Shown here: positions 1 to 64,000 of the stretch, piece by piece
Layout: every line of letters begins with the position of its first letter
Numbering within the stretch: position 1 is the first letter of the stretch
DNA from: a virus
Strand: one strand, 5' to 3'
IMG/VR virus record: IMGVR_UViG_3300015195_000004
Location: 1,050 to 65,049 of that record
Length of the DNA stretch: 64,000 nt
The notes under the pieces: generated by a model
Databases searched by the model: none
The model's input: only the letters and a program-made list of their open reading frames with translations
What the model was told of the DNA's origin: nothing
Made by a program: the position numbers and the translations under genes

Positions 1-88
1 TAGGAATTTTGAAAGTTACTCGTCAACAAAAACGACATCTAGCTAGGATTAATGCTAAGTTGGATGAAAGGGCTTATGGAAATGTCTA

Positions 89-280
89 ATGGGTAGGTCA
101 GGAGATAAAGATATAGAGATTAGACACGCCATAGAAAAATATGATACGGCGTACAAGTTATGTCAGTTTTATGTAGGACTTTTTGATAATAACTTATCTA
201 CTCCTGAGTATCAAACTTTGATTCTAGACAAACTAAGAGATTTTGAGTCAGATAGCACATTAGCACACTATTTCTGGTAG
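89..280 (+). CDS. hypothetical protein (63 aa)
   Basis: ORF track; co-directional with downstream plus-strand genes; no motif recognised. Confidence 0.5.
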   Translation: MGRSGDKDIEIRHAIEKYDTAYKLCQFYVGLFDNNLSTPEYQTLILDKLRDFESDSTLAHYFW

Positions 281-339
281 ACTAGACAAAAGAAAAGCCT
301 CCCAGCCAATAAAGGCCAAGAGGCAAGAAGGAATAATAT

Positions 340-555
340 ATGAAGTTACCATTTCAAGTATATCTAGGAATCCTAGTTCAGGCACTCCTAGGAACGGCAT
401 CATTCCGAGTAGGATCAAAAACAGTTACTTTAGTGCATGTTGCCGGAAACCCCGTCCATTTTACTAGTAGTCAAGCAATTGTTGCTGCTACAGAAGCATA
501 TGCGGGACTCACAGGTACTGCCCAAATCGGCAGCATCCAGATTAATATTCAGTGA
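340..555 (+). CDS. hypothetical protein (71 aa)
   Basis: SD-like GAAGGA upstream of ATG; stop lies 4 nt before the next ATG. Confidence 0.65.
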   Translation: MKLPFQVYLGILVQALLGTASFRVGSKTVTLVHVAGNPVHFTSSQAIVAATEAYAGLTGTAQIGSIQINIQ

Positions 556-559
556 TATA

Positions 560-1099
560 ATGTCACAAGTAGGCGTAGCTAGGTTGATTGCAACAGTTGC
601 CCATAAAGGTCAAAAACGGGCAGACGGCAAGACTGATTATATAACCCATCCATTAAGAGTAGTAGAACTAGTTAATGAATGGAGCAAGTCTATTGAGTAT
701 AATAAAGATATGATTGCCGCCGCCTGGCTACACGATGTAGTCGAAGACACTAAAGTAACCTTACTGGACCTAGAAATTTGGGGAATAGAGAAACCTATTC
801 TACTCTTAGTTGGACTCCTCACTAAATTTAAGGGCGGCCCAGCAGACAAACATTACTACGACAATATAAAGAATAACCTCGCAGCACTTATGATTAAATG
901 CGCCGACAGGTGTAGTAATTTAGAAGATGCCATCAAGGAAGTTAAATCAAGTAGTAATATTCCCAGATGGGAGCGGTATTTAGATAAAACTAGAGCAGAC
1001 TTGCTTCCTTTATTTGTACCTAGTAAACCACATTGTAACTACATACACCTCCTAACTCACCAATTAGCAGAAGCTATCAAAGAATCGAAAGGTAATTAA
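560..1099 (+). CDS. RelA/SpoT-type HD-domain hydrolase (small alarmone hydrolase / Mesh1-like)
   Basis: Motifs AHKGQKR, YITHPLRV, AAWLHDVVED, IKCADRCSNL; start moved to ATG 560 because the longer ORF overlaps the upstream gene. Confidence 0.85.
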   Translation: MSQVGVARLIATVAHKGQKRADGKTDYITHPLRVVELVNEWSKSIEYNKDMIAAAWLHDVVEDTKVTLLDLEIWGIEKPILLLVGLLTKFKGGPADKHYYDNIKNNLAALMIKCADRCSNLEDAIKEVKSSSNIPRWERYLDKTRADLLPLFVPSKPHCNYIHLLTHQLAEAIKESKGN

Positions 1100-1100
1100 C

Positions 1101-1634
1101 TTGAACAAATTCACAATTATCCTAGTTGCATCCCTACTTACAGGCTGTGGAGGCGTCGTTGCGTCCAACCCACCCAATGAATACCTTATGAAGAATACAA
1201 CACATGGATGTAAGAAGAAATGCCCTAGCCCAACACCCACCCCTACGGCAATTCCAACAGCAACTCCTACTCCCGTCCCTACACCAACACCTGTTCCAAC
1301 CCCCGTTCCTAGTCCTACACCAATAGTTGTTACTGTATCAAACACTACAGACATCTTTGGTCAGAGTTGCCAAGAGATTCTAAGTGTGTCACAAGGGTAT
1401 GCGTACAACCTCTACCTCACGTCTATGATATTGAACTCAGGAAACAGTGGAACACTGACTATATGGACTGAAGCGACCTGCACGGCTCAGATGGTCGGAG
1501 GCCCCTACACACCAACTATTGGCGTACCATTAACTATGAATATTCCTATGGTAAACAACGCCATATTTGCACTCTATATTCCAACCCCATACTCTGATGC
1601 CTACTTTACAGTGACGGCAACTGGTCTGCAGTAG
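1101..1634 (+). CDS. predicted lipoprotein with Pro/Thr-rich linker
   Basis: MNKFTIILVASLLTG-C lipobox, then a (PT)n repeat and a beta-rich C-terminus. Confidence 0.7.
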   Translation: MNKFTIILVASLLTGCGGVVASNPPNEYLMKNTTHGCKKKCPSPTPTPTAIPTATPTPVPTPTPVPTPVPSPTPIVVTVSNTTDIFGQSCQEILSVSQGYAYNLYLTSMILNSGNSGTLTIWTEATCTAQMVGGPYTPTIGVPLTMNIPMVNNAIFALYIPTPYSDAYFTVTATGLQ

Positions 1635-1640
1635 AGTATA

Positions 1641-2348
1641 TTAAACCCGTTTAATTAAGTCTAAGGGGACTTCTAAAATATCTCCATCAACTGGAGCAGA
1701 GGTCCCTATTACATGTTTATGGTCTGTGTTCTGCCACAGGCCTATTCTTTTTACTCCTTGAGGCATGTCAGGGTTCTCTTGGTTTGCATATTCAGCTATG
1801 TGGAAAAGGTGCCCAGAAAAGGCATCTGTACTCTTCATAATATCTCCCCAGAAACTATATCCTGTGTAGATAGTACATAATTTACCTTTTAGAGTAGCTT
1901 CTATTATTTGTAAGAACTGTGATAATCTATGAACTAAAACCCCAACATCAGTAACTCCGTCTTGTGATGCACCTTCTACATCAACCATAGGAACGAGTTG
2001 TCCTAGGTTCCCCTCAATAACAGATAGAAAGTTCTTAGACTGTTCTTCTGGAGTACTTGACCCCATGTGGAAGAAGTGATAGGGGCCGAATGGAATGCCT
2101 ACAGATTTAGCTCCATCATGATACTCTCGAAACTTTGCGTCCTGGATAGTTCTACCTTCAGTAGCTTTAGCATATATAAATGCAGGCTTGGACGCGGATG
2201 AGCCCAGTTCAGCCCAGTTTATGTGACCTTGAGCCTCAGATATGTCTATCCCAAATAGTTTCTTTGGTTCTAATACTTTTGGTGCAGTCACTGGGGCAAT
2301 AATTGGTGCAATAACCTCTACAGGCTTTGTCTCTAATTCTTCACTCAT
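1641..2348 (-). CDS. GH25 muramidase (endolysin)
   Basis: GIDISEAQG, KATEG, GPYHFF, PMVDVE motifs; SD AGGAG upstream of ATG 2348. Confidence 0.9.
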   Translation of the reverse strand: MSEELETKPVEVIAPIIAPVTAPKVLEPKKLFGIDISEAQGHINWAELGSSASKPAFIYAKATEGRTIQDAKFREYHDGAKSVGIPFGPYHFFHMGSSTPEEQSKNFLSVIEGNLGQLVPMVDVEGASQDGVTDVGVLVHRLSQFLQIIEATLKGKLCTIYTGYSFWGDIMKSTDAFSGHLFHIAEYANQENPDMPQGVKRIGLWQNTDHKHVIGTSAPVDGDILEVPLDLIKRV

Positions 2349-2410
2349 TTTATTTACTCTCCTAAATTGTTCTGGTGTTGTTCTAAACCTAAACATGCTC
2401 ATAGGATATA

Positions 2411-2557
2411 TTAATCCCCTGTAACTGTAATTGTGGCATTATATTTTCTCCTCTTATCTACTTTTTCTTTTATTTTCTTAGTTAAAGCATGTACTTCTTC
2501 TGCTAATGCCTGCATCGCCGCAAGTTTATCTGGATTAGGAGGTTCGGGGCTATTCAT
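2411..2557 (-). CDS. small hypothetical protein in lysis cassette (48 aa, MNSPEPPNPDKL...)
   Basis: Manual translation; below the ORF track size cut-off. Confidence 0.55.
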   Translation of the reverse strand: MNSPEPPNPDKLAAMQALAEEVHALTKKIKEKVDKRRKYNATITVTGD

Positions 2558-2689
2558 CTTCAATAACCTCCTCAGTCTCTTCAGCCGATTCTAGATCGTC
2601 TGCTATTTCTTCTATATCTTCATGTAACTCATCCAAAGATTTTATGGTCTTTTTAGCCAAGGAAGTAAAAGGGCTATTAAAAAATGCAC
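2550..2689 (-). CDS. small membrane peptide, open only with a -1 shift at an A5 run (MHFLIALLLPWLK/KTIKSLDELHEDIEE...)
   Basis: SD AGGTGA plus GTG start; the -1 frame ends in an ATGAATAG overlap with the next gene. Confidence 0.4.
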
Positions 2690-2698
2690 TGTACTCAC

Positions 2699-3199
2699 CT
2701 ATGCCTTAAAGTTAGGTTCTTCGGAAATAGGTTCCATACCAGCAGTCTTTAGTTGTCTAATAAGCTGCCTGCCCCAAACTAGTGCCAACTCTCGTTCAGC
2801 CTCTATCTTTTCCACTTCGTTTCTTTCTTCTTCTAATAATTCATTAACATGCTTTAGTAGCTCTTTTGCCGATTCTAGTTCTTCAGATAAGCGGTCTAGT
2901 CTAGACGATAGGTCATCTACAAAACCCTTAAAGTCGTCTCTACTAGACTCAACAAATGCCAACTTAGCTTCTAGGGTTTTTGTCTTCATAGCTAAGGTTT
3001 GATTTTCTTCCACTACTCGTTTTACGTGGAACAGATGAATCCACAATCTTTCTATATTGTCTCTAATCTGGATTCTCCATCCAGTTATGGCCCCAGTTAT
3101 GCCTAAGGCACTTAAGATTGTTATTATAGTTTGTATTTCTTGAGGAGTTAAGTTAGGAAGGAAGGGCAAATTTAGATTCATAATAGAGATTCCATTCAT
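2699..3199 (-). CDS. holin-like or lysis-associated membrane protein with coiled coil
   Basis: One N-terminal hydrophobic helix, long heptad region, directly upstream of the endolysin. Confidence 0.5.
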   Translation of the reverse strand: MNGISIMNLNLPFLPNLTPQEIQTIITILSALGITGAITGWRIQIRDNIERLWIHLFHVKRVVEENQTLAMKTKTLEAKLAFVESSRDDFKGFVDDLSSRLDRLSEELESAKELLKHVNELLEEERNEVEKIEAERELALVWGRQLIRQLKTAGMEPISEEPNFKA

Positions 3200-3970
3200 T
3201 TAGGATGCAGAAGTGTAAGAGCCAGAAACTACAAGATGTCCGCCAGATAAAGTAACATTTGCGTGGCCTCCGCCGCCTGTATTAGGAAGTGCGGGAAAGT
3301 AGGCATTAGTAGAACTTGCGGTAACAATACAACCAACATTAACATTAGTGCTATTTAAAACTACTGATAACCCCTGAAGGGTGCCTGTACAGGTAAATGG
3401 TAGAGAAATCATAGCCTGACTAGTATCAGCAGTAGTAGGGTAAGTTATATTTATTTGAACATTTACGTTTTTTCCTATTTTAATATAGGATGCGTTTGTA
3501 ACAGTTAAAGTTAATCCTGCTCCTGATGTGTCAGTTAATACCCAAGTACCCACTTCAAAATCATTCAGAGTGGATTGAGTCCCCCCGCCTGGATTGGCAT
3601 TAAATGTTATCCCACCAGAAGCAGAAGTAATTAAACCACCAATAGTTGGTGTGGAACTGTATGACGGGGCAGTTGCTACTCCTCCAGACACCAGAACTGA
3701 ATTAACAGCAACATCTGATAACCCTGCTAATGTGCCAGAGCCTGAAGCATACAGAAGCTGTCCTGTAGTGTAGGAAGTAAGGTTAGTACCTCCTTGATTA
3801 ACCGGCACTGTACCTGTAATCTTAGAAAAGGCTAAAGAAGGAATGTCGGTAGAGACTAAGGACCTAAATAGGCCAAACCCATGAGAACCATTCGGAGTAG
3901 CAAATACCTGATTCCCACTCTGGGCCTCTTCTTTAACTGGGGGGCCAAGTTCACGATCAAAATTCGGCAT
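3200..3970 (-). CDS. tail fibre / receptor-binding protein
   Basis: FRSLVSTDIP and VPVNQGGT fibre repeats; C-terminal GTWVLT...YIKIGKNV...SLPF head domain. Confidence 0.75.
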   Translation of the reverse strand: MPNFDRELGPPVKEEAQSGNQVFATPNGSHGFGLFRSLVSTDIPSLAFSKITGTVPVNQGGTNLTSYTTGQLLYASGSGTLAGLSDVAVNSVLVSGGVATAPSYSSTPTIGGLITSASGGITFNANPGGGTQSTLNDFEVGTWVLTDTSGAGLTLTVTNASYIKIGKNVNVQINITYPTTADTSQAMISLPFTCTGTLQGLSVVLNSTNVNVGCIVTASSTNAYFPALPNTGGGGHANVTLSGGHLVVSGSYTSAS

Positions 3971-3993
3971 ATACTACTCCTATTCTTTACTTA

Positions 3994-4341
3994 TTAAACT
4001 ATGTGATTAACATAGCCTGAAATTAGGACTACGTTTGTCGTTCCTGCAAATGCAGTAATTAATAATCCATTTTGAATCATACCGTTAGAAACAATTGGGA
4101 AGTTACCAGATTGTCCAGGGATAGAAACAACTATATTATTAGCTGCTCCTGCTGCTCCCCATTCTAAGGTTAATACTACTGCAGAAGCTGAAGTGTTGGT
4201 AGCAAATAGGGTTAAGACATCCCATGAAGATGTCCCCGCTACTGCTGTATGTACTGTAGTTCCTAAAGTTGCTGTCGCAGCAATTTGAACTTGTTTGCCA
4301 TTTACCGAAGCCGACAAAGCCGACCGGGAATATACTGCCAT
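3994..4341 (-). CDS. small virion beta-sandwich protein associated with fibres
   Basis: 115 aa, AATATLGTTVHTA...LTLEWG...AFAGTTNVVLISGYVN pattern typical of phage tail accessory proteins; synteny. Confidence 0.6.
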   Translation of the reverse strand: MAVYSRSALSASVNGKQVQIAATATLGTTVHTAVAGTSSWDVLTLFATNTSASAVVLTLEWGAAGAANNIVVSIPGQSGNFPIVSNGMIQNGLLITAFAGTTNVVLISGYVNHIV

Positions 4342-4370
4342 TTCTTTTCTCCTTTATTGCGATAATTTAA

Positions 4371-4733
4371 TCACGCACTAAATAATTCATTAGCTACTTG
4401 AATACTGGTGTTTGCGAACGGGACATCAGATGCTAACATAAGTCTCCATGTAGGAGTACCACTAGACCCGTCTGGTCCCGCATGAAAGGTGTTAGCTGAT
4501 TCTGATGCCCAAACTGCAGAAAGGGTTCCAGAGGTTGTTACTGGGCTTCCAGAGACTGTTAAATCGGCAGGAAGAGACAGAGCAACACTAGTTACAGTTC
4601 CTGCAGTAGGGTCTGTTGTTAATACGTAGTTCTGCCCATCACTAGTAACCGATTTGCCGTTTTGCCCAATAGGTGAAGGTAGGTTAATTTCTTGATGAGT
4701 AAGTTGCCCAAGTCGGGCATCATAATTTGACAT
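4371..4733 (-). CDS. short tail fibre-like protein
   Basis: GTVTSVALSLP..TVSGSPVTTSGTL and PTWRLMLASDVP fibre motifs. Confidence 0.65.
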   Translation of the reverse strand: MSNYDARLGQLTHQEINLPSPIGQNGKSVTSDGQNYVLTTDPTAGTVTSVALSLPADLTVSGSPVTTSGTLSAVWASESANTFHAGPDGSSGTPTWRLMLASDVPFANTSIQVANELFSA

Positions 4734-4743
4734 AGTTAACTCC

Positions 4744-7700
4744 TTAAGAAAATAGCTGTTGGGCTATTACTATATTTAAATCATCGGGTATAACTGATAT
4801 TTGATTACTTGCCAAACTAATTGCCGTTCCTGCTGTATAAGTTCCTAAGAAGGCCCATACTGGAGAAGTGGCAACAAATGCAGTTTGTACATATACTGAA
4901 CCTTGAAGGCCTGATCCAGGCTGAACTAATCTTGTACTTCCTTGAGGCTGTTTATCAAATGTACTAGCCCCTCCACCTGAGGTAGGGACTACAGTAGCGG
5001 CTGTAGTTGTTGGTGATGTCGAAATAGTGCTGGCGTCAAATCCAGTATTGTGAATAAAGACTTGAGCTACAGATAAAGGTGTTCTAGTAGAGCCGTCTGA
5101 GGCATCTGCTGGACCTACATTATATCCAGTAGAGATACTATTTTGTTCCAACATCGGCAACGCAAATACTAAGTTTCCAGAACTGATAGTCATTGCATCT
5201 GAATGGAACATAAAGCAAACTTGGGTAACACCACCAGGAACAGTAAATGCAGTATCTAAATGAATAGTGCCTCTTTGACCAGCAGGTTGGTGTTTCTGAG
5301 CATATATTGTAGTAAAAGTAGCTAATCCTGTGTAGTCTACAATTGCTATGTAAGCTCCCCCTGTAGACCCCCCAGAGGAAGTGGTAGCATCAATATATCC
5401 AGATTCCATTAAGGTCTGGGCGGTAGCAACTGTGATAGGCTCTGAAATAGCTCTAAATACTAATCCACTAGCTACAGCAGGTACTGCTAAGAAGTTATTA
5501 CCTTGGGCATCAGACCCTTTACCAATATATCCATTATTGATGCCATCTATGTTAAAGAATTTCCAGTTTAAATTAATACCTGATTTGGTAGACAATCCAG
5601 TAGGCCCAGCATTGTTATATCCCCACATAGACTTTGTAAATCCTGAATCTACTACTAAATTAGCAGTTGATACAGTACCAGGAAAGGATAGTTTAATAGG
5701 ACTAGTATAATTAGACTGAAATACAGTTCTTATACCATGTACATTATGAGTAGAAACGTATTGTATAGAAAAGTCATAAGGTATTCCTACAGCTAATTGT
5801 CCATAAGTCTGAACTTCTGCTTGTGTTTGTGGAGGTAGAGGAAGCCCTTTTAGGTTAGTGTATGAATAATCTGTCCAATCATATGTAGATGGAGTTTCTC
5901 CTTGGTTAATTAATAAGAAAGTAGTAACCCAGTTGGTGCTAGTAAGCTCAGAGCCGAATGTTCCTGTAGTAGAAATTGTACCTGTTCCAGTAGGAACAAG
6001 GTGAGATGAAAAGACAGTTGATACATTTCCACTTCCTGTATCATCTAATGATGAAAACGTGTCATATACAAATCCATTAGTAAATGTAGGAGTAGTGGGA
6101 GAAGGGTCATTAGTCAGATATATGATCTGAAAGATCGCTAGTGATGCAGAGATAGAGGAAGTTAATGACCCGGAAGGAACAGATATTCCTGGCCCACCAG
6201 CCACAGTATTAGTCATAGTACTAACTATTACTGATGAGTTGACACCACTAACCTCTCGTCCAATATAATTTGTGTAATAGGTGCTTCCAAGTGAATGTGG
6301 GAATGAGTCTACTGATGCATCCCAAATTTTATAGTAAACCCATGATGATGTATGAACGCCATCAGTAGCTAATGTGTACCCAAAACCAAGCATGTCAGAA
6401 GTTAAAGAAGCGTCGCCTAAACCAAAACAAAATATAACTAAATTGCCTGTTGACGGCTGATATGTCCCAGTTGCATCAAGTCGTATTGGAGTACGAACTC
6501 CTCGGCCATCTCCAGAGAAGTAGGGCAGTGCATATGTTTTAACTATACTTAAATCAGGAATCGGAGGAGAAGGAGCATTTTTCCTAAACCCCCAAAGAAG
6601 TCTATCAACAGAGTAGTCTTGTGGTACATTAGTTATTGTTAATGAAGTAGTTATATCCTGTAAAGACCCAGCAATAGCATTATTGTCAACTTGTGATACA
6701 AGGGCAGATAAGGAAACTGATCCCCCTTGGACTACTGGGGCAACTGGTATGCCTGTGGGAATGGGTAATGGAACTACAAAGATAGGAGGTTGTGCTGTCG
6801 TTCCTATTGTAGTGACAGAACCTCTAGTACCGGCAGTGTCTACATACCTTATTCCAAGATCATAAGTAGATGCATTAAGTAGATCATTCCATATAGCTTG
6901 ATAACTACCTGATACATTAGGGTCTAAGGTGCCTCGTTGTGTGTAAGTAGAAGTGCCAGTTGGGGCACTAACTAATTCAATAAATGCTAAAGTACTAGAC
7001 GAAGATGTGCCACCACTATTTAAGTATATATTAGCTACTGCATCATAAGTCAATGCTCCAATATTCTCAATATATGAGAATTGGGTGCTGCCTTGTGTAG
7101 TAACTGGGGCTGTCCCTGGTCCTGCTGATCCTGTGACAACTCCTGGGTATGTTGCTGATCCAACTGTAGCAATAGTACTTATGGCCCCAGAGAGGTCTAC
7201 AAAGGCTGCAGAGATCGTTCTGTTGCCTGTTAGCTTCATCAGGGCGTTATACTGATTGTTAGAGGTCTGAGGTAGGTCTATATAGGCTCCAGTGCCATCT
7301 GAGACTCGTATTCCCTCCATCCAGGGTTGAGGAGAACCTCCTACCGTGAAGGCACAATCTGCATAGAAATTACCCGAAGAGATAGATAAGGGATAAGTTA
7401 TTGTAACTGCAGAAATTACAGGAGCAGTTAGGGGAGAGGGATTATCAAGCTTTAGAGGATTATCACAAGTACCATAAAAATCCATCTCAAGATGTTTTAC
7501 TTGATTAGCGGTGCATTTGAATGCTGGATATATGTGATTAGGATTAAGGGATGAACCTGAATCAGTGAAGTCGAAGTAATTGGTACCATCAATCCAAGCC
7601 TTAAGTCTATAAGATGTTCCACCAAGAAATGTAATCGAAAAGACAAAGGTATGAAGAACTGAAGGAGTTACTGAATGTATTACATCATAAATGTCTACTC

Positions 7701-8424
7701 CATTTTTAAACAGAGAGATATTGCCTGTAACAGAGGACATGTTAAACTGATATGTGTTAGTGCCGTCTGATATTACAGGACCCCAATCAGCAGTTCCAGT
7801 ATTCTCAGAAGTCCAGTCAAAGAACATCCAAGAACCAACTGGCATTACGATACCAACTGTACTTACAGAACTGGCGGCAGTTTGTGTATATAAACCACCT
7901 GATAAGGACATACTAGGAAAAGCAGAACCAATAATATCACCAGAAGTTAATACTGGAGTAATAGTCTGAAGACTCGATAAGTAATAAGGAAATGCACCTG
8001 TTAAGGAATTAGAAGAATTAATTTGTATTGCTTCTACGATGGGAAATTCTGGTGGGTTAATATTGCCCACATGCGTACGAGTGCCTACGTTAGTAAATTT
8101 GGCCGATGGGGCAGACTTTGAGACCTGACCTGTAAAACTTAGAACTTTATGTTTATCTAAATCTACAGTAACAATTGATCCGCCTACATTTTGGGCATTA
8201 TTATAGAAGAATTTGAATCCATGTGAACCACCAGGACCAAAAGGAGCAAAAGAAGAATCTATAGAATAAAGCGATTCCGCAGGAGTGTGATTATCAATTA
8301 ATATTGTAACTAGGGTTGGGCTGTTTATGCTATCTACTGCCTGAATTACACCGACCCCGATGCCACGCACTTGCTGAAGCGGGAGTCCTGTTGGACTGAT
8401 AATTTTACTTGGGCCACCTAGCAT
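4744..8424 (-). CDS. large multidomain tail protein / central fibre
   Basis: About 1226 aa, Ser/Thr/Gly-rich beta protein downstream of the hub gene; GGGAG SD before ATG 8424. Confidence 0.7.
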   Translation of the reverse strand: MLGGPSKIISPTGLPLQQVRGIGVGVIQAVDSINSPTLVTILIDNHTPAESLYSIDSSFAPFGPGGSHGFKFFYNNAQNVGGSIVTVDLDKHKVLSFTGQVSKSAPSAKFTNVGTRTHVGNINPPEFPIVEAIQINSSNSLTGAFPYYLSSLQTITPVLTSGDIIGSAFPSMSLSGGLYTQTAASSVSTVGIVMPVGSWMFFDWTSENTGTADWGPVISDGTNTYQFNMSSVTGNISLFKNGVDIYDVIHSVTPSVLHTFVFSITFLGGTSYRLKAWIDGTNYFDFTDSGSSLNPNHIYPAFKCTANQVKHLEMDFYGTCDNPLKLDNPSPLTAPVISAVTITYPLSISSGNFYADCAFTVGGSPQPWMEGIRVSDGTGAYIDLPQTSNNQYNALMKLTGNRTISAAFVDLSGAISTIATVGSATYPGVVTGSAGPGTAPVTTQGSTQFSYIENIGALTYDAVANIYLNSGGTSSSSTLAFIELVSAPTGTSTYTQRGTLDPNVSGSYQAIWNDLLNASTYDLGIRYVDTAGTRGSVTTIGTTAQPPIFVVPLPIPTGIPVAPVVQGGSVSLSALVSQVDNNAIAGSLQDITTSLTITNVPQDYSVDRLLWGFRKNAPSPPIPDLSIVKTYALPYFSGDGRGVRTPIRLDATGTYQPSTGNLVIFCFGLGDASLTSDMLGFGYTLATDGVHTSSWVYYKIWDASVDSFPHSLGSTYYTNYIGREVSGVNSSVIVSTMTNTVAGGPGISVPSGSLTSSISASLAIFQIIYLTNDPSPTTPTFTNGFVYDTFSSLDDTGSGNVSTVFSSHLVPTGTGTISTTGTFGSELTSTNWVTTFLLINQGETPSTYDWTDYSYTNLKGLPLPPQTQAEVQTYGQLAVGIPYDFSIQYVSTHNVHGIRTVFQSNYTSPIKLSFPGTVSTANLVVDSGFTKSMWGYNNAGPTGLSTKSGINLNWKFFNIDGINNGYIGKGSDAQGNNFLAVPAVASGLVFRAISEPITVATAQTLMESGYIDATTSSGGSTGGAYIAIVDYTGLATFTTIYAQKHQPAGQRGTIHLDTAFTVPGGVTQVCFMFHSDAMTISSGNLVFALPMLEQNSISTGYNVGPADASDGSTRTPLSVAQVFIHNTGFDASTISTSPTTTAATVVPTSGGGASTFDKQPQGSTRLVQPGSGLQGSVYVQTAFVATSPVWAFLGTYTAGTAISLASNQISVIPDDLNIVIAQQLFS

Positions 8425-8448
8425 AATCAATCTCCCTTCTTATCTATT

Positions 8449-10803
8449 CTATAAACTTAACTGAAATGGAATTTTTCTTTGTTCGATTACGCCCGTGTCA
8501 CTCATAAGCATAATCAACAGAACACAAGGCGTAATTTTGCGCTTGATTCCATATACCATCGTCTTAGAGACTGTTGCTCCTGTGTCCCATCCGTAGCGGA
8601 CTGTGGAGGACTGGCCTAATGCTGCTGCGCCAGGCGTCCCAGTACCATAAAGAGCCTGTCCTTGAAATCCAGCAGTTGTAGTACCAAAAAAATCACTCAT
8701 TCCAAATCTACAATTTCCGTAAAGGCTTAATGTTCCTGATGCCCCAGGACCTTGTGTCCAGGTGTCCGAGAATGCTTGGGCGCTGGTGTATGCAGTGATT
8801 CCGTCATGAGTTACCCATGCTGCAGGGCGAAGTAAGGGACGGAAAAATCTACGAGATTCTGCTGTGTCGAACGCTGCACGAAAATCATATCCCTGACAAC
8901 TGGCCCCATAAAGAGAATTTTGGTAGCCTGTAAGGTCCATTACAGTAGCATTGCTTGGCGTAGAGCTATTGCCACTATAAACATTTCCTCCCGTTAATGC
9001 ATTTCCATTAGCTGTTGCTAAAGTAGTTGTGCTGCCAGATACAACATAAGCATCTTCAAGAATATACATTGCCCTGAATATCCACAAATGGCTTTGTATC
9101 CCTGTTTGGATACCAGGAGCTACTGTGTTAATAGCTATTGTTAAATTGCCGCCATTCCATTGTGCTAGAACTGGGTTCAAACTTCCGTCTAAAACTGGTT
9201 GCCCATTCGAGATGACAGACGTGCCACCTATTGATACTGAGGCTAATAATGAAGTCTGCCCAATTCCTGTATTAGGTGTGCTTGGAATAGGTGCCCCTGT
9301 GTAAGCAGAATTACCACTAATATTAGTCTGTGCTTGTTTCTGCTGCTGCAGACGAAGAGTTTGTTTAATATTCTCTCCATCAAATTCCTTAGTAATCTGT
9401 TGAATATAGAAATCCTGATTAACACCAGTTTTGTGTTCTCTAACTGTAACACAGTCTCCAACCTGAAGTAAGGGATTATATAGAATTTCTATTTCTATGA
9501 ATACAGTTGGTGTGCCGCCTTGGAATACCTGTGAAGAAGTTAATCCAGACATGAACATAACTGCTGATCCTGGGTCCATTCCTCCAACAGTTGCTAAGAG
9601 GGCAGAATTTACTTGGTAGTCTGGGAACTGTGAAAATATGTTAATAGAGTCAACACTATAGGAAATAACCTCTATGGGTTGTGAGTTAATGCCCGTAGCA
9701 GAGGCTGTAACAACATTAGTAATATTTTGTGATTGATATTCCACGGGAGCAGAGAGGATGTCCTTTTGATCCACTAAGGTTACAACAGAAGGACCATCAA
9801 TTGCTAATTCCCTGAAGTTTAGGTATCCCAATTCATCAAAGAACAGTTGCCACTCAACTCCTCTAGGAGAGGTACACTTAGCTATAGTTTTGGCAATATC
9901 TAGGATTGAATTGCCTGAGACTGCCTGCATTATAGGAAGCATTGAACCAGAGTTATCAAACTTGAGGAAGTTAGGAGAGAAATTACCGAAGTCACAGAAC
10001 AGATGCTTCAGCATTAGTTCGGGAGCCATCGACAGGGGTCTTACGTCTACAGATACAACAGAGTTGCTAGGAATTGCTGATCCAAAGGTTATAGTGCCTT
10101 TTGGGTAGTTTACGGTGTAGGCTAAAGTAGTTGCTGTATTAGCAGGACTAGCTGCTGTTCCTACATACACTGTTAGGGGAGTAAAATCTGATGCCCAAGC
10201 GGGTGCTGTTGTAGAATCTACCATCCAATTGACGGCATCACATATGTAAGTAGTTAAATCACCAGAAGGATTAGATAATTGATATGCAGAGTTAAAGAAA
10301 CTAGAAGTCTGATTCCCATAAAGACGAGGAGGAAATTGAGTATAAATATCTCCATGAAACATTGCAAAGTTATCTAAGGCGTTAATAGTAGCTTTATTTT
10401 CTCCATTTTGTGACTGCTGATTGAATGCCTGGTTGATGAAGATACCCTCAGGAATGGCAGTTTCTATTCCTGCTCCGTCTACAATGCCGGAATAAATCTG
10501 TAACCTGTTTGCAACCACGCCCGGAAAGAAGTATCGGCCTAAAGAAGAGGTTGGAAGAATTGGTGAGGCTGATCCGTCTTGATTAGAAAATACAACATCT
10601 GCCGAATCACTTCCGGCCTCAAGAATCTTACTGATCCTCATAGAGAGGATATTGTTAAGGATGATTTGTGAGCCAAGCTTACTCTCGTCAACAGTGCCCA
10701 GAACGGGGTCAATTAAAGTAGGGGTCTGACAAAAAACCCATGCTCTGGGTTGTCGAATTGCTGTCCTAAGCAAGCTGGTAAGATTGGCCGAAACTGGCAG
10801 CAT
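8449..10803 (-). CDS. baseplate hub / Tal-like tail protein
   Basis: 784 aa; LFFDELGYLNF and NPLLQVGDCVTV hub-like motifs; position after the distal tail gene. Confidence 0.65.
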   Translation of the reverse strand: MLPVSANLTSLLRTAIRQPRAWVFCQTPTLIDPVLGTVDESKLGSQIILNNILSMRISKILEAGSDSADVVFSNQDGSASPILPTSSLGRYFFPGVVANRLQIYSGIVDGAGIETAIPEGIFINQAFNQQSQNGENKATINALDNFAMFHGDIYTQFPPRLYGNQTSSFFNSAYQLSNPSGDLTTYICDAVNWMVDSTTAPAWASDFTPLTVYVGTAASPANTATTLAYTVNYPKGTITFGSAIPSNSVVSVDVRPLSMAPELMLKHLFCDFGNFSPNFLKFDNSGSMLPIMQAVSGNSILDIAKTIAKCTSPRGVEWQLFFDELGYLNFRELAIDGPSVVTLVDQKDILSAPVEYQSQNITNVVTASATGINSQPIEVISYSVDSINIFSQFPDYQVNSALLATVGGMDPGSAVMFMSGLTSSQVFQGGTPTVFIEIEILYNPLLQVGDCVTVREHKTGVNQDFYIQQITKEFDGENIKQTLRLQQQKQAQTNISGNSAYTGAPIPSTPNTGIGQTSLLASVSIGGTSVISNGQPVLDGSLNPVLAQWNGGNLTIAINTVAPGIQTGIQSHLWIFRAMYILEDAYVVSGSTTTLATANGNALTGGNVYSGNSSTPSNATVMDLTGYQNSLYGASCQGYDFRAAFDTAESRRFFRPLLRPAAWVTHDGITAYTSAQAFSDTWTQGPGASGTLSLYGNCRFGMSDFFGTTTAGFQGQALYGTGTPGAAALGQSSTVRYGWDTGATVSKTMVYGIKRKITPCVLLIMLMSDTGVIEQRKIPFQLSL

Positions 10804-10833
10804 TTGACATTCTCCTCTCTTCTGTGATACTAT
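10804..10833 (+). promoter_or_regulatory. sigma70-type promoter TTGACA-18-TACTAT, leaderless
   Basis: Direct reading; extended -10 TG; ATG 10840 follows 6 nt after the -10 box. Confidence 0.75.
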
Positions 10834-10839
10834 GGCGAT

Positions 10840-11046
10840 ATGAAAAAGGCGTACTTAATTATGATGCATGATTGGTGTGGAGAATACTCTTCTCCTACTT
10901 CTGTAGTTCTATCTCTACATAATGCCGAAGAATTGCAAGAAGAGTATAACCTGTCTGCTGAACTTGATGCCAAAATTGACCATCCTAAAGATTGGCATGA
11001 ATATTGCGATTATTATACAATCCAGGAAGTGCCTTTGTATGATTAA
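10840..11046 (+). CDS. hypothetical protein (68 aa)
   Basis: ORF with own promoter; overlaps the ligase start. Confidence 0.7.
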   Translation: MKKAYLIMMHDWCGEYSSPTSVVLSLHNAEELQEEYNLSAELDAKIDHPKDWHEYCDYYTIQEVPLYD

Positions 11047-11926
11047 ACAGCCAATGCTTGCAGGCAAAGTAGAGGACATAGACAAACTGAAGTTCCCTGT
11101 TCTCGTTACGCCTAAAATAGATGGCATTAGAACGATTACAACGCCCACAGGGCCTGTCTCTCGTACCTTTAAGCCTGTTCCTAACCTTCATATACGAAAG
11201 CTCCTCAGTGCCCTTCCTCAGTGGCTAGACGGAGAGGCTATAATCCCAGAGGCAGAATTCAATGAAGTATCAGGTGCTTGGAGGAATGAACTAGGAGAAC
11301 CCAATTTTATTTACATGATATTTGATTATGTTAGAGATGGAAATGAAGTTCCTTACCATGAGAGGATGCAGGATTTGCAAAAACTATGCTTGGCACAAAA
11401 AGGTCACACATTTGTTACTTTATTGTTGCCGGAAATTGTAAACAACAGAGAAGAGTTACTCATAGCCGAAGAGGCTTATCTTGCTTCAGGTTATGAAGGG
11501 CTGATGCTTCGTTCACCTGATGGTCCTTACAAGTTTGGACGGTCAACCTTTAAAGAGGGCTACTTGCTGAAACTTAAACGATTTAATGACTGCGAAGCGG
11601 TAGTTGTAGGCTTTGAAGAACTGATGCATAACGAGAATCCAAAAGAAGAAGATGCCTTCGGCAGAAGCAAAAGAAGCGGGCACTCCGAGAATAAAACAGG
11701 AACAAATAGACTTGGTTCTTTAATATGCAGAGGACTTAATGAATGGAAAGGTGTAGAATTTAACATTGGAACAGGATTTGACCAGAAGACTAGAGAAGAA
11801 ATCTGGCAAAGAAAGAACCTTTATGAAGGCCTACACGTATCATTTACATATCAAAAAGGAACAGAAATCACAGATAGGCCTAGATTCCCTGTATTTAGAG
11901 GCTTTCGGGCAAAGGAAGATATATGA
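11039..11926 (+). CDS. lig: ATP-dependent DNA ligase (minimal viral type)
   Basis: PMLA, TPKIDGIR (KxDG), LDGE, EGLMLR, LLKLKRF, PRFPVF motifs. Confidence 0.92.
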   Translation: MIKQPMLAGKVEDIDKLKFPVLVTPKIDGIRTITTPTGPVSRTFKPVPNLHIRKLLSALPQWLDGEAIIPEAEFNEVSGAWRNELGEPNFIYMIFDYVRDGNEVPYHERMQDLQKLCLAQKGHTFVTLLLPEIVNNREELLIAEEAYLASGYEGLMLRSPDGPYKFGRSTFKEGYLLKLKRFNDCEAVVVGFEELMHNENPKEEDAFGRSKRSGHSENKTGTNRLGSLICRGLNEWKGVEFNIGTGFDQKTREEIWQRKNLYEGLHVSFTYQKGTEITDRPRFPVFRGFRAKEDI

Positions 11927-12278
11927 AACTTGATGAATTCGTTAAAGCAGAAACACAAAAACTTGCAGACTTCTATTACTGGTATCAGTTGAGTGGGGAG
12001 GAAGACCTGTTCAAGAATCCTAATGGACATGCAAAATACCCCGCAGTGATGGCATCTTATGAATGGGCAGCTATGTTGAGAGTGTATAAGGCTAAGAATA
12101 AATGAAAGTACTATTTGCTATATATTTCCTACATAACCAGCATTTTGGACTCATAGACGAAAGAATGTGGCATAATTTATATAAACAAGGATTATGTATA
12201 GAAGTATATGCTAGTCGTAGTGCTTATGTACAAACTTCTAAAGAGAATAGCCCAATAATGATTTGTGAACTTAAATAA
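11923..12278 (+). CDS. two small hypothetical proteins (11923-12105, 12102-12278)
   Basis: ATGA stop/start overlaps; manual translation. Confidence 0.6.
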
Positions 12279-13124
12279 CTAAGTCCCCTGAATCCACAAA
12301 CTGCCGCCCCAATATCCTGGGAAGGCGGTACCGTATGTAGGAGGGTTCTCCGTATTATAGGCCACATAATTATTCCATAATGTAAAGCTGGAGGGCAGGT
12401 CCTGCGGAAAGCCACTTAAAACTTCAGTCAATAAAGTAGCCGTAGTAGGGGTGTTTGCAACTGCCCAGTATATTCTTAATTTAGAAAAATATAAACTGCT
12501 AGGTGGGGTCCAGGTCAAGTTATAGGCAACATTTGCAGAAGAGGTATGAATGTGGGTAACTGTGCCCACAACGGATTCGCTTGTAGCACTTCTTGACGTA
12601 AAGACTGTGCTCCAAAGATAGAGGTCTTGCGCCGTAGGAATGAACCCGGCTGATCCAGAAAGTGTGGCTGTTATGGTTGGGGCTACTAGGGTATTTAGTG
12701 GTGTCCCTGTTCCAGAATAGGGCGAAATCACAAGAAAACTTGCCTGAACTGCCCAAATGTTACGGGTAAATCCTGCAAGCTGTTCACAGGAATCAATACA
12801 CAGGACGCCCAAGTAACCAGTATTATTTTGGTCAATCATTACGATTGGGCTAATCTGAGTAAACGGCACTAGTAGCTGAAGCTGAGAGTAGTCAAGTTGG
12901 TTCCAACTGATACTGACCTCGGAAACCGGCCCCTCGAAGGCCCCAGTCAAAATTGCTGTGGAATTTGTTGTGGCTACGTATTTTCTTAAATTTGCAGGTT
13001 TTCTCTTAACGGTGATTGGGTTAAGGTTTACGGTGAAAGTATTACCAGTATTAGAAGGATCAAAAAAGGTGTAATAATTTACGGCACCTAGTGTAGTTGG
13101 AAAAATCTGATTGAGAGTTGCCAC
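12279..13124 (-). CDS. distal tail (Dit-like) protein with FN3-like C-terminus
   Basis: First gene after the tape measure protein; 281 aa. Confidence 0.6.
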   Translation of the reverse strand: MATLNQIFPTTLGAVNYYTFFDPSNTGNTFTVNLNPITVKRKPANLRKYVATTNSTAILTGAFEGPVSEVSISWNQLDYSQLQLLVPFTQISPIVMIDQNNTGYLGVLCIDSCEQLAGFTRNIWAVQASFLVISPYSGTGTPLNTLVAPTITATLSGSAGFIPTAQDLYLWSTVFTSRSATSESVVGTVTHIHTSSANVAYNLTWTPPSSLYFSKLRIYWAVANTPTTATLLTEVLSGFPQDLPSSFTLWNNYVAYNTENPPTYGTAFPGYWGGSLWIQGT

Positions 13125-13187
13125 AATTATTGTATCCTTTCTTCTTTATCTTACGTCATATAAGACCCTATTTTAGAGACAAGATAC

Positions 13188-16100
13188 CTATGAAACGTAC
13201 TGGTATCCACTGTTATTTGCCCGAATATTGTATGCTTGTGTTGATTTAGCTATTGTTTTGCCATCCAACTGGGTAGTTGTATTAAGTAGTATAGGTTGTG
13301 TACTTCTAGCTGCTGTATTAACTGTTGCAGTGGGTGTTACAGTGCCGGAATTAGCATAGTTAGCTGGGTTAGCTGCTGAACCGGGAGTATTATAAGAGCC
13401 TGGCATACTAGCCATTCCAGTACCATATTGATTAAATACTACTAATGAAGCAGCACCGGCATTAAGTCCTCCATTAAAGGCCACTAAACTTTGAGTAGTA
13501 TTATCTACTGAAGTTAATAAGTCTTTCCAATTCTGTGTAGAACCGGCAATTACCTTACCTGAAGCATCAGTTAGCCCCTGTTGTCCGTTGTGCAGTTTAG
13601 AGAGGCCTGTAGCTGATCCTCCAGCCGTCTGGGCATTGGCCGTGTTCCATAGGTCCAATGAGGCTCCTGAGAGGCCTGAGCCCCCCGGATGAGCCTTTAC
13701 AAACTTGTCTATGTACTGTAGTTCTGATCCGCCTAACCCTTGTTTTAGAGTAGCGTCCTCTAATACATTACCATTAGCTTGGGTATAGGATTTGCCCGCC
13801 ACATTAGCTGCTCCTTGAGCATATCCTGAACCGGCAATTTGATCCGGGGTTAATGTAGCATTCTTCTTAGGACCAAAGAGCCCACCAAGCATTCCGCCTA
13901 AAGCAGAACCAATAGATGCCCCTACAGGGCCTCCAAAGGCCATTCCTGCTCCGCCGCCAATGAGAGAACCTATACCAGAATCTGCAGATGTACCAAAGGC
14001 ATTAATGATATTACCAGCAGTTCCTATGTAGCTTCCAGTAGTACCTGCTCCGCCTTTTAGACTACCACCTGCTATAGATAATGCATTTCCTAGAGGAGTT
14101 TTACTCATTCCTAATCCCAGGGCTGTACCAATTCCTGCTACTCCACCTAAGGCTTTGACGGCATTCTCTACTCCACTGCCACCCCCTAAGTTCTGGCCTG
14201 TTAAAGCAGAATTACTAATAGAAGCTGAATAAGCTATAGAACCGTTAATAGGTCCTCCAGGAAACGACCCGCCGCCAGTTAGAGAACTAGTGCTTCCTCC
14301 AAAGTCAGCAACAGCCTGCACAAAGTTATTAACATTATTAGTTAAATCAACTTTATTACTATCTACATAATCCTGTAAAGCTTTATTAGTTTCCTTTTGT
14401 GCTGTATCCTGCCCGCCAATAGAACCTAATAAACTACCCTGTAGCTGCTTAATATAATTCTTAACATAGTCTTGGCTAATAGCCTGCATAGTGCCAGCTA
14501 AGAATCCTGGGTTAGCTAATTTATCTTTTTGTATCTGTGCTAGCTTTTGTTCTGCAGTAATCTTCTGCTGTATCTGAATTAGTGCCAATTTTTCATTAGC
14601 ACTTTGCATAGCTGAATGAGTGTTACTAAGACTATACATCTCTTCTTGGATAGTTTTCTGTTGATCTAAGGCAGAGATAGTTTGGTTAATTACATCAATG
14701 TTGGTGTTTCTTTTATTCTCACCAAACATAGAATTATTAATGCTTTTCTCAAGTGACTTACCAATGAAGTCAAACCCGGCACTAACCGCTTTGTACCAAT
14801 CAGAGGACTGAAGGGCATCTAACTTCTCTTTAAACTGATCTACTGAATAACCTACTGATATTACTTCATCATTTAGCCCATGAAGTTGATTAGCTTGTTG
14901 AGTTAGTGCAGTATTACCAGCAGTTTCAATAAGTTGATCTTTATATCTAAGTTGTTCATCCTTAAGTTCACGGATTAGCTTAATCTGGTCTGTAAGGGCC
15001 TGTGTGCTCTTAGAGCTACCAGCGCCTTTACCAAATGATAATAAAGTATCTAAGCCCTTTTGCTGCGCTTCATAAGTTCCCTTAGTCATTGATTCGCCAA
15101 GAGACTTAGCAAATTTTGTAGAAGAGTTTTCGGCAGCATCTGCCTTTTCTTTAGTACTTACATACGTATCATTAATTCTCTGTAATTCTTGTTCATACTT
15201 TACACTACCTATAAGAGCTACGGGCCATTGTGACAAAGAAGCCATAGCTGCTTTTCTATCAGACTCAGCACGATTTTCCATCTTACCAGATAGTGCGGAT
15301 TTTCCGCCAGAGGATTTAGAATCACCAAACTGCTTGTCTAGTTGAGAGAACGCAACAGACTGCGACTTAAGGAGTCCATCAAGATTTGTACTAGCTAAGG
15401 TTTCTTTAAATTGTAGAGCATCATCACTAATACCAGACATGTCCTTTTTAAGATTACTAATTTCAAGTCTAATACGTCTAGCTTCTGATTCAGCCTGATA
15501 ATATTCGTTTAAGAATCCTTTTCCTTCTGTTGTTCCAAGTCCTGCGGCACTAGCTTTAGACTTATAAGAATCTGCAAGAGCCTTAAATTGGCCTTCTTGA
15601 CCTGATAAGCTTCGTATCTCTGCAGTATCAAGTCTGCCCTTTTCTTGGAGGTCTTTAAGAAGGGGCTTAAGAGTTTCTGAAGTAAGCCCGAAAGTTTGGA
15701 TTTTCTTTTTATCACTTGCAACAGACTCCTCTATAAGATTTTTATTCTCACTTATCTGTTCGTTATAGTCCTGATATTTATTCTTGAGGTCTGATAAGGC
15801 TTCTCCAGCTAAGGCATAGTCTTTAAGTTGTCCAGCCCCGCCTTTATTATCAACAAGATTCCCACCATTTTGTGGATTATTTTTGTTCATAAGTGAGAGT
15901 ATTCTTGCTTGTGCCGAGGTTAATCTATCTTTTAGTTTAGGATCATATGTATTGCCAATATTTTGAACGGCAAGTGTCGCCTCTTGTCCTTGTAAATAAC
16001 CCGGAACATCGGCAGGAGCACCAAACTGAGTTTGTTTGCTAGTTAAAAATGCTGCTTTATTAACAAATTCTCTTGTTTCGGTCTGTGTTTTGCCTTTTTG

Positions 16101-18356
16101 GTCTTGATATTTTCTAGTTGCCCAAACAGGACCACTATTCTGTGCTGCTACTACTTTACCAAGGTCTTCTGAAGTACTATCTAGTATAGCCTGTCTAGCA
16201 TCTAAACTAGCTAATTCTTGATTATAATCTTTTACAGCCTGAGCCTGTTTATCAGGACTTCTTATATCCCAAGCTCCTGGTTGTTGGGCCTTCAAATTGG
16301 CCCTTTCGGCTAATAACTTGTCTTGAGCAAAGCTAAACGACATAAGTTTAGCCGCATTAGATGCCGCCTCACCCATACCAGCTAACATCGGTATTACAGA
16401 AGAGGCTGTATATTGGACAAAGGATTGCAGCATAGGAAGCATTCCCTGTCCTACAGCTATTTCTAAGCCTTCCCAAGCCGCTTCAGTCTTTGCTAATTCA
16501 ACTTGATAAGTCCCCTGCATGTCCAGTGCAAGCTGATCTTCCAGTCCCATATTCTTTGTTATCTCTGTTTGCATCTTTTTTGCATCAGAGAGATTCTCAA
16601 GAATTGCTATTAGAGCTTGGTACTGCCTAGCGCCAGTTAAATGTACTGCTAAGTCATTTCTTTGTGCAGTTGTTAACTTCTCATATGTGGCGGCAAGCTG
16701 ATCCAGTACAGTTTTTTCCTGACCAGGGCCTTGAGCGGTAGTTAATTTTGATACATCAATACCTTGTAGAGCCAAAGATTTATTTTTAGAGGGATCAGAC
16801 AGCCCAGCTAATCCCCCAGCTAATCGGCCTATCTTTTCTGCAGCTTCTTCAGCAGCGGGTCCTGTGTTACCAAAAGACCTAATTAAACTTTGATTTAGTG
16901 CTACGGTTTGTAAAGTATTAAATCCTAAAGACTTTAAAGCAGCAGAATCTTTCTCTAATGACTTAACTAAAATGTCAGCACTATTTGCAGAACTTCCCAT
17001 TGCTTCGCCATTTTTAGCTATGTTATGCAATCCTGCGCCTGCCGAGACGGCAGCAGCGGTTATCATCTCTAAAAGTTCGTGGGTGTGGCTAAGGTTAAAT
17101 ACTGTCTTTTCGTCTCCAAGACCTAACTTTTCTCCAGTTAGCTGAGAACCTAAAGCAGTTAAGGTCCTATAAGTGTCTTCTAATTGAGTACCTGTGGCAT
17201 TTTGAAATTCTAATGCCTGGGCTGTCATGTAAGAAGCAGTTCCTATGTCACCTGTACGCTTATACCAAAGAGCTAAGTCTTGAGCAGTATCATTTACGTT
17301 ATCACCATATTGAGATGCTAAAGCTATTGATTTTGTTAATATGTCATTCTGGGTAGTATTATCTACAGTCTGGCCTGCATTTGTACGCGATTGCTGATAA
17401 GCCCCAAATAATACTCCCTGTACCTGAAATTCAGATGCAGCTTTTAATGATTTCTCAAATGTTTGTGCTGCTACTGATGCTACCTCAAAGACTGCTCCTA
17501 AAGCAATCCAAGATACCATCATACGACCCATATAACCTAATTCTTTTTCTAAGGCACTAGGTCTAGCACGAAGCATTATCCCCTGAGATTCAAGAAGGGC
17601 ATTAATTTCCTTTAGCTCAGACTTCTCCATGTTATTAGTCATGCCGAAGCCGGATAACCCACCCTGCTGTTCTACCTGAGACTTAAGTTGTCTGGCGTAA
17701 GACTCTCTATCAGCTAAGGACTTACGCATTGCAGCTTCTTCGTTAGATGAAGCCTGATTAAACATTCCTCCGTACATTCCCGTTTGAGCAGATCGCGCAG
17801 ATAGTCCTGCCTGTCCTTGGTAGTTAGGAATAAGTTTAGAAAGCTGTGCCTCATTGTGCGAGGCATTCATTGCAGCTAAGTTAGCTACTCTACCAGCTTC
17901 AGCAGCCTGTACTTTAGCAGCAGCTAAGGCTTGGTATGCTCTTATAGAAACGTAAGCATTTATACTATCTTGTTCTGCTTGCCTTGCACCCAAGGCTGTC
18001 TGTTTATTAACTTCAGTTTGCCAAACAGCAGTTGATTTAAGTAGTGCCTGCTGTTTCTTAAGTTCTGCCTGCTCAGTCTTAGTGGCGGCATTGACTTCAG
18101 CATCTACTGACCTTTGGAGATTTGATACGACGGCATTGACCTGTTTAATAAGTGCAGCCTGAGTTTTTAAGGCATTAGCTTCTATAGATTCAGCAGAGGT
18201 TTTAGAGGCTTTGGAAATTTTCTCGAAAGAAGTAGTAAGTCCTGAGATATTATTAACCCCAAGAGATTTTAACGATTTTTCTATTTTGGAGAATTGAGCT
18301 AATACATCATCAACATTAACGGAAAGATTGATTAACGCATCATTACCTTCAGCCAT
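13188..18356 (-). CDS. tape measure protein
   Basis: 1722 aa, Ala/Gly/Lys-rich helical, Gly-rich hydrophobic repeats near the C-terminus; follows the chaperone genes. Confidence 0.9.
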   Translation of the reverse strand: MAEGNDALINLSVNVDDVLAQFSKIEKSLKSLGVNNISGLTTSFEKISKASKTSAESIEANALKTQAALIKQVNAVVSNLQRSVDAEVNAATKTEQAELKKQQALLKSTAVWQTEVNKQTALGARQAEQDSINAYVSIRAYQALAAAKVQAAEAGRVANLAAMNASHNEAQLSKLIPNYQGQAGLSARSAQTGMYGGMFNQASSNEEAAMRKSLADRESYARQLKSQVEQQGGLSGFGMTNNMEKSELKEINALLESQGIMLRARPSALEKELGYMGRMMVSWIALGAVFEVASVAAQTFEKSLKAASEFQVQGVLFGAYQQSRTNAGQTVDNTTQNDILTKSIALASQYGDNVNDTAQDLALWYKRTGDIGTASYMTAQALEFQNATGTQLEDTYRTLTALGSQLTGEKLGLGDEKTVFNLSHTHELLEMITAAAVSAGAGLHNIAKNGEAMGSSANSADILVKSLEKDSAALKSLGFNTLQTVALNQSLIRSFGNTGPAAEEAAEKIGRLAGGLAGLSDPSKNKSLALQGIDVSKLTTAQGPGQEKTVLDQLAATYEKLTTAQRNDLAVHLTGARQYQALIAILENLSDAKKMQTEITKNMGLEDQLALDMQGTYQVELAKTEAAWEGLEIAVGQGMLPMLQSFVQYTASSVIPMLAGMGEAASNAAKLMSFSFAQDKLLAERANLKAQQPGAWDIRSPDKQAQAVKDYNQELASLDARQAILDSTSEDLGKVVAAQNSGPVWATRKYQDQKGKTQTETREFVNKAAFLTSKQTQFGAPADVPGYLQGQEATLAVQNIGNTYDPKLKDRLTSAQARILSLMNKNNPQNGGNLVDNKGGAGQLKDYALAGEALSDLKNKYQDYNEQISENKNLIEESVASDKKKIQTFGLTSETLKPLLKDLQEKGRLDTAEIRSLSGQEGQFKALADSYKSKASAAGLGTTEGKGFLNEYYQAESEARRIRLEISNLKKDMSGISDDALQFKETLASTNLDGLLKSQSVAFSQLDKQFGDSKSSGGKSALSGKMENRAESDRKAAMASLSQWPVALIGSVKYEQELQRINDTYVSTKEKADAAENSSTKFAKSLGESMTKGTYEAQQKGLDTLLSFGKGAGSSKSTQALTDQIKLIRELKDEQLRYKDQLIETAGNTALTQQANQLHGLNDEVISVGYSVDQFKEKLDALQSSDWYKAVSAGFDFIGKSLEKSINNSMFGENKRNTNIDVINQTISALDQQKTIQEEMYSLSNTHSAMQSANEKLALIQIQQKITAEQKLAQIQKDKLANPGFLAGTMQAISQDYVKNYIKQLQGSLLGSIGGQDTAQKETNKALQDYVDSNKVDLTNNVNNFVQAVADFGGSTSSLTGGGSFPGGPINGSIAYSASISNSALTGQNLGGGSGVENAVKALGGVAGIGTALGLGMSKTPLGNALSIAGGSLKGGAGTTGSYIGTAGNIINAFGTSADSGIGSLIGGGAGMAFGGPVGASIGSALGGMLGGLFGPKKNATLTPDQIAGSGYAQGAANVAGKSYTQANGNVLEDATLKQGLGGSELQYIDKFVKAHPGGSGLSGASLDLWNTANAQTAGGSATGLSKLHNGQQGLTDASGKVIAGSTQNWKDLLTSVDNTTQSLVAFNGGLNAGAASLVVFNQYGTGMASMPGSYNTPGSAANPANYANSGTVTPTATVNTAARSTQPILLNTTTQLDGKTIAKSTQAYNIRANNSGYQYVS

Positions 18357-18389
18357 ATATAATTCTCCTTAGTATAGTAAACAAAAATA

Positions 18390-18433
18390 AGGACTGCCGC
18401 AAATATATCAAATGATACACTAATGACAGTCCT
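18390..18433 (-). terminator. hairpin (AGGACTG/CAGTCCT) with T-rich tail upstream of the TMP gene
   Basis: Perfect 7-bp inverted repeat followed by TATTTTT on the minus strand. Confidence 0.5.
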
Positions 18434-18438
18434 CTCTT

Positions 18439-19436
18439 CTATCTCTGCAGATTTGGATTGGAATAGTTAAATCGCTCAATTCCTTGAGGACCAACACCAT
18501 TCTCTTCCTGATCTTTTCTTTTCTTCTTGGTTTCACGATCACTCACCCAAGCAGCAAGTGAACTGTATAGTTCTTCATCCCAAGCGAGGTCTTCTTCTGG
18601 AGTATATCTTTGACGATAGCCTTCAAGAAGTTCTCTAGTTGGTTGTTCATTATAAGGTATGTTCGCGATAGCTTCACTTAACCCCGCTCTATTACATACC
18701 ATATATAAAGTATCAATAACTGCCGGGTCTTGTTCTAGTAGCCATAGGAGCCCCTGTACGCCGCCCCCATATCGTTTTGTGAGAGTGTCTGCCTTACGAA
18801 GCGTTAGGCTGGCAGAGAGACTTTTGGGCTTAGTAAGCCTTCTGTAACTGCCTTATCAGCAGATGTAAGAAGAACTACTAGGTCATTAAATTCCAATTCA
18901 GAGGCATCTTTTATGTCTTTAAATACTACATTCTTTTCTACATCATGTATAATATAAGCAGCAGTCTGTCTAGCAGTTGTTTCTGAGGCTCTATTAGACG
19001 CATAGAAGTGGGCTCTACGGGCATAGGCGAGGTTTCGTAAGTCCTCTAAGGGCAGAAGTACTAATTCTTCCTTCTTAGCCTCTAGGAGCTTTTCTAGGTC
19101 ATTCTGCACTTCTATACTATCAACTGATTTCCCGTCATTCATTGCAAGCGCATCAGGAACTAAATCGTTCTTGTCTGCCTGAGCAACGTAAGAGGCAAGG
19201 GTCTTAGCATCAGAGCGTTTAATCTGTGTAAAAATGGCACCAGTGTCAACTGATGTATCATCATACTTTAATCGTACTTCAGAGTATGTCTCTTCCCAAA
19301 GGTCTGAAATACTTTGACTCTCAGCTAGTGAGAGCTTGCGAGCTAGGAACGAAAAATCCTGCCCATTAATTGTTGAGGTAAAGGGTACGTAGGGGCGGCT
19401 TGCAGCGATTAACAAGTCCAAGATACTACTTGACAT
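18439..19436 (-). CDS. tail assembly chaperone pair (lambda gpG/gpGT-like) with -1 frameshift at C CCA AAA (18822-18828)
   Basis: The heptamer sits in X XXY YYZ phase 4 codons before the stop at 18804; the -1 frame is open into ORF 18439-18702. Confidence 0.8.
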
Positions 19437-19460
19437 AATAATCTCCTAATCTATTCTGTT

Positions 19461-19994
19461 CTAAAATCCCTCTGGGTTCGTATAACGCGAAATAGCTTGA
19501 TAATGAGCCAAGCCTTCTGGGGGAGCACTATACAATAAAGTATGCATTTCTGTATCATACACTTTACCAAGAGTCGTTAAAAACGTCTCCATGTGAGTTT
19601 CCGGCACTAACAAATCGGCATAATCAATTAATCTCTTATGCAGCATTCTAAATTGATTCTCTATTAAACAACGAAAATCTTTAGTAGGTCCGTCAACTTG
19701 GAAAGGCTTTAAATGCTTCTTTACAATAGCAAGCGGCACTATAGAATCTCTAACAATATTCTTGTGGAAATTCCTATGATACTTAGCCTGATTGTAGGCT
19801 TCTGCATATTTATAGTTAGCCTTAGGGTTCTTATTTCTCTCAGCTAAAGGATAGGCATCATTAATAGCATAAAACACTGGCTTAATTAACTCTGAGGAAC
19901 GCTTGTAGAAAATCTCTACACATTGCTCATCTAGACCTAGTGAAGAAAATTCCCTCTGTCCTGAGGATTTTGGCTTAATCATTTTGTTTCTCAT
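19461..19994 (-). CDS. hypothetical protein (177 aa)
   Basis: ORF track; no motif recognised. Confidence 0.65.
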   Translation of the reverse strand: MRNKMIKPKSSGQREFSSLGLDEQCVEIFYKRSSELIKPVFYAINDAYPLAERNKNPKANYKYAEAYNQAKYHRNFHKNIVRDSIVPLAIVKKHLKPFQVDGPTKDFRCLIENQFRMLHKRLIDYADLLVPETHMETFLTTLGKVYDTEMHTLLYSAPPEGLAHYQAISRYTNPEGF

Positions 19995-20024
19995 CTCATC
20001 TTTTATTTATAAAAGTGTTTGTTG

Positions 20025-20138
20025 TCGTAGTGTGACTACGATTCACCGCATAAAGTGCGGCAAATGGGAGACCTAATCTCCGCATGAAAATTGAAGGCCC
20101 ATTAAGCATATTCTATTTGCCTATCTTCTCCAGGGCCT
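20025..20138 (-). other. candidate structured RNA element (four helices) downstream of the tail tube gene
   Basis: Inverted repeats TCGTAG/CTACGA, CCGCA/TGCGG, GGAGA/TCTCC and AGGCCC/GGGCCT. Confidence 0.45.
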
Positions 20139-20183
20139 AGGGAGCGTATATTAGATAATTCCTTTAAAATTACTTCTCAGGAA

Positions 20184-21914
20184 CTATGCAGGGACCACAT
20201 ATGAGACGGTTAGGGTCCCAGTTATGTCTTCTGCTGTAATTTTTATTGTATTGTCCGCCTTGTTGGTAGAATCAAACGACAAATCTTTTATGACCAAATG
20301 AGGGCTGCTGTAGGTTGCAAGAGCAGTACTGATGTTGAATGGATCAAGAAGAGTAATAACGAAAGGAACCTTTGTTGCCAAACCAATTCTGGTTAGGTAA
20401 TTCAAGTCCTGGAAGTCATTAGCAATTGTTCCGCCCTGTGAAGTTAGGTTCTGTGAACCTGTTGACAAGAGGGACAACATCTTCATGTCTGATTCTTTTA
20501 CATCGAATGAGATAGCAACGTCTGGGATTTGAGCAACACCATAAACAATGGAGTTTTCTCCGAGGCCCTGAACGTGGTCTCTCTTCCATGAGAACTTAAT
20601 GCTTGCACTTTGTACGCGGGCAAGATTTGCTGCATTAATAGATACTGGAATCATACGGGAAGTAATACCGGCTCTATCATCCTTATTTAGGATGTCTGGT
20701 GTTGAAGAAGGGACAGTAAGGGGGAAGGAGTTTGTGTTATAAGACACAACTACTAGCCGGAATACATCTCCTGCTACAAAGGCATCAGAAAGGGTTAGGT
20801 GCTTTGTGCCGTTGTTGTATGTAGCTGTCTTGCCGTTTGGTGAGAAAGCTTCATAGTAACGAACTGGAACTGCTGTTAGTGAGCCCAATGGAACCTTCTC
20901 AATCTTGAGGAAGTATTGTGCTCCATTTTGCTGCCAATATGAAGGTACGGCAGTTGTGTTTAGTGTTGGAAGGGGTTGTGTTGGGTCAAGAGTATCTGCA
21001 CCAGTATCTGTGTAGGAATTGGTGAGTACGTTCTTAAGGAACACTTCTCCGCCTGCTGTACGGCCATAAACATCATAAGATGTTGCGGCAGTCTGATTGG
21101 TCCAAGCTAGAGCTACTGAGGAGGTTGATCCAGAAGCTACATAAGTGATTGTTTCTGCTGATGCTAGGGTTGTACCTGAGCCATTGCGGGCAGCAATTCT
21201 ATATGTATAAGAAGCAGCAGGTAGGGTGCCGCCTGAGCCTGAGCCAGTTGCAACTTGTCCAACTACTGTTACTAAAGGAGTAGGAAGATAAATTTTTACT
21301 GTATCTTCATCTGCACCAAGAATGTTGGCAATATTTAGATAACCGGCAGAAACGTCTGCTGAAGTTACCAAATAGGTCTTTGGAAGGAAGAAACCTGGGA
21401 AGGCAACTCCATTAGGACCACGGCCATTCATCGTATCCATAGCTAATCCATTTTGTTTAACATCAATGGTGTAATCATCAATAATGCAGTCTTGCATATA
21501 AATTGATTCAAATATTGTGTTAGTTGGATCAGCAACCATGCGGATGAAGTCAACTGAGGCATTTTGGAACTGTGTTAATCCTGCAGTAAAAGTCTGACCT
21601 GAAGTTGTTGGGTCGAAAGGTAAGCCCATGATGTGAGCAAGGTTCCGTACGCCGACATCAGTCATATCAACTTTCCACTTGATTTCACCAAGTTCATCTG
21701 CTGCGCCTACGCGGGATTGGTCACCCATTTCTGAGACTTCTTGGATTGGTGTTGCCATTCCGAAGGAAGTAGAATTGACGCGGTTAAGGCGTACAACCGC
21801 TGCAGAAGATTGTGTTGTAACTACTGAAGTTTTGTTACAAACCCAGATTGGCGTAAGCCTATCGGGCACGCTTGAGACGGGGAACGGAACGAGCGAGCTA
21901 GTCAATATTGCCAT
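20184..21914 (-). CDS. major tail (tube) protein with inserted FN3/Ig-like domain
   Basis: 576 aa upstream of the chaperones; internal YTYRIAARN...VALAWTN...SYDVYGR...YTDTG segment. Confidence 0.7.
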   Translation of the reverse strand: MAILTSSLVPFPVSSVPDRLTPIWVCNKTSVVTTQSSAAVVRLNRVNSTSFGMATPIQEVSEMGDQSRVGAADELGEIKWKVDMTDVGVRNLAHIMGLPFDPTTSGQTFTAGLTQFQNASVDFIRMVADPTNTIFESIYMQDCIIDDYTIDVKQNGLAMDTMNGRGPNGVAFPGFFLPKTYLVTSADVSAGYLNIANILGADEDTVKIYLPTPLVTVVGQVATGSGSGGTLPAASYTYRIAARNGSGTTLASAETITYVASGSTSSVALAWTNQTAATSYDVYGRTAGGEVFLKNVLTNSYTDTGADTLDPTQPLPTLNTTAVPSYWQQNGAQYFLKIEKVPLGSLTAVPVRYYEAFSPNGKTATYNNGTKHLTLSDAFVAGDVFRLVVVSYNTNSFPLTVPSSTPDILNKDDRAGITSRMIPVSINAANLARVQSASIKFSWKRDHVQGLGENSIVYGVAQIPDVAISFDVKESDMKMLSLLSTGSQNLTSQGGTIANDFQDLNYLTRIGLATKVPFVITLLDPFNISTALATYSSPHLVIKDLSFDSTNKADNTIKITAEDITGTLTVSYVVPA

Positions 21915-21948
21915 ATTAGTGTGGATTCTCCTTTGAGTGATATGGGGC

Positions 21949-21977
21949 TTGACGTAGCCCGAAGACTGTGGTATAGT
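21949..21977 (+). promoter_or_regulatory. sigma70-type promoter TTGACG-17-TATAGT
   Basis: Direct reading; the -35 box lies inside a GGGCT/AGCCC inverted repeat. Confidence 0.7.
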
Positions 21978-22004
21978 TTAATGGTCTTAGAAAGGACTAA
22001 AAAA

Positions 22005-22575
22005 ATGTCTGATAATTATACAGTAGCTGATATGTTCCGAGGCTGGTCCTCTAAACCTAATGAAGGCAAAACGGCTTCAGAAATCGTTACAGAAAACTAC
22101 AAAAATATGACACCTCAAGAACGGGATATTTATGAGGCATATTATGGTGGATAGAGAAATCTCAATTACAATCTCAGCCCAATCCTTTAATGATGATCCT
22201 GAGACTGAAACAGAAGACCTTGAAGCCCTGTTTGCTGAAATTCTTGGGGATAGAGGCTATAAGAACTTTTGGGTCAATGCCTCAAACTATGTTCATGTAC
22301 AATGAAGAACGAAGAACTTCCCTGTAATTTCCTACCTTGCCAAAATTTGCGGCATCAGGAATCAACACTTTGTAAAGAATGTCTAGAAGATATAGAAAAG
22401 GATAAACAGAAATGAAATATTTTGTTACGGGGGAATCTGTATCTGTTATGGAGCCCCACACAAAGCTAAAAGATGCGAAGGGCGAAGCGGATGGCCTGTC
22501 AAAACAGTATAACGAATGCTTTATTGTTTTAACTTATGAAGATGATGTTTATTTTGTAAAATATATATCTCATGA
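22005..22575 (+). CDS. cassette of about four small hypothetical ORFs, antisense to the tail module
   Basis: SD GAAAGGA before ATG 22005; manual translation of overlapping short ORFs. Confidence 0.55.
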
Positions 22576-22584
22576 AAACCTAAA

Positions 22585-23217
22585 CTAAAATTTAACTTCT
22601 TTAGCAATCTTATAAACAGATAATCTAAAGGTCTCAGTTTGAAAGCCCGAATACATCCCCATCCGGGGGTAAGTCTTACTGGTTTGCCAGAACTGGGGGC
22701 CATCATCACCATAAGGTTTAAGTTTATAGTTATTGCCGAAAAGAGGAGATTGAGTAGCCTGAGAGCCATACTCGAACCAAGGGAATACTCCATACTCTGA
22801 TGTATGAAGGATAGCTCCGTCTTTTTTATTATAGTTCTGCCATCCAAATGTACTGCCTGATTCTAATGCCGCCAGATGCCCCAGAGATAGGCTCAGAGCA
22901 CCAGGATTACTAGTCCAGGTAGTAGGAGACATAACAAGTTCTGATAACCACTGACCGGGCTTCCTAATAAAGCTGATACGTTCTCCATTAGAGGAGATTA
23001 CAGGATGTTCTCCCTCACCAGAAAAGACTCCGCCTTCATATCCCTGTATGTAATTATACTCTGTGGTGGGAGCAGGAGTACGGGAAGAAATATCTTTGAG
23101 GCATTCTACAGCAACTGATTCCCAATTACTTTCTAAAGCAGCTTTTAAATCCTCTACATACCTTGTATATCTTTGTTTGAAGCCTGAAGTATCAATACTG
23201 ACTGAGGCACTTGCCAT
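22585..23217 (-). CDS. neck / tail-completion protein
   Basis: SD AGAGGAG before ATG 23217; position between tail terminator and tube genes. Confidence 0.5.
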   Translation of the reverse strand: MASASVSIDTSGFKQRYTRYVEDLKAALESNWESVAVECLKDISSRTPAPTTEYNYIQGYEGGVFSGEGEHPVISSNGERISFIRKPGQWLSELVMSPTTWTSNPGALSLSLGHLAALESGSTFGWQNYNKKDGAILHTSEYGVFPWFEYGSQATQSPLFGNNYKLKPYGDDGPQFWQTSKTYPRMGMYSGFQTETFRLSVYKIAKEVKF

Positions 23218-23239
23218 AATGTCTCCTCTGTGATATATT
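23211..23239 (+). promoter_or_regulatory. sigma70-type promoter TTGCCA-17-TATATT, leaderless
   Basis: ATG 23246 lies 6 nt after the -10 box; the element overlaps the start codon and SD of the minus-strand gene. Confidence 0.6.
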
Positions 23240-23245
23240 AGATAC

Positions 23246-23670
23246 ATGAGTAAATATTTTGAATCTTCGGCAAAGTCTCTTATGACCAAACTCCTAGAGC
23301 CTCAACATCCCACAGACAACTATCTTGAAACTATAGAGAACCATCTTAAACGAGTAGCTCTAGATGCAGTACTTGATAGTGAAGTAGAGGCTGAAGCAGC
23401 AGGTGATATTCCTGCCCGTAGGTGGATGCCTGATGCTTTTACCTCTTCACCTTGGGACTTAACACCAGAAGACTTTTAATGAAGAAGAGGTATTATGATA
23501 AAGCTGCTACATTCTCTCATGGTGCCGCTAGGTTCTATGAAACCTTCCCAGAAGTCAAGGCCTTTACAGAAAAAGTTAAATCTAGAGCTATTAGAGGTAA
23601 TAACTTCGACTCCACAGGACTGTTAAAGTTACTAGATGCTCATTCCCTAATAGCCATTTTGAGTCGGTAG
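23246..23670 (+). CDS. two small hypothetical proteins (23246-23479, 23479-23670)
   Basis: TAATG stop/start overlap; ORF track. Confidence 0.6.
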
Positions 23671-24213
23671 AGGAAAAGTAAGCGTAAGACTAAAGTCAAA
23701 GCGCCTTTTCACGAGGGCTAAAATCGGCATCTTACCTTTAATATCGACTATCCTTGCATCAATATAAGCATAATCAACTATTGCTGGAGTAATTAAACTA
23801 TAGTCTGTTAGCCCCATCGTCAACTGGGTTGTTAAGCTCTTGAAGAGACTACGTAAGATATAGGCAGACTGTAGGGAAGCCTTCTGAGCACCTGTACTAG
23901 GATCAACATATAACCCAGGATATACGCACATCATTATCTGTGTCTTATTCCATACTAACTGGTCTGCATTACCCGTACTCCACACAGGACCTACGTCCAT
24001 AGGGTCTTCTAGTACAATTGCAGGGACTGTGGAGATAAGAAGAAGGTCATCTGGATACTCTAGTAGTACTTGTATATGCTTACTATAGTTAGTAGAAGCT
24101 ACTGCTGTATTATAAGGAGCCACTATATTAACGTCTAGTAACTGTTGTACAGAAGACATTACATTAGTTAGTAATGACTTTCCAAGAGGTAGGTGCGGAG
24201 TGATTGGAGGCAT
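23647..24213 (-). CDS. tail terminator-like protein
   Basis: 188 aa, PAIVLED motif, synteny. Confidence 0.5.
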   Translation of the reverse strand: MPPITPHLPLGKSLLTNVMSSVQQLLDVNIVAPYNTAVASTNYSKHIQVLLEYPDDLLLISTVPAIVLEDPMDVGPVWSTGNADQLVWNKTQIMMCVYPGLYVDPSTGAQKASLQSAYILRSLFKSLTTQLTMGLTDYSLITPAIVDYAYIDARIVDIKGKMPILALVKRRFDFSLTLTFPLPTQNGY

Positions 24214-24214
24214 A

Positions 24215-24658
24215 TTATACTATCTCCGATGTGCTCTTAAGATATACAGACTGTATAGTACAAGTTGCCATAACTCTGCCTTCATCTACAACTCCACTAA
24301 CTTTAGTGAAGCGACTTCCATCTAAAAATGGGTCAATATATTCAGCTTGTGCTAGTAGAGATTTATATAACATAGGAATAGTAATAGTCCCTTTAATTAC
24401 TCTATTACGCCCTACTTCAGTAGGAACCATGGTATCGTCCTCTAAGAACTGGCCTTTTATATACCTGAATGTATAATGTGAAGAATCTTCAACTGGGTCG
24501 TTGTCAGACGTAAAGAGGTTTTGACCAGGGGTATAAGTAGCAGGAACACCTGATCCAATACGCATTACTAACTGCATTACAACACCAGTCATATTAAATA
24601 TATTTAGTTGGTGCCTTAGCACACGCCTATATGAAAATTTCGGCACTATAAGCACCAA
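24215..24658 (-). CDS. head closure / head-tail connector-like protein
   Basis: 147 aa, synteny. Confidence 0.45.
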   Translation of the reverse strand: MVLIVPKFSYRRVLRHQLNIFNMTGVVMQLVMRIGSGVPATYTPGQNLFTSDNDPVEDSSHYTFRYIKGQFLEDDTMVPTEVGRNRVIKGTITIPMLYKSLLAQAEYIDPFLDGSRFTKVSGVVDEGRVMATCTIQSVYLKSTSEIV

Positions 24659-24673
24659 CCTTTTATATTATTC

Positions 24674-25201
24674 TTAGTGTCCTAAAACAACCCAGTCTAC
24701 TGAGCAAGTTGAAGAAGCATCTCCACCAAATACTTGAATTGATATAGCTGCTGCTGTAGGGGCTGCACCATTTGGGTAAGCAGCTAGAATCTTTAATGTA
24801 GCTGATGTATGACTACGAATAGTCAATACAATGCTGTCTGTTGAAGTTGCAAAGGGAACTGCATAAGTTACAAGTGATGGCGCGGAACCGTCTGCTGCTA
24901 CAGCAGTCTTTGTTCCTCGTTTAAGAACATTAGAACCAATTACTAGTGATTCTGCCCCGGCAGCACCAGATACAATAGCACTAGCAGCAATACTGATTGC
25001 TGGAGTTGCTCCGCCTGAGGATGCTATGGGGGAAGTTCCTGTTACTGATGTGACTGCGCCTTCACCAGAAGCTACTTGAGTTACTGTAGCCTTCTTATGT
25101 ACTCCGCCTTGGGAAATTACTACAAGGTCTGAACCTGAAACGCTGCCTGCTGCAGATAAACTGGCAATAGCAACATCATGAATTGCAAAAAGATCGGACA
25201 T
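24674..25201 (-). CDS. fibre/whisker-like virion protein
   Basis: VTSVTGTSPIASSGGATPAISI fibre repeat; C-terminal DWVVLG. Confidence 0.6.
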   Translation of the reverse strand: MSDLFAIHDVAIASLSAAGSVSGSDLVVISQGGVHKKATVTQVASGEGAVTSVTGTSPIASSGGATPAISIAASAIVSGAAGAESLVIGSNVLKRGTKTAVAADGSAPSLVTYAVPFATSTDSIVLTIRSHTSATLKILAAYPNGAAPTAAAISIQVFGGDASSTCSVDWVVLGH

Positions 25202-25251
25202 ATTATGTTATTCTCCTTAGATTTTATCTATGGGCTAATGCCCGATTTAAA

Positions 25252-26241
25252 CTAGTCGCACGTTACATTGAAGGTGACTGTTCCACCCGCAGTCCACACG
25301 CTTGCTAATGTATATGTTACACTAAACCCATAGCCGCCGACGATTGGAGGGGCTGGTGGAGGTAACACATTGACTTCGCCTGTAATCGGAGAGGCCGGAG
25401 GTGCAGTTCCTTGTACGTTTGCGGAACAAAATAAATCTGGATTTTGTGTTGTGAATAAAGCCGTGCAGGTAGTCCCACCCGGAGCTATACTACAGGAAGG
25501 AGCGGTTAATGGGTGCCAGGGCCGGGAAACGGTCACGCCAGTATCCGAAGTTATGCCATTTGAATTATACAAAAGACCAGTAACAATAACTGAACCTGAT
25601 GATCCGCCGCATAAGTTACTAGGACCGGCTTGTAATCCCAATGACCATGGACCACAAGAACCGGGAGAGGCGCCCGATCCGCCTGATGAAAGTTGAGCTA
25701 TTCCCCCACCAGTAGTTCCCCACGACACACCGCCACCGTCTACGCCGGTTGTGCCAATGGATAAAATACTGTTACCCCGCATATTTAGATAATTAGCACC
25801 AACAGAGTTTGTCTGCAGTCCTGCACACATGGCTACGGAGCCTAGATTAGTGTCAATAAGCAGGTAGGGGCCGTTATTGAAGGTATCATTTATCGCAAGG
25901 CCGTTTCCCGTAACTCCAAAGCAAGACTGTGAAGCGTCCGCGCCTATGTTTATAATCGCCCCGGCACTTCCCGGAGCGCCTAGTATATTGATTAGAGACG
26001 GCCTATTCGTATTCACAACACCATAGTTATTCGTCCCCGTCCAGTTATTCGTGCCTGCGAAGGTTGGGCCGCCTCCACCACTTACTACCCAAGAAGGGGA
26101 GGTACCATTAGTGCCTAATACTTTACCAGACTGTCCTGTTTGGTTAGGAAGCTGGAAGTAGGGTTGAAATACGGCGTATGAATATCCTTGTAGGAGGATA
26201 AAACATAGAGAGACAAGAGTTAAAGAGCGTAGAATTTTCAT
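25252..26241 (-). CDS. Gly-rich fibre-like protein with N-terminal signal peptide
   Basis: MKILRSLTLVSLCFILLQGYSYA followed by LPNQTGQSGKVLGTNGTSPSW. Confidence 0.55.
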   Translation of the reverse strand: MKILRSLTLVSLCFILLQGYSYAVFQPYFQLPNQTGQSGKVLGTNGTSPSWVVSGGGGPTFAGTNNWTGTNNYGVVNTNRPSLINILGAPGSAGAIINIGADASQSCFGVTGNGLAINDTFNNGPYLLIDTNLGSVAMCAGLQTNSVGANYLNMRGNSILSIGTTGVDGGGVSWGTTGGGIAQLSSGGSGASPGSCGPWSLGLQAGPSNLCGGSSGSVIVTGLLYNSNGITSDTGVTVSRPWHPLTAPSCSIAPGGTTCTALFTTQNPDLFCSANVQGTAPPASPITGEVNVLPPPAPPIVGGYGFSVTYTLASVWTAGGTVTFNVTCD

Positions 26242-26522
26242 TATGAACTAACTCCAATCGAACCTTGCCAACCACCAGTACCAGTTACATAAATAGCCTT
26301 ATGAGCCTGTCTACGTACAGGATAAGTCTGATTAGGGCCTGTGGCTGGAATAACTGCAAGAATAGTGCCGGAACCTGCTGTATTATCATAAAATATTAAA
26401 TCTCCACTAGGAGCACTGGCATTCTCTACAGTTACATCAAATAGGACGACTCCACCATAAGAGCATATAATGCCGTCTGATCCTGGAATAGGAATAAGTG
26501 TTTCAGCAAAATCATTTATCAT
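26241..26522 (-). CDS. small beta protein (paralog of 26956-27246)
   Basis: Shared SDGI, DL.FY.N and GW...IGV.S pattern. Confidence 0.6.
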   Translation of the reverse strand: MINDFAETLIPIPGSDGIICSYGGVVLFDVTVENASAPSGDLIFYDNTAGSGTILAVIPATGPNQTYPVRRQAHKAIYVTGTGGWQGSIGVSS

Positions 26523-26533
26523 TATATACCTCT

Positions 26534-26935
26534 TTATGTTAGTTCTGTAAGATGGGCAGTTCCATTTACTGCAGACCAAATCCCTGAAATTACACCAGTA
26601 TAAGGAATGCCTGTTCCAGACATTTCCCAAGTATTACCTGCTAAAACCTCATCTGTGTATATAACTAGGCTTGCTGTAGCGGCATAAGCTATAAATAGTG
26701 TTTTAGTACTTCCATTTTGCAGTATTGCACCTTTTCTAGATGCATTAGAAGCTAATAACACAACAGTAGTTGCAGATGAAGCAACACTGGTTAGAGTAGC
26801 GGTAGCCGATGTTGTAGGTGTGATAGTAACTGCAGGAGTGGATAAAAACTTTACTGACATTTCTCCTGTGGCAGACACTGTACCTACATTACCTGTAGAG
26901 GGGTCTAAAATAGCAACAAAAGGATTACTAGACAT
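26534..26935 (-). CDS. small virion accessory beta-sandwich protein
   Basis: VVLLASNASRKGAILQNGSTKTLFI pattern common in phage structural modules. Confidence 0.55.
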   Translation of the reverse strand: MSSNPFVAILDPSTGNVGTVSATGEMSVKFLSTPAVTITPTTSATATLTSVASSATTVVLLASNASRKGAILQNGSTKTLFIAYAATASLVIYTDEVLAGNTWEMSGTGIPYTGVISGIWSAVNGTAHLTELT

Positions 26936-26955
26936 GAAGTTCTCCTAACGTATAT

Positions 26956-27246
26956 TTAAGATGCAACACCAATTGTAGCGGCCCATCCAGCTACATTTTT
27001 TATATATAAAGGGGTTATACAATAAATTCCTATAAGCCAGGTGCCTGTAGGAGTATATTTATTAACTGCGGCGACTAATATACCTGATGGGTTTTCTAGA
27101 TAAAAAAGCAAATCATCAGGAGGCACCGTTGGGTTATATACTGTTATGTTTACCACTGTTATACTAGGGTAGGGAACTAAAATGCCATCCGAGGCAGGCA
27201 GAATGATATAGTTCGCCGCAAAAGGCGGTATCATAGAGGCTATCAC
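26956..27246 (-). CDS. small beta protein (paralog of 26241-26522)
   Basis: ORF track; paralogy seen by eye. Confidence 0.6.
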   Translation of the reverse strand: MIASMIPPFAANYIILPASDGILVPYPSITVVNITVYNPTVPPDDLLFYLENPSGILVAAVNKYTPTGTWLIGIYCITPLYIKNVAGWAATIGVAS

Positions 27247-27361
27247 CCTTCTTTTGTTCTAAATAAGAATTGGAGCAGGCGGCGGATAGAGACTCTTCAT
27301 CATACCTGTCTACATGTACCTCAACAGGTCCTTTATCTCTGAGAAACAGAGGCCCACTTAT

Positions 27362-27588
27362 TTAATGAATAACCCCTAGTACTAAAAGTAGCAATATTAC
27401 AACTAAAGGCGCTCCACAAAGCCAGAGTATTAGTGGAATAAGAAGCGGCATTAGATGTGCAACCCATAATGGCTTATACCAAGGATAAGTACAGCAAGCC
27501 ATAAGAATCCAGGAATGAACCTAGGAAGGGTTAGAGGAACGGCAGCAAGTGCCATGAAGATTACGAATAGAATTAGTGACATGCTCAT
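27362..27588 (-). CDS. two tiny hydrophobic membrane peptides (27451-27588, 27362-27451)
   Basis: MSMSLILFVIFMALAAV... and MPLLIPLILWLCGAPLVVILLLLVLGVIH; TAATG overlap. Confidence 0.55.
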
Positions 27589-27599
27589 AAAGAACACAC

Positions 27600-28040
27600 T
27601 TTCGGAGATAACTTTTCTGGTTAAGAAATTGGCATGGTGCTCGGGTAACGCACCCGTCTGTGGAGATTTGGAGGCTCTACTGATCCTTGATCTCACCATA
27701 TAAGTGCCTCAGGTTACGGCTACTGAAGCTCCCACCAATCGTATCCCTGCAGAGACGGCGGATTACATATTATTTATTTAGTCTCTAATTATGCCTTAGA
27801 GAGGTCAGACGCAGTTCCATCCACAGAATGCTCAGGCTATACTTGCATTGGACCTAAGATATAAATATCCATAGGAGGGGTATACCCAGGAAGCCATCCT
27901 GGCCCATTCACTAGACTTTATTTGTTAGTCTAGCCGACACGTCTACAAGGACGGGTTTCAACTCCCACGGGGTAGAGGAGTGGTGTCTATGAAGCGGCTC
28001 ACAGTTTATCGGAGTCCTTAATAGAAATCCCGTTAACATT
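27600..28040 (-). ncRNA. candidate ~400-nt structured non-coding RNA, class unknown
   Basis: ORF-poor gap with at least six inverted repeats; no family recognised; strand inferred from flanking genes. Confidence 0.35.
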
Positions 28041-28041
28041 T

Positions 28042-28221
28042 TTATACTAGTGGAATTGTTGGTGGAAATACTGTGGCATTAATTGTAGCAATATCTAAAT
28101 CCTGTGTTGCAGGAACAGCTTCTCCTGCTGCTACATCAAGTATATTAGTTATATAGTTAATATTAGGAGCATCATTTACAATTATCTTATGTATGCCGCC
28201 GATTGTTACTTCGTGTGCCAT
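28042..28221 (-). CDS. hypothetical protein (59 aa)
   Basis: Manual translation MAHEVTIGG... Confidence 0.55.
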   Translation of the reverse strand: MAHEVTIGGIHKIIVNDAPNINYITNILDVAAGEAVPATQDLDIATINATVFPPTIPLV

Positions 28222-28251
28222 CTAGAGGATACCTCCGATAGATTTATCCAT

Positions 28252-28587
28252 CTAGGGTTTGTTCTCAATCCCAAGGGGATGAGAGGGTCCTGATACTGTG
28301 GAAATTATGTTTAAAGAGGGGGCTGTTGCCTTAGGAGGGGACGAATCTGATGGACTAGGAACAACTACCTGAGGAGAGAGGACGGTCCCTGAAGGGGCAC
28401 CAATTACTCGTAAAACCTGACTAGAAACCATTCCTGCCATGCCTAAAAATGCTACAATCTTTGGACTATAAGAACCAAAAATGGCAGTTAAACTAGACTG
28501 AAATACGGAGTCAGCAACTATAGAAGAAAGGCCTACTATAAGAGACAAGATACTCGCTAGGTCCAGGGGATGAACATTTTTAAACAT
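28252..28587 (-). CDS. two-TM membrane protein (holin-like)
   Basis: Two hydrophobic helices plus a Pro/Ser-rich tail. Confidence 0.45.
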   Translation of the reverse strand: MFKNVHPLDLASILSLIVGLSSIVADSVFQSSLTAIFGSYSPKIVAFLGMAGMVSSQVLRVIGAPSGTVLSPQVVVPSPSDSSPPKATAPSLNIISTVSGPSHPLGIENKP

Positions 28588-29139
28588 TATTTTCTCCTAA
28601 AGTTTTATTAGCTTCTCCAGCAATTAATCCCATTGCATACTTTAATCCTTCAATACCGCTTACCATTTCCGCTATCAGTAAGGTAAGATTACCATCCGGG
28701 GCAGTAAATAACTTCTCTGCAACTACATAACGCATTAGTTCAGGGTTGTGTTGGATGCCCGGCGACATTGTAATAATACACATATAAATGTTAGACAAGA
28801 AAGATGCCCGATCTACGAATTCTAACGGTCCTATACCATCTGGTACAAGGAGGATTTCCTCTTCATCCGTGATACAAAGTTTTGTCAAAATCGTCTGAAT
28901 TCCGGCATTAATTTCGACTTTACGCTTATTTTCATATTCGTGATTCATTAAAAGTCACTATTCTTTACAAAAGAAGTTTCATTTTCAGTATGAGTGCAGA
29001 TATTACCTGCTGGATTATAAGGATTCTCTTCAGAACCAATAGGATAGGAACAGGGAATATGAATAGAAGTTGGATTTAGTCTCTTTTTGGGGGCATTAAC
29101 TGTAATCTCAGAGTTGTCCATTATGACTTCTTTACACAT
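28580..29139 (-). CDS. two hypothetical proteins (28580-28948, 28948-29139)
   Basis: ORF track; overlapping stop/start. Confidence 0.55.
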
Positions 29140-29300
29140 ACATAATGTACATAACCTTCAGTAACATTGCTCATTAAATCTGATGCCCAAGTATGACCGG
29201 CATTTTGGCAAGACACATTAGACGAGAATCCGGGTATTGCTACTGGAATATTTGCAGAATCGCAAAGAAGGGTAAGAATTAATATCCACATAATATAGAA

Positions 29301-29329
29301 ATTATACTATTAAATTTTCTACTTGTCAA
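29301..29329 (-). promoter_or_regulatory. perfect sigma70 promoter TTGACA-17-TATAAT inside the late module
   Basis: Direct reading; precedes a 56-aa ORF (MWILILTLLC...). Confidence 0.8.
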
Positions 29330-29345
29330 GTACCGAACATATGTT

Positions 29346-30434
29346 CTAGAGCCAAAATCCCATACTTGAACCGATATTCGCCCCGGCGACTATGAGAGAA
29401 TATACCGGTAAAACGCCACTTACATCGAAGAAACTTTCAAATTCTCCGCGACTCATGTAAGTCCTGGTGTTATAAATGTAATTATTACACCTAGCGGTAA
29501 TCTCCGGTTCCAAGTCACTCAGCCTACTAGCAGCAGCCTGTAAAGCTCGTCCTGGATCAGCAGACCATTCAACCTTACCGTCTTTCCAAGATTCGGCTGT
29601 AGCTAAATCAGAAGACATCTGTTGGTCAATAATCTTTTTGAAGGAAATCATCATTACTAGTTCTGCCAAATCCCTACTTGGGAAAGGAGTTACTAGGTAA
29701 TATAGGTTATTAGAGTTATTTACTTGGTATCCGTTAATGCCGTAGTGACTCAACATACTAACTGAATTTAACATAAGATTACGTAATTCATCATTAGTAT
29801 AATTAACTTTTGTGTATTCAACCCTCATATAGCTATTTAATGCCGGGGTTACTTTAAAGTCAATGTAGCCGCCGATTTCATTAACAAAGAAATCAGTATA
29901 CTGGACTAAAGAAACAGCAGCACCTTTATTAGCGCCTGCGTAAACAAGAGGATTAGGGAGTAGTTTAATAGTATCATCATTTTGTAGGAAGGAGAGATAG
30001 AACCTGTTTGTTGCCGCGTCTGTGATAAACGGCATTACATTTGATCCCGTACCCTCTGTTGGGGTTGTGGAATCAGTTAAGGGAATACCTATATCTCTAG
30101 CATATGACTGCCTGAAATTATCTAACAATGCCGAAATTTGAATATCATATAGAGGTTGTGTAGCATAAAACGGGCGAGACTGTGCAGTATCAAATACAAC
30201 TCCAGAAGGTCCACCAGTAATATTGATGATAGGAGTTACCCGGTAAAGGTCTAGGGGGCCTCCTGTAGCATCATAGATATTAAGATTTGATGTAGTTCCT
30301 GTGTATCCTGAAAGGGCTACGTAGGTGCCCATTGGTGCAGGTGCGTTCGCAACAGCACGAGAGACTACTACATTATAACCTACAGTTGTAAAACTGCCAG
30401 AAGGAACAAAAGAAGGAAAGCTAAACAAATTCAT
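29346..30434 (-). CDS. head-tail adaptor-like protein
   Basis: 362 aa, two genes after the capsid gene; helical C-terminal region. Confidence 0.5.
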   Translation of the reverse strand: MNLFSFPSFVPSGSFTTVGYNVVVSRAVANAPAPMGTYVALSGYTGTTSNLNIYDATGGPLDLYRVTPIINITGGPSGVVFDTAQSRPFYATQPLYDIQISALLDNFRQSYARDIGIPLTDSTTPTEGTGSNVMPFITDAATNRFYLSFLQNDDTIKLLPNPLVYAGANKGAAVSLVQYTDFFVNEIGGYIDFKVTPALNSYMRVEYTKVNYTNDELRNLMLNSVSMLSHYGINGYQVNNSNNLYYLVTPFPSRDLAELVMMISFKKIIDQQMSSDLATAESWKDGKVEWSADPGRALQAAASRLSDLEPEITARCNNYIYNTRTYMSRGEFESFFDVSGVLPVYSLIVAGANIGSSMGFWL

Positions 30435-30527
30435 GTAGTAACTCTCCTTTATAACTTATATTAGATTTAACAGGACTGAGCCCTGATAAGCAATTCCTGT
30501 AATATCCGCCAGAAGGGCCGGTTTAAA

Positions 30528-31013
30528 TTATTCAGTTACTTTCTTAGGCCGTCCAACAGACTTAACTGCAGGATATGAAGTATCATCTTCTTCTGAGACT
30601 ACTTTTTGTTCATCCATAAACGAATCTGATACTATCTTAATCAAACCCTGTTCTTCTTGATATGATAATTCATCTCTAATTTCATTATTAACTGTATGAA
30701 CTTCGGCGGCAAGTTTTGCCTGCTCTACTTTATAAGCATTCTTAACGGTTTCATCTGAGTGCTTCGCAATGTGTCCTGGGAGACCTCTAACCGTCTCTGA
30801 TTCTAACTCTACTTCAAAGATGTGATTAAAATCATATCCCTCTACCCATGCGTTGCCCGCAACTCCAGGAACCTGTACCATATTCATACCTTGCTTGGGG
30901 AAGAAGTTACCAAACTGCTTATCATTGTCGCCAGAGCGTCCAATACGGAAGCCTCCGGGCTTTAAAAACTTAAATTTTATAATTGTGGCTGTGCTGTGTA
31001 TTGTTCTGCTCAT
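30528..31013 (-). CDS. hypothetical capsid-adjacent protein with C-terminal GRPKK motif
   Basis: ORF track; synteny. Confidence 0.6.
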   Translation of the reverse strand: MSRTIHSTATIIKFKFLKPGGFRIGRSGDNDKQFGNFFPKQGMNMVQVPGVAGNAWVEGYDFNHIFEVELESETVRGLPGHIAKHSDETVKNAYKVEQAKLAAEVHTVNNEIRDELSYQEEQGLIKIVSDSFMDEQKVVSEEDDTSYPAVKSVGRPKKVTE

Positions 31014-31046
31014 CTTATCTCTTTTCTAATGTTAAATAAATTGTAA

Positions 31047-31070
31047 AGAGGGATCAATAAAGACCCCTCT
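31047..31070 (-). terminator. Rho-independent terminator after the capsid gene
   Basis: AGAGGGGTC-TTTATT-GATCCCTCT followed by a T-rich tail. Confidence 0.6.
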
Positions 31071-31083
31071 AAAACAAATATTC

Positions 31084-32322
31084 TTATGCGTTAACTTTTA
31101 ATGTAAGGAAGTTGCGTAAGCAGTAGTCCGGGCGTGCTGTTGCAATATTCTTACTACGACTCCGCCTTGAGTAAAATCCATCGACTGGTGTTTCAAGAAC
31201 GCCGTCGTGGGAATTACCACCAGTTAGCTCTAAACGGTCCCAAAGGATTACTGAGGGCTGTTCAGAGAAGAGAACGAGGTAGCCAGCAGGCAACCAGTTC
31301 TGTTTACGGATTGAGAGGTTTAATCCGAACCAATTTACGATGATGTCTCCACGGAAATCTTCCTGTTGGAACTGACTCCACATTTCGTGTGGAACTGCAG
31401 AAGCAGGATTAGAGTTTCCTGATCCAACAACAAGTGCTACAGGAGTAGCCATGTTCTGGAGGCTTTCCCAAACGGGTGAATGTCCAGCAGTTGAACCAGT
31501 AGGAATGTACATACGGTTGAAATTGCGCTTGATTTGGATACCGTGTGTATTAACAGTCTGGAATACTTTCTTTGTGAGACCAGCTTCGGTAGCAGAAAGA
31601 TCATATACGTTAACAGTTGGAACTGATGTTGTAATAACGCCTGGGTCCAATTGATAAACTGTTTTGCCGGCAAATGAACCACCAGCAGCAAAGTAATTAA
31701 CAATGCTATCAGCAGGATTATCTTTGACGACATCAGTAGATGAAGGGTTTGCAAAAACTGTGTTCACAAGAATATTGTGAAGGCCGATTTGCATGTATTC
31801 ATCTTCGCGTTCTAGGAAGGACTTACGTTCCTCTAGGCGCTGCATGTCGTATAGGTTATTAAGATTAGGGATCATTCCTTCTTCAGTTTTATATGTGAAG
31901 GGAACGACTTGTTGACCATACTGCTTTGTAGCGTAGTAGTTGGTTGAACCAATACCGGCTAGTGAGCCTACTGTCAAACCGACTGGATTAATATACTTTG
32001 AACGGAAAATTGGCAATGTGCCTAAGGGCAGTTGGCGCATTTCAGCAAAGTCTAGGGCGATAGAATCACGGAAGATATTGAGGATTTCAAAGTCAGCTTC
32101 AATGTTCTGTAGTTCTGCAACTCCAGCAATTGAGGACTTTAGCTTGTTGAAGGAATCAACCTGCTTCTGTTTCTCTTCATGTGATGCACTTTTGGATGCT
32201 AATGATTTAGCGTAGGCTTCTGCAGCATATGCTTTGAATGCTGTTTTATCAAGCACTCTTTCATTTTCTTTACCAATACTCTCTTGTACTGGCTTTAGGA
32301 GGCTTTTGGGATCAATAAGCAT
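31084..32322 (-). CDS. major capsid protein (HK97 fold inferred)
   Basis: 412 aa following the protease/scaffold and decoration genes; strong RBS; terminator downstream. Confidence 0.75.
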   Translation of the reverse strand: MLIDPKSLLKPVQESIGKENERVLDKTAFKAYAAEAYAKSLASKSASHEEKQKQVDSFNKLKSSIAGVAELQNIEADFEILNIFRDSIALDFAEMRQLPLGTLPIFRSKYINPVGLTVGSLAGIGSTNYYATKQYGQQVVPFTYKTEEGMIPNLNNLYDMQRLEERKSFLEREDEYMQIGLHNILVNTVFANPSSTDVVKDNPADSIVNYFAAGGSFAGKTVYQLDPGVITTSVPTVNVYDLSATEAGLTKKVFQTVNTHGIQIKRNFNRMYIPTGSTAGHSPVWESLQNMATPVALVVGSGNSNPASAVPHEMWSQFQQEDFRGDIIVNWFGLNLSIRKQNWLPAGYLVLFSEQPSVILWDRLELTGGNSHDGVLETPVDGFYSRRSRSKNIATARPDYCLRNFLTLKVNA

Positions 32323-32352
32323 TTATTAGTTGCTCCTTTATAAGCAAGAGTA

Positions 32353-32862
32353 TTAGAGTATTAGGAACATTCCGCAAGGTATTGTGCGTTGAATTACCTG
32401 GCCTTTGTACTGCAAGCGGGGTTGATCGCCGCCCTGAAGTAGACGTGGTTGACCGTTGAAGATACCAACAATGGTGTCTGGAGCGGTTGTTGCGAGATTA
32501 ATGGCACCTGTGCCGCTGGCAACATACTGGTCTGTGGCAATTGTCTTGCCTGAGATTGATGCGACTACAGCAGCAGTTTGTCCAGCAGCAACTGACTCAT
32601 CATAGATAGAGGCAAGTACTGAGAACACTGAAGGGCCTGTCAATGTAACAGGTTGAAGGAGCCAGCCGGTTTCGCGAAGTGTTCCAGCAGTTGTGCAAGA
32701 AACAGGAGCGATAGAGCCGAATGAGTTACCATAGGGGCTAGGGGTGTTAACAGAAAGGTCGCCAACAACTGAACCTAGTGCAAGACCAGATTGTGCGGCG
32801 GCATTAACTGTGTAAATCCCCACGATTTCCCGATCAGAGAAACCAATTAATGGTGATAACAT
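32353..32862 (-). CDS. head decoration/cement protein
   Basis: 169 aa, Gly/Ala/Thr-rich, immediately upstream of the capsid gene. Confidence 0.55.
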   Translation of the reverse strand: MLSPLIGFSDREIVGIYTVNAAAQSGLALGSVVGDLSVNTPSPYGNSFGSIAPVSCTTAGTLRETGWLLQPVTLTGPSVFSVLASIYDESVAAGQTAAVVASISGKTIATDQYVASGTGAINLATTAPDTIVGIFNGQPRLLQGGDQPRLQYKGQVIQRTIPCGMFLIL

Positions 32863-32900
32863 ATTTTAATGTACCTTATTCCTTATATTATTCTTATTAT

Positions 32901-34841
32901 TTAGTATGAGAAGCGTTCTGTAACGACTTCTTCGTTCCCGCTATAAGGAACAGGATTTACGAGTGGCATCCCAGTTGTTTTAACTGAAGCTAGTGACTTA
33001 ACTAGGAAAGCATTGGAACGCTTTAGAACTTCAATGTTGAACTGTTCTGATGTTAATGCTGCGAGGCTCTTAACATACTCTGGATGTGTCTCAAGGGCTT
33101 TATCAGCATCTGAGAATGACAATACTTTGTCTAGTTCAGCAAATCGTGCTACTGAAAGGGCTGCATCGGTTGTTTCTTTAATTGCAAGGTCACGTTCAGC
33201 AACTGCTGCAGTCAAAGTGGCAACTGACTTATTGATCTCTACGATTTGGGCTTCAAGAGCAACTTTAGCTGCTTCTGATGCGTCAAAATCAGCTTTTGAT
33301 ACTGATTTGATTTGGGTGGCTTCAAGGTCAATGATTTTCGCCTTCAATGCCTCAACTTCTTGTTCATTCATGGATGAATTTACCTTCTTTATTGGAGATG
33401 TTGATTTGAGACCTTGGCGAACAATCGCCATTGCGTGCATTTTGGAACCACGGGGCATCTGTCTCATTTTATCTAGGTTGCCCCTAGTGCCCATTAATTG
33501 GTGATACGCTGCAATAAGTTTTCCTCTGTGAAGGTTTCCCTTATCGTCTTTTATACGAAGTGCTCGATGTTTAACTGTCTCAGTGCCAGTACCATCGACT
33601 TTAGTATTAGTATAATCGTTACTAGAATAACATGATGCAAAGTGATCATCAGGTATAGACTTGTCTAGGCCGTCTTTTTCATCACTCTTCATATGCTGAT
33701 CTACATTAGATGAAAGGATGTCAGGATGTGTTAGTAAATCAGAGGCCCATACATTCATATCTGCGCCAGTGGGGCCATTACCAGGCTCTACGTCGCCTGT
33801 AGCTCCATAAAGACCTGTGTAGTCTACTCCAGGGTTAGCACCTAAGGCATCATCCATTCCAGCATAACCGGAGGTTGACTTGTCTGTAGGTTCTCCAAGA
33901 ATCTCTTTAGCTCTCTTTACTTGAGCAGCTACTTGTTCTGGTGAAAGTTTAGTTACCTGATGTGCCCTAGTTAGTACCGCACGGGCATATTTCTTAGCCT
34001 CAGGATGTCCTTTAGGAGGAAGAGGGAGATGATACTTATCATCAGTGCCCTTAATGCCGTGTTTCTCGTAGAACTTAGGTGAAGGATTTAGACCAGAAAC
34101 AAACTCTAAGGTTGGATTTTGGGCATTATCTACATTAACACCTAGGTTATCAGAGGTATTTTTAGAAGCAGCTAATTTATAAGTAATTGCCGACCGATCA
34201 GCAGGATCAACAACATGCCCTACTCCACTAAAGGAAATTGGCTTGACTGCGAAGTATGTTGGATTACCTTGGTATAATGAATATGCCCATTTACCGGAAG
34301 CATCTACATGGGATAAATCAAGATTTAGTGCCTGACCGTCTGCATATGAAAAGGAATGAAGAATTTTAGAAGGATCAGACTTATCTACAACTATATATTG
34401 GCCGTCATTTGGATTATAGTCTGATTCTTGGCTGTAGGTTCCTAATGAACCCCCAGGACCAAATGAGTCTGAATCAAACCCAAGTGCTTTAGCAACTGAA
34501 CGTTCTAGTTTACAGGCAATATCAATGCCGTCATCATGCATCTCTACTTGTGTGATAGCGCCAAAAGTTGTGTTATTTGATCCACCAACATGGGCAGAAG
34601 AGGAACCATATCCTAGTTTAAGGTGTTCCATATCAACTGTAGAACCTAGCAATGTGTTAGCTAATTCAGGGGTTACATCAGATTTAAGGAAGGTGTAGCC
34701 GTTTGCATTCACTGTAGGAAAATAACTTAAAATTCTTCCTGCTGTGAAAAAGTGTGTTACTGTAGATTCAGGAAGGGTAATTAAAGGTTTAGCAGTAGGG
34801 CTTGCGTACATCTTAACTGATGACATTAAAAGTTCAGGCAT
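32901..34841 (-). CDS. prohead protease-scaffold fusion
   Basis: N-terminal NANG..F...VDMEH...FSGVGHVVDPAD protease-like region; C-terminal Ala-rich coiled coil. Confidence 0.65.
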   Translation of the reverse strand: MPELLMSSVKMYASPTAKPLITLPESTVTHFFTAGRILSYFPTVNANGYTFLKSDVTPELANTLLGSTVDMEHLKLGYGSSSAHVGGSNNTTFGAITQVEMHDDGIDIACKLERSVAKALGFDSDSFGPGGSLGTYSQESDYNPNDGQYIVVDKSDPSKILHSFSYADGQALNLDLSHVDASGKWAYSLYQGNPTYFAVKPISFSGVGHVVDPADRSAITYKLAASKNTSDNLGVNVDNAQNPTLEFVSGLNPSPKFYEKHGIKGTDDKYHLPLPPKGHPEAKKYARAVLTRAHQVTKLSPEQVAAQVKRAKEILGEPTDKSTSGYAGMDDALGANPGVDYTGLYGATGDVEPGNGPTGADMNVWASDLLTHPDILSSNVDQHMKSDEKDGLDKSIPDDHFASCYSSNDYTNTKVDGTGTETVKHRALRIKDDKGNLHRGKLIAAYHQLMGTRGNLDKMRQMPRGSKMHAMAIVRQGLKSTSPIKKVNSSMNEQEVEALKAKIIDLEATQIKSVSKADFDASEAAKVALEAQIVEINKSVATLTAAVAERDLAIKETTDAALSVARFAELDKVLSFSDADKALETHPEYVKSLAALTSEQFNIEVLKRSNAFLVKSLASVKTTGMPLVNPVPYSGNEEVVTERFSY

Positions 34842-34912
34842 TTACTGCCTCCTTAAAGTTATCAGCCCCCAGATTTCTCCGAGGGCTGTCGTACCTTACG
34901 GTAGTTGTTCTA

Positions 34913-35314
34913 TTATGTTACTACGTTAACAGTTACGGGGCTTGATAGCCAAGCAACTGCTGATGCACCAGGGGCACTTACGTCTCCAACAAGTGTTACG
35001 CTTGCATGAAGGGCAAAAGAAACTCCTGCTGTAGCAATCCAAGCATCTCCAGAACCTGATGTATAGGTAGCTGAAGTGCCGTCTGCACCAAGAACTGTTG
35101 CTAGTGTCTGATGAACTGTTCCGTCAAGGGAATTAACAATCAACGAGACTGCTACAACTGTAGCTGTGGGGAATTCGCCGAGATATACTTTGATCGTATT
35201 TGATGCTGTTGCATGTGTAATTCCGAGCAATGGGGAAAAATCAACTGCTCCAGGAGGGGTTTGTTGATGAAGAGGGGAGACTGGAAGGTTAAGAATTTTA
35301 GCGGTAGCGGCCAT
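34913..35314 (-). CDS. small virion-associated beta protein
   Basis: ORF track; synteny. Confidence 0.5.
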   Translation of the reverse strand: MAATAKILNLPVSPLHQQTPPGAVDFSPLLGITHATASNTIKVYLGEFPTATVVAVSLIVNSLDGTVHQTLATVLGADGTSATYTSGSGDAWIATAGVSFALHASVTLVGDVSAPGASAVAWLSSPVTVNVVT

Positions 35315-35363
35315 TTAAGTATGTACTCCTAATATGTATTTTGTTGGGCACATGCCCTATTGG

Positions 35364-37031
35364 TTACTTGCCCGCTTTTCGTGGGGCTCTTGGTTGTGAA
35401 GAGGGGGATGTTCCTGGTTTCCCAGGATTACCACCCTTATCTTTAGCTTGTGTTGAACCTTGACTTGGCTCAAACAACGGCTTTGCTATTGTATTATTAA
35501 GTACTGTTGCATCAGGAGAAGTGTTGCCAAACTCGGCATGTTCCAACTTCTTCTGTTCCATTTCATACTCATAATCAAGATCACTTGTTTCCATAAGGGA
35601 CTTAAGTGAGATAGCTCCCGCAGTAGAAAGTTCCCCAGCGTTCTGAAGCCAAATTGCTTCCTCGTGAAGGCTCTTTCTGTCGAAGGTTGGATAAGGAATA
35701 TCACTAGGTTTAAATCCAGGTCTTCCTACTCCAGCACGTAGTCTATTATATAAAGGATAGAATAGTTGTTCCTCTAGTAACATACGAATAGCATCTACTT
35801 CTTGTACTAGTAGCTTCATTTCTGCAATTGCTGCACCAAAAGTACCATTACCTTCAGAATGCCACATAAAGGAAGGGAGATTCATTACCTCTTTGATTTC
35901 CTTCTCTGGTTGCTTGTACTTTTCAGTACCAAACACTTCCATAGGAGGCACAAAGAAACGAATAGTAGTTGTAGGGTCGGCAAAGACTGTCTGTGAGTAA
36001 TCAGGAGATAGGAAGATAGCTTCCAACTTCTGTAATCTTACTGAGTCTAATGGGGTGTATGCCTTCGGATCAGTGTTCTTTGGATCACCTTCAGATATGA
36101 TTGTTATCATATGTTTAATGTTCCAAGCAACTGCGAAGTCTCCAGCAGCTAATAGTCTATAGCGTTGTAGGGCATCAAATGCCGCCTGAAGAGGCACACC
36201 ATCAAGAGTGTTAATGGCTCTATTATATGCAGCATAACGGTTCTCTACTACAGTATATGATCCATCCATAAGAGGGATAGTAGCAGAAGAGAGATTCCCT
36301 TTAGCAATAGCCTTCTTTATCTCTTCAATCCAGTATGGTGGCATTGAATCATATTGACGCTTATTAGAGGGATTTGTTTTACCTTCTGGGTCCTTCACAG
36401 CATCTATCATTCTACTATCAATCTTTAGATATAGCTTCTGTTTACCTAAAACCTCTTCGTAGTGGCAGGATAATGGATTAAGGACCTGAAGAAATTGAAT
36501 TGCTCCGCCGTCTTCACCACCCCAATAAATAGGGGCCATACCAACAGTGCAGAGACTCCACACGATATTACGTAACTTGGTCTTGAGCAATAACTTACGA
36601 GCATAGTCATCATAAAAGTCTTTTGCAGATACTTTATGTGTTTTATGTTCAAAATCTTTACAGATAAAATCTGTTTTAACTTTAGCTGCCTTTGATACGA
36701 AGGAATTCTCTAGTGCATAACGCATAGATAACTGTATCATTGCAGTAGGATTGCGAGGAATGTTTAAATCAGCTACAGTGTGCCGTTTTGAGAACCGATC
36801 ATTAATGTTAGTATTGCCTACTGGTACTGATGAAGTAGTGAACCCTAGAAGTTTAATAACTTCCATTTCTTGAGCATCGTCCCACATAGGGTTGTTTCTA
36901 CCTGTCATCCAGGAACCAAAGGCCTTAGCTGTTGATGTTAGCTCTTGTTGAGTAGCGGGCACTAGTTGACCAGAAGGTAGGATAATAGAAGGAGTTAGAG
37001 GTGCTTGAATTAATTTTTTACGAGCAGCCAT
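35364..37031 (-). CDS. portal protein
   Basis: 555 aa directly after the large terminase; helical; Pro/Gly/Lys-rich C-terminal tail. Confidence 0.75.
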   Translation of the reverse strand: MAARKKLIQAPLTPSIILPSGQLVPATQQELTSTAKAFGSWMTGRNNPMWDDAQEMEVIKLLGFTTSSVPVGNTNINDRFSKRHTVADLNIPRNPTAMIQLSMRYALENSFVSKAAKVKTDFICKDFEHKTHKVSAKDFYDDYARKLLLKTKLRNIVWSLCTVGMAPIYWGGEDGGAIQFLQVLNPLSCHYEEVLGKQKLYLKIDSRMIDAVKDPEGKTNPSNKRQYDSMPPYWIEEIKKAIAKGNLSSATIPLMDGSYTVVENRYAAYNRAINTLDGVPLQAAFDALQRYRLLAAGDFAVAWNIKHMITIISEGDPKNTDPKAYTPLDSVRLQKLEAIFLSPDYSQTVFADPTTTIRFFVPPMEVFGTEKYKQPEKEIKEVMNLPSFMWHSEGNGTFGAAIAEMKLLVQEVDAIRMLLEEQLFYPLYNRLRAGVGRPGFKPSDIPYPTFDRKSLHEEAIWLQNAGELSTAGAISLKSLMETSDLDYEYEMEQKKLEHAEFGNTSPDATVLNNTIAKPLFEPSQGSTQAKDKGGNPGKPGTSPSSQPRAPRKAGK

Positions 37032-37055
37032 TCAGTTTCTCCTTCATCTCATCTT

Positions 37056-38876
37056 TTACCAAGCTTTATATATTTCCTCAGGTTTGATTTCTATCATCCC
37101 ACGGAACTTATAATTTTCATCCATTATAGTAGGAACTGCCATAGCATCAACCATTTGAGGGGCTTTACTGCCCCATCTATGTTGAATCCTATATAGAATA
37201 TATCCGTAAGACAGTGCTGAAGCAGCATCATGTTCTGCGTTCTTCCATATATATTTAGGCATTTTATTCGTAGTAGTTTTAACTATCTCTTGAGTGCCGG
37301 TTTCAGCATTCTTAACTGTCTTCATAGCAAGATACTTTAACTGCATTACTGAGTCTTTTATCCTGTCATGAATAACTGCTGTTGAATTCTCACCATCTCC
37401 ACCGTCTTCTTGATAGACAGCAGGGATTAAGATTGGACATTCTTCTCTAGAAAGAATCTTACGTAATCCATCATACATTAGATGAATCATAATATCTTCT
37501 GAGTGAATATTCTCTCCACCTCTAGAACGATCATTAGCAAATCCTGCCCGTACCATCTCATCAGATGCACGATTTAGGATTAACTTACGCTGTCCAGAAA
37601 TAGTTCTATATTCATCATGTTGCAGAATTGGGGTATCAATTTCATGAATAGTCCCGTCTCTTAAAGAAAGAGTCGGCTTCATCAGAGAATCAGTTACTTG
37701 TAGTCCCCCGCCGCCCTTATCCATTACAATCCACTCAGGATTGAAGGACTTGTTCAGCTTGTGAATCTCCCAAGCGGCATCATCAGTACTTAAACCTTTA
37801 TTCCAGTAGGTGTAAACCAATCCCATTTTTTCATTAGGGAGGAATTTCCATACGTGAATAACAAAGTAGTCTCCGTGAAGTTGCGTAGCAACGTCAATAG
37901 AGAACCCATAGGTAAAGCCCTTTTCAGCCTTATATTCAATATTAATCTCATTTGACGACATACGTTCAATTAGATCGCCAGGAAGGAATTGACCAGAACG
38001 GCCAACCCACTTGTTGTATAAAACCTGCTGCTTCTCTTCTTCAGACGCACCATCAAGTTGCTGTTCTAAAATATCCCAGTCAACAGTATAGCCTTCTTTT
38101 TCGAGGTCATTAACATTAATGTCAATAATAATATACTTACGTTTATAGTTATCGTCCTGTTGAGCCTTAATGTCTTCACCCTGTATATTCTTAATGAAGT
38201 TCTGTAGAACTGTATAGGCAAAGCAGTCTTGATACTCAGCAGAGGTCATTACTACCAACTTAGGGCCATATGAACCTTGACCTTTGTGACCCTTTAGGAA
38301 CGAAAGAACGTGGTCTTTATACATACTGCGTTCAATAGCAAAGAATTCGTCAATTACTAGAACATCTGCCCGCTCGCCTCGGATTCCTTCACCTTTTCCC
38401 ATAGGGAGGGCCACATGCTGACTGCCATTCTTTAGCTTCAACCGGGACAACATCATTCCGCGAATAACTTGTCCATCTACTTCATTAGTTAAATCTAATG
38501 GTAGGTTTTCGTCTTGATTTTCTAGAATAGTGTTTACTGCATAGTTCCAAGGATGGAGTGCCTGCCTATAAGTAGGGGCAGCATAAACGATCTTAATTTT
38601 TCTTGTCATTGATTCGGCTGCTAGTGCTCTGCCGACCGAAAAGGACTTCGCGGCTCCTCTTATTGCTTGAATAAAGATGAACTTATGATCCCTAATGGCT
38701 TCTCTTATGTTATGCTGAGTGGGGAAGAGGCTAAAAGAGTTGGGGAAGAACATTGCATCAGCAAGATAAGAATTTTCTCGTAAATCAGAAATAAGACCAG
38801 GAACAGTAAAAGTGTCTGGATTTTCAACAGGAAATTTATAAGGTTTCGGGCACCAAATCTTCTGTGGGTTCTCCAT
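37056..38876 (-). CDS. terL: terminase large subunit
   Basis: Walker A-like AIRGAAKS, GEGIRGERAD, Walker B VLVIDEF, RNase H-like SIDVA / VMDKGGGG / HD. Confidence 0.9.
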   Translation of the reverse strand: MENPQKIWCPKPYKFPVENPDTFTVPGLISDLRENSYLADAMFFPNSFSLFPTQHNIREAIRDHKFIFIQAIRGAAKSFSVGRALAAESMTRKIKIVYAAPTYRQALHPWNYAVNTILENQDENLPLDLTNEVDGQVIRGMMLSRLKLKNGSQHVALPMGKGEGIRGERADVLVIDEFFAIERSMYKDHVLSFLKGHKGQGSYGPKLVVMTSAEYQDCFAYTVLQNFIKNIQGEDIKAQQDDNYKRKYIIIDINVNDLEKEGYTVDWDILEQQLDGASEEEKQQVLYNKWVGRSGQFLPGDLIERMSSNEINIEYKAEKGFTYGFSIDVATQLHGDYFVIHVWKFLPNEKMGLVYTYWNKGLSTDDAAWEIHKLNKSFNPEWIVMDKGGGGLQVTDSLMKPTLSLRDGTIHEIDTPILQHDEYRTISGQRKLILNRASDEMVRAGFANDRSRGGENIHSEDIMIHLMYDGLRKILSREECPILIPAVYQEDGGDGENSTAVIHDRIKDSVMQLKYLAMKTVKNAETGTQEIVKTTTNKMPKYIWKNAEHDAASALSYGYILYRIQHRWGSKAPQMVDAMAVPTIMDENYKFRGMIEIKPEEIYKAW

Positions 38877-39534
38877 CTGTCTTACCTATCTCTGTTACAT
38901 ATTCTTTACTTAATGAATCAAAGTTTCGTCTCAGTCTAGCTGCACTCTCCAGCATATCTTCATTCATTCTTCGTATAACTTCTGAATTAGAAGTCTTTAG
39001 GAAGTTTTCTAATGCCGACACTAGCCGAGAGGGCGTAGTCTGAACGCTTTGCTTACTTTCCTTCTTAGCCTTACGGGTAAGAGAGAGGGCATTCATTGCA
39101 TCCAAATTAGACTTCTGCGCTTCTTTTACAAGCTTCGCAAGAGTAGCAATAATTTCTAGGTTTCCAATATCTTTTAGATCAATATCAGAGTATTCGCTTA
39201 TCATTTTCTGATAGCGGGCAATAGCTTCTTCATTTTTAACAATTTCTCTAATACTTGGTTCTAAAGCAGGGTCTTCTTCCGCCTGCATAAATAATACTTT
39301 GTACCTAGCATTGAAGTCTGTAGGTTGTACCTTTAAAGGGGCTATGATTGCCTCAGGAGGGGGTGTTCCTGGCCTTTTGGTAGGCTTAGTGCTGTGCTGA
39401 ACCGTCCACCCAATTTCAGGGGCTACACCATCAATAGTAAACTTTTCTCTATATTCGGCTAACTTGATGCCGTGCGCTTTTAAATGCGGAGAAATTGATT
39501 TAACCTGAGCTTTACAAATGAGGCACTCTATCAT
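38836..39534 (-). CDS. probable terminase small subunit with N-terminal C2H2 (Ros/MucR-like) finger
   Basis: Upstream of terL; CLIC...HLKAHG...EYREKF followed by a coiled coil. Confidence 0.5.
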   Translation of the reverse strand: MIECLICKAQVKSISPHLKAHGIKLAEYREKFTIDGVAPEIGWTVQHSTKPTKRPGTPPPEAIIAPLKVQPTDFNARYKVLFMQAEEDPALEPSIREIVKNEEAIARYQKMISEYSDIDLKDIGNLEIIATLAKLVKEAQKSNLDAMNALSLTRKAKKESKQSVQTTPSRLVSALENFLKTSNSEVIRRMNEDMLESAARLRRNFDSLSKEYVTEIGKTDGEPTEDLVPETL

Positions 39535-39538
39535 TGCG

Positions 39539-40234
39539 CTATCCATTAGAATTCTCCAAATATGTAATTGCTGACTTTAATGTAGAAATGTTATCTTTTG
39601 CATTACCCAATAGAAAATTACAATTTTCACACAGGATTCCTCTAACCTTTAGAGATGTGTGACAGTGATCTACTGCTATTTTTGGACTCATAGGATGAAT
39701 AGAAATAAAACAAATCTTACAAAGGTTATTCTGAATTTCAAACATGTGTAAATATTCTTGAACAGTTAACCCATAATTTTTTCTCAAATTAAATGCCTTA
39801 ACTGTGCATTTTTTACTACAATAAACTGCGTCGGTTCTCATGGTCTTAGATGTACTACATATGGGACATATTGTGGGGTCTTCTATCCTACCCCTAGAGT
39901 GTCTAGTTGAACATCTACCACTACAATAAAATCTTCCTTCAGGAATAGTGGTATCGCATTGAAGACAAACCCCTATCGGTTCTAGGGTTCTATCGGTATT
40001 ACCGTTCCTTCTGATGCGACCGTAATGCTTTTCACAATACAATGCGTATTTACTCCTTGGCGGAGTTAGACAATCTTCAACTGCACATTCAGAGGTTCCT
40101 GGGCGTTCTGACAACTTAAAGCCCTTTCTGTTTTCTCTGACATAGCAAGCATTACAATTATACACATCTGGCTTTGTTTTATCTACACCACAAGAACCAC
40201 ATACAGGACTGTTACTTTTCCCTCTAGAAGCCAT
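39539..40234 (-). CDS. recombination endonuclease VII-family nuclease
   Basis: YG.T..EY..MFE.QNNLCKIC, VDHCH, VRGILCENCNFLLG; N-terminal Cys clusters. Confidence 0.85.
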   Translation of the reverse strand: MASRGKSNSPVCGSCGVDKTKPDVYNCNACYVRENRKGFKLSERPGTSECAVEDCLTPPRSKYALYCEKHYGRIRRNGNTDRTLEPIGVCLQCDTTIPEGRFYCSGRCSTRHSRGRIEDPTICPICSTSKTMRTDAVYCSKKCTVKAFNLRKNYGLTVQEYLHMFEIQNNLCKICFISIHPMSPKIAVDHCHTSLKVRGILCENCNFLLGNAKDNISTLKSAITYLENSNG

Positions 40235-40637
40235 TTACCCAGTTCCTAACTGATTTTCTTATGGCCCTTTGGCTTTTAGTAATTAGAACATGTTCCTTGT
40301 GACAAACTACTTGGAGATTCGATAAATGGTGTTTATGGGAGGGTCCATACCCCGAACCTACCAGAGGTACGCGGTGATTTACTTCTAGTTTACCCTCTTT
40401 ACCAATCCCACAAAGTTCACATTTATAGTTGGCCCTCTTTAGTGCCGCCTTACGGGCATGCCCCCAGTAGTGGTTATCTAAAAGAGAATGCTCGTACCTT
40501 AGTCTACATTTGTTTGAGCACCACCTGCGGCGGCGTTTTGGAAGCAAATTCCCACAAATTATCAATGCACAATAATCATCCTGGTCTTTTACATCCAGAA
40601 TGTCAAGTACTAGGGGGCAATCTTTAAATGATTCCAT
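40224..40637 (-). CDS. HNH endonuclease
   Basis: CELCG...LEVNHRVP...HHLSNLQVVCHKEH. Confidence 0.8.
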   Translation of the reverse strand: MESFKDCPLVLDILDVKDQDDYCALIICGNLLPKRRRRWCSNKCRLRYEHSLLDNHYWGHARKAALKRANYKCELCGIGKEGKLEVNHRVPLVGSGYGPSHKHHLSNLQVVCHKEHVLITKSQRAIRKSVRNWVNGF

Positions 40638-41528
40638 TAAAACTTGTAATCTACATCCACACCCTCAATGGAGTCTGGGAAATTATTACGGAACGACTCG
40701 TTTAGAAGCCAGATTGAGACACCGTGCTTAGAAACCTGGAAGCCTGTACAACCAGGCATATCACCAAAGTAACTCTGCCACTTATTACGTATCTTTTTTA
40801 CATCATGTTCATTAAGCATTAAATATGTCCATCTTGCTGTAGGCCTGTGCGGGTAGGTATAGATTTGCTATCCAAAAATGGTGCCACCATATCAAGAGGC
40901 TCCATATCTTTACCTTTGCAGGCATGGGCCAAATCATCTACAAAAGAATTGCAGGGAATGCAGAAAATATCTGATCTCATTTGTCTTATCCTATCATACT
41001 TAAAACTATTTGTCAACTAAATCCCGCCGCCCAGTTGGGGCCGGTTCGGTGCCTCGGCAGATACCCAATTACCTACACCAGAGATACAGAATTCATTTAG
41101 GTAATGAACCCTCATACCCTCATTATTAGGGCATTGATGAGATTCTATAGCAGAAAGTTCAGTGTTCGTGCCATTAACTACAACTACCCATTTAATAGCA
41201 TACTTAGAATTGCACCAGGGGCATAAATACACATGAGAAATCTGTCCGTGGTTATCCAGAGTCTTCTCGGGCTCTACATGCTGTAGTCTACCTATCCAGT
41301 AGCCCTTATCTACGCTCATAGTGTATATCCCATCTGTTCTAGTACTTTTATCTTCTTATTCCGCTTAAATCGCTTTTCTCTACATCTTTTACTACAAGTC
41401 TTCCTATAAGACCAGTAGGAGTCCATTAACATACTACACTCATCACAAAGGAGAGTATAGCGTTTAATCCTCTTCATATTAGAAGAAGGATAGATATTAG
41501 AGACACCATTCATACTTTCTTTACACAA
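40637..41528 (-). CDS. four small hypothetical proteins, several Cys-rich (40637-40819, 40819-41016, 41017-41319, 41316-41528)
   Basis: ORF track; tight overlaps. Confidence 0.6.
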
Positions 41529-41539
41529 TCTTTACAAAA

Positions 41540-42088
41540 CTATAGAATTTGATAATCATTAGTTAATTCGTTCCATCTAAGTAAGTGACACTTCTTCCCC
41601 ATCTTACCAGCTAGGAAGATTCCGAAGGCTGTTCCTCCAGTCGGAGTTAAGTATTCTGTAGGTCCATAGGGAGTAGCATTGTCTATTACCGAATCCCAGC
41701 CGGGCGCTGCATATACTTCACAACAGTCTGTTATCATCATTAAATTCCTGGCTTGTAATGACTTAGTGCCGAATTTTAGTTTATCCCAAGGTGCCTTTTT
41801 AGTTAATTCAGCATACTCATTCCAATAAGGCTCAGTAAGGGTCCTATATTCTTCGTTAACTACATCATAAGATGCCCCCACAGGTCTAGCCTGTCTTTCA
41901 TAGTTTACCCAGGGGAGATAAAGTACATATTGTCCTATAGTTAATTTACTTACCCAAGCTTGGTCTGCCCCGAGGGCATTGCCTGATAATATACAATTAT
42001 TAGAATCAGCTAGGCTCTTGCCCTTATTAGCCAGTATCTCTACTTGTTCTGGTGAGAGGCACCTTGTACCTATTAGTGCCAGATTCAC
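41540..42088 (-). CDS. SLOG/DprA-like Rossmann protein
   Basis: LIGTR, SGNALGADQAW, YLPW, ARN, GGTAFG motifs. Confidence 0.75.
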   Translation of the reverse strand: MNLALIGTRCLSPEQVEILANKGKSLADSNNCILSGNALGADQAWVSKLTIGQYVLYLPWVNYERQARPVGASYDVVNEEYRTLTEPYWNEYAELTKKAPWDKLKFGTKSLQARNLMMITDCCEVYAAPGWDSVIDNATPYGPTEYLTPTGGTAFGIFLAGKMGKKCHLLRWNELTNDYQIL

Positions 42089-43153
42089 AAGATACCGCAG
42101 TTTTCATGTGTACATAAACATTTATCTAGTCTTGAAAGATCATCAGACATAGAATCAGACTCTTCTTCCAATTCGTCAACACGGGACTCAAGATAGGAAA
42201 TGTATTCCTGTACTTCGTCTAAAGCTTCCGAATACCTATTATCTTTAATTGCAAAAGACTTCATCTTATTTATTGCACTCAAGTAATACAGTATCTTCAA
42301 GACTTTCTGACCACATTAAATCATCAATTTCTAAAAAGAACCCTGCGCCTATAACTGCAACTTGAGAATCTAAATCATAGTCTGCTAGTTCTTTAATCAA
42401 ATCCCTAACTGTCATTTTTCTTCTTTAACCAATCCTTCTACAATTTTATAAATTGACTGTTCAGCATCTTTTATGTTCTTTTGTTCTGTCTCAACTAACT
42501 CATTGTGCATCTTGTTAGTTAAATAGCTACAGATTGCCGAATTATGATCGGAAGACATCTCCATAGTATCCTTGAGGGCGTTTGTAAGGGCCTGAGAGGT
42601 TCTGTACGTACTCAGCAGGTCAAATCCCATTACTGATACTGCAGCCCTTGCTGTAGGGTCCTTAGTGCCCAAATAGACTAATGCTATTAGAGTTTCTACT
42701 AATGATTCGATGCCGTTTGTGTCATATACTTGCTGTCCTGTAGGTAATCTACTTACTATACAAGACATATATACTTTTATTTCATCTGCCTTAGATAATA
42801 CAGGTTCTGCCGGTGCTGCAGAATTAACTACAACCTTTGGGCCATTAATAAATACATCTAAGGCTTGTTTAAAACGACTAAGCATTCTTCCACTTTCTAT
42901 CCCGTTCTTTAATCATCTTGTTTAGTTCTCTATCTGACACTCCTGGCTGAACTACTATTTCCACATAGTAGGGCCGTTCCCAAAACAGAATCCTCGCTGT
43001 ACCTTCGATAAAGCGGGTTCTTCGTTTAAGAGGCTCCGCAAATTCACAACCTCTATTGGGGCAAATACCATTCAAAAGGAGTCTTACCCCACATACACAT
43101 CTTGGTTGGGCTAGGAAGGCTTCTCTTTGAGCCTCAGACCAGTTTCTGCACAT
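42085..43153 (-). CDS. four hypothetical proteins (42085-42300, ~42266-42415, 42412-42885, 42878-43153)
   Basis: ORF track plus manual translation. Confidence 0.55.
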
Positions 43154-43512
43154 TATTAGTGTGATTGCCTATAAATATGTAGTTGGTCATTTAGCACATG
43201 AACAGCATTAGTTAATGATTCAATGGCCTCTACAATTTTATTAGTACAAATTGTTATAGTCTGCGTCTCTTCTGTTTGGTTATGTGGGGCTTTGTTATAA
43301 TCTAACATTTAGGCAGTATGATCCTTGTATCCTTGTTCAATAGCCTGATTCTCAGCTACTTGTGCTGCATCTGCTTTACGAAGCACCCACGCTGCTTTTT
43401 GTGATGCTGCGAGCTTAAGGCGTGATTCTTGGCTCATCTTGTAGCCGATTTTCCGACCCTTTTTCTTAATTTCAACTGTAATACTCATCTTTATTCTTCC
43501 TTTATTTTTTAG

Positions 43513-43703
43513 TGGTGAGAGCCTTTGGCCCCTCGTAGGACTCTCTTGCTACCTGGGCCTCAAAGTCTCCCAGTTTACTATACGGTTCTTATGTAATACG
43601 AATGTGGCTCTTGAGGGATCACAGTTTATTTAGCCTAGTCTGTGTCCTATGGGTATAGTATCGTCATGCCGTCTCTCAGACCCTATCGACCTAACTTAGA
43701 CTA
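43513..43703 (-). ncRNA. candidate promoter-driven structured RNA or leader (~190 nt)
   Basis: Begins just after a perfect promoter; several stems and a possible pseudoknot; last stem ends CUCUC-ACCA. Confidence 0.4.
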
Positions 43704-43707
43704 TGTA

Positions 43708-43736
43708 ATTATATACTATTATTCTACAATTGTCAA
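43708..43736 (-). promoter_or_regulatory. perfect sigma70 promoter TTGACA-17-TATAAT
   Basis: Direct reading. Confidence 0.85.
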
Positions 43737-43739
43737 GCC

Positions 43740-43997
43740 TTAAAAAGGCCAATCTTTAGGTAATGTTGCTTTAAGCTGATTCTGCCATTTTCTATTCTGA
43801 AATAGTGCCGCTATGCACTCCTCAGAGCAGAAGTGAAATTCCGGGGTGCAGTCTAGGTTTTCTGAGCCATAGCCGAAACTGAGGCTAACTGTGTTAAAAT
43901 CAGTAACTATTTGGCACTGATCACAAATAAAGCCAGTTTGTATCCAAGTCTTTTGTAGTTCTGTTCTTATACTCATACAAATGTTCCAATCTCCCAT
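43740..43997 (-). CDS. Cys-rich hypothetical protein
   Basis: CDQC and FCSEEC motifs. Confidence 0.55.
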   Translation of the reverse strand: MGDWNICMSIRTELQKTWIQTGFICDQCQIVTDFNTVSLSFGYGSENLDCTPEFHFCSEECIAALFQNRKWQNQLKATLPKDWPF

Positions 43998-44347
43998 TTC
44001 TTTGCCTGATATTCGGGGCAGTTCGTTTGAAAAATAAATTCCAACTTAGTAGCCTTCGCAAAATAATACTCTGTCAAAGCCCCAGGGGACTTTTCCCAAC
44101 CGTCTAGTAAATAAATTGCCTGGCAAGTAGCTATAAGTTTTATATCATGTACTAGAATGTCTGTATAGTTAAAGTTTGCCGGATGGCCCTTACTCCAGTC
44201 ATGAAAAGGATAGAGCCTGCGGTCCTCTGAGGCTGGTGAAATTACTTCCCATCCTTGTTTGGTAAGAAGCTTCTCAGCAGAATCAAATGCTGGAAAGTTA
44301 AGGTCTTTGTAGCCGCTTATACCCCCGCATATATATAGACGTTTCAT
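43973..44347 (-). CDS. DUF4406-like protein (nucleoside deoxyribosyltransferase-like fold)
   Basis: RLYICGGISG..DLNFPAF, VISPA, LLDGWEKSPGALTEY. Confidence 0.8.
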   Translation of the reverse strand: MKRLYICGGISGYKDLNFPAFDSAEKLLTKQGWEVISPASEDRRLYPFHDWSKGHPANFNYTDILVHDIKLIATCQAIYLLDGWEKSPGALTEYYFAKATKLEFIFQTNCPEYQAKKWEIGTFV

Positions 44348-44638
44348 TCAGTAAACGTCGCCTGATTCGGAAATTTTCTTGTCCTCATAAGGATTAACCA
44401 TTCTACGCACCATCTCAAGTTTGCAAGCTTCTAATGCACCAATGGCACCATTCAAATCTGAATAACAAGGAGTAACCTTGCCGCCGCACTTAAGGAAAGC
44501 CTGAAGGATTACTGTGAATACGTAGTTAAGATGCCCTACCTCGAAGTTGCAGTCATATGATTCGTTCTCAATATGGTCGCATAATGGAGTAAGGAACTGG
44601 CGGAGATTTTCTCTCTCAGATTGCTTAATGTAGGGCAC
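44348..44638 (-). CDS. conserved phage protein (MPYIK...GDVY family)
   Basis: GHLNY, GALEACKLEMVRR..NPYEDKKI..SGDVY. Confidence 0.7.
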   Translation of the reverse strand: MPYIKQSERENLRQFLTPLCDHIENESYDCNFEVGHLNYVFTVILQAFLKCGGKVTPCYSDLNGAIGALEACKLEMVRRMVNPYEDKKISESGDVY

Positions 44639-44641
44639 TCT

Positions 44642-45481
44642 TTACTCCTTTACAACCTTAGCATATTTTTGAACTAAGTCTAGTGCAGTACGATAACCCA
44701 TTTCCATATCCCTAACACTAACCCAATCAATTCCATCTTGAATCCCAGGAAGTTTTGCTCCATATGGAATTGTAAATATAGCTTCAAGGGAATCAAGCAC
44801 CCCAAGAAGTTCACCAGCTAAAAACCTCACCTCTGATCCTTTCTCATTACGGTCCCAAGATGCTAAAGCCTCTTGACGACATACAGCGAGATCAATGGGT
44901 CCAAATTTGGCTTGTATTTTCATAATTTCTCCTTACTCCTTTTTTGGTAGTTTAATATAATATCATCCACAGTAAGATTACATACTATGGTTTCTGATAA
45001 TTCTTTACTAGCAGTGTGCCAAAACCCTTCTGAATCTTGGTATTCAGGAACTTCTTTAAATTTAAAACTGACAGTACCTTTTACACTACCCAGCGGATCA
45101 GAATAGTGTCTAGTAGCATAGATGTCACATTTCGGGCATTTAATATCATTCTGTATTTGTTCTAGAATTTCTAAGCATGTAGTGGGTTTCTTTTTAAGTT
45201 TAAGAAAATTAAACATTTTGGTATCCAAGTACAGTTGCGGTGCCATCACACAGTTCAATCCATGTAGAAACTGATGTCTCTTTGAAGTTATCTGAACTGC
45301 TTCCTACTGGAAAAGGGAAGGTAAGAAGTTTTGTTCCGTATAAAGGTTTACTAACAGTATATGTATCTGTATCAGGAAGTTCAATACCTAATCTTACTTG
45401 ATCCCTTAGGTATGTATTCAGTGCCTCAAGTCGATCCTCGGCTATTACGTATGCATCGTTCTCTACTAAATACATTCTCAT
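44642..45481 (-). CDS. three hypothetical proteins (44642-44923, 44920-45258, 45209-45481)
   Basis: ORF track. Confidence 0.55.
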
Positions 45482-45844
45482 CTATAACACTCTTTCTGAA
45501 GCAAATCCAAGCTCTGTGGTGTAAACAAACTTTCTGATTTTCCCTGTTGCCTTAATTAATTCGAGGCATTCTTTACAGGGTCTGCTCATTCCTAATGATC
45601 CATCATGCTTACTGCGATAAATATATAATACAGCATTTCTATCCTCTTTGTCAAGGTGCCGCATTACGGCCAATTCGCAGTGTATCCAGTTCTCCCTACT
45701 TTTGCTAGAAGGGTGCGTTTTAAATATATTGGACGAAACTGCCATCTTATTACCTACCATAAGAACAGCTACCATTTTTTTACGTTTCCAGCCATCTTTA
45801 TTAAAGTAATTACGTGCCATCTTCAGGCCAAAAGGTAGTTTCAT
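45482..45844 (-). CDS. zinc-dependent cytidine/deoxycytidylate deaminase-like protein
   Basis: KTHP, IHCE (HxE), SRPCKEC (PCxxC). Confidence 0.8.
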   Translation of the reverse strand: MKLPFGLKMARNYFNKDGWKRKKMVAVLMVGNKMAVSSNIFKTHPSSKSRENWIHCELAVMRHLDKEDRNAVLYIYRSKHDGSLGMSRPCKECLELIKATGKIRKFVYTTELGFASERVL

Positions 45845-45852
45845 ATAATCCT

Positions 45853-46254
45853 TTATCTAACGCAGTTACTACAAGTAGATGTCAGTTTAACGATGATGTC
45901 GTGAGCTATAGCGACTTGTGGGTAAAATACTGCCACCCAGTTCCATACATACAAAAGGTTCCCTAAAGCTATACAATATCCTATGACAGGGACGAAATAC
46001 AGCATAATCGCCGGAGTTGGGCCCCCATCAGAATAAAACATAGTATGTTTTAGTGGATTTAAGCATACATACAACGCTAATGAAGCAAGAATCAGGAAGA
46101 GAATGCCGACTATAATACCTTCCAGTCCCATAACTCGCTCTACACCTAATACTAGGTCTATGGTCTGGGGGCCATATTGATGGGCTGCTACGCTGACAGT
46201 CTTGGTAATTTCAGAGCCGATTTTCTCTAACTCTGAGAAATATTCATTATTCAT
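45853..46254 (-). CDS. membrane protein (about 2 TM helices), leaderless
   Basis: Hydrophobic segments; promoter TTGACT-17-TAGGAT at 46261-46289, 6 nt upstream of ATG. Confidence 0.65.
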   Translation of the reverse strand: MNNEYFSELEKIGSEITKTVSVAAHQYGPQTIDLVLGVERVMGLEGIIVGILFLILASLALYVCLNPLKHTMFYSDGGPTPAIMLYFVPVIGYCIALGNLLYVWNWVAVFYPQVAIAHDIIVKLTSTCSNCVR

Positions 46255-46292
46255 GTACTTATCCTATCATAGTATTTAAACTAAGTCAAGTG

Positions 46293-46646
46293 TTATTCTT
46301 GTGTCCAGAACATTTTCTGAATGCCTGCTTGCTTAAGGCGCATTTCGCAACGGGCACACGGTTTGTGGGTAGCATATAAAATACTACCATCAACACTAAT
46401 GCCGAATTTTGCGGCAGTCAACAGGGCATTTTCTGAATCATGAATAGTTCTTTGGCAGTGATTAGACTCCACAAGACATCCTACTTCATCACACTCAGGA
46501 GCACCTGACTGACTTCCGTTATAACCAGTAGCGAGAATCCTATTATCCCGTACTAAAACACATCCTACTCGTTTTCTAGGACATGTAGCTCTAGTAGAAA
46601 TTACTTGAGCCAAGTTAAGGAAATAAGTTTCCCATGAAGGTTTCAT
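46293..46646 (-). CDS. dCMP deaminase/ComEB-like protein with atypical HDSE motif
   Basis: RATCPRKRVGCVLV, TGYNGS, HCQRTIHDSENA, THKPCARC. Confidence 0.85.
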   Translation of the reverse strand: MKPSWETYFLNLAQVISTRATCPRKRVGCVLVRDNRILATGYNGSQSGAPECDEVGCLVESNHCQRTIHDSENALLTAAKFGISVDGSILYATHKPCARCEMRLKQAGIQKMFWTQE

Positions 46647-47518
46647 TTTCCTACGAACATCCCGCAGGACGCCTTAACATCGAATCCGACCTTACCTATT
46701 ATTTTAACATCTGACCCAGGCAGAGAATCTTTAAGGAACTGAGCATTTCGTTCAATAATACACACTTCAGGTTCTTTACCTTGCAGAGTTGAATAAGGAT
46801 TATATCTCACCACATTAAAATCAACTCGTAGATTAAAGGCCTTTATTGCTTCTACAATACTAGTCAAAGTTTCTATAGAATCATTCTCGCCCTCAATAAA
46901 TGCCCAGTGCAACTTAATAATCTTGTGGGACTCGTCTTGATAGTCCTTCAGTTTCTCTAGGGCTAGAAGGGGGTCTAATGCCTTAGGCAACCACCTCTTA
47001 CGGAATGTGGGGTCCATACTATAGAGGGAATAGTAAATGTCTGGTGTGTAGTCCTGGAAAATCTCTGAGAGGTTCTTATCCTTCATTTCAAGAGGCATAA
47101 TAGTTGAATACTTAAACTTAGGAATTACATTATAATCTCTAGCAATGTCTCCAAGGGCTCTGCATAGCCTACTTCCTCCCTGGTTATCAATTACACGAGG
47201 GTTACAGAATACTTCTCCGCGTGACATAAAATTAAAATGCATAGACTTAGCAGGTTCTTTAGTTACATAATGCTCGCACACTTGCCAAGCCTGTTCCTGG
47301 TAATCCTCAATATCAAGGAACTTATACTTCGTTTGTCCTGTTTGAGTAAGGTGACACATTCTGCAGGCTTTATCACAGCCAGTCATACTAGACAGATAGC
47401 AGATAAAGTACTCATCAGTACGTCTTACATACCTGGCCTCAATCTTACCAGGAAAGTCGCCTTCTGTTACAAAGTTAACTGAGGCGTCTTCTTGACTATG
47501 AAATATTGTATTTGACAT
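46643..47518 (-). CDS. RlmN/Cfr-like class A radical SAM enzyme
   Basis: SSMTGCDKACRMC (CxxxCxxC), FMSRGE (compare MGMGE), RYNPY, C-terminal ASCG. Confidence 0.85.
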   Translation of the reverse strand: MSNTIFHSQEDASVNFVTEGDFPGKIEARYVRRTDEYFICYLSSMTGCDKACRMCHLTQTGQTKYKFLDIEDYQEQAWQVCEHYVTKEPAKSMHFNFMSRGEVFCNPRVIDNQGGSRLCRALGDIARDYNVIPKFKYSTIMPLEMKDKNLSEIFQDYTPDIYYSLYSMDPTFRKRWLPKALDPLLALEKLKDYQDESHKIIKLHWAFIEGENDSIETLTSIVEAIKAFNLRVDFNVVRYNPYSTLQGKEPEVCIIERNAQFLKDSLPGSDVKIIGKVGFDVKASCGMFVGK

Positions 47519-47540
47519 TAACTACATCCTTGTTATACAT

Positions 47541-48240
47541 TTACTTCTCTAACTCCTCTAAAAACTTCTTGTATATAATAGCTCCGTATGTTCCTACTTC
47601 TGTTATTCCTGCACTTATTAATGTTCCGTTCATTTTTGCAGCTAATGCCGCATTTAGGGCAGCAGACATAAGTTCTGGTATCACTTTGTACTTACTAGGG
47701 AACCTAGCATAATCATTCCATAGATCAAAAGTAGGGTCAGGAACACTAACATCAATTCCCTTAGTGGCTTCTTGGTATGCAGATTCTATACTATTGCATA
47801 ATGCTTGATTATAGTTCTGGGCTTGAGATTTATCAAATCCTCCCCAATAGTTCTCATGAAGCTCAATAGGTATGTGGTTATCGTTCAGAAATTTATAATC
47901 TTCCATATTAGGATTAGCTTGTGACACAACGCACTCTTCACAGGTTTTAGGATCATGAGGATGCAGCATAGTTTCACTTTGATAATCATCAGAGGCCGAA
48001 CTATCGTAGTAGTCTGATTCCCAGTCAGCAATATCCTCATTCACAAACTCTAGTTCATGGTCCTTAAACACGTTCCCTTCTCCAGGAAATGGAGTTAGCA
48101 CTATCCAGCCTGTGGAATCGAATTCCTTAACAGTATATACCTGGTCTGTGGCATAAACATAATCCGATTGTGTTGGAGTTTTAATCCTAACCAAATCTCC
48201 AATTTCAAAAATACTTCTCATCTGGCTCCCTATCATATCT
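47541..48240 (-). CDS. hypothetical protein with SH3-like N-terminus and acidic linker
   Basis: FEIGDLVRIK motif; start uncertain (about 48236). Confidence 0.55.
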
Positions 48241-48466
48241 TTTCTCCTCTGTGATTCCACAATCCTAGTAAACACATAATTAAGTACACTGAATAGCTGC
48301 AAAATAAGCCCCAAGCGTGATAGTGCCATGCAACCGGCATTAAGGCTACATCAGATAAAGTGCCTAACAAAAACCCCTGGTTAGGCCTCTTATAGGCCAG
48401 CATCATTGATCCTAAGGGACCAGCAACAGAACCTAGTATCTCCAGTACCCAATAAGGATTAAGCAA
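48233..48466 (-). CDS. small PnuC-like membrane protein
   Basis: Three short hydrophobic helices; W..GLF..YSVY.....GLWN pattern. Confidence 0.5.
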   Translation of the reverse strand: MLNPYWVLEILGSVAGPLGSMMLAYKRPNQGFLLGTLSDVALMPVAWHYHAWGLFCSYSVYLIMCLLGLWNHRGEKI

Positions 48467-50934
48467 CTTCTTTATATCCTTTAGTACAAGGACAATCTTT
48501 TTCTCTACACTGTTTTACTGCATGTTGCCATCTTACATGTGGGCATTCTTTACATAGATCATAATGCCGGATGTTGGATTCCACCATGTCCTCAAAAAGT
48601 TCTACTTCATTTCCTTCTAAGAAAATATCTACTGGATAATTAGAGCTTTCTTTGAATTGAAAGAAGTAACAATGCTCTTTCGTTTCTCTTACTGTTTTAT
48701 AAAATCCGTGGCATCCCCACATTGTTTCATATTCAGTAGACTTGGTGGCATATACAGGCACGGCATCTACTTTAGCTTGAGCTTCTTGCCAGGTTGAAGC
48801 CAACACCCCTACATAAGTTACAGGTCCACCACCCATCGGGTCTCCCAGCCTAACTACTCCCCAAAAACGGCCTTCACATATCTTTTTAATCTCTTCTAGT
48901 AATGCGGCCCTATTATCTATCCCGGCATTCTTCTCTACTTCGAGAATCTGATTAATAGATAAGTAAGAGTCATCCTTCTTGTATCTATAAAGAAGAGGGG
49001 TATCTATGGGGTTTATAGCAGAGATGTACATTAATCGTGGCAATAACAATCTGAATCAGTACAACCATTATCATCTGATTCTGAATTGTCCCCAAAGATT
49101 TCATCTGGGTCCAGTTCTTCTAGTTTATCAATTAGAACTTGAACTTCGTCTTCTACATTATTCCAGAAACTATATCCTTGAGGGGTCAGTGACCAGCTAA
49201 TGCCAGATATTAGGAGGTCTTGCAACTTCCGTATATCCTGTACGGTGTGACCATCAAGCAAGAAGGTCTCCTCTTCGTCTTCAGTACATTCTGTATATTC
49301 ATCAATAACTGCCAATGCCGATTTGGGGTAGGAAGTGCCATAAGCCGCTTCAATAGCGTACTTAAGAGTCTCTGCCTGTTCTTTAGTTAATTGTTGCATT
49401 TCTTTTCTATCCTTTTCTTAAGTTTTTCTTTATGTAAGGTTAGTGCCCGTCGCAAAGACGAGCACCGTTCTTGTATCTTACTAGGTTTTGTAGTTCTTGT
49501 CAAGTCCTAGTATATTAATATTTGGGTATGTAGTTATGATGCCCGGCATCTCAGCATGGAGAATCCTACAAACAACTTCTGTTACTTCCTCAGGTTTACA
49601 TTTGATCTTAACTACATTATTCTTAGTATAGAAGTCTAGTGATATAGTAATTACTCCATCATAGTGCCAGTCTTTTACTGGCCCAGAGGTAATGTAGTCT
49701 TCCTGAAGACGAATTCTATACAAATCCTTGCCAAGGAAATTATCCTCTTCCTGTTTAACATATAGTTCAATACACTCAAAAGCCCCTACCTTCTTAATTC
49801 CTAGAAACCCTAAGGTATAAGAATAGTTAAAAAAGTTAGCTGGCTTTGTAGTGTTCGGATAGTCTCCGTCTGGATGATTGGCCCTAAGGTACTCAAGAGT
49901 TATTTCCTTAGGTACTAAGGTTGTTTCTTGATTTGACATTTTATTTTCCTTTAGTTTATTATTTAAGCTTTATGCCTTCTTATATTATATACTATTTAAT
50001 GCTGCCTGTCAATACTATGGTGCCGGATTTTGGTATAGCTTATTCAAAAGATTCAAAATGAGATAGGTTATGTATAACTATAGCCCGGCGAGGAGGGATT
50101 ATATCATTCTCTACCTCTTCCCAGGATTCACCTGCATCTACTGTATCCACAATGAGCATAACAGGTTCATCATTAATTAGTGCCGGGTAGAAAACTTCCG
50201 CATTTAGGTTCTCAGTAGCTAGAAGGCCTATTAACTGTTTTACAGTCATTAACTATAACTCCCTGCTGTTTTCTAATTCATATACTTTTGGATAGTGTCG
50301 TTTTAAGGTTTCGGCCTTTTGATGAGGTAGGCATCCATACCCACAACCACAATCTCTATTCCTCAGACTTTCGGCAAAGTCCCAGGCTTTCCAGAGGGCC
50401 ACAGAAGTTGAATCATTACACATGCTTGTAATCCGGCCATCATATAGCCCCATTATCTCATATATGTGTTTAATGCCGTTTTCGTCATACTTAAATTCAA
50501 CTTTGGACATATATTAATAACACCCAAGCTTCCACAGGATTTGGCACAATGGCCCCACTACCTTGGCGGCAGTATTTAAGTATAACTTATGATACCACTC
50601 TACCTTATTACACATAGGGGTAATAATATACTTAAATTCCAGCATTAGTATATTAACAGGCAGAAACTTATAGTACTTAAATAAGGTCCAAGGAAATAAT
50701 CCTACAATAAGGATTAGGAGGAATAAACTATATCCTAATAACATATTAATCTAGGATAACCCATTCAGGATTAGAATTAACTACAGTGACCCCACGGGTA
50801 GTGGTAATGTCTGGGGTAGACCGTTTATCATCATAAAGGAAGACTTTAGTCTCAGGCGGCAAATTAAGCCCCTGAAGAGTTGTAATAAGGTCTCCTATAG
50901 AAAAGGTAGCTTGTTCGGTTGTCGGCTTATACAT
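48459..50934 (-). CDS. cluster of hypothetical proteins (48459-49049, 49031-49399, 49481-49939, 50040-50249, 50253-50510, 50514-50744, 50746-50934)
   Basis: ORF track; promoters at 49984-50012 and 50941-50969. Confidence 0.6.
49443..49465. other. intergenic 9-bp hairpin GTGCTCGTC-TTTGC-GACGGGCAC
   Basis: Inverted repeat; no adjacent U-tract. Confidence 0.45.
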
Positions 50935-50955
50935 AAATTAACTATACAACACTTT

Positions 50956-51260
50956 CTATATAATGTCAAGCCTATATGACGGATATGGTGGAGGATTTCT
51001 GCTATATGATAATGTGCCTTTTCTATATGGAGAGCTATATGGTTTTAATTGAAGAAAGGCTATTGGTAGAGTCCATATTTGCTTGACATATTAATACCTT
51101 AAACTAGCCAAAATGGGGCAATTCATACTCTCATATAAAATATCATTAAATTAGGCACATTTCTTAGTTTAATCTGTTCTTTTCACTTGCTTACCTTACT
51201 ACGAACATAAGTATGTATGATTAATACATAGAATAGCATAAGAAGTGTCGTGTTTTTGCA
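50956..51260. repeat. CTATATG direct repeats next to an AT-rich non-coding stretch (candidate origin)
   Basis: Exact copies at 50972, 51002, 51023, 51035; variants at 50956 and 50982. Confidence 0.45.
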
Positions 51261-51271
51261 GATTTTGGTAG

Positions 51272-51469
51272 TTAATTGTTGATTAAAAAATTTCCGTGAT
51301 AGTCAAAATTGAATGTATAAAGCTTCAAAGGTTCCTTGCCCACACATACCCCAGGCACCCCATTACCAATCATGATTAATGATGGAACCTCTACATACTC
51401 AATATTTCTTTTATTTAGTTCCTGTATAAGGAGGTACTTGTGTGATAACTTAGTTGGCATATTAATCAT
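51272..51469 (-). CDS. hypothetical protein
   Basis: ORF track. Confidence 0.5.
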   Translation of the reverse strand: MINMPTKLSHKYLLIQELNKRNIEYVEVPSLIMIGNGVPGVCVGKEPLKLYTFNFDYHGNFLINN

Positions 51470-51477
51470 ATCTTTCT

Positions 51478-51792
51478 TTAGTATTTTAATCCTAAGTCTG
51501 CAATTACAATGCCGGTTTCTTCGGCAGTTAAATTAGGGTAAGCGTATCCTAAAGCCGGTCCTAGTCTCTTAAAATCGTAGAACTGCTTAATAGCAGCTAG
51601 GGCATCAAGATTGTCCCATGTGAACATAACCTGGGGACCATAAGGCTCCGCACCACCTTCACCAATAGTCCCCTGACAGCTTGCCAGAGTCCTAATTCCA
51701 GGTATAGTGTTCATGTGAATAACCATAGGGGCTATCCCCTCATCAATATCCACAACTACTTTAACCGGGAGGGTTTTATGAGGTTCAGCCAT
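51478..51792 (-). CDS. TYW3/Taw3-like small protein
   Basis: DIDEGIAPMVIHMNTIPGIRTLASCQG resembles the TYW3 D..I..L...IN......T.SSC.G motif. Confidence 0.55.
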   Translation of the reverse strand: MAEPHKTLPVKVVVDIDEGIAPMVIHMNTIPGIRTLASCQGTIGEGGAEPYGPQVMFTWDNLDALAAIKQFYDFKRLGPALGYAYPNLTAEETGIVIADLGLKY

Positions 51793-53373
51793 TAGGTATA
51801 TTCTCCATTAGCTTGTGCTTCTTCTGTTAGTGTATCTAGTATTAACTCTCCAAGATGCTGGTTTAGTTTAACTAATGCAGAATCCAAAGGCTTACCCTCT
51901 TTATATAGAAAGTTAAAGCCGGGCAGTTTATTCAATAAACTAACTAAAGATTGGCACTCTTCTCTTGTTAAATTAAGCATACTACTATTATACCTCTTAT
52001 ATCTTTATATGTCAAGCTGCAGTTTATATAGAAAGGGCCAGAGATTGCCTCCAGCCCCGGTTCCCTATAGAATTGCCTGTGGTCCTTCCCTAGTAACCGG
52101 AGGATGCCATCGTGCCCATGCCTTCCTATAGGCTTCAGCTTCCTCACTAGTACTTCCATTAGGCTCAAAGAACTGGACTGATTCGGGCGTAGGTGCTTCG
52201 GGAGCAGCCTGCTTAGACATCCCTGGTCCTGGCTTTACCCAAGTGGGGACGGCAGTCTCATTGTTTAAAATAGAGTAGTTACTTTATTAGGATCATTAAA
52301 TGTTTTTTCTAGTGAAGATAATCTAGTATATTCTATATCGTCGGCATCATATACGAGGTCCCTAAGGGGTTGTGCTAGTTCTGCAGGTAATGATTTAATA
52401 CTTAATGGTACAAGTTCCTGTATAGTTAGTGCCCGGAACCTTAATTTCGTTCGGCATCGGCCTGACATTTCATACTCAGGGGTAAATTGAATATTTAATT
52501 CATACTTCCCCGAATCCGCCTGAGCGATAATCATAGATGTAGCGATGTGTAGGTCTACAACCTTGTAATAGGTAGTCTTCTGTAAAATGGGTCTCATATT
52601 CTTCTTCTTTCATAGGTAGAGATTTTGAGACTGAGGCATTACATACCCAAGCTCAGTCTCTACTATAACACAAAGAATACTACTTGTCAACTAAAATCAG
52701 AGTGCCCGCTATGATAAGGTCTCCAGGTTTGTGGCCCTAATGTGCGGCAAAGTATCATTAGTACCCTACCATTTACCTGTCCCCATTGGGCTAGGAATTC
52801 AACATCCGGGGCACTAAATACATAAGTTCTAAGATTCTTATCAATAATACATTGTAATAAGGTACGGACTAGACCTGGGAATGCTTTTAAAGCAGTAAGG
52901 TATAGTTTATTCATTATTTAAACTAAGGCCTTTAATATTTAACTTACTAGAGAATAGGAGGCAGGATTTATGATAAGACCTAGCTCCCCATTGCAAAAGT
53001 GGCACGTTATATCCACCTGCTTTAAGGGTTTAGATTTAAATACTTTAGGCGGATTATAATACTCTACCCCGTTTAATATAATCCTAGCATCTTGTGTATT
53101 AGGATTAATGTCCCCATATAATATCCCTGGGTGGAGGTTCCCTGTGGGGGTTAAATCATCTGCGTACATACCCTACCAACTAAGCCCCACAAGAACCTTT
53201 AAGGTAAAGACAGTAAAGGCGGTAAGTACTACACCTGATATAAGTTTATGACAAGCACATTGTCCTAATATTAAACCTAAGAAACTGCCCAGATATGCAG
53301 CTACATAGATAGCTATGCCCAAAAGGCCTAGAATTACTCCATGAACTGTATGAGGATTAAATAAGTTATTCAT
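51792..53373 (-). CDS. cluster of small hypothetical proteins (51792-51980, 52265-52597, 52687-52914, 52939-53169, 53173-53373)
   Basis: ORF track; promoters at 51987-52015, 52662-52690 and 53380-53408. Confidence 0.6.
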
Positions 53374-53434
53374 AGTCCTATTCTATCATATTCCTACTAA
53401 CCTGTCAATATGTACAAAACTAATAAGAACTATG

Positions 53435-54092
53435 CCCCACCCCTCCCTACTTATATACAAATTAAGCACTTCTTTTCTCAGTAGGAGCAGCAACATAGCC
53501 CGGCATATGTATTAGCCTAGCTTCGTGAACCGCCTTGGCGGCATCCTCTAGATTCTGAAAATTACCTAAATTGATTTTCTTCCTAGCCTTCCTACCACCT
53601 ATCCATATATTGGTCCTCCAGTAACCTTCCTGGCCCGGTCGCCGAGGCTTTGACCACCAGACTCCACTTACCCCCGAAGTGTTTGTAGGATGAAGGAACC
53701 TATAGTTTTGCCCGTTCTCAGTCCTAGTTACGGTTCGTAGGTTAACCCGTCTATTATCTAGAGTGTTGCCGTTTATATGATCCACTTCTAGCCCTATGCA
53801 CTTATCACCCATAATTACTCTATGTAAAGATTCTTTAGGATAACATTTAAATACATAGCTGGTATGCTGGTTTTGGGTATATAAATACCAATTATATTTA
53901 TCTAATAAGTATTCATCCTCTGGATCAATAAGTACCCCTAGGGTGATTAATTCGTGTTTAGTCATTATGAATACTATATCAAGTTAGCAGACAAGAGTCA
54001 AATAAAACGAGAGCTTAGTGGGCAGTTGGTGTGTCCCGTTTCGAGAATCAATTTTGATTTGATCTCGCAACTACCCCCAGGGAGGGGGGGGG
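53435..54092. repeat. 14-bp imperfect inverted repeat (53435-53448 and 54079-54092) flanking the HNH-AP2 gene
   Basis: Reverse complement of CCCCACCCCTCCCT matches AGGGAGGGGGGGGG at 13 of 14 positions. Confidence 0.6.
53462..53965 (-). CDS. HNH-AP2 homing endonuclease
   Basis: LHRVIMG, EVDHINGNTLDNRRVNLR, NTSGVSGV.W, LGNFQNLEDAAKA; own leaderless promoter at 53973-54001. Confidence 0.9.
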   Translation of the reverse strand: MTKHELITLGVLIDPEDEYLLDKYNWYLYTQNQHTSYVFKCYPKESLHRVIMGDKCIGLEVDHINGNTLDNRRVNLRTVTRTENGQNYRFLHPTNTSGVSGVWWSKPRRPGQEGYWRTNIWIGGRKARKKINLGNFQNLEDAAKAVHEARLIHMPGYVAAPTEKRSA

Positions 54093-54186
54093 GTACCCCT
54101 CTAGCGGTCTAAGGTTCCTGCTCCTGCTTCATACGGATGAAGGTCGAAAGACCAGAACCACCGGTATATACTTGCTGCTATTTTAC

Positions 54187-57100
54187 TCATAATGCCGCCT
54201 TTATTGCCTCACGTACTTCCCGCAATAGATTAGCCATCGGGAGGGAAGAGACGTAGTAGTGGTTAGGATGCTCTAGGAGGTTGATTAGGTCCTGTGAGAG
54301 TCTCATGGTAGTTCCTTGCCTTGTAGGGCAGTTCTCTAGAAGGGGAGTGCTGCTACTGCCGTCTGTGCGGCGTGCGCTAGGAAGAGGACTGCTATGACTG
54401 CGGAGGCTATGAGGGCGGCGGTTACTGCTTGGAACATATCGTCTCTCCTTAGTTCTGAGTGAGTCTTTCTGTATCTCTATACTACCATATGGAGGGTACG
54501 ATGTCAACAATAGAGTATGTGTATACTCTTATCTTTACGTTCCATACAATCGGGAATCGTTTATGTTATTCTGTTTAATGCTTACTTGTACAGTGTAGTA
54601 AGGACAGTAGTCTCATGCGTGTGAGTGCTTGCATGCAGGAAAGTGTAGTTAATTACCGAGAAGAATCTGCTAAGAAGAGAATGGTTATAAGAATAATATA
54701 TCTTTCTTCTACCTAACAAAAAAGAAAGGGCCTATTTCCCTTCCTCTTGAAATTCAGGCCAATCACCATACCGTATATCCTGTAGGTCCTCTCTTCCCTT
54801 TTGACATTCCTTACCTATAGGTTGTATCACGCTGCCAATATAAATGCCCTTGGAGGCTCTCTTCATCCTCTTATCACATATAATGCAGGTTAGGTAGTTA
54901 ATCATAGTAGTATTATCTCATAATGCCGACAACTTGTCAATACACTTGACAGGAAGATAAAAGTATGCTGAGAAGAATACGTCTATTCATTAGAATGATA
55001 TATCATTCACGGGATATAAAGAATCCTCTAGGAGGCTGTTTAGTTCATTCCTATAAGATAGGACAAGGGAAGGGAGATCGGAGGCTTGTAAGCCCCCTGT
55101 GTTTCAACAATTTTGAGGGGGAGAGTGAATCCGTATTCCTTTTGAGCTTTCTTGCCGGAGAACTTCTTAACCGCCTTCTGTGCCGATTCTAGCGTCTTAT
55201 GGCGGGAGTTTATATATTGGCCGTCTGCTGCTACGATATAGTAGGGGTATTCATTTTTTAGTCCTAAGCTACTCATGGTTATTTCTCCCTTAAACACATA
55301 ATACTCTCATCTGCATAAGATGTCAAGAGGGAAAATAAAAAGGCACCTTGTTAGATGCCTAGTAAGAAGGGGGAGGGAAGAGGGACTAAGATAGGGAGTT
55401 ATATACAGTGCAAGCTTCATCCATTGCCGCGCGGGCAAGGACTACAGAAGCCTTTGCATTAACTATCTCATTATATAGAGATTCTACTTTTAAGACTCTT
55501 TCAGGATGCATCTTTGTCTTTACATATATAAGATGCGGGGTTTTATAGATAGTATTGTAAGCTTCATAGTAAGAAGGGGAAAGATTAAAGACTACTTCAT
55601 TAGCTATACTTAATGCCGCGTTCGCGGTGTTGTACGCCTCCAAAGCTTCCTTCTTAGTCATTAGACGCCTTTCTTTGGGCAATGAAGGCTAAGTATGCGG
55701 CCGCTTTGGCGGGATTATGTACGTTCTTGAGGACTCTTGCGGCGTTGTGAGCTTCTAGGGCTTTTCATACTTTGTCATTTCATTTCTCCTTTTGTATATT
55801 ATCGTCTAATTAATGCCCGAAAACAAGGTAGTTTATATAATCTTTACATTCCTGGGGACCAAGGAGAAAAACCGTCAATATACGTTGTGTTGGTATCGTC
55901 ATAGGTTATTGCAGAAACTAGAGGAAAGTTCAAGTCTGAGTCCTTTTCGTGCGGAGGAGTAGAAGGCTGGTCCTCAATTAATACCGCAAGCCTGTTACTT
56001 GCTTCTAAGGCTTCTTTACTTCCCGATACAGTATTCCCCATTACATCTAAAGTAGAGATTAATCGAATGGTTTTTGATACAAGCATGTGTATTCTCCTTA
56101 CTGCTATAATAACATAAGAGTATAGTTTAATCAAGTATGAAATGCCGGTTTTATGTAAAGATTAGGACCTTAAAATCGCCTACTAATCTTGGTTACGGGA
56201 CGGTTACGGTGTCTAAACCGCGTATTTTATTGTACAATGCCTCACATTGTTGCTGGAATGGACTAGTTGGTGTATCGGCGCGCGCCCTAGCGCGAACAGT
56301 ATAGTGGCTAGTTGTTGGCTATTAAGCTTCATATCGTCTCTCCTTGTCCGTTGCATCCGTTGTTTTCGTTTACAGCCTTCAAGTAGGCCACACAGGCGGC
56401 ACATGGTATGCCTGTTTCCTTTAGTTGCTTATCGCAGGCGTCCGTTTCTTCTTGCCTAACACGCATTGTCAGTTCTCCTTCTACTTCGCGTTGCGGGCTA
56501 GGAGTTCCAGCCCTGCGAGCGCGTTCTCGGCGATGAACTTGGACTTCGTTGTTGCCAGGTGGTTGAGTGAGGGTGAGAGTTTCATGTCGATTCTCCTTCT
56601 GTGCTTTGGTTATACTCTAGTGATCGGCAGTTCACATCCCCACTTTAGCCCTTCTGTGTATCAGTACTGTAAAGGTTACGACTTGCCCCACAAATGCCCC
56701 AGGAGACCGCCTTTCGCCCCCTTACCATCACCCATCCTATCGACCCAAAGCGTCTCCTGTGCCCTCCTGTGAGTAAGCAAGCGTCTACTATCTTGAGCAC
56801 ACATGCATAGTAAGGCGAGCATGCCATTTGCTAGTTTTCCCGAAGGTCGTTGAGAAGCGATAGTGACAGCAAGAATCCCATCGCGTCTTTTCGTGGTTCA
56901 ATGCCGGTGATGATGACTTCTTCGCCCGGATCATTTTGCCCGTTTGCGTCTATGAAAACTTCTAGGTTGCTTGGATATTGGGACAGGGCGTGAACTAAGT
57001 CTTTAATTTTCATCTCACACCGCCAATGCGGATTGGTAGGCTTCGTAATCAGCAGGGCTATCAAGCTTATGCTTGCAAAAGTCTTTAAGTACTTCGTCCT

Positions 57101-60100
57101 GCGTCATGTTAATTACCTTTCAAGATTTCATGTAGATTAAGGAAGAAAATCGCCATTCCTTCAGTATGTATTACGTAATGTGAGGGATTTTGTATTAGTT
57201 CCAGAATGTCGGCTGAAAGTATCATTTGATGCCCGCGATCGTAATTTCCATATAAAGGTACTCTCTAGTAGGCCATGAGACCTTGCAGGAGTGGAGGATG
57301 TAGTCCTTCCAAGATTTAGATTGTCCTGAGAACCAGTATAAGCTTCTTGAGACTTCCATTTGAATTTCTCCCTTTTCTAGATTATACTCTTATTAAGTAC
57401 AAAATGCAAGCTTTTAAGTAGGGGTATTTGCTTCCTTTACATACTCTTCAAGGAGCCTCGCTTCGCAGGTATTACGATTACAATACGCAGAAATTGTTTG
57501 AGTATTGAAGAAAACTTCCCATACTCCACCCCTCGAACGCATTCCCCAACCACCTTTTACCATGTATTGAAGCTTGGCCGATCTAGAATACTTGCATGTT
57601 ACATAATGCCCGTTTTCTTGATTAATCGGTACTTCACAGTAAACGCATATCCCTTTTTCAAGGTTTTCAGTTTCGCGTTCCTTGTATAGTTCGGTTGGGG
57701 TTTTCATATTCTGTACTCCTCTTTTATATATAATAGCAGAGTATACTTATATCGTCAAGTAGTTAATTGTAAAGAAATTGCCGGAAAAAGAGAAAAGCCT
57801 CTACCGGAACCCCGCTATAACCCAGGGTAAGGGGAGGCTATTAGTTTTGGTACGGTAAACTTTATTGCTTTTATCCTCAAATTAGCAGGAGTTTACTTCC
57901 AGGGGTTAAAATTAGTGCCCTTTTTAAGTACCATCTAGGGCTAAGATGTAAGGAGTCTTTCATCCTCGGTGTATCTATACTATACTACCTTTTTAGTTTA
58001 TTGTCAAGTGTTATTTTAGGGGTTTACGATGTCGTTACGATAGAGAAGAATAAATCCTAGAAATTTCCAATCGGTCCTAAGGACAGGCTTGGCATAGCCT
58101 AAAATGTCGCGCGGTTGGAAAACATACGTTTTCTTAGTGATCATATCAATTCTTCCTTTTCTCCGCATTTATAGCAGAATATATTTTCATAAGATGTTCT
58201 ACAGGAAGGGTGCCGTTTTTAATCATCGGCAGTAGGCGTTGAAATTCTTCGCATGCAGTCATTTTTTGACCTTTTAGTGCCTATGAGACTTTTGCGGGAG
58301 CGGAATACTGATCGGACCTACTCCGGTTTTAGGATTCGCCTTGAAAAACAGTGTAGCGGAAAACTGAGACAATGCGGCCTGAGCATAGGGTACAGGCTCT
58401 TTGCCATTGTACAAATCGTGGTATAGTGGAGGAGTTACCGTTTCATAAAATGCGTTGCCGTTCGTCACTCCATACTCATACCTTGTGTAGCCAATAGTTG
58501 GTTTTGTAGTTAATACTTCTAGAGTGTCTGAAAGTTTCATGTTCTACTCCTTTAATATATAATAACACATAAGAGTATAGAAGTCAAGATCGTTATGTAA
58601 AGAAAAAAGAGAACCGGAGTCCTCTAGTTTCATTCCTTTTTAGTGAACGATACAGAATGGGGAGGGATGTCCTGGTTGGCAAGGGAAGCTTAGGGTTGTG
58701 TGATTTGCCGGAATGGTTCCGGCACTAGGACTACATGCCGATACGGCAAGAAGGGTAAGGATTGTGATTAGTTTATTCATATTTGTACTATACTATATAT
58801 TTTTGCCTTTTTGCAATAGTCAAGAAGGGTCTTGCTTGCTTTAGCCAGGGATTTGAGCAGCAGCGTAAGCTTCCGGGTTAGTTATTTCTTTTTAATGTAT
58901 TTCCAGGAAGATCGGCAGCAGTCTTTGCAATTCTTCGCAGGCAGTCATTATAAATACCTACTTGTCGAAGTGCTTCCGAACCCACTAAAGAGTTTAGCGG
59001 AGAAGCGAGATTTTCCGGCACGGCCTACAAACGACCCTCTATTTCCTCTTAATTCATGGTAAAGATTTACCGCCCTTTCCTCTTGTCCTACTGTGCCGGA
59101 ATTGTGAGGAATGATTAAGTAGTCATTAGGATTATGAGTAGCTAGGATTCTAATTGAAGTTGAAACTTTCATGTCTGTTTCTCCTTAAGTGTTTAGTGCT
59201 TTAATACATAATAACACATGAGAGTATAGGATGTCAAGTGATTAACCCTGTTCTCACAGCAATCATTACAGCATGGGTGCGATTATCAGCACCTAGTTTT
59301 TGAAACATATCGCATAAATGGTTCTTTACCGTTTTTTCGGAAATTCCTAGCATTTTGCCGATTTCGGGATTAGTTCTTCCTTCTGCGAGAATGTCAAGAA
59401 TTTGTGTTTGTCTTTCCGATAAAGCATTAAGGTCTTTAGGTACAAACCTTTTTGCTCTAGCAGTAACAATTTCTGTATAATTCATCAGAATGGTCCCGTA
59501 TAGTGAAGGGCATCAACTGCTAAGAACATTGCTTCCGTCTCGTCAAAAGCTTCTTGTAATTGATCTTCGGTAGAAACTTGTGGCAAAAATCCTAAAAGAT
59601 AGCGTTTATATTCAGGGTTGCCTAAAGATTGGTGGTTGGAGTACATTTTAGAACGCATTCTCATTAAGATATTCGTTTTCCTCGTCTGTGAGGTCTTTAT
59701 AGATTAGGTATCCGTCATTTGATATTACAGTATATCCGGCTTCAAATAATTTGGTTTCCATTTCGGTAGCAATTTCGTATATATTGCCGTTTTCGTCTGG
59801 TTCTGAATACTCCTCAATGCCTTCTGGTACTTCTTGCTCCAGCAACCCGCAGGCATCAAGGATTAAGCAATTTGATAAAAACCTTCCTCTAGAACCATCC
59901 CGCGCGATTATACATTTTGAATCTATAGAAAATTGTAGTCTGTCCTCTTTCTCCTCATCTGTTTCATCTAAAATTTCATTGCAAGTTGTTTCAGATAGAT
60001 TCCCATGATCGGATAGTATATATGCAGAAGGAAAGAAATTCGGTCCTATTGCGTCTAAAACGTCCTTCTTATTGTCATAAAATTTCCCGTTATAGTTCCA

Positions 60101-60190
60101 GCCGGTTTTCGATCCTAGGAGACCATATGATACTTCTACTACTGATTCGTAAAGTTCATCTTGTGAGGGATTCTCATTATCTTCGGACAT
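54187..60190 (-). CDS. block of more than 20 small minus-strand early genes (examples: 54187-54306, 55040-55276, 55386-55661, 55844-56086, 57414-57707, 58274-58540, 58640-58780, 58948-59172, 59648-60190)
   Basis: ORF track plus manual translation; mostly with AGGAG SD and dedicated promoters. Confidence 0.6.
55341..55360 (-). terminator. Rho-independent terminator
   Basis: AGGCA...TGCCT stem followed by TTTTATTTT on the minus strand. Confidence 0.55.
59234..59485 (-). CDS. stand-alone LuxR/NarL-type HTH regulator
   Basis: LSERQTQIL..LAEGRTNPEIGKMLGISEKTVKNHL..MFQKLG..NRTHAV. Confidence 0.9.
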   Translation of the reverse strand: MNYTEIVTARAKRFVPKDLNALSERQTQILDILAEGRTNPEIGKMLGISEKTVKNHLCDMFQKLGADNRTHAVMIAVRTGLIT

Positions 60191-60379
60191 CGGTTTTCTC
60201 CTTATGTGAGAAGTTCTGTTCCCTCAGTATACTCTTATGGTTCTAGGAACGTAAGGGCTATTCTGCAATAAATTGTAAAGAAACACTAACAAAATGCCGC
60301 ACGGTAAGCATTGACATTCTTATGATATGAGAGTATACTATGGATGTCTTCGAGGCAATGCCTCAGAAAAGGAAATAAC

Positions 60380-61673
60380 ATGATTACCGGAACAGATGTT
60401 GAAACCGAGAAGATTCAAGCACTAGCGCAGCATCTTGACATTGGCCTAGATTCGGCAGCATTTAAGTTTGATGCTAGAGATTACAAAGTCCTTACAGATG
60501 AGGAAGCGGATGAAGCAGTTAAGGATTATATTTGCGAATCTGCCTGGGCGTTTAAGGCATCCTTCATTCTGGAGCATACAAAGCTTCCTTACGAAGCAAA
60601 GGAAATGATTGAAAATTTCCAAGAGAAATGCGAAGGAGCAAATGATACGATTCTTGCATTAATCACGGATTTTGATAAGTTTCGTAAAGATGCAGTTAGC
60701 GACGATGGTAGGGGGCATTTTCTAGCAGCATACGATTCTGAAGAGAATGAAGAAGTTGTAAATGGAACTACCTACTTCATCTATAGGGATAACTAGGATG
60801 AAGCAAGCATTAGTATTAGTCCTTACCCTTAATGTAATCCTCTATATGCCTTCTGCCGGATTAGCAAGAGGGGGAGGACATCATTCAAGCAGTCACCACT
60901 CTTACCACCATAGGAGCAGATAATGCCGACTTTTGTAGAGCAAGCAGAATCTTGGGCAAGCGATAAATACCCAAATCATACATTTTGTGATATGGAAATT
61001 TCCGACTGGATTCAACTTATAGAAATGAATTACATAGGAGGTTGGAGGCAGTTTGTTTCTGAGAGGTATCAATGACTAAACAAGAATTACAAGGAATGTT
61101 TGACCGTTTAATTAAAGAACGGCAGCATTTATTCCTTACATATCAATTTACAGCACTAATACAATACATATATCATAATGGGTATAAAGTAGAAGGAAAG
61201 GTTATTATATAATGCCGGATTACAAAACAAATTTCCTGAACATTGAATCTTGGTTGAGGTGTGGTACTACCAGCATTAAGATTGTTAGGCTTTCAACCCC
61301 TTCGGAACCGAACCTAGTATTTCTTCGTGCTGAAGGATTAACTACTTGGGATAGCTATGAGGTTAGGGTATGAGAGATGTATCACGTATAGACAGAATCC
61401 TTGCGTTAGTTCGGGCATATTGGATTAGGAATCCTGACCAGCGTTTCGGGCAAGTTCTACTTAATACTGCATTTCTTGCAAGTGATGCCCCCGTACCGTT
61501 TATGTGGAATCAAGAAGATGATGTCACAGAAAAATGCATCTGGTTTTGGGGCAATGACTAATGCTACTTCTTGCAGCACATTTGGTAGTTTTATCCTTCA
61601 TTATACTAGGATTAAAACTAATAGAATCTCCAGAGTATAAGAAATACAGAAAGCAACGTGGCTACTTCTTGTA
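60380..61673 (+). CDS. plus-strand early genes: 60380-60796 (acidic, DGRGHFL..YD family), 60798-60923, 61370-61561 and other small ORFs
   Basis: Downstream of the 60311 promoter; overlapping stops and starts. Confidence 0.6.
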
Positions 61674-61690
61674 AGCCTAAAGGAATTATT

Positions 61691-62479
61691 ATGAACCTCG
61701 AAAATGCCTTTTCTGATTATGTAAAGTGGATGCTCCAGAATCGGAAATCTCCTCTATCTGCGAAATCTTATGCCGAAACTTTTAACCAGTTTTCAAGAGC
61801 AGGCTATGGGATTGTTGAAGATACGGCAGTTGAATCCTTCCTACAGGCTTTCCCCACCCTCTCTACGAGAAATAAGAAGATAGCTCACCTTCGGGCATTT
61901 AGTTCTTGGGTTAATCGGAAGCCTAGTTTACGCGAAGCAGGATTAGTTAAGGACTTTACCTTCCAGCAGACTAAGCTGCCGGTTTCTTTGCCGGTTATCG
62001 TTTCGCAGGAGGTTCTGGACCCATTCCTTGAACGCCTAGAAGACGAAAACCCTTTCGTTTGGGCACACGCGGTCCTTCTAAAATACACGGGATTACGCTT
62101 CACTGAAGCATGGAGTTTACGAGAGGGTCATTTATGTTACCCCTCACCTGGGGTCGCTTGTATTAAGTTTCGAGGCAAGCGGCAGAATGAAAGAATCGTC
62201 GTTTTGAATAAGGAGGGGCTTGCAGCATTCAAAATATGGACCAAGCAGAACGCTTTCGTTTCTCCAGCAGTGATTAGAACCACCTGGAAGAGGCTACAAG
62301 AGGGTTCAGAGGCGTTTGTGCCTCATGTTGTGCGGCATACTACAGCAAGCAATATGCGGGCCTCTGGGGCATCTTATGACCAGATTGCGGATTTGCTTGG
62401 CAACTCAGTTTCCGTTTGTCGAGAGCGGTATTCGCGTGTTGATATTAATGGAATGAAGGATATTATGGATAAGCTCTAA
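61691..62479 (+). CDS. tyrosine recombinase (Xer/integrase family, 262 aa)
   Basis: YTGLRFTEA (R), FRGKR (K), PHVVRHT (HxxR), LLGN, ERY (Y). Confidence 0.85.
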   Translation: MNLENAFSDYVKWMLQNRKSPLSAKSYAETFNQFSRAGYGIVEDTAVESFLQAFPTLSTRNKKIAHLRAFSSWVNRKPSLREAGLVKDFTFQQTKLPVSLPVIVSQEVLDPFLERLEDENPFVWAHAVLLKYTGLRFTEAWSLREGHLCYPSPGVACIKFRGKRQNERIVVLNKEGLAAFKIWTKQNAFVSPAVIRTTWKRLQEGSEAFVPHVVRHTTASNMRASGASYDQIADLLGNSVSVCRERYSRVDINGMKDIMDKL

Positions 62480-62733
62480 AGGTTATCCCAATATGCAGCA
62501 TATGTTTCATCATCATAAGGGGTAGGAATGTGGAGGTAACGACAAGCTCTGCATTGCCCTGACCCTTGTCCCTCAAATCCTGGGTTTAGCTTCAAAATGC
62601 CGCATTTGGAGCAGGCTACAGCATCCTTTACTTCATATCCATATAAATCTGACCAAACTGGAGCATGGGAATTTTCTATCCAAAGCTCAAAGCATTCTCT
62701 ACGATGCTGACAGGTTTCACATTCACAATACTT
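62476..62733 (-). CDS. Cys-rich hypothetical protein
   Basis: CECETC, CSKC, CRAC; start trimmed to avoid the long overlap with the MazG-like gene. Confidence 0.5.
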   Translation of the reverse strand, partial: KYCECETCQHRRECFELWIENSHAPVWSDLYGYEVKDAVACSKCGILKLNPGFEGQGSGQCRACRYLHIPTPYDDETYAAYWDNL

Positions 62734-63286
62734 CATAACATGTGCAGCTTCCTTCTTCAGTCTTCCAGTGAATCCCATTATGCTCTCTAAAAGGTCTTGG
62801 GAACCCATTACAAGGTCCCTGTCCTTTGGCTGTACATACATGATCTCTAATACAGGTTTGTGGGATCAGTTCTGCATCATTAAATGTTGCCGGTTTTGTA
62901 GGAATTATAGGCTTATTAGGGAAGGTTAAGGCTTTATCTACCCTATCCTGTGCCGCCTTATCTGTATAACCTTTAGGGTATCTTTTTTCTAGTTTATCTA
63001 TGTTAGCTTGTAGCACTTCATCTCTAGATACGTTTAATCCTGCTCTAATACCTTGTAGGTAAAATTCAATGTCGCCAAGCTCCTCAATAGCATTTTCTCT
63101 ATCTAGGGGCTTATTATACACACATGCCTTTTTTATAGCATCAATAAGTTCTCCTGCTTCTCCGCAAATGCCTACAGCCATGTGGAGCAAATGCATATCA
63201 GAGTGAGACATAGAGTTAAGTATGTCTTCTCCGCTCTTGCTATTTCCATTAACCATTGCAGCATGATTTTTTTCTATATTATTCAT
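62723..63286 (-). CDS. MazG-like NTP pyrophosphohydrolase
   Basis: GICGEAGELIDAIKK, EELGDIEFYL, NIDKLEKRYP. Confidence 0.85.
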   Translation of the reverse strand: MNNIEKNHAAMVNGNSKSGEDILNSMSHSDMHLLHMAVGICGEAGELIDAIKKACVYNKPLDRENAIEELGDIEFYLQGIRAGLNVSRDEVLQANIDKLEKRYPKGYTDKAAQDRVDKALTFPNKPIIPTKPATFNDAELIPQTCIRDHVCTAKGQGPCNGFPRPFREHNGIHWKTEEGSCTCYEVL

Positions 63287-63471
63287 TTCTTGCTCCTAAG
63301 TTCTAAAGCTATATCAAGCAGCAAATTTAAAGTAACCGATTGATTTAATAATATATGGGCCATCGTTTTTACTTCTACAGAGTTAAACCATCGTTTAGCT
63401 AAAAGCTCTGCCATTTGGGCAGTATGTTCATTAGCAATCTTTACGTGTTCAGCTAATTGGTTATCGGTCAT
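63283..63471 (-). CDS. hypothetical protein
   Basis: ORF track; ATGA overlaps. Confidence 0.55.
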   Translation of the reverse strand: MTDNQLAEHVKIANEHTAQMAELLAKRWFNSVEVKTMAHILLNQSVTLNLLLDIALELRSKK

Positions 63472-63806
63472 TTTAATACTCCTCTATTCTGTCCTTGAAA
63501 ATGGTATTCTTTCGCATAAAATGCCCTAAATAGGGGGTCTATAATAGCATCAGGAATAGCCTTAGTGCCACACGTAAACAGGTCGATAGAAACAATTCCT
63601 AGGTCTGGGCTAGAATGTAGGGCTAGGTGGCTCTCAGAGAGAAGGAAAATGATACTCAAGCCTTGTGGGCTGAATTGGTGACAAACCTCTCCTAAGACGG
63701 TCAGACGGGCCTTTATCGCCGCATTCTTAAGCTCTTTGAAGCAGTACTCCATGCTGTTCGTAGCTTGAGGACAGCAGCCAAAGAAATCTAGGGTCATACT
63801 TCTCAT
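63468..63806 (-). CDS. speD: S-adenosylmethionine decarboxylase proenzyme
   Basis: HQFSPQGLS, LLSESHLALH (self-cleavage ES), IDLFTCG. Confidence 0.9.
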   Translation of the reverse strand: MRSMTLDFFGCCPQATNSMEYCFKELKNAAIKARLTVLGEVCHQFSPQGLSIIFLLSESHLALHSSPDLGIVSIDLFTCGTKAIPDAIIDPLFRAFYAKEYHFQGQNRGVLK

Positions 63807-64000
63807 ATTAATTCATCTGTGTTTTCATGAGGATAATATACTTCTGACCTTTAATAGGGACCCAACCAAGCCAACTTGCTTCGGTATCTAACCTTACTTC
63901 GTTACGAGATTCTACAATAATGACATCTTTAAGTATAGGGGAGGTTGCTTCATTATCTGGTCTCATGGGTTTAGTGCCCTCTGTGTATTCTGCATATTAA

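Follow-up and report, generated by a model that had tools for sequence, protein, structure and literature searches.

What is the stretch of about 190 bases that lies behind a consensus promoter in this phage and encodes no recognizable protein? The window, by which we mean the whole 64,000-nucleotide stretch analyzed, is part of an 88.7-kb IMG/VR virus record with an estimated completeness of 57%. Elsewhere it carries terminase, DprA-like and nucleoside deoxyribosyltransferase-like genes. The genes neighbouring the locus all lie on the minus strand and are packed tightly. A sequence-only reading of the locus had proposed either a stand-alone non-coding RNA with a tRNA-like 3′ end or a regulatory leader. 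The features discussed below are as follows, in the order of transcription.

43740..43997, minus strand: upstream Cys-rich gene, 85 aa (78 aa from the second ATG), ending 3 nt before the promoter
43708..43736, minus strand: sigma-70-type consensus promoter, TTGACA (43736-43731), 17 nt, TATAAT (43713-43708)
43511..43700, minus strand: non-coding insert of about 190 nt, strain-specific, making up most of the 5′ leader; it has no ORF and is absent from the nearest relatives (contigs L022 and L002)
43636..43703, minus strand: 5′-terminal stem-loop predicted by folding, closed by UAGUCU/AGACUA and starting at about +1 of the transcript
43612..43626, minus strand: segment AACUGUGAU-CC-CUCA, for which pairing with 43487-43474, at the start codon, is predicted; inverted repeat I2
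43516..43572, minus strand: long imperfect hairpin predicted by folding (19 pairs, interrupted by internal loops), a candidate processing site; CCA and an A-rich single-stranded tract come after it
43489..43510, minus strand: ribosome-binding region, with AAGGAAG at 43502-43496, 7 nt before the ATG
43309..43488, minus strand: gene for a 59-aa basic protein, ATG at 43488, the first of a tightly packed string of minus-strand genes

"Insert" is used here as a label. Insertion in this phage and deletion in the lineage of L022 are both compatible with the data, the outgroup being in a third state.

The TTGACA-17-TATAAT promoter reported for this locus is present, and it is the sole 12/12 match within 38-50 kb. 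From its position, transcription is expected to start at about 43702/43701. The whole window contains 12 promoter matches with at most one mismatch, compared with 0.71 ± 0.86 expected, and the promoter at 43708 is therefore more than a chance match. Eleven of the 12 lie on the minus strand, in the same orientation as the genes. Behind most of these promoters the next gene follows within about 65 nt. Long leaders were seen behind two intergenic promoters only, those at 43708 (219 nt) and 57979 (271 nt); the match at 47808 sits within a gene. The family spans 29301-60339 and includes four perfect matches, at 29301, 43708, 49984 and 51987. Judging from these motifs, the phage evidently relies on the primary sigma factor of its host across this region.

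At the other long leader, about 170 nt separate a near-consensus promoter (TTGACA-17-TATAGT, 58007-57979, minus strand) from a GC-rich hairpin with a run of U at about 57838-57785 on the same strand. The hairpin resembles an intrinsic terminator, and a second promoter comes after it. The whole-window scan gave no Rfam match in 57785-58007. By its layout, this interval on the minus strand is a better candidate for a stand-alone short transcript than 43511-43700, and the transcript may be an sRNA or carry a 27-aa micro-ORF whose start is at 57963.

The promoter at 43708 is indeed followed by an ORF-free stretch, as had been described, of about 220 nt before the 59-aa gene. The minus strand has no ORF of at least 30 aa from 43739 to 43489, and only six gaps in the 88.7 kb, this one (43489-43739) included, exceed 240 nt. 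The insert has a GC content of 47%, compared with a genome mean of 41% (sd 4.5, 190-nt windows) and with 31-46% in other intergenic gaps at least about as long, all of them below the insert. The raised GC fits a foreign origin or a structural constraint and is proof of neither. Another long ORF-free gap, at 27700-28041 (342 nt, GC 46%), matched nothing in Rfam and is not similar to the insert.

A missed micro-protein or leader peptide would be one explanation for the insert. An in-frame AUG..UAG of six codons does exist (AUG ACG AUA CUA UAC CCA UAG, 43666-43646, 6 aa), and it begins 5-10 nt downstream of a GAGAG stretch. However, a proper SD is absent, no stop-to-stop sense-strand frame within the insert exceeds 28 aa, the longest one lacks a start codon, and there is no comparison sequence. 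We regard such a peptide as very improbable.

Relatives of this phage are scarce: a collection of about 15 billion proteins contains only two other lineages, and the 59-aa protein has two clusters there besides its own. Its homologues are 97% identical (P0001, on L002) and 51% identical (P0012, on L003/L004), and those of the upstream 85-aa protein are 81% identical (P0013, 78 aa, on L022) and 45% identical (P0003, 75 aa, on L003). Searches with the 85-aa protein, the 59-aa protein and TerL, singly and as alignments, yielded no further relatives in the viral or genome contig collections. L022 (3,014 bp) and L002 (3,546 bp) are contigs of the same NCBI assembly, GCA_040383985.1, while L003/L005 and L004 are contigs from two Logan assemblies.

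On L022 the gene order is DUF6899 gene, DUF4406 gene, 78-aa homologue, promoter and 59-aa gene. The promoter reads GGC-TTGACA-17-TATAGT and is followed by ATAGAAAAATAATAAGGAGAAATACATAA-ATG TCA ATT ACA GTA, which gives a leader of about 29 nt. L002 likewise has a TTGACA-17-TATAGT promoter, a leader of about 29 nt and then the 59-aa gene (97% at the amino acid level). Since its upstream DNA and its promoter spacer differ from those of L022, L002 is a second variant. BLAST alignments of the flanks (77-92% identity) end at window position 43710 and resume at 43509. The unmatched block is 43700-43511, or about 190 nt, with borders set by eye. In the transcript it extends from about +2/+3 up to the A-rich ribosome-binding region, and this region (43489..43510) can itself be aligned with the short leader of the relatives. 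Thus L022 and L002 keep the promoter and the 59-aa gene, and the upstream gene is kept on L022. On L003/L004 the gene order is also kept, with a TTGACA-17-TAAAAT promoter directly after the upstream gene, and a 94-aa ORF lies between this promoter and the 59-aa gene. As aligned here, the position of the promoter is conserved and the slot after it varies, being empty, occupied by a 94-aa gene, or filled with 190 non-coding bases.

Conservation in relatives had been named beforehand as the check on the structured RNA, and the nearest relatives lack the whole 190 nt. Because the same gene occurs in these relatives without it, the insert is dispensable, and the 59-aa protein is therefore independent of this RNA. 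The alternative of a regulatory leader fared better in part. A leader is the right anatomical description, and no terminator precedes the 59-aa gene, but it is not a conserved one, as the orthologous loci have either a leader of about 29 nt or the 94-aa ORF. No terminator-like site was found on either strand in 43489-43736. Since there is no terminator and the first base of the insert lies at about +2/+3, the insert would be transcribed as the 5′ leader of an mRNA starting with the 59-aa gene, and not as a separate RNA gene.

The region downstream is variable as well. L002 also lacks window positions 43302-42887, which hold a 50-aa and a 91-aa gene, and 42422-42074. The second of these blocks contains a 49-aa and a 71-aa ORF. 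On L002 the 59-aa gene is directly followed by a 161-aa homologue of the window's 157-aa gene, while in the window further small genes adjoin the 59-aa gene without gaps. By the same comparison, 42887-43302 and 42074-42422 are putative further accessory cassettes of the same operon. At L022:2936-3014 and L002:1-100, the break in both contigs falls at the same promoter. This promoter appears to be a point of recombination between two phage variants that co-exist, and such recombination probably caused the assembly break between L022 and L002.

The locus resembles a moron or accessory cassette in two respects. The insert lies between neighbours that are conserved and is absent from a close relative, and another relative (L003) has a different cargo, the 94-aa ORF, in the same slot. 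Classical phage morons are protein-coding and have their own promoter and terminator (Hendrix-type mosaicism). In contrast, the insert is non-coding, lacks a terminator and is transcribed from the conserved promoter already resident at the locus.

We looked for other copies of the insert. In 50,697 phage records, blastn gave no match with 1.4 kb of the region, nor, at E≤10, with the insert alone. In the phage's own 88.7-kb record there is no second copy, only the region itself matching. Exact-word scans, made with four separate parts of the insert, gave 0 matches among viral contigs (a 22-mer, a 19-mer and a 20-mer from the insert) and 0 among genome contigs (a 23-mer). Among metagenome contigs, a 20-mer scan gave 16 matches with identities of 20-23 nt that did not extend further. 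These matches, all of them regarded as chance identities, fell in 23S rRNA genes, in an unidentified coding context that recurs on three contigs, and in two single contigs. The 21 nt at 43553-43573, UGGGAGACUUUGAGGCCCAGG, are identical to a segment of the 23S rRNA gene in a dozen metagenome contigs. As the identity to 23S rRNA genes does not extend past 21-23 nt, it was taken as chance.

The clean presence/absence polymorphism and the sharp borders would suit a small mobile element, MITE-like or a degenerate intron- or ribozyme-like one, that inserted behind the promoter. However, neither terminal inverted repeats nor a target-site duplication were found at the ends of the insert, which is single-copy in the 88.7-kb record, has no copies in the scanned collections and matches none of the intron or ribozyme families of Rfam. 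This explanation is largely refuted, and we consider it highly improbable.

A functionless leftover of recombination or gene replacement, tolerated in the leader of a hyper-variable slot, is a more serious alternative. An accessory gene that was lost could have left it behind, for instance, or it could be a piece of foreign DNA that was picked up. Such a leftover is consistent with nearest relatives that do without the insert, with the mosaic nature of the slot and of the region downstream (the 94-aa ORF of L003, the two blocks missing from L002), with the absence of significant structure and with homologues that were found nowhere. Several points argue against it. Phages rarely keep 190 useless bases right behind a consensus promoter. 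Decaying non-coding phage DNA is usually AT-rich, whereas the insert exceeds the coding DNA here in GC. The occlusion of the downstream start region described below is unusual in this genome (rank 2 of 90). Finally, neither the DNA of the insert nor its translation (all hits E>0.1) resembles the 94-aa ORF of L003, the relatives or other parts of the genome, and the gene-remnant version was rejected on this ground. All things considered, we find a neutral leftover rather unlikely, though it deserves to be kept in view.

Is the insert a structured RNA? All four complementarities that had been listed are present where they were reported, but they are no more frequent than in shuffled sequences. 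The leader contains 11 perfect stems of 5 bp and 2 of 6 bp, while dinucleotide shuffles contain 11.1 and 2.8. The 218-nt leader has an MFE z-score of -0.47 against shuffles, and the leader folded together with the start of the ORF has -0.76. The 5′ hairpin at 43636..43703 (-13.8 kcal/mol, z -0.24) is no better than in shuffles. 5′-terminal stem-loops can stabilize an mRNA, as in the ompA 5′ UTR. The predicted hairpin is placed like these stabilizers, 1-2 nt from the expected 5′ end, but differs from them in being no more stable than its shuffles.

At the other end of the insert, the best fold of the 3′ 63 nt is a single long imperfect hairpin, 43572-43516, with -24.4 kcal/mol and a z-score of -1.87. 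It is retained in the full-length folds, and 10 of 200 shuffles fold as well. The stems proposed earlier for this part, CUGGG/CCCAG and GAGAG/CUCUC, have -7.1 and -9.3 kcal/mol. Because the long hairpin uses the same bases, it excludes these two stems and hence the pseudoknot that had been built on them. A pairing of the pseudoknot type, in which 6 nt of a hairpin loop are complementary to another part of the sequence, is found in 23% of shuffles.

The ACCA end is present in the sequence, at 43516-43513, but 7% of shuffles also contain a hairpin with NCCA after it. A 7-pair stem, GAGAGUC/GGCUCUC, followed by A-CCA can also be read from the sequence, and it is outcompeted by the better hairpin in the predicted fold. 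In having a 7-bp stem before A-CCA the insert is like a tRNA-like element or an acceptor minihelix ending in NCCA. Unlike these elements, it has no T-arm and no cloverleaf, its 3′ end is defined by no terminator, and ARAGORN and the tRNA, tmRNA and TLS models of Rfam are silent. ARAGORN found 0 tRNA genes in the window at default settings and 0 with thresholds lowered to 70%. The cmscan check that had been suggested was made with Rfam 15 and gave 0 matches at the gathering score in the whole window. For 43300-43900 there were 0 matches even at E≤10, riboswitches, sRNAs, ribozymes, introns and TLS included. With folding at chance level, Rfam and ARAGORN silent and the block missing in the nearest relatives, a conserved structured or tRNA-like RNA was rejected.

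A stand-alone accessory RNA would not have to be conserved. It would be cut next to the 3′ hairpin to about 190 nt, carry the stem and ACCA end and work in trans, for instance as a decoy or in the manner of a tRNA-like minihelix. Transcribed from +1 of a perfect promoter, it would be expected in large amounts. The acceptor-like 7-pair stem, the raised GC and the stable 3′ hairpin, which has an A-rich single-stranded tract after it as in generic RNase E contexts, are all compatible with such an RNA, and non-coding cargo is conceivable in a slot that holds a cargo gene on L003. The evidence on the other side is stronger. There is no terminator, Rfam is empty at E≤10 and ARAGORN at its 70% thresholds, the motifs of stem and end occur at chance level, and the competing hairpin is about 8 kcal/mol better than the two earlier stems together. 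In addition, there is no second copy or homologue that would show selection on the structure. The stand-alone RNA with a tRNA-like end therefore did not hold up as proposed, and we consider an accessory version of it improbable. Still a little less probable is a non-coding RNA "moron", an interchangeable cargo of the slot that would be highly expressed, processed to about 190 nt with a stem-ACCA end, and trans-acting. If true, this RNA could serve, for example, as a decoy for a host enzyme acting on tRNA ends or for an RNA-sensing defence.

The part of the insert most suggestive of a function is the segment at 43626-43612. In the predicted fold, AACUGUGAU..CUCA pairs with UGAG.AUUACAGUU at 43487-43474 in a long-range helix. 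In the 59-aa gene, the latter segment covers codons 2-5 together with the last two bases (UG) of the start codon. From the AUG to +14, the predicted unpaired probability is 0.16, compared with 0.52 ± 0.17 when the insert is dinucleotide-shuffled, and 1% of the shuffles are as low. It is 0.79 without the insert and 0.73 with the native short leader of L002. When the start regions of 90 genes of this phage were folded alike (mean 0.46, sd 0.15), only one was more occluded than that of the 59-aa gene. In the window, AGU stands at codon 2 and GUU at codon 5; L022 and L002 have UCA and GUA there, and UCA is also found at codon 2 in L003. Both AGU and GUU favour the helix, and the codons of the relatives raise the unpaired probability to 0.46. 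As a post hoc thermodynamic prediction on a single genome, where no covariation test is possible, this occlusion is a modest hint that the insert has a function.

Our preferred reading, held tentatively and a little short of probable, is that the insert is an accessory cis-acting leader, occupying a variable slot behind a conserved strong promoter and damping translation of the 59-aa protein. Occlusion, processing and a regulatory effect are what we infer from the predicted folds. In this model, 43626-43612 would fold back on the AUG and codons 2-5, and translation would be damped. The hairpin 43572-43516, which would be nested within that helix, and the A-rich tract would be plausible sites for RNase III or RNase E. 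Processing there would release the block on the start of the 59-aa gene. Against a cis function, overall folding resembles that of shuffles, as given above, the energy of the duplex between insert and start region is unremarkable (p~0.1), and the SD is predicted to be accessible (about 0.7 unpaired).

A leader of this kind would work by analogy with that of lambda N (pL-nutL-N), where structure limits N translation and RNase III cleavage of the leader hairpin relieves it. RNase III sites are also present in the T7 early region. The locus is like these systems in its strong early-type promoter, its leader of about 200 nt, its imperfect hairpin of about 19 bp and its gene for a small basic protein, and, as in lambda N, the leader is predicted to occlude the start region. 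Unlike lambda N, there is no sequence similarity, and the relatives keep the 59-aa protein without the leader, so leader and protein are not a co-evolved pair. We suggest a likeness in mode of action and do not claim membership in that system.

The small basic ORF of 59 aa downstream of the leader, noted earlier as a possible partner, is present. Its NUMOD3-like label was not borne out, with no Pfam match at E≤1, PF07460 included, and the protein belongs to no Pfam or PHROG family. In the ESM-Atlas it has a neighbour labelled NUMOD3 with a sub-threshold score of 0.81, a score that shuffled proteins reach a third of the time, and PF07460 is found on 14% of that neighbour's members. As the protein is conserved in relatives without the leader, a dedicated protein-leader pair is unlikely.

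Overall, the locus is a case of ordinary phage mosaicism in which the cargo, being non-coding, is slightly unusual. Because it is a dispensable and unconserved leader, 43511-43700 should not be catalogued as a new RNA family. The slot, empty in some relatives, filled with a 94-aa gene in others and with non-coding DNA here, offers a natural three-way comparison of how a promoter-proximal insert affects the expression of an operon.

What the first reader, a model, noticed from the sequence alone, without database searches (positions are those of the whole stretch)
58201..61260. Strong over-representation of the pentamer TGCCG/CGGCA
Seen: manual count of 18 sites (both orientations) in this 3.06-kb stretch, against roughly 2-3 expected from base composition if GC is near 38%; AGCCG and GGCCG types occur about twice each. 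About 12 sites lie in the 5.2-kb TMP gene, so enrichment looks window-wide but strongest in the early block, including intergenic spots. Known: Bacillus subtilis AddAB recognises a pentameric Chi (AGCGG). Inference: a host Chi-like or self-marking motif protecting incoming linear DNA (both orientations would be needed in a terminal repeat), or a site for a phage DNA-modifying or DNA-binding protein.
Basis: partly seen in the sequence, partly recalled or inferred. Interest (0 to 1): 0.6.

Follow-up and report, generated by a model that had tools for sequence, protein, structure and literature searches.

The report
Genome-wide TGCCG word bias in phage
The five-letter word TGCCG (and its complement CGGCA) really is the most over-used pentamer in this 89-kb phage genome even after correcting for codons, but it behaves like an ordinary genome-wide word bias and not like a Chi-type or protein-binding signal, apart from a small local cluster of a longer word (TGCCGGAA) that could be a regulator's binding site.

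Summary
The count is right: 18 TGCCG/CGGCA sites lie in 58201-61260, against 2.8 expected from base composition. After synonymous shuffles that keep protein sequence, per-gene codon usage and dinucleotides, the genome holds 220 sites against 144 expected (z about 10). That is rank 1 of 512 pentamers, and rank 1 in each third of the genome.

The bias is not special to the early block. It is genome-wide, equal on both strands (111/109), present in four reading-frame classes and in DNA outside the long genes, and has uninformative flanks.

Three points make it look ordinary:
- Its size (1.5x) matches the top words of T7 and SPP1.
- The same pentamer ranks 1-2 in some Clostridia genomes.
- TerL-related phages lack it.

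Polarity is weak, T7's known primase pentamers are not enriched, and no DNA methyltransferase was found. None of this favours a Chi-like, primase or modification site, though none is excluded because the host is unknown.

A second, local layer may be functional. The 8-mer TGCCGGAA occurs five times in 57779-59101, once as a perfect palindrome, next to a GerE/LuxR-type regulator gene.

More striking in passing: RGATCY and SAGCTS sites are completely absent.

The parts
1..64000 (.). Window-wide (and genome-wide) over-representation of TGCCG/CGGCA: 173 sites in the window, 220 in the 88.7-kb genome
   Evidence: rank 1 of 512 pentamers after codon- and dinucleotide-preserving shuffles (220 observed, 144 expected, z 9.9). 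Rank 1 in each genome third. Every full 8-kb bin has a ratio above 1.
58201..61260 (.).
13188..18356 (-). Tape-measure-size gene (1722 aa) holding 18 sites against 7.0 expected
57779..57786 (+). TGCCGGAA copy 1, just upstream of the promoter at 57758-57730 (- strand)
58706..58724 (.). Perfect palindrome TGCCGGAA-TGG-TTCCGGCA (copies 2 and 3 of the 8-mer); candidate operator, or an RNA hairpin inside a small ORF
58736..58748 (.). Inverted repeat TGCCG-ATA-CGGCA
58211..58231 (.). Inverted repeat TGCCG-N11-CGGCA inside a 38-aa ORF
58225..58263 (.). 39-nt direct repeat (87% identical to 58911-58949) that carries one CGGCA in each copy, so two of the 18 sites are not independent
   Evidence: family D1.
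58911..58949 (.). Second copy of the 39-nt repeat
59013..59020 (-). TGCCGGAA copy 4 (reads TTCCGGCA on the + strand)
59094..59101 (+). TGCCGGAA copy 5
59234..59485 (-). 83-aa stand-alone GerE/LuxR-family helix-turn-helix protein; candidate binder of the TGCCGGAA palindrome (inference)
   Evidence: PF00196, E 4e-19; PHROG sigma factor / transcriptional regulator.

Best explanation
There is no discrete element at 58.2-61.3 kb. TGCCG/CGGCA is the top word of a coherent, genome-wide oligonucleotide-usage bias (a 'genome signature') of this phage.

Shown: the bias acts on DNA and not through proteins or codons. It is about equally strong in four different reading-frame classes and in DNA outside the long genes. 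It is strand-symmetric overall, has no informative flanks, and is present in every module (structural, nucleotide-metabolism, early, replication).

Inferred: it most likely comes from the context-dependent mutation and repair spectrum under which this genome replicates. That could be the phage's own PolA-based replisome, the host's repair, or both, perhaps with weak DNA-level selection. It is probably not a site that a protein reads.

The higher density in the early block has three likely sources: chance fluctuation; a duplicated cassette and three small inverted repeats; and a separate local motif. That motif is the 8-mer TGCCGGAA (five copies in 1.3 kb, one perfect 8-3-8 palindrome), which may be the operator of the adjacent GerE/LuxR-type regulator.
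For: Genome-wide and codon-independent:
- 220 observed against 127 (synonymous shuffle) or 144 (dinucleotide-preserving shuffle) expected, rank 1 of 512.
- Four frame classes are each enriched 1.6-2.8x. DNA outside genes of 80 aa or more has 49 sites against 11.8 by dinucleotide shuffle.
- Rank 1 in each third of the genome, and the thirds' z-profiles correlate at r about 0.5. All full 8-kb bins have a ratio of 1.1-2.1.

Symmetry and lack of extension:
- 111 TGCCG against 109 CGGCA on the + strand.
- Flank information is at most 0.12 bit per position.
- All eight hexamer extensions are enriched to a similar degree.

Ordinary effect size:
- T7's top word is 1.40x (z 6.6 in 40 kb).
- SPP1's GCCGC is 1.49x (z 11.5 in 44 kb).

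The same word is biased in cellular genomes:
- ATGCCG exceeds its backward control in most of 401 Clostridia genomes, and the phage's ratio of 3.7 lies in the top 1%.
- The codon-aware test puts CGGCA at rank 1-2 in three of those genomes, with ratios 1.32-1.39.

Not a lineage trait: TerL relatives (GC 52-56%) show a ratio of 1.05.

Local layer: TGCCGGAA occurs 5 times in 57779-59101 of 15 genome-wide. No GC-rich 8-mer clustered that much in 40 order-3 Markov simulations. The GerE-family gene lies next door.
Against: - TGCCG is an isolated outlier (z 9.9; the next word is the overlapping GCCGA at 5.4). That is what a selected word looks like, and less what a broad mutational trend gives.
- No single-mismatch neighbour is depleted enough to be the mutational source.
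- The phage's overall codon-aware pentamer profile does not correlate with any sampled bacterial genome (r at most 0.10). 'Host signature' is therefore not shown. The bacterial genomes that share the word were picked because of it.
- A modest orientation pattern exists: 63 against 36 in genome 30-65 kb, z 4.0 against shuffles. A purely symmetric process would not produce it.
- The host is unknown, so the key comparison is missing.
Confidence: 0.6

Rival explanations
1. Chi-like self-mark. TGCCG (or CGGCA) is the pentameric recognition sequence of the unknown host's AddAB/RecBCD-type nuclease. The phage has accumulated it in both orientations to shield its linear or permuted DNA ends and to channel them into recombination by its own RecA-like protein.
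For: - An isolated, strongly over-represented short word that survives all codon controls.
- A pentameric Chi is known in Bacillus subtilis (AGCGG; my own knowledge).
- Orientation runs switch near genome 30 kb and 65 kb.
- The phage encodes a RecA-like recombinase and a PD-(D/E)XK nuclease.
Against: - Overall orientation is 111/109 and local skews are only 60-64%.
- The switch points were chosen from the same data (p = 0.012) and are not mirrored by GC3 skew.
- In bacterial genomes that share the enrichment, orientation skew is weak and only loosely follows GC skew (r 0.40).
- No paper in the held library links TGCCG with Chi.
- The host is unknown, and the contig may be incomplete (CheckV 57%), so positions relative to the genome ends cannot be judged.
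Confidence: 0.12
2. Primase recognition site. The phage's T7 gp4-like primase-helicase recognises a pentamer (for example 5'-CGGCA-3' on the lagging-strand template, with a cryptic 3' base), and dense sites favour frequent priming.
For: - The phage encodes a fused Toprim + DnaB_C protein of 623 aa and a family-A polymerase.
- T7 primase sites are pentamers (my own knowledge).
- The orientation pattern could fit forks diverging from about genome 65 kb.
Against: - In T7 itself the known primase pentamers GGGTC, TGGTC and GTGTC are not enriched (z 1.2-1.9, ranks 83-123 of 512), so priming sites need not be, and are not, over-represented in the model system.
- One site per 400 bp is far denser than priming requires.
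- Bacteria share the same word bias.
Confidence: 0.07
3. By-product of restriction-site avoidance. The genome has been purged of several sites, and the displaced codon choices pile up in TGCCG, as GATT words do in T7.
For: - Very strong avoidance exists: RGATCY 0 against 57.6 expected, SAGCTS 0 against 46.4, GATATC 0 against 12.4, CTGACG 0 against 13.
- Clear escape words are seen: GGATCA 76 against 45.6 and CAGCAG 102 against 71.
- T7's top words are GATT-type.
Against: - None of the synonymous one-step alternatives of TGCCG, in any of the four frames, is strongly depleted. TGCAG, TGCCT, TTCCG and GGCCG have z about 0. TGCTG and TGCCC are themselves enriched.
- The only depleted neighbours (TGACG -21, TACCG -18, TGGCG -15) are mostly not synonymous alternatives.
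- The enrichment also holds in DNA outside the long genes.
Confidence: 0.08
4. Local regulatory motif only. The excess inside 57.8-61.3 kb reflects binding sites (TGCCGGAA half-sites and one palindrome) for the GerE/LuxR-type early regulator, on top of the genome-wide bias. This adds to the best explanation and does not replace it.
For: - 5 of 15 genomic TGCCGGAA copies lie in 1.3 kb, and 7 of 22 TGCCGGA copies in 3.4 kb.
- There is a perfect 8-3-8 palindrome at 58706-58724.
- No GC-rich 8-mer reached 5 copies per 1.5 kb in 40 simulations.
- PF00196 protein at 59234-59485. GerE/LuxR proteins bind inverted repeats as dimers (my own knowledge).
Against: - Four of the five copies lie inside ORFs, at no fixed distance from promoters.
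- The motif and the window were chosen after looking.
- The palindrome also works as an RNA hairpin in a transcript that folds better than shuffles (z -2.95).
- No relatives are available to test conservation.
Confidence: 0.2

Closest known systems
Genome signature / oligonucleotide usage bias of phage and bacterial genomes (Karlin-type relative abundance; tetranucleotide usage deviation; my own knowledge)
   Same: Genome-wide, strand-symmetric, independent of reading frame, reproducible between parts of the genome (r about 0.5). The effect size matches the top words of T7 and SPP1.
   Different: One word stands well apart from the rest (z 9.9 against 5.4). The profile matches none of the sampled bacterial genomes.
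Chi sites (E. coli GCTGGTGG; Bacillus subtilis AGCGG for AddAB)
   Same: A short, over-represented, non-palindromic word. A pentameric example exists.
   Different: No strong orientation polarity in the phage or in bacteria that share the word. No sequence likeness to known Chi words. Recognition by a nuclease is untested.
T7 gp4 primase recognition pentamers (GGGTC, TGGTC, GTGTC)
   Same: The phage has a gp4-like primase-helicase, and the word length is the same.
   Different: T7's sites are not over-represented in T7, so enrichment is not a property of such sites.
Escape words created by restriction-site avoidance (for example GATT-type words in T7, GGATCA here)
   Same: The same genome shows extreme site avoidance and clear escape words.
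   Different: TGCCG has no depleted synonymous partner.
lux-box / GerE-type operators (inverted repeats bound by dimers of LuxR-family HTH proteins)
   Same: The 19-bp perfect inverted repeat TGCCGGAA-N3-TTCCGGCA lies beside a GerE-family gene.
   Different: Binding is untested. The other copies are isolated half-sites inside ORFs. This applies to only 5-7 of the 220 sites.

Membership tests
Genome-signature word bias | Present throughout the genome, not confined to one region | tested here: met
   Rank 1 in each third (z 7.5, 5.0, 6.6). Ratio 1.1-2.1 in all full 8-kb bins.
Genome-signature word bias | Equal on both strands | tested here: met
   111 against 109. Coding-strand counts are 95 against 106. 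Modest local runs exist.
Genome-signature word bias | Independent of reading frame and present outside genes | tested here: met
   Four frame classes at 1.6-2.8x. DNA outside long genes has 49 sites against 11.8.
Genome-signature word bias | Shared with the host genome | not testable with these tools
   The host is unknown. The same word ranks 1-2 in 3 of 7 sampled Clostridia genomes, but whole profiles do not correlate with the phage (r at most 0.10).
Chi site | Statistical over-representation | tested here: met
Chi site | Strong orientation polarity relative to replication or DNA ends | tested here: inconclusive
   Permutation on the range of cumulative skew gives p = 0.012. Segments show 60-64% in one orientation. 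There is no matching GC3 skew. Genome ends are unknown.
Chi site | Recognition by the host RecBCD/AddAB with attenuation of degradation | not testable with these tools
   Needs the host and biochemistry.
Primase recognition site (gp4-type) | The phage encodes a zinc-finger/Toprim primase fused to a DnaB-type helicase | tested here: met
   L048:3558-5429, Toprim_2 + DnaB_C. The zinc-binding domain was not examined.
Primase recognition site (gp4-type) | Primer synthesis starts at the word | not testable with these tools
   As a calibration, T7's own sites are not enriched.
Restriction-avoidance by-product | The word is a synonymous neighbour of a strongly avoided site, with a matching deficit | tested here: not met
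   The z-scores of neighbouring words are near 0 or positive. The avoided sites found are unrelated in sequence.
Target of a phage DNA methyltransferase | The phage encodes a DNA methyltransferase | tested here: not met
   PF00145, PF01555 and PF02086 give no match in the 88.7-kb contig. The contig may be incomplete.
LuxR/GerE-type operator (local 8-mer only) | Inverted repeat of dimer-compatible geometry near a cognate HTH gene | tested here: met
   58706-58724. The gene at 59234-59485 matches PF00196.
LuxR/GerE-type operator (local 8-mer only) | Protein binding and a regulatory effect | not testable with these tools
   Needs EMSA or reporter assays.

The most novel reading that the evidence does not exclude
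TGCCG/CGGCA is a positively selected functional pentamer. It would be either a new Chi-type word read by the AddAB/RecBCD of an uncultured Firmicutes host, or the start site of the phage's gp4-like primase. The phage keeps it at one site per 400 bp, with orientation domains that switch near genome 30 kb and 65 kb.
Probability: 0.15. Interest if true: 0.7.

Novelty: new member of a known kind. Interest (0 to 1): 0.3.

Why it matters
If this is only a word bias, its value is mostly methodological. It shows that a pentamer can pass codon- and dinucleotide-aware shuffles at z about 10 and still be of ordinary size when calibrated against T7, SPP1 and bacterial genomes. It may also help as a host-prediction feature for an uncultured phage family.

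If the minority reading holds, it would give a candidate Chi or primase word for an unstudied phage-host pair.

The side findings may be more useful for working out the host and the early regulation. These are the total absence of RGATCY and SAGCTS sites, and a candidate GerE-type operator.

Tried and rejected
Searches for relatives and host:
- Nucleotide and protein searches of the INPHARED phage collection with the region and a 646-aa ORF found nothing.
- TerL peptide patterns found nothing in viral or genome contigs. A TerL alignment gave only three relatives at 45-51% identity with very different GC.
- Host identification failed. Endolysin and recombinase hits are at most 33% identical and point only vaguely to Bacillales/Clostridia. 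The Atlas gave no taxon. There are no tRNAs. Earlier scan notes hold nothing on this motif.

Comparisons that did not fit:
- The Bacillus subtilis phages SPP1 and PJN02 do not share the bias.
- Rfam found nothing in 56.5-62 kb.
- The two roughly 200-nt promoter-to-terminator stretches are not homologous.

Ideas rejected:
- A very-short-patch-repair type signature: the T-containing deamination products TGCTG and TGTCG are not depleted.
- Clumping of GC-rich codons: AGCCG, GGCCG, CGCCG and TGCGG are not enriched.
- Hairpin stems as the main source: only 14 site pairs lie within 40 nt against 20.7 expected, although 8 of the 14 are of the TGCCG...CGGCA type.
- Replication-linked compositional skew: GC3 skew follows only the coding strand.

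Failed run: one script timed out and was rerun.
Full report
**Setting.** The window is bases 1050-65049 of a single 88,709-bp contig. The contig is an IMG/VR viral record classed as linear, with a CheckV completeness estimate of 57%. GC is 40.4%. It is a tailed phage. It has a T4-type large terminase, a 1722-aa tape-measure-size gene, a GH25 endolysin, and, outside the window, a T7-like replication set: a fused Toprim-DnaB primase-helicase, a family-A polymerase, a RecA-like protein and a PD-(D/E)XK nuclease. It has no relatives among deposited phages. Its terminase has only metagenomic homologues at 54% identity or less.

In 58201-61260 there are 11 TGCCG and 7 CGGCA, 18 in all. Expected counts are 2.8 from base composition, 2.7 from dinucleotides and 5.6 from trinucleotides. 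An order-3 model gives 15.2, but on 3 kb it is largely fitted to the sites themselves. AGCCG and GGCCG types occur twice each. The tape-measure gene holds 18 sites, not about 12.

- The genome holds 220 sites: 111 TGCCG and 109 CGGCA on the + strand.
- I called 162 ORFs crudely and shuffled synonymous codons within each gene. Expected 127, sd 9.0, z 10.4.
- A stricter shuffle swaps only codons with the same amino acid, first base and following base, so dinucleotides are kept. Expected 144, sd 7.6, z 9.9.
- In both tests the word ranks 1 of 512. The next word is the overlapping GCCGA at z 5.4.
- The test is conservative in the early block, because short ORFs and fixed intergenic DNA leave little to shuffle.

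**Anatomy of the bias.**
- Four frame classes are each enriched 1.6-2.8x: xxT-GCC-G, xxC-GGC-A, xCG-GCA and xTG-CCG.
- DNA outside genes of 80 aa or more has 49 sites against 11.8 by dinucleotide shuffle.
- Flanking positions carry at most 0.12 bit, and all eight hexamer extensions are enriched alike. The unit is therefore the pentamer.
- The sub-words alone are not enough. AGCCG, GGCCG, TGCCA and TGCCT are not enriched.
- Each third of the genome puts the word at rank 1 (z 7.5, 5.0, 6.6). The thirds' full z-profiles correlate at r about 0.5.
- All full 8-kb bins have observed/expected ratios of 1.1-2.1.
- The early block is only marginally denser than the rest: 27 sites in the best 5-kb window against 12.4, scan p = 0.013; for 3 kb, p = 0.2.

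**How unusual is it?** I ran the same pipeline on other genomes as a calibration.
- T7's top word is CAATC/GATTG at 1.40x (z 6.6 in 40 kb).
- SPP1's top word is GCCGC at 1.49x (z 11.5 in 44 kb).
- A 1.5x top word is therefore normal for a phage.

**Is the word biased in cellular genomes?**
- A whole-genome count of ATGCCG against its backward control in 401 genomes of the Clostridia phylum showed ratios mostly of 1.3-2.2.
- A few genomes reach the phage's 3.7.
- In DNA taken from those genomes, CGGCA ranked 1-2 in three of them (ratios 1.32-1.39). It was unremarkable in others.
- The bias therefore occurs in cellular genomes that lack this phage's proteins.
- Those genomes were chosen for the word, however. 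Their overall profiles do not resemble the phage's: r is at most 0.10, against 0.5-0.7 within a genome. A host origin is not shown.
- The TerL relatives have GC of 52-56% and no enrichment (ratio 1.05). It is not a family trait.

**Chi-like.**
- Overall orientation is balanced.
- Along the genome, CGGCA dominates in 0-30 kb (47:31), TGCCG in 30-65 kb (63:36; z 4.0 against shuffles), and CGGCA again in 65-88.7 kb (26:17).
- The permutation p for the range of the cumulative skew is 0.012.
- The segments were defined from the same data. GC skew at fourfold sites follows only the coding strand. The true genome ends are unknown.
- In bacteria that share the word, orientation skew is small.

**Primase.** T7's known pentamers are not enriched in T7 (z 1.2-1.9).

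**Modification.** No C5, N4/N6 or Dam-type methyltransferase is found.

**Avoidance by-product.**
- The genome has no RGATCY (57.6 expected), no SAGCTS (46.4), no GATATC (12.4) and no CTGACG (13).
- Clear escape words are seen (GGATCA, CAGCAG).
- No synonymous neighbour of TGCCG is depleted.

**The local layer.**
- The early block has repeated strong promoters and a tandemly duplicated cassette, which copies one CGGCA.
- It has three TGCCG...CGGCA inverted repeats.
- It has five copies of TGCCGGAA within 57779-59101, of 15 genome-wide. These include the perfect palindrome TGCCGGAA-TGG-TTCCGGCA at 58706-58724.
- In 40 order-3 Markov simulations, no GC-rich 8-mer reached five copies in 1.5 kb.
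- The neighbouring gene (59234-59485, - strand) encodes an 83-aa GerE/LuxR-family HTH protein.
- An operator role is a reasonable but untested inference. The copies mostly lie inside small ORFs, and the palindrome also forms an RNA hairpin.

**Verdict.** The best reading is an ordinary, if clean, genome-wide word bias, with a possible small regulatory motif superimposed. A Chi-like or primase function remains possible at roughly 15-20% combined. It cannot be settled without the host genome or biochemistry.

Noticed in passing
whole genome (window 1-64000 and L048-L050): Complete absence of RGATCY (0 against 57.6 expected, z -10.6), SAGCTS (0 against 46.4), GATATC (0 against 12.4) and CTGACG (0 against 13). 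Near-absence of GAGTTC, CAGATC and TGGCCA. YGATCR and WAGCTW are not depleted. This points to hosts with BstYI/XhoII-type and unusual SAGCTS-type restriction, and fits the lack of any phage methyltransferase.
   Followed up: partly
window 58640-58780 (- strand): A 46-aa ORF begins MNKLITILTLLAVSAC, which looks like a lipoprotein signal peptide with a lipobox. Its ATG sits at the predicted start of the transcript from the promoter at 58816-58787, and a terminator follows at 58625-58608. It is a candidate small secreted lipoprotein (superinfection-exclusion type). The RNA folds better than shuffles (z -2.95).
   Followed up: partly
window 57790-58010 (- strand): About 190 nt without an ORF of 30 aa or more, between a near-consensus promoter (TTGACA-17-TATAGT at 58007-57979) and a terminator-like stem with a T-run near 57800. 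There is no Rfam match and the fold is no better than shuffles.
   Followed up: partly
window 58146-58540 and 58878-59172: A tandemly duplicated early cassette. Each copy has a promoter with a shared 36-nt core, a gene of about 75-88 aa, and a mini-ORF starting MTACEE (39-nt repeat, 87% identical).
   Followed up: partly
L048 (genome 65050-85049): A T7-like replication and recombination module lies outside the window: a Toprim+DnaB_C primase-helicase (3558-5429), a PD-(D/E)XK nuclease with a weak, below-cut-off LAGLIDADG-like match in its middle (5701-7674), a RecA-like protein (11304-12425) and a family-A DNA polymerase (17074-19197).
   Followed up: no
L001-L003 (IMG/VR relatives): Phages sharing 45-51% terminase identity have GC of 52-56%, against 40% here. 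That is a large compositional split within one phage family.
   Followed up: no
L027 (Bacillus phage SPP1): SPP1 has its own isolated top words, GCCGC/GCGGC (205 against 137, z 11.5) and CCCGG (z 7.6), under the same codon-aware test. I know of no explanation.
   Followed up: no
window 50896-52400: The 8-mers TATAGAAA and ATATAGAA occur five times within 1.5 kb, at the place another note flags as a candidate origin.
   Followed up: no
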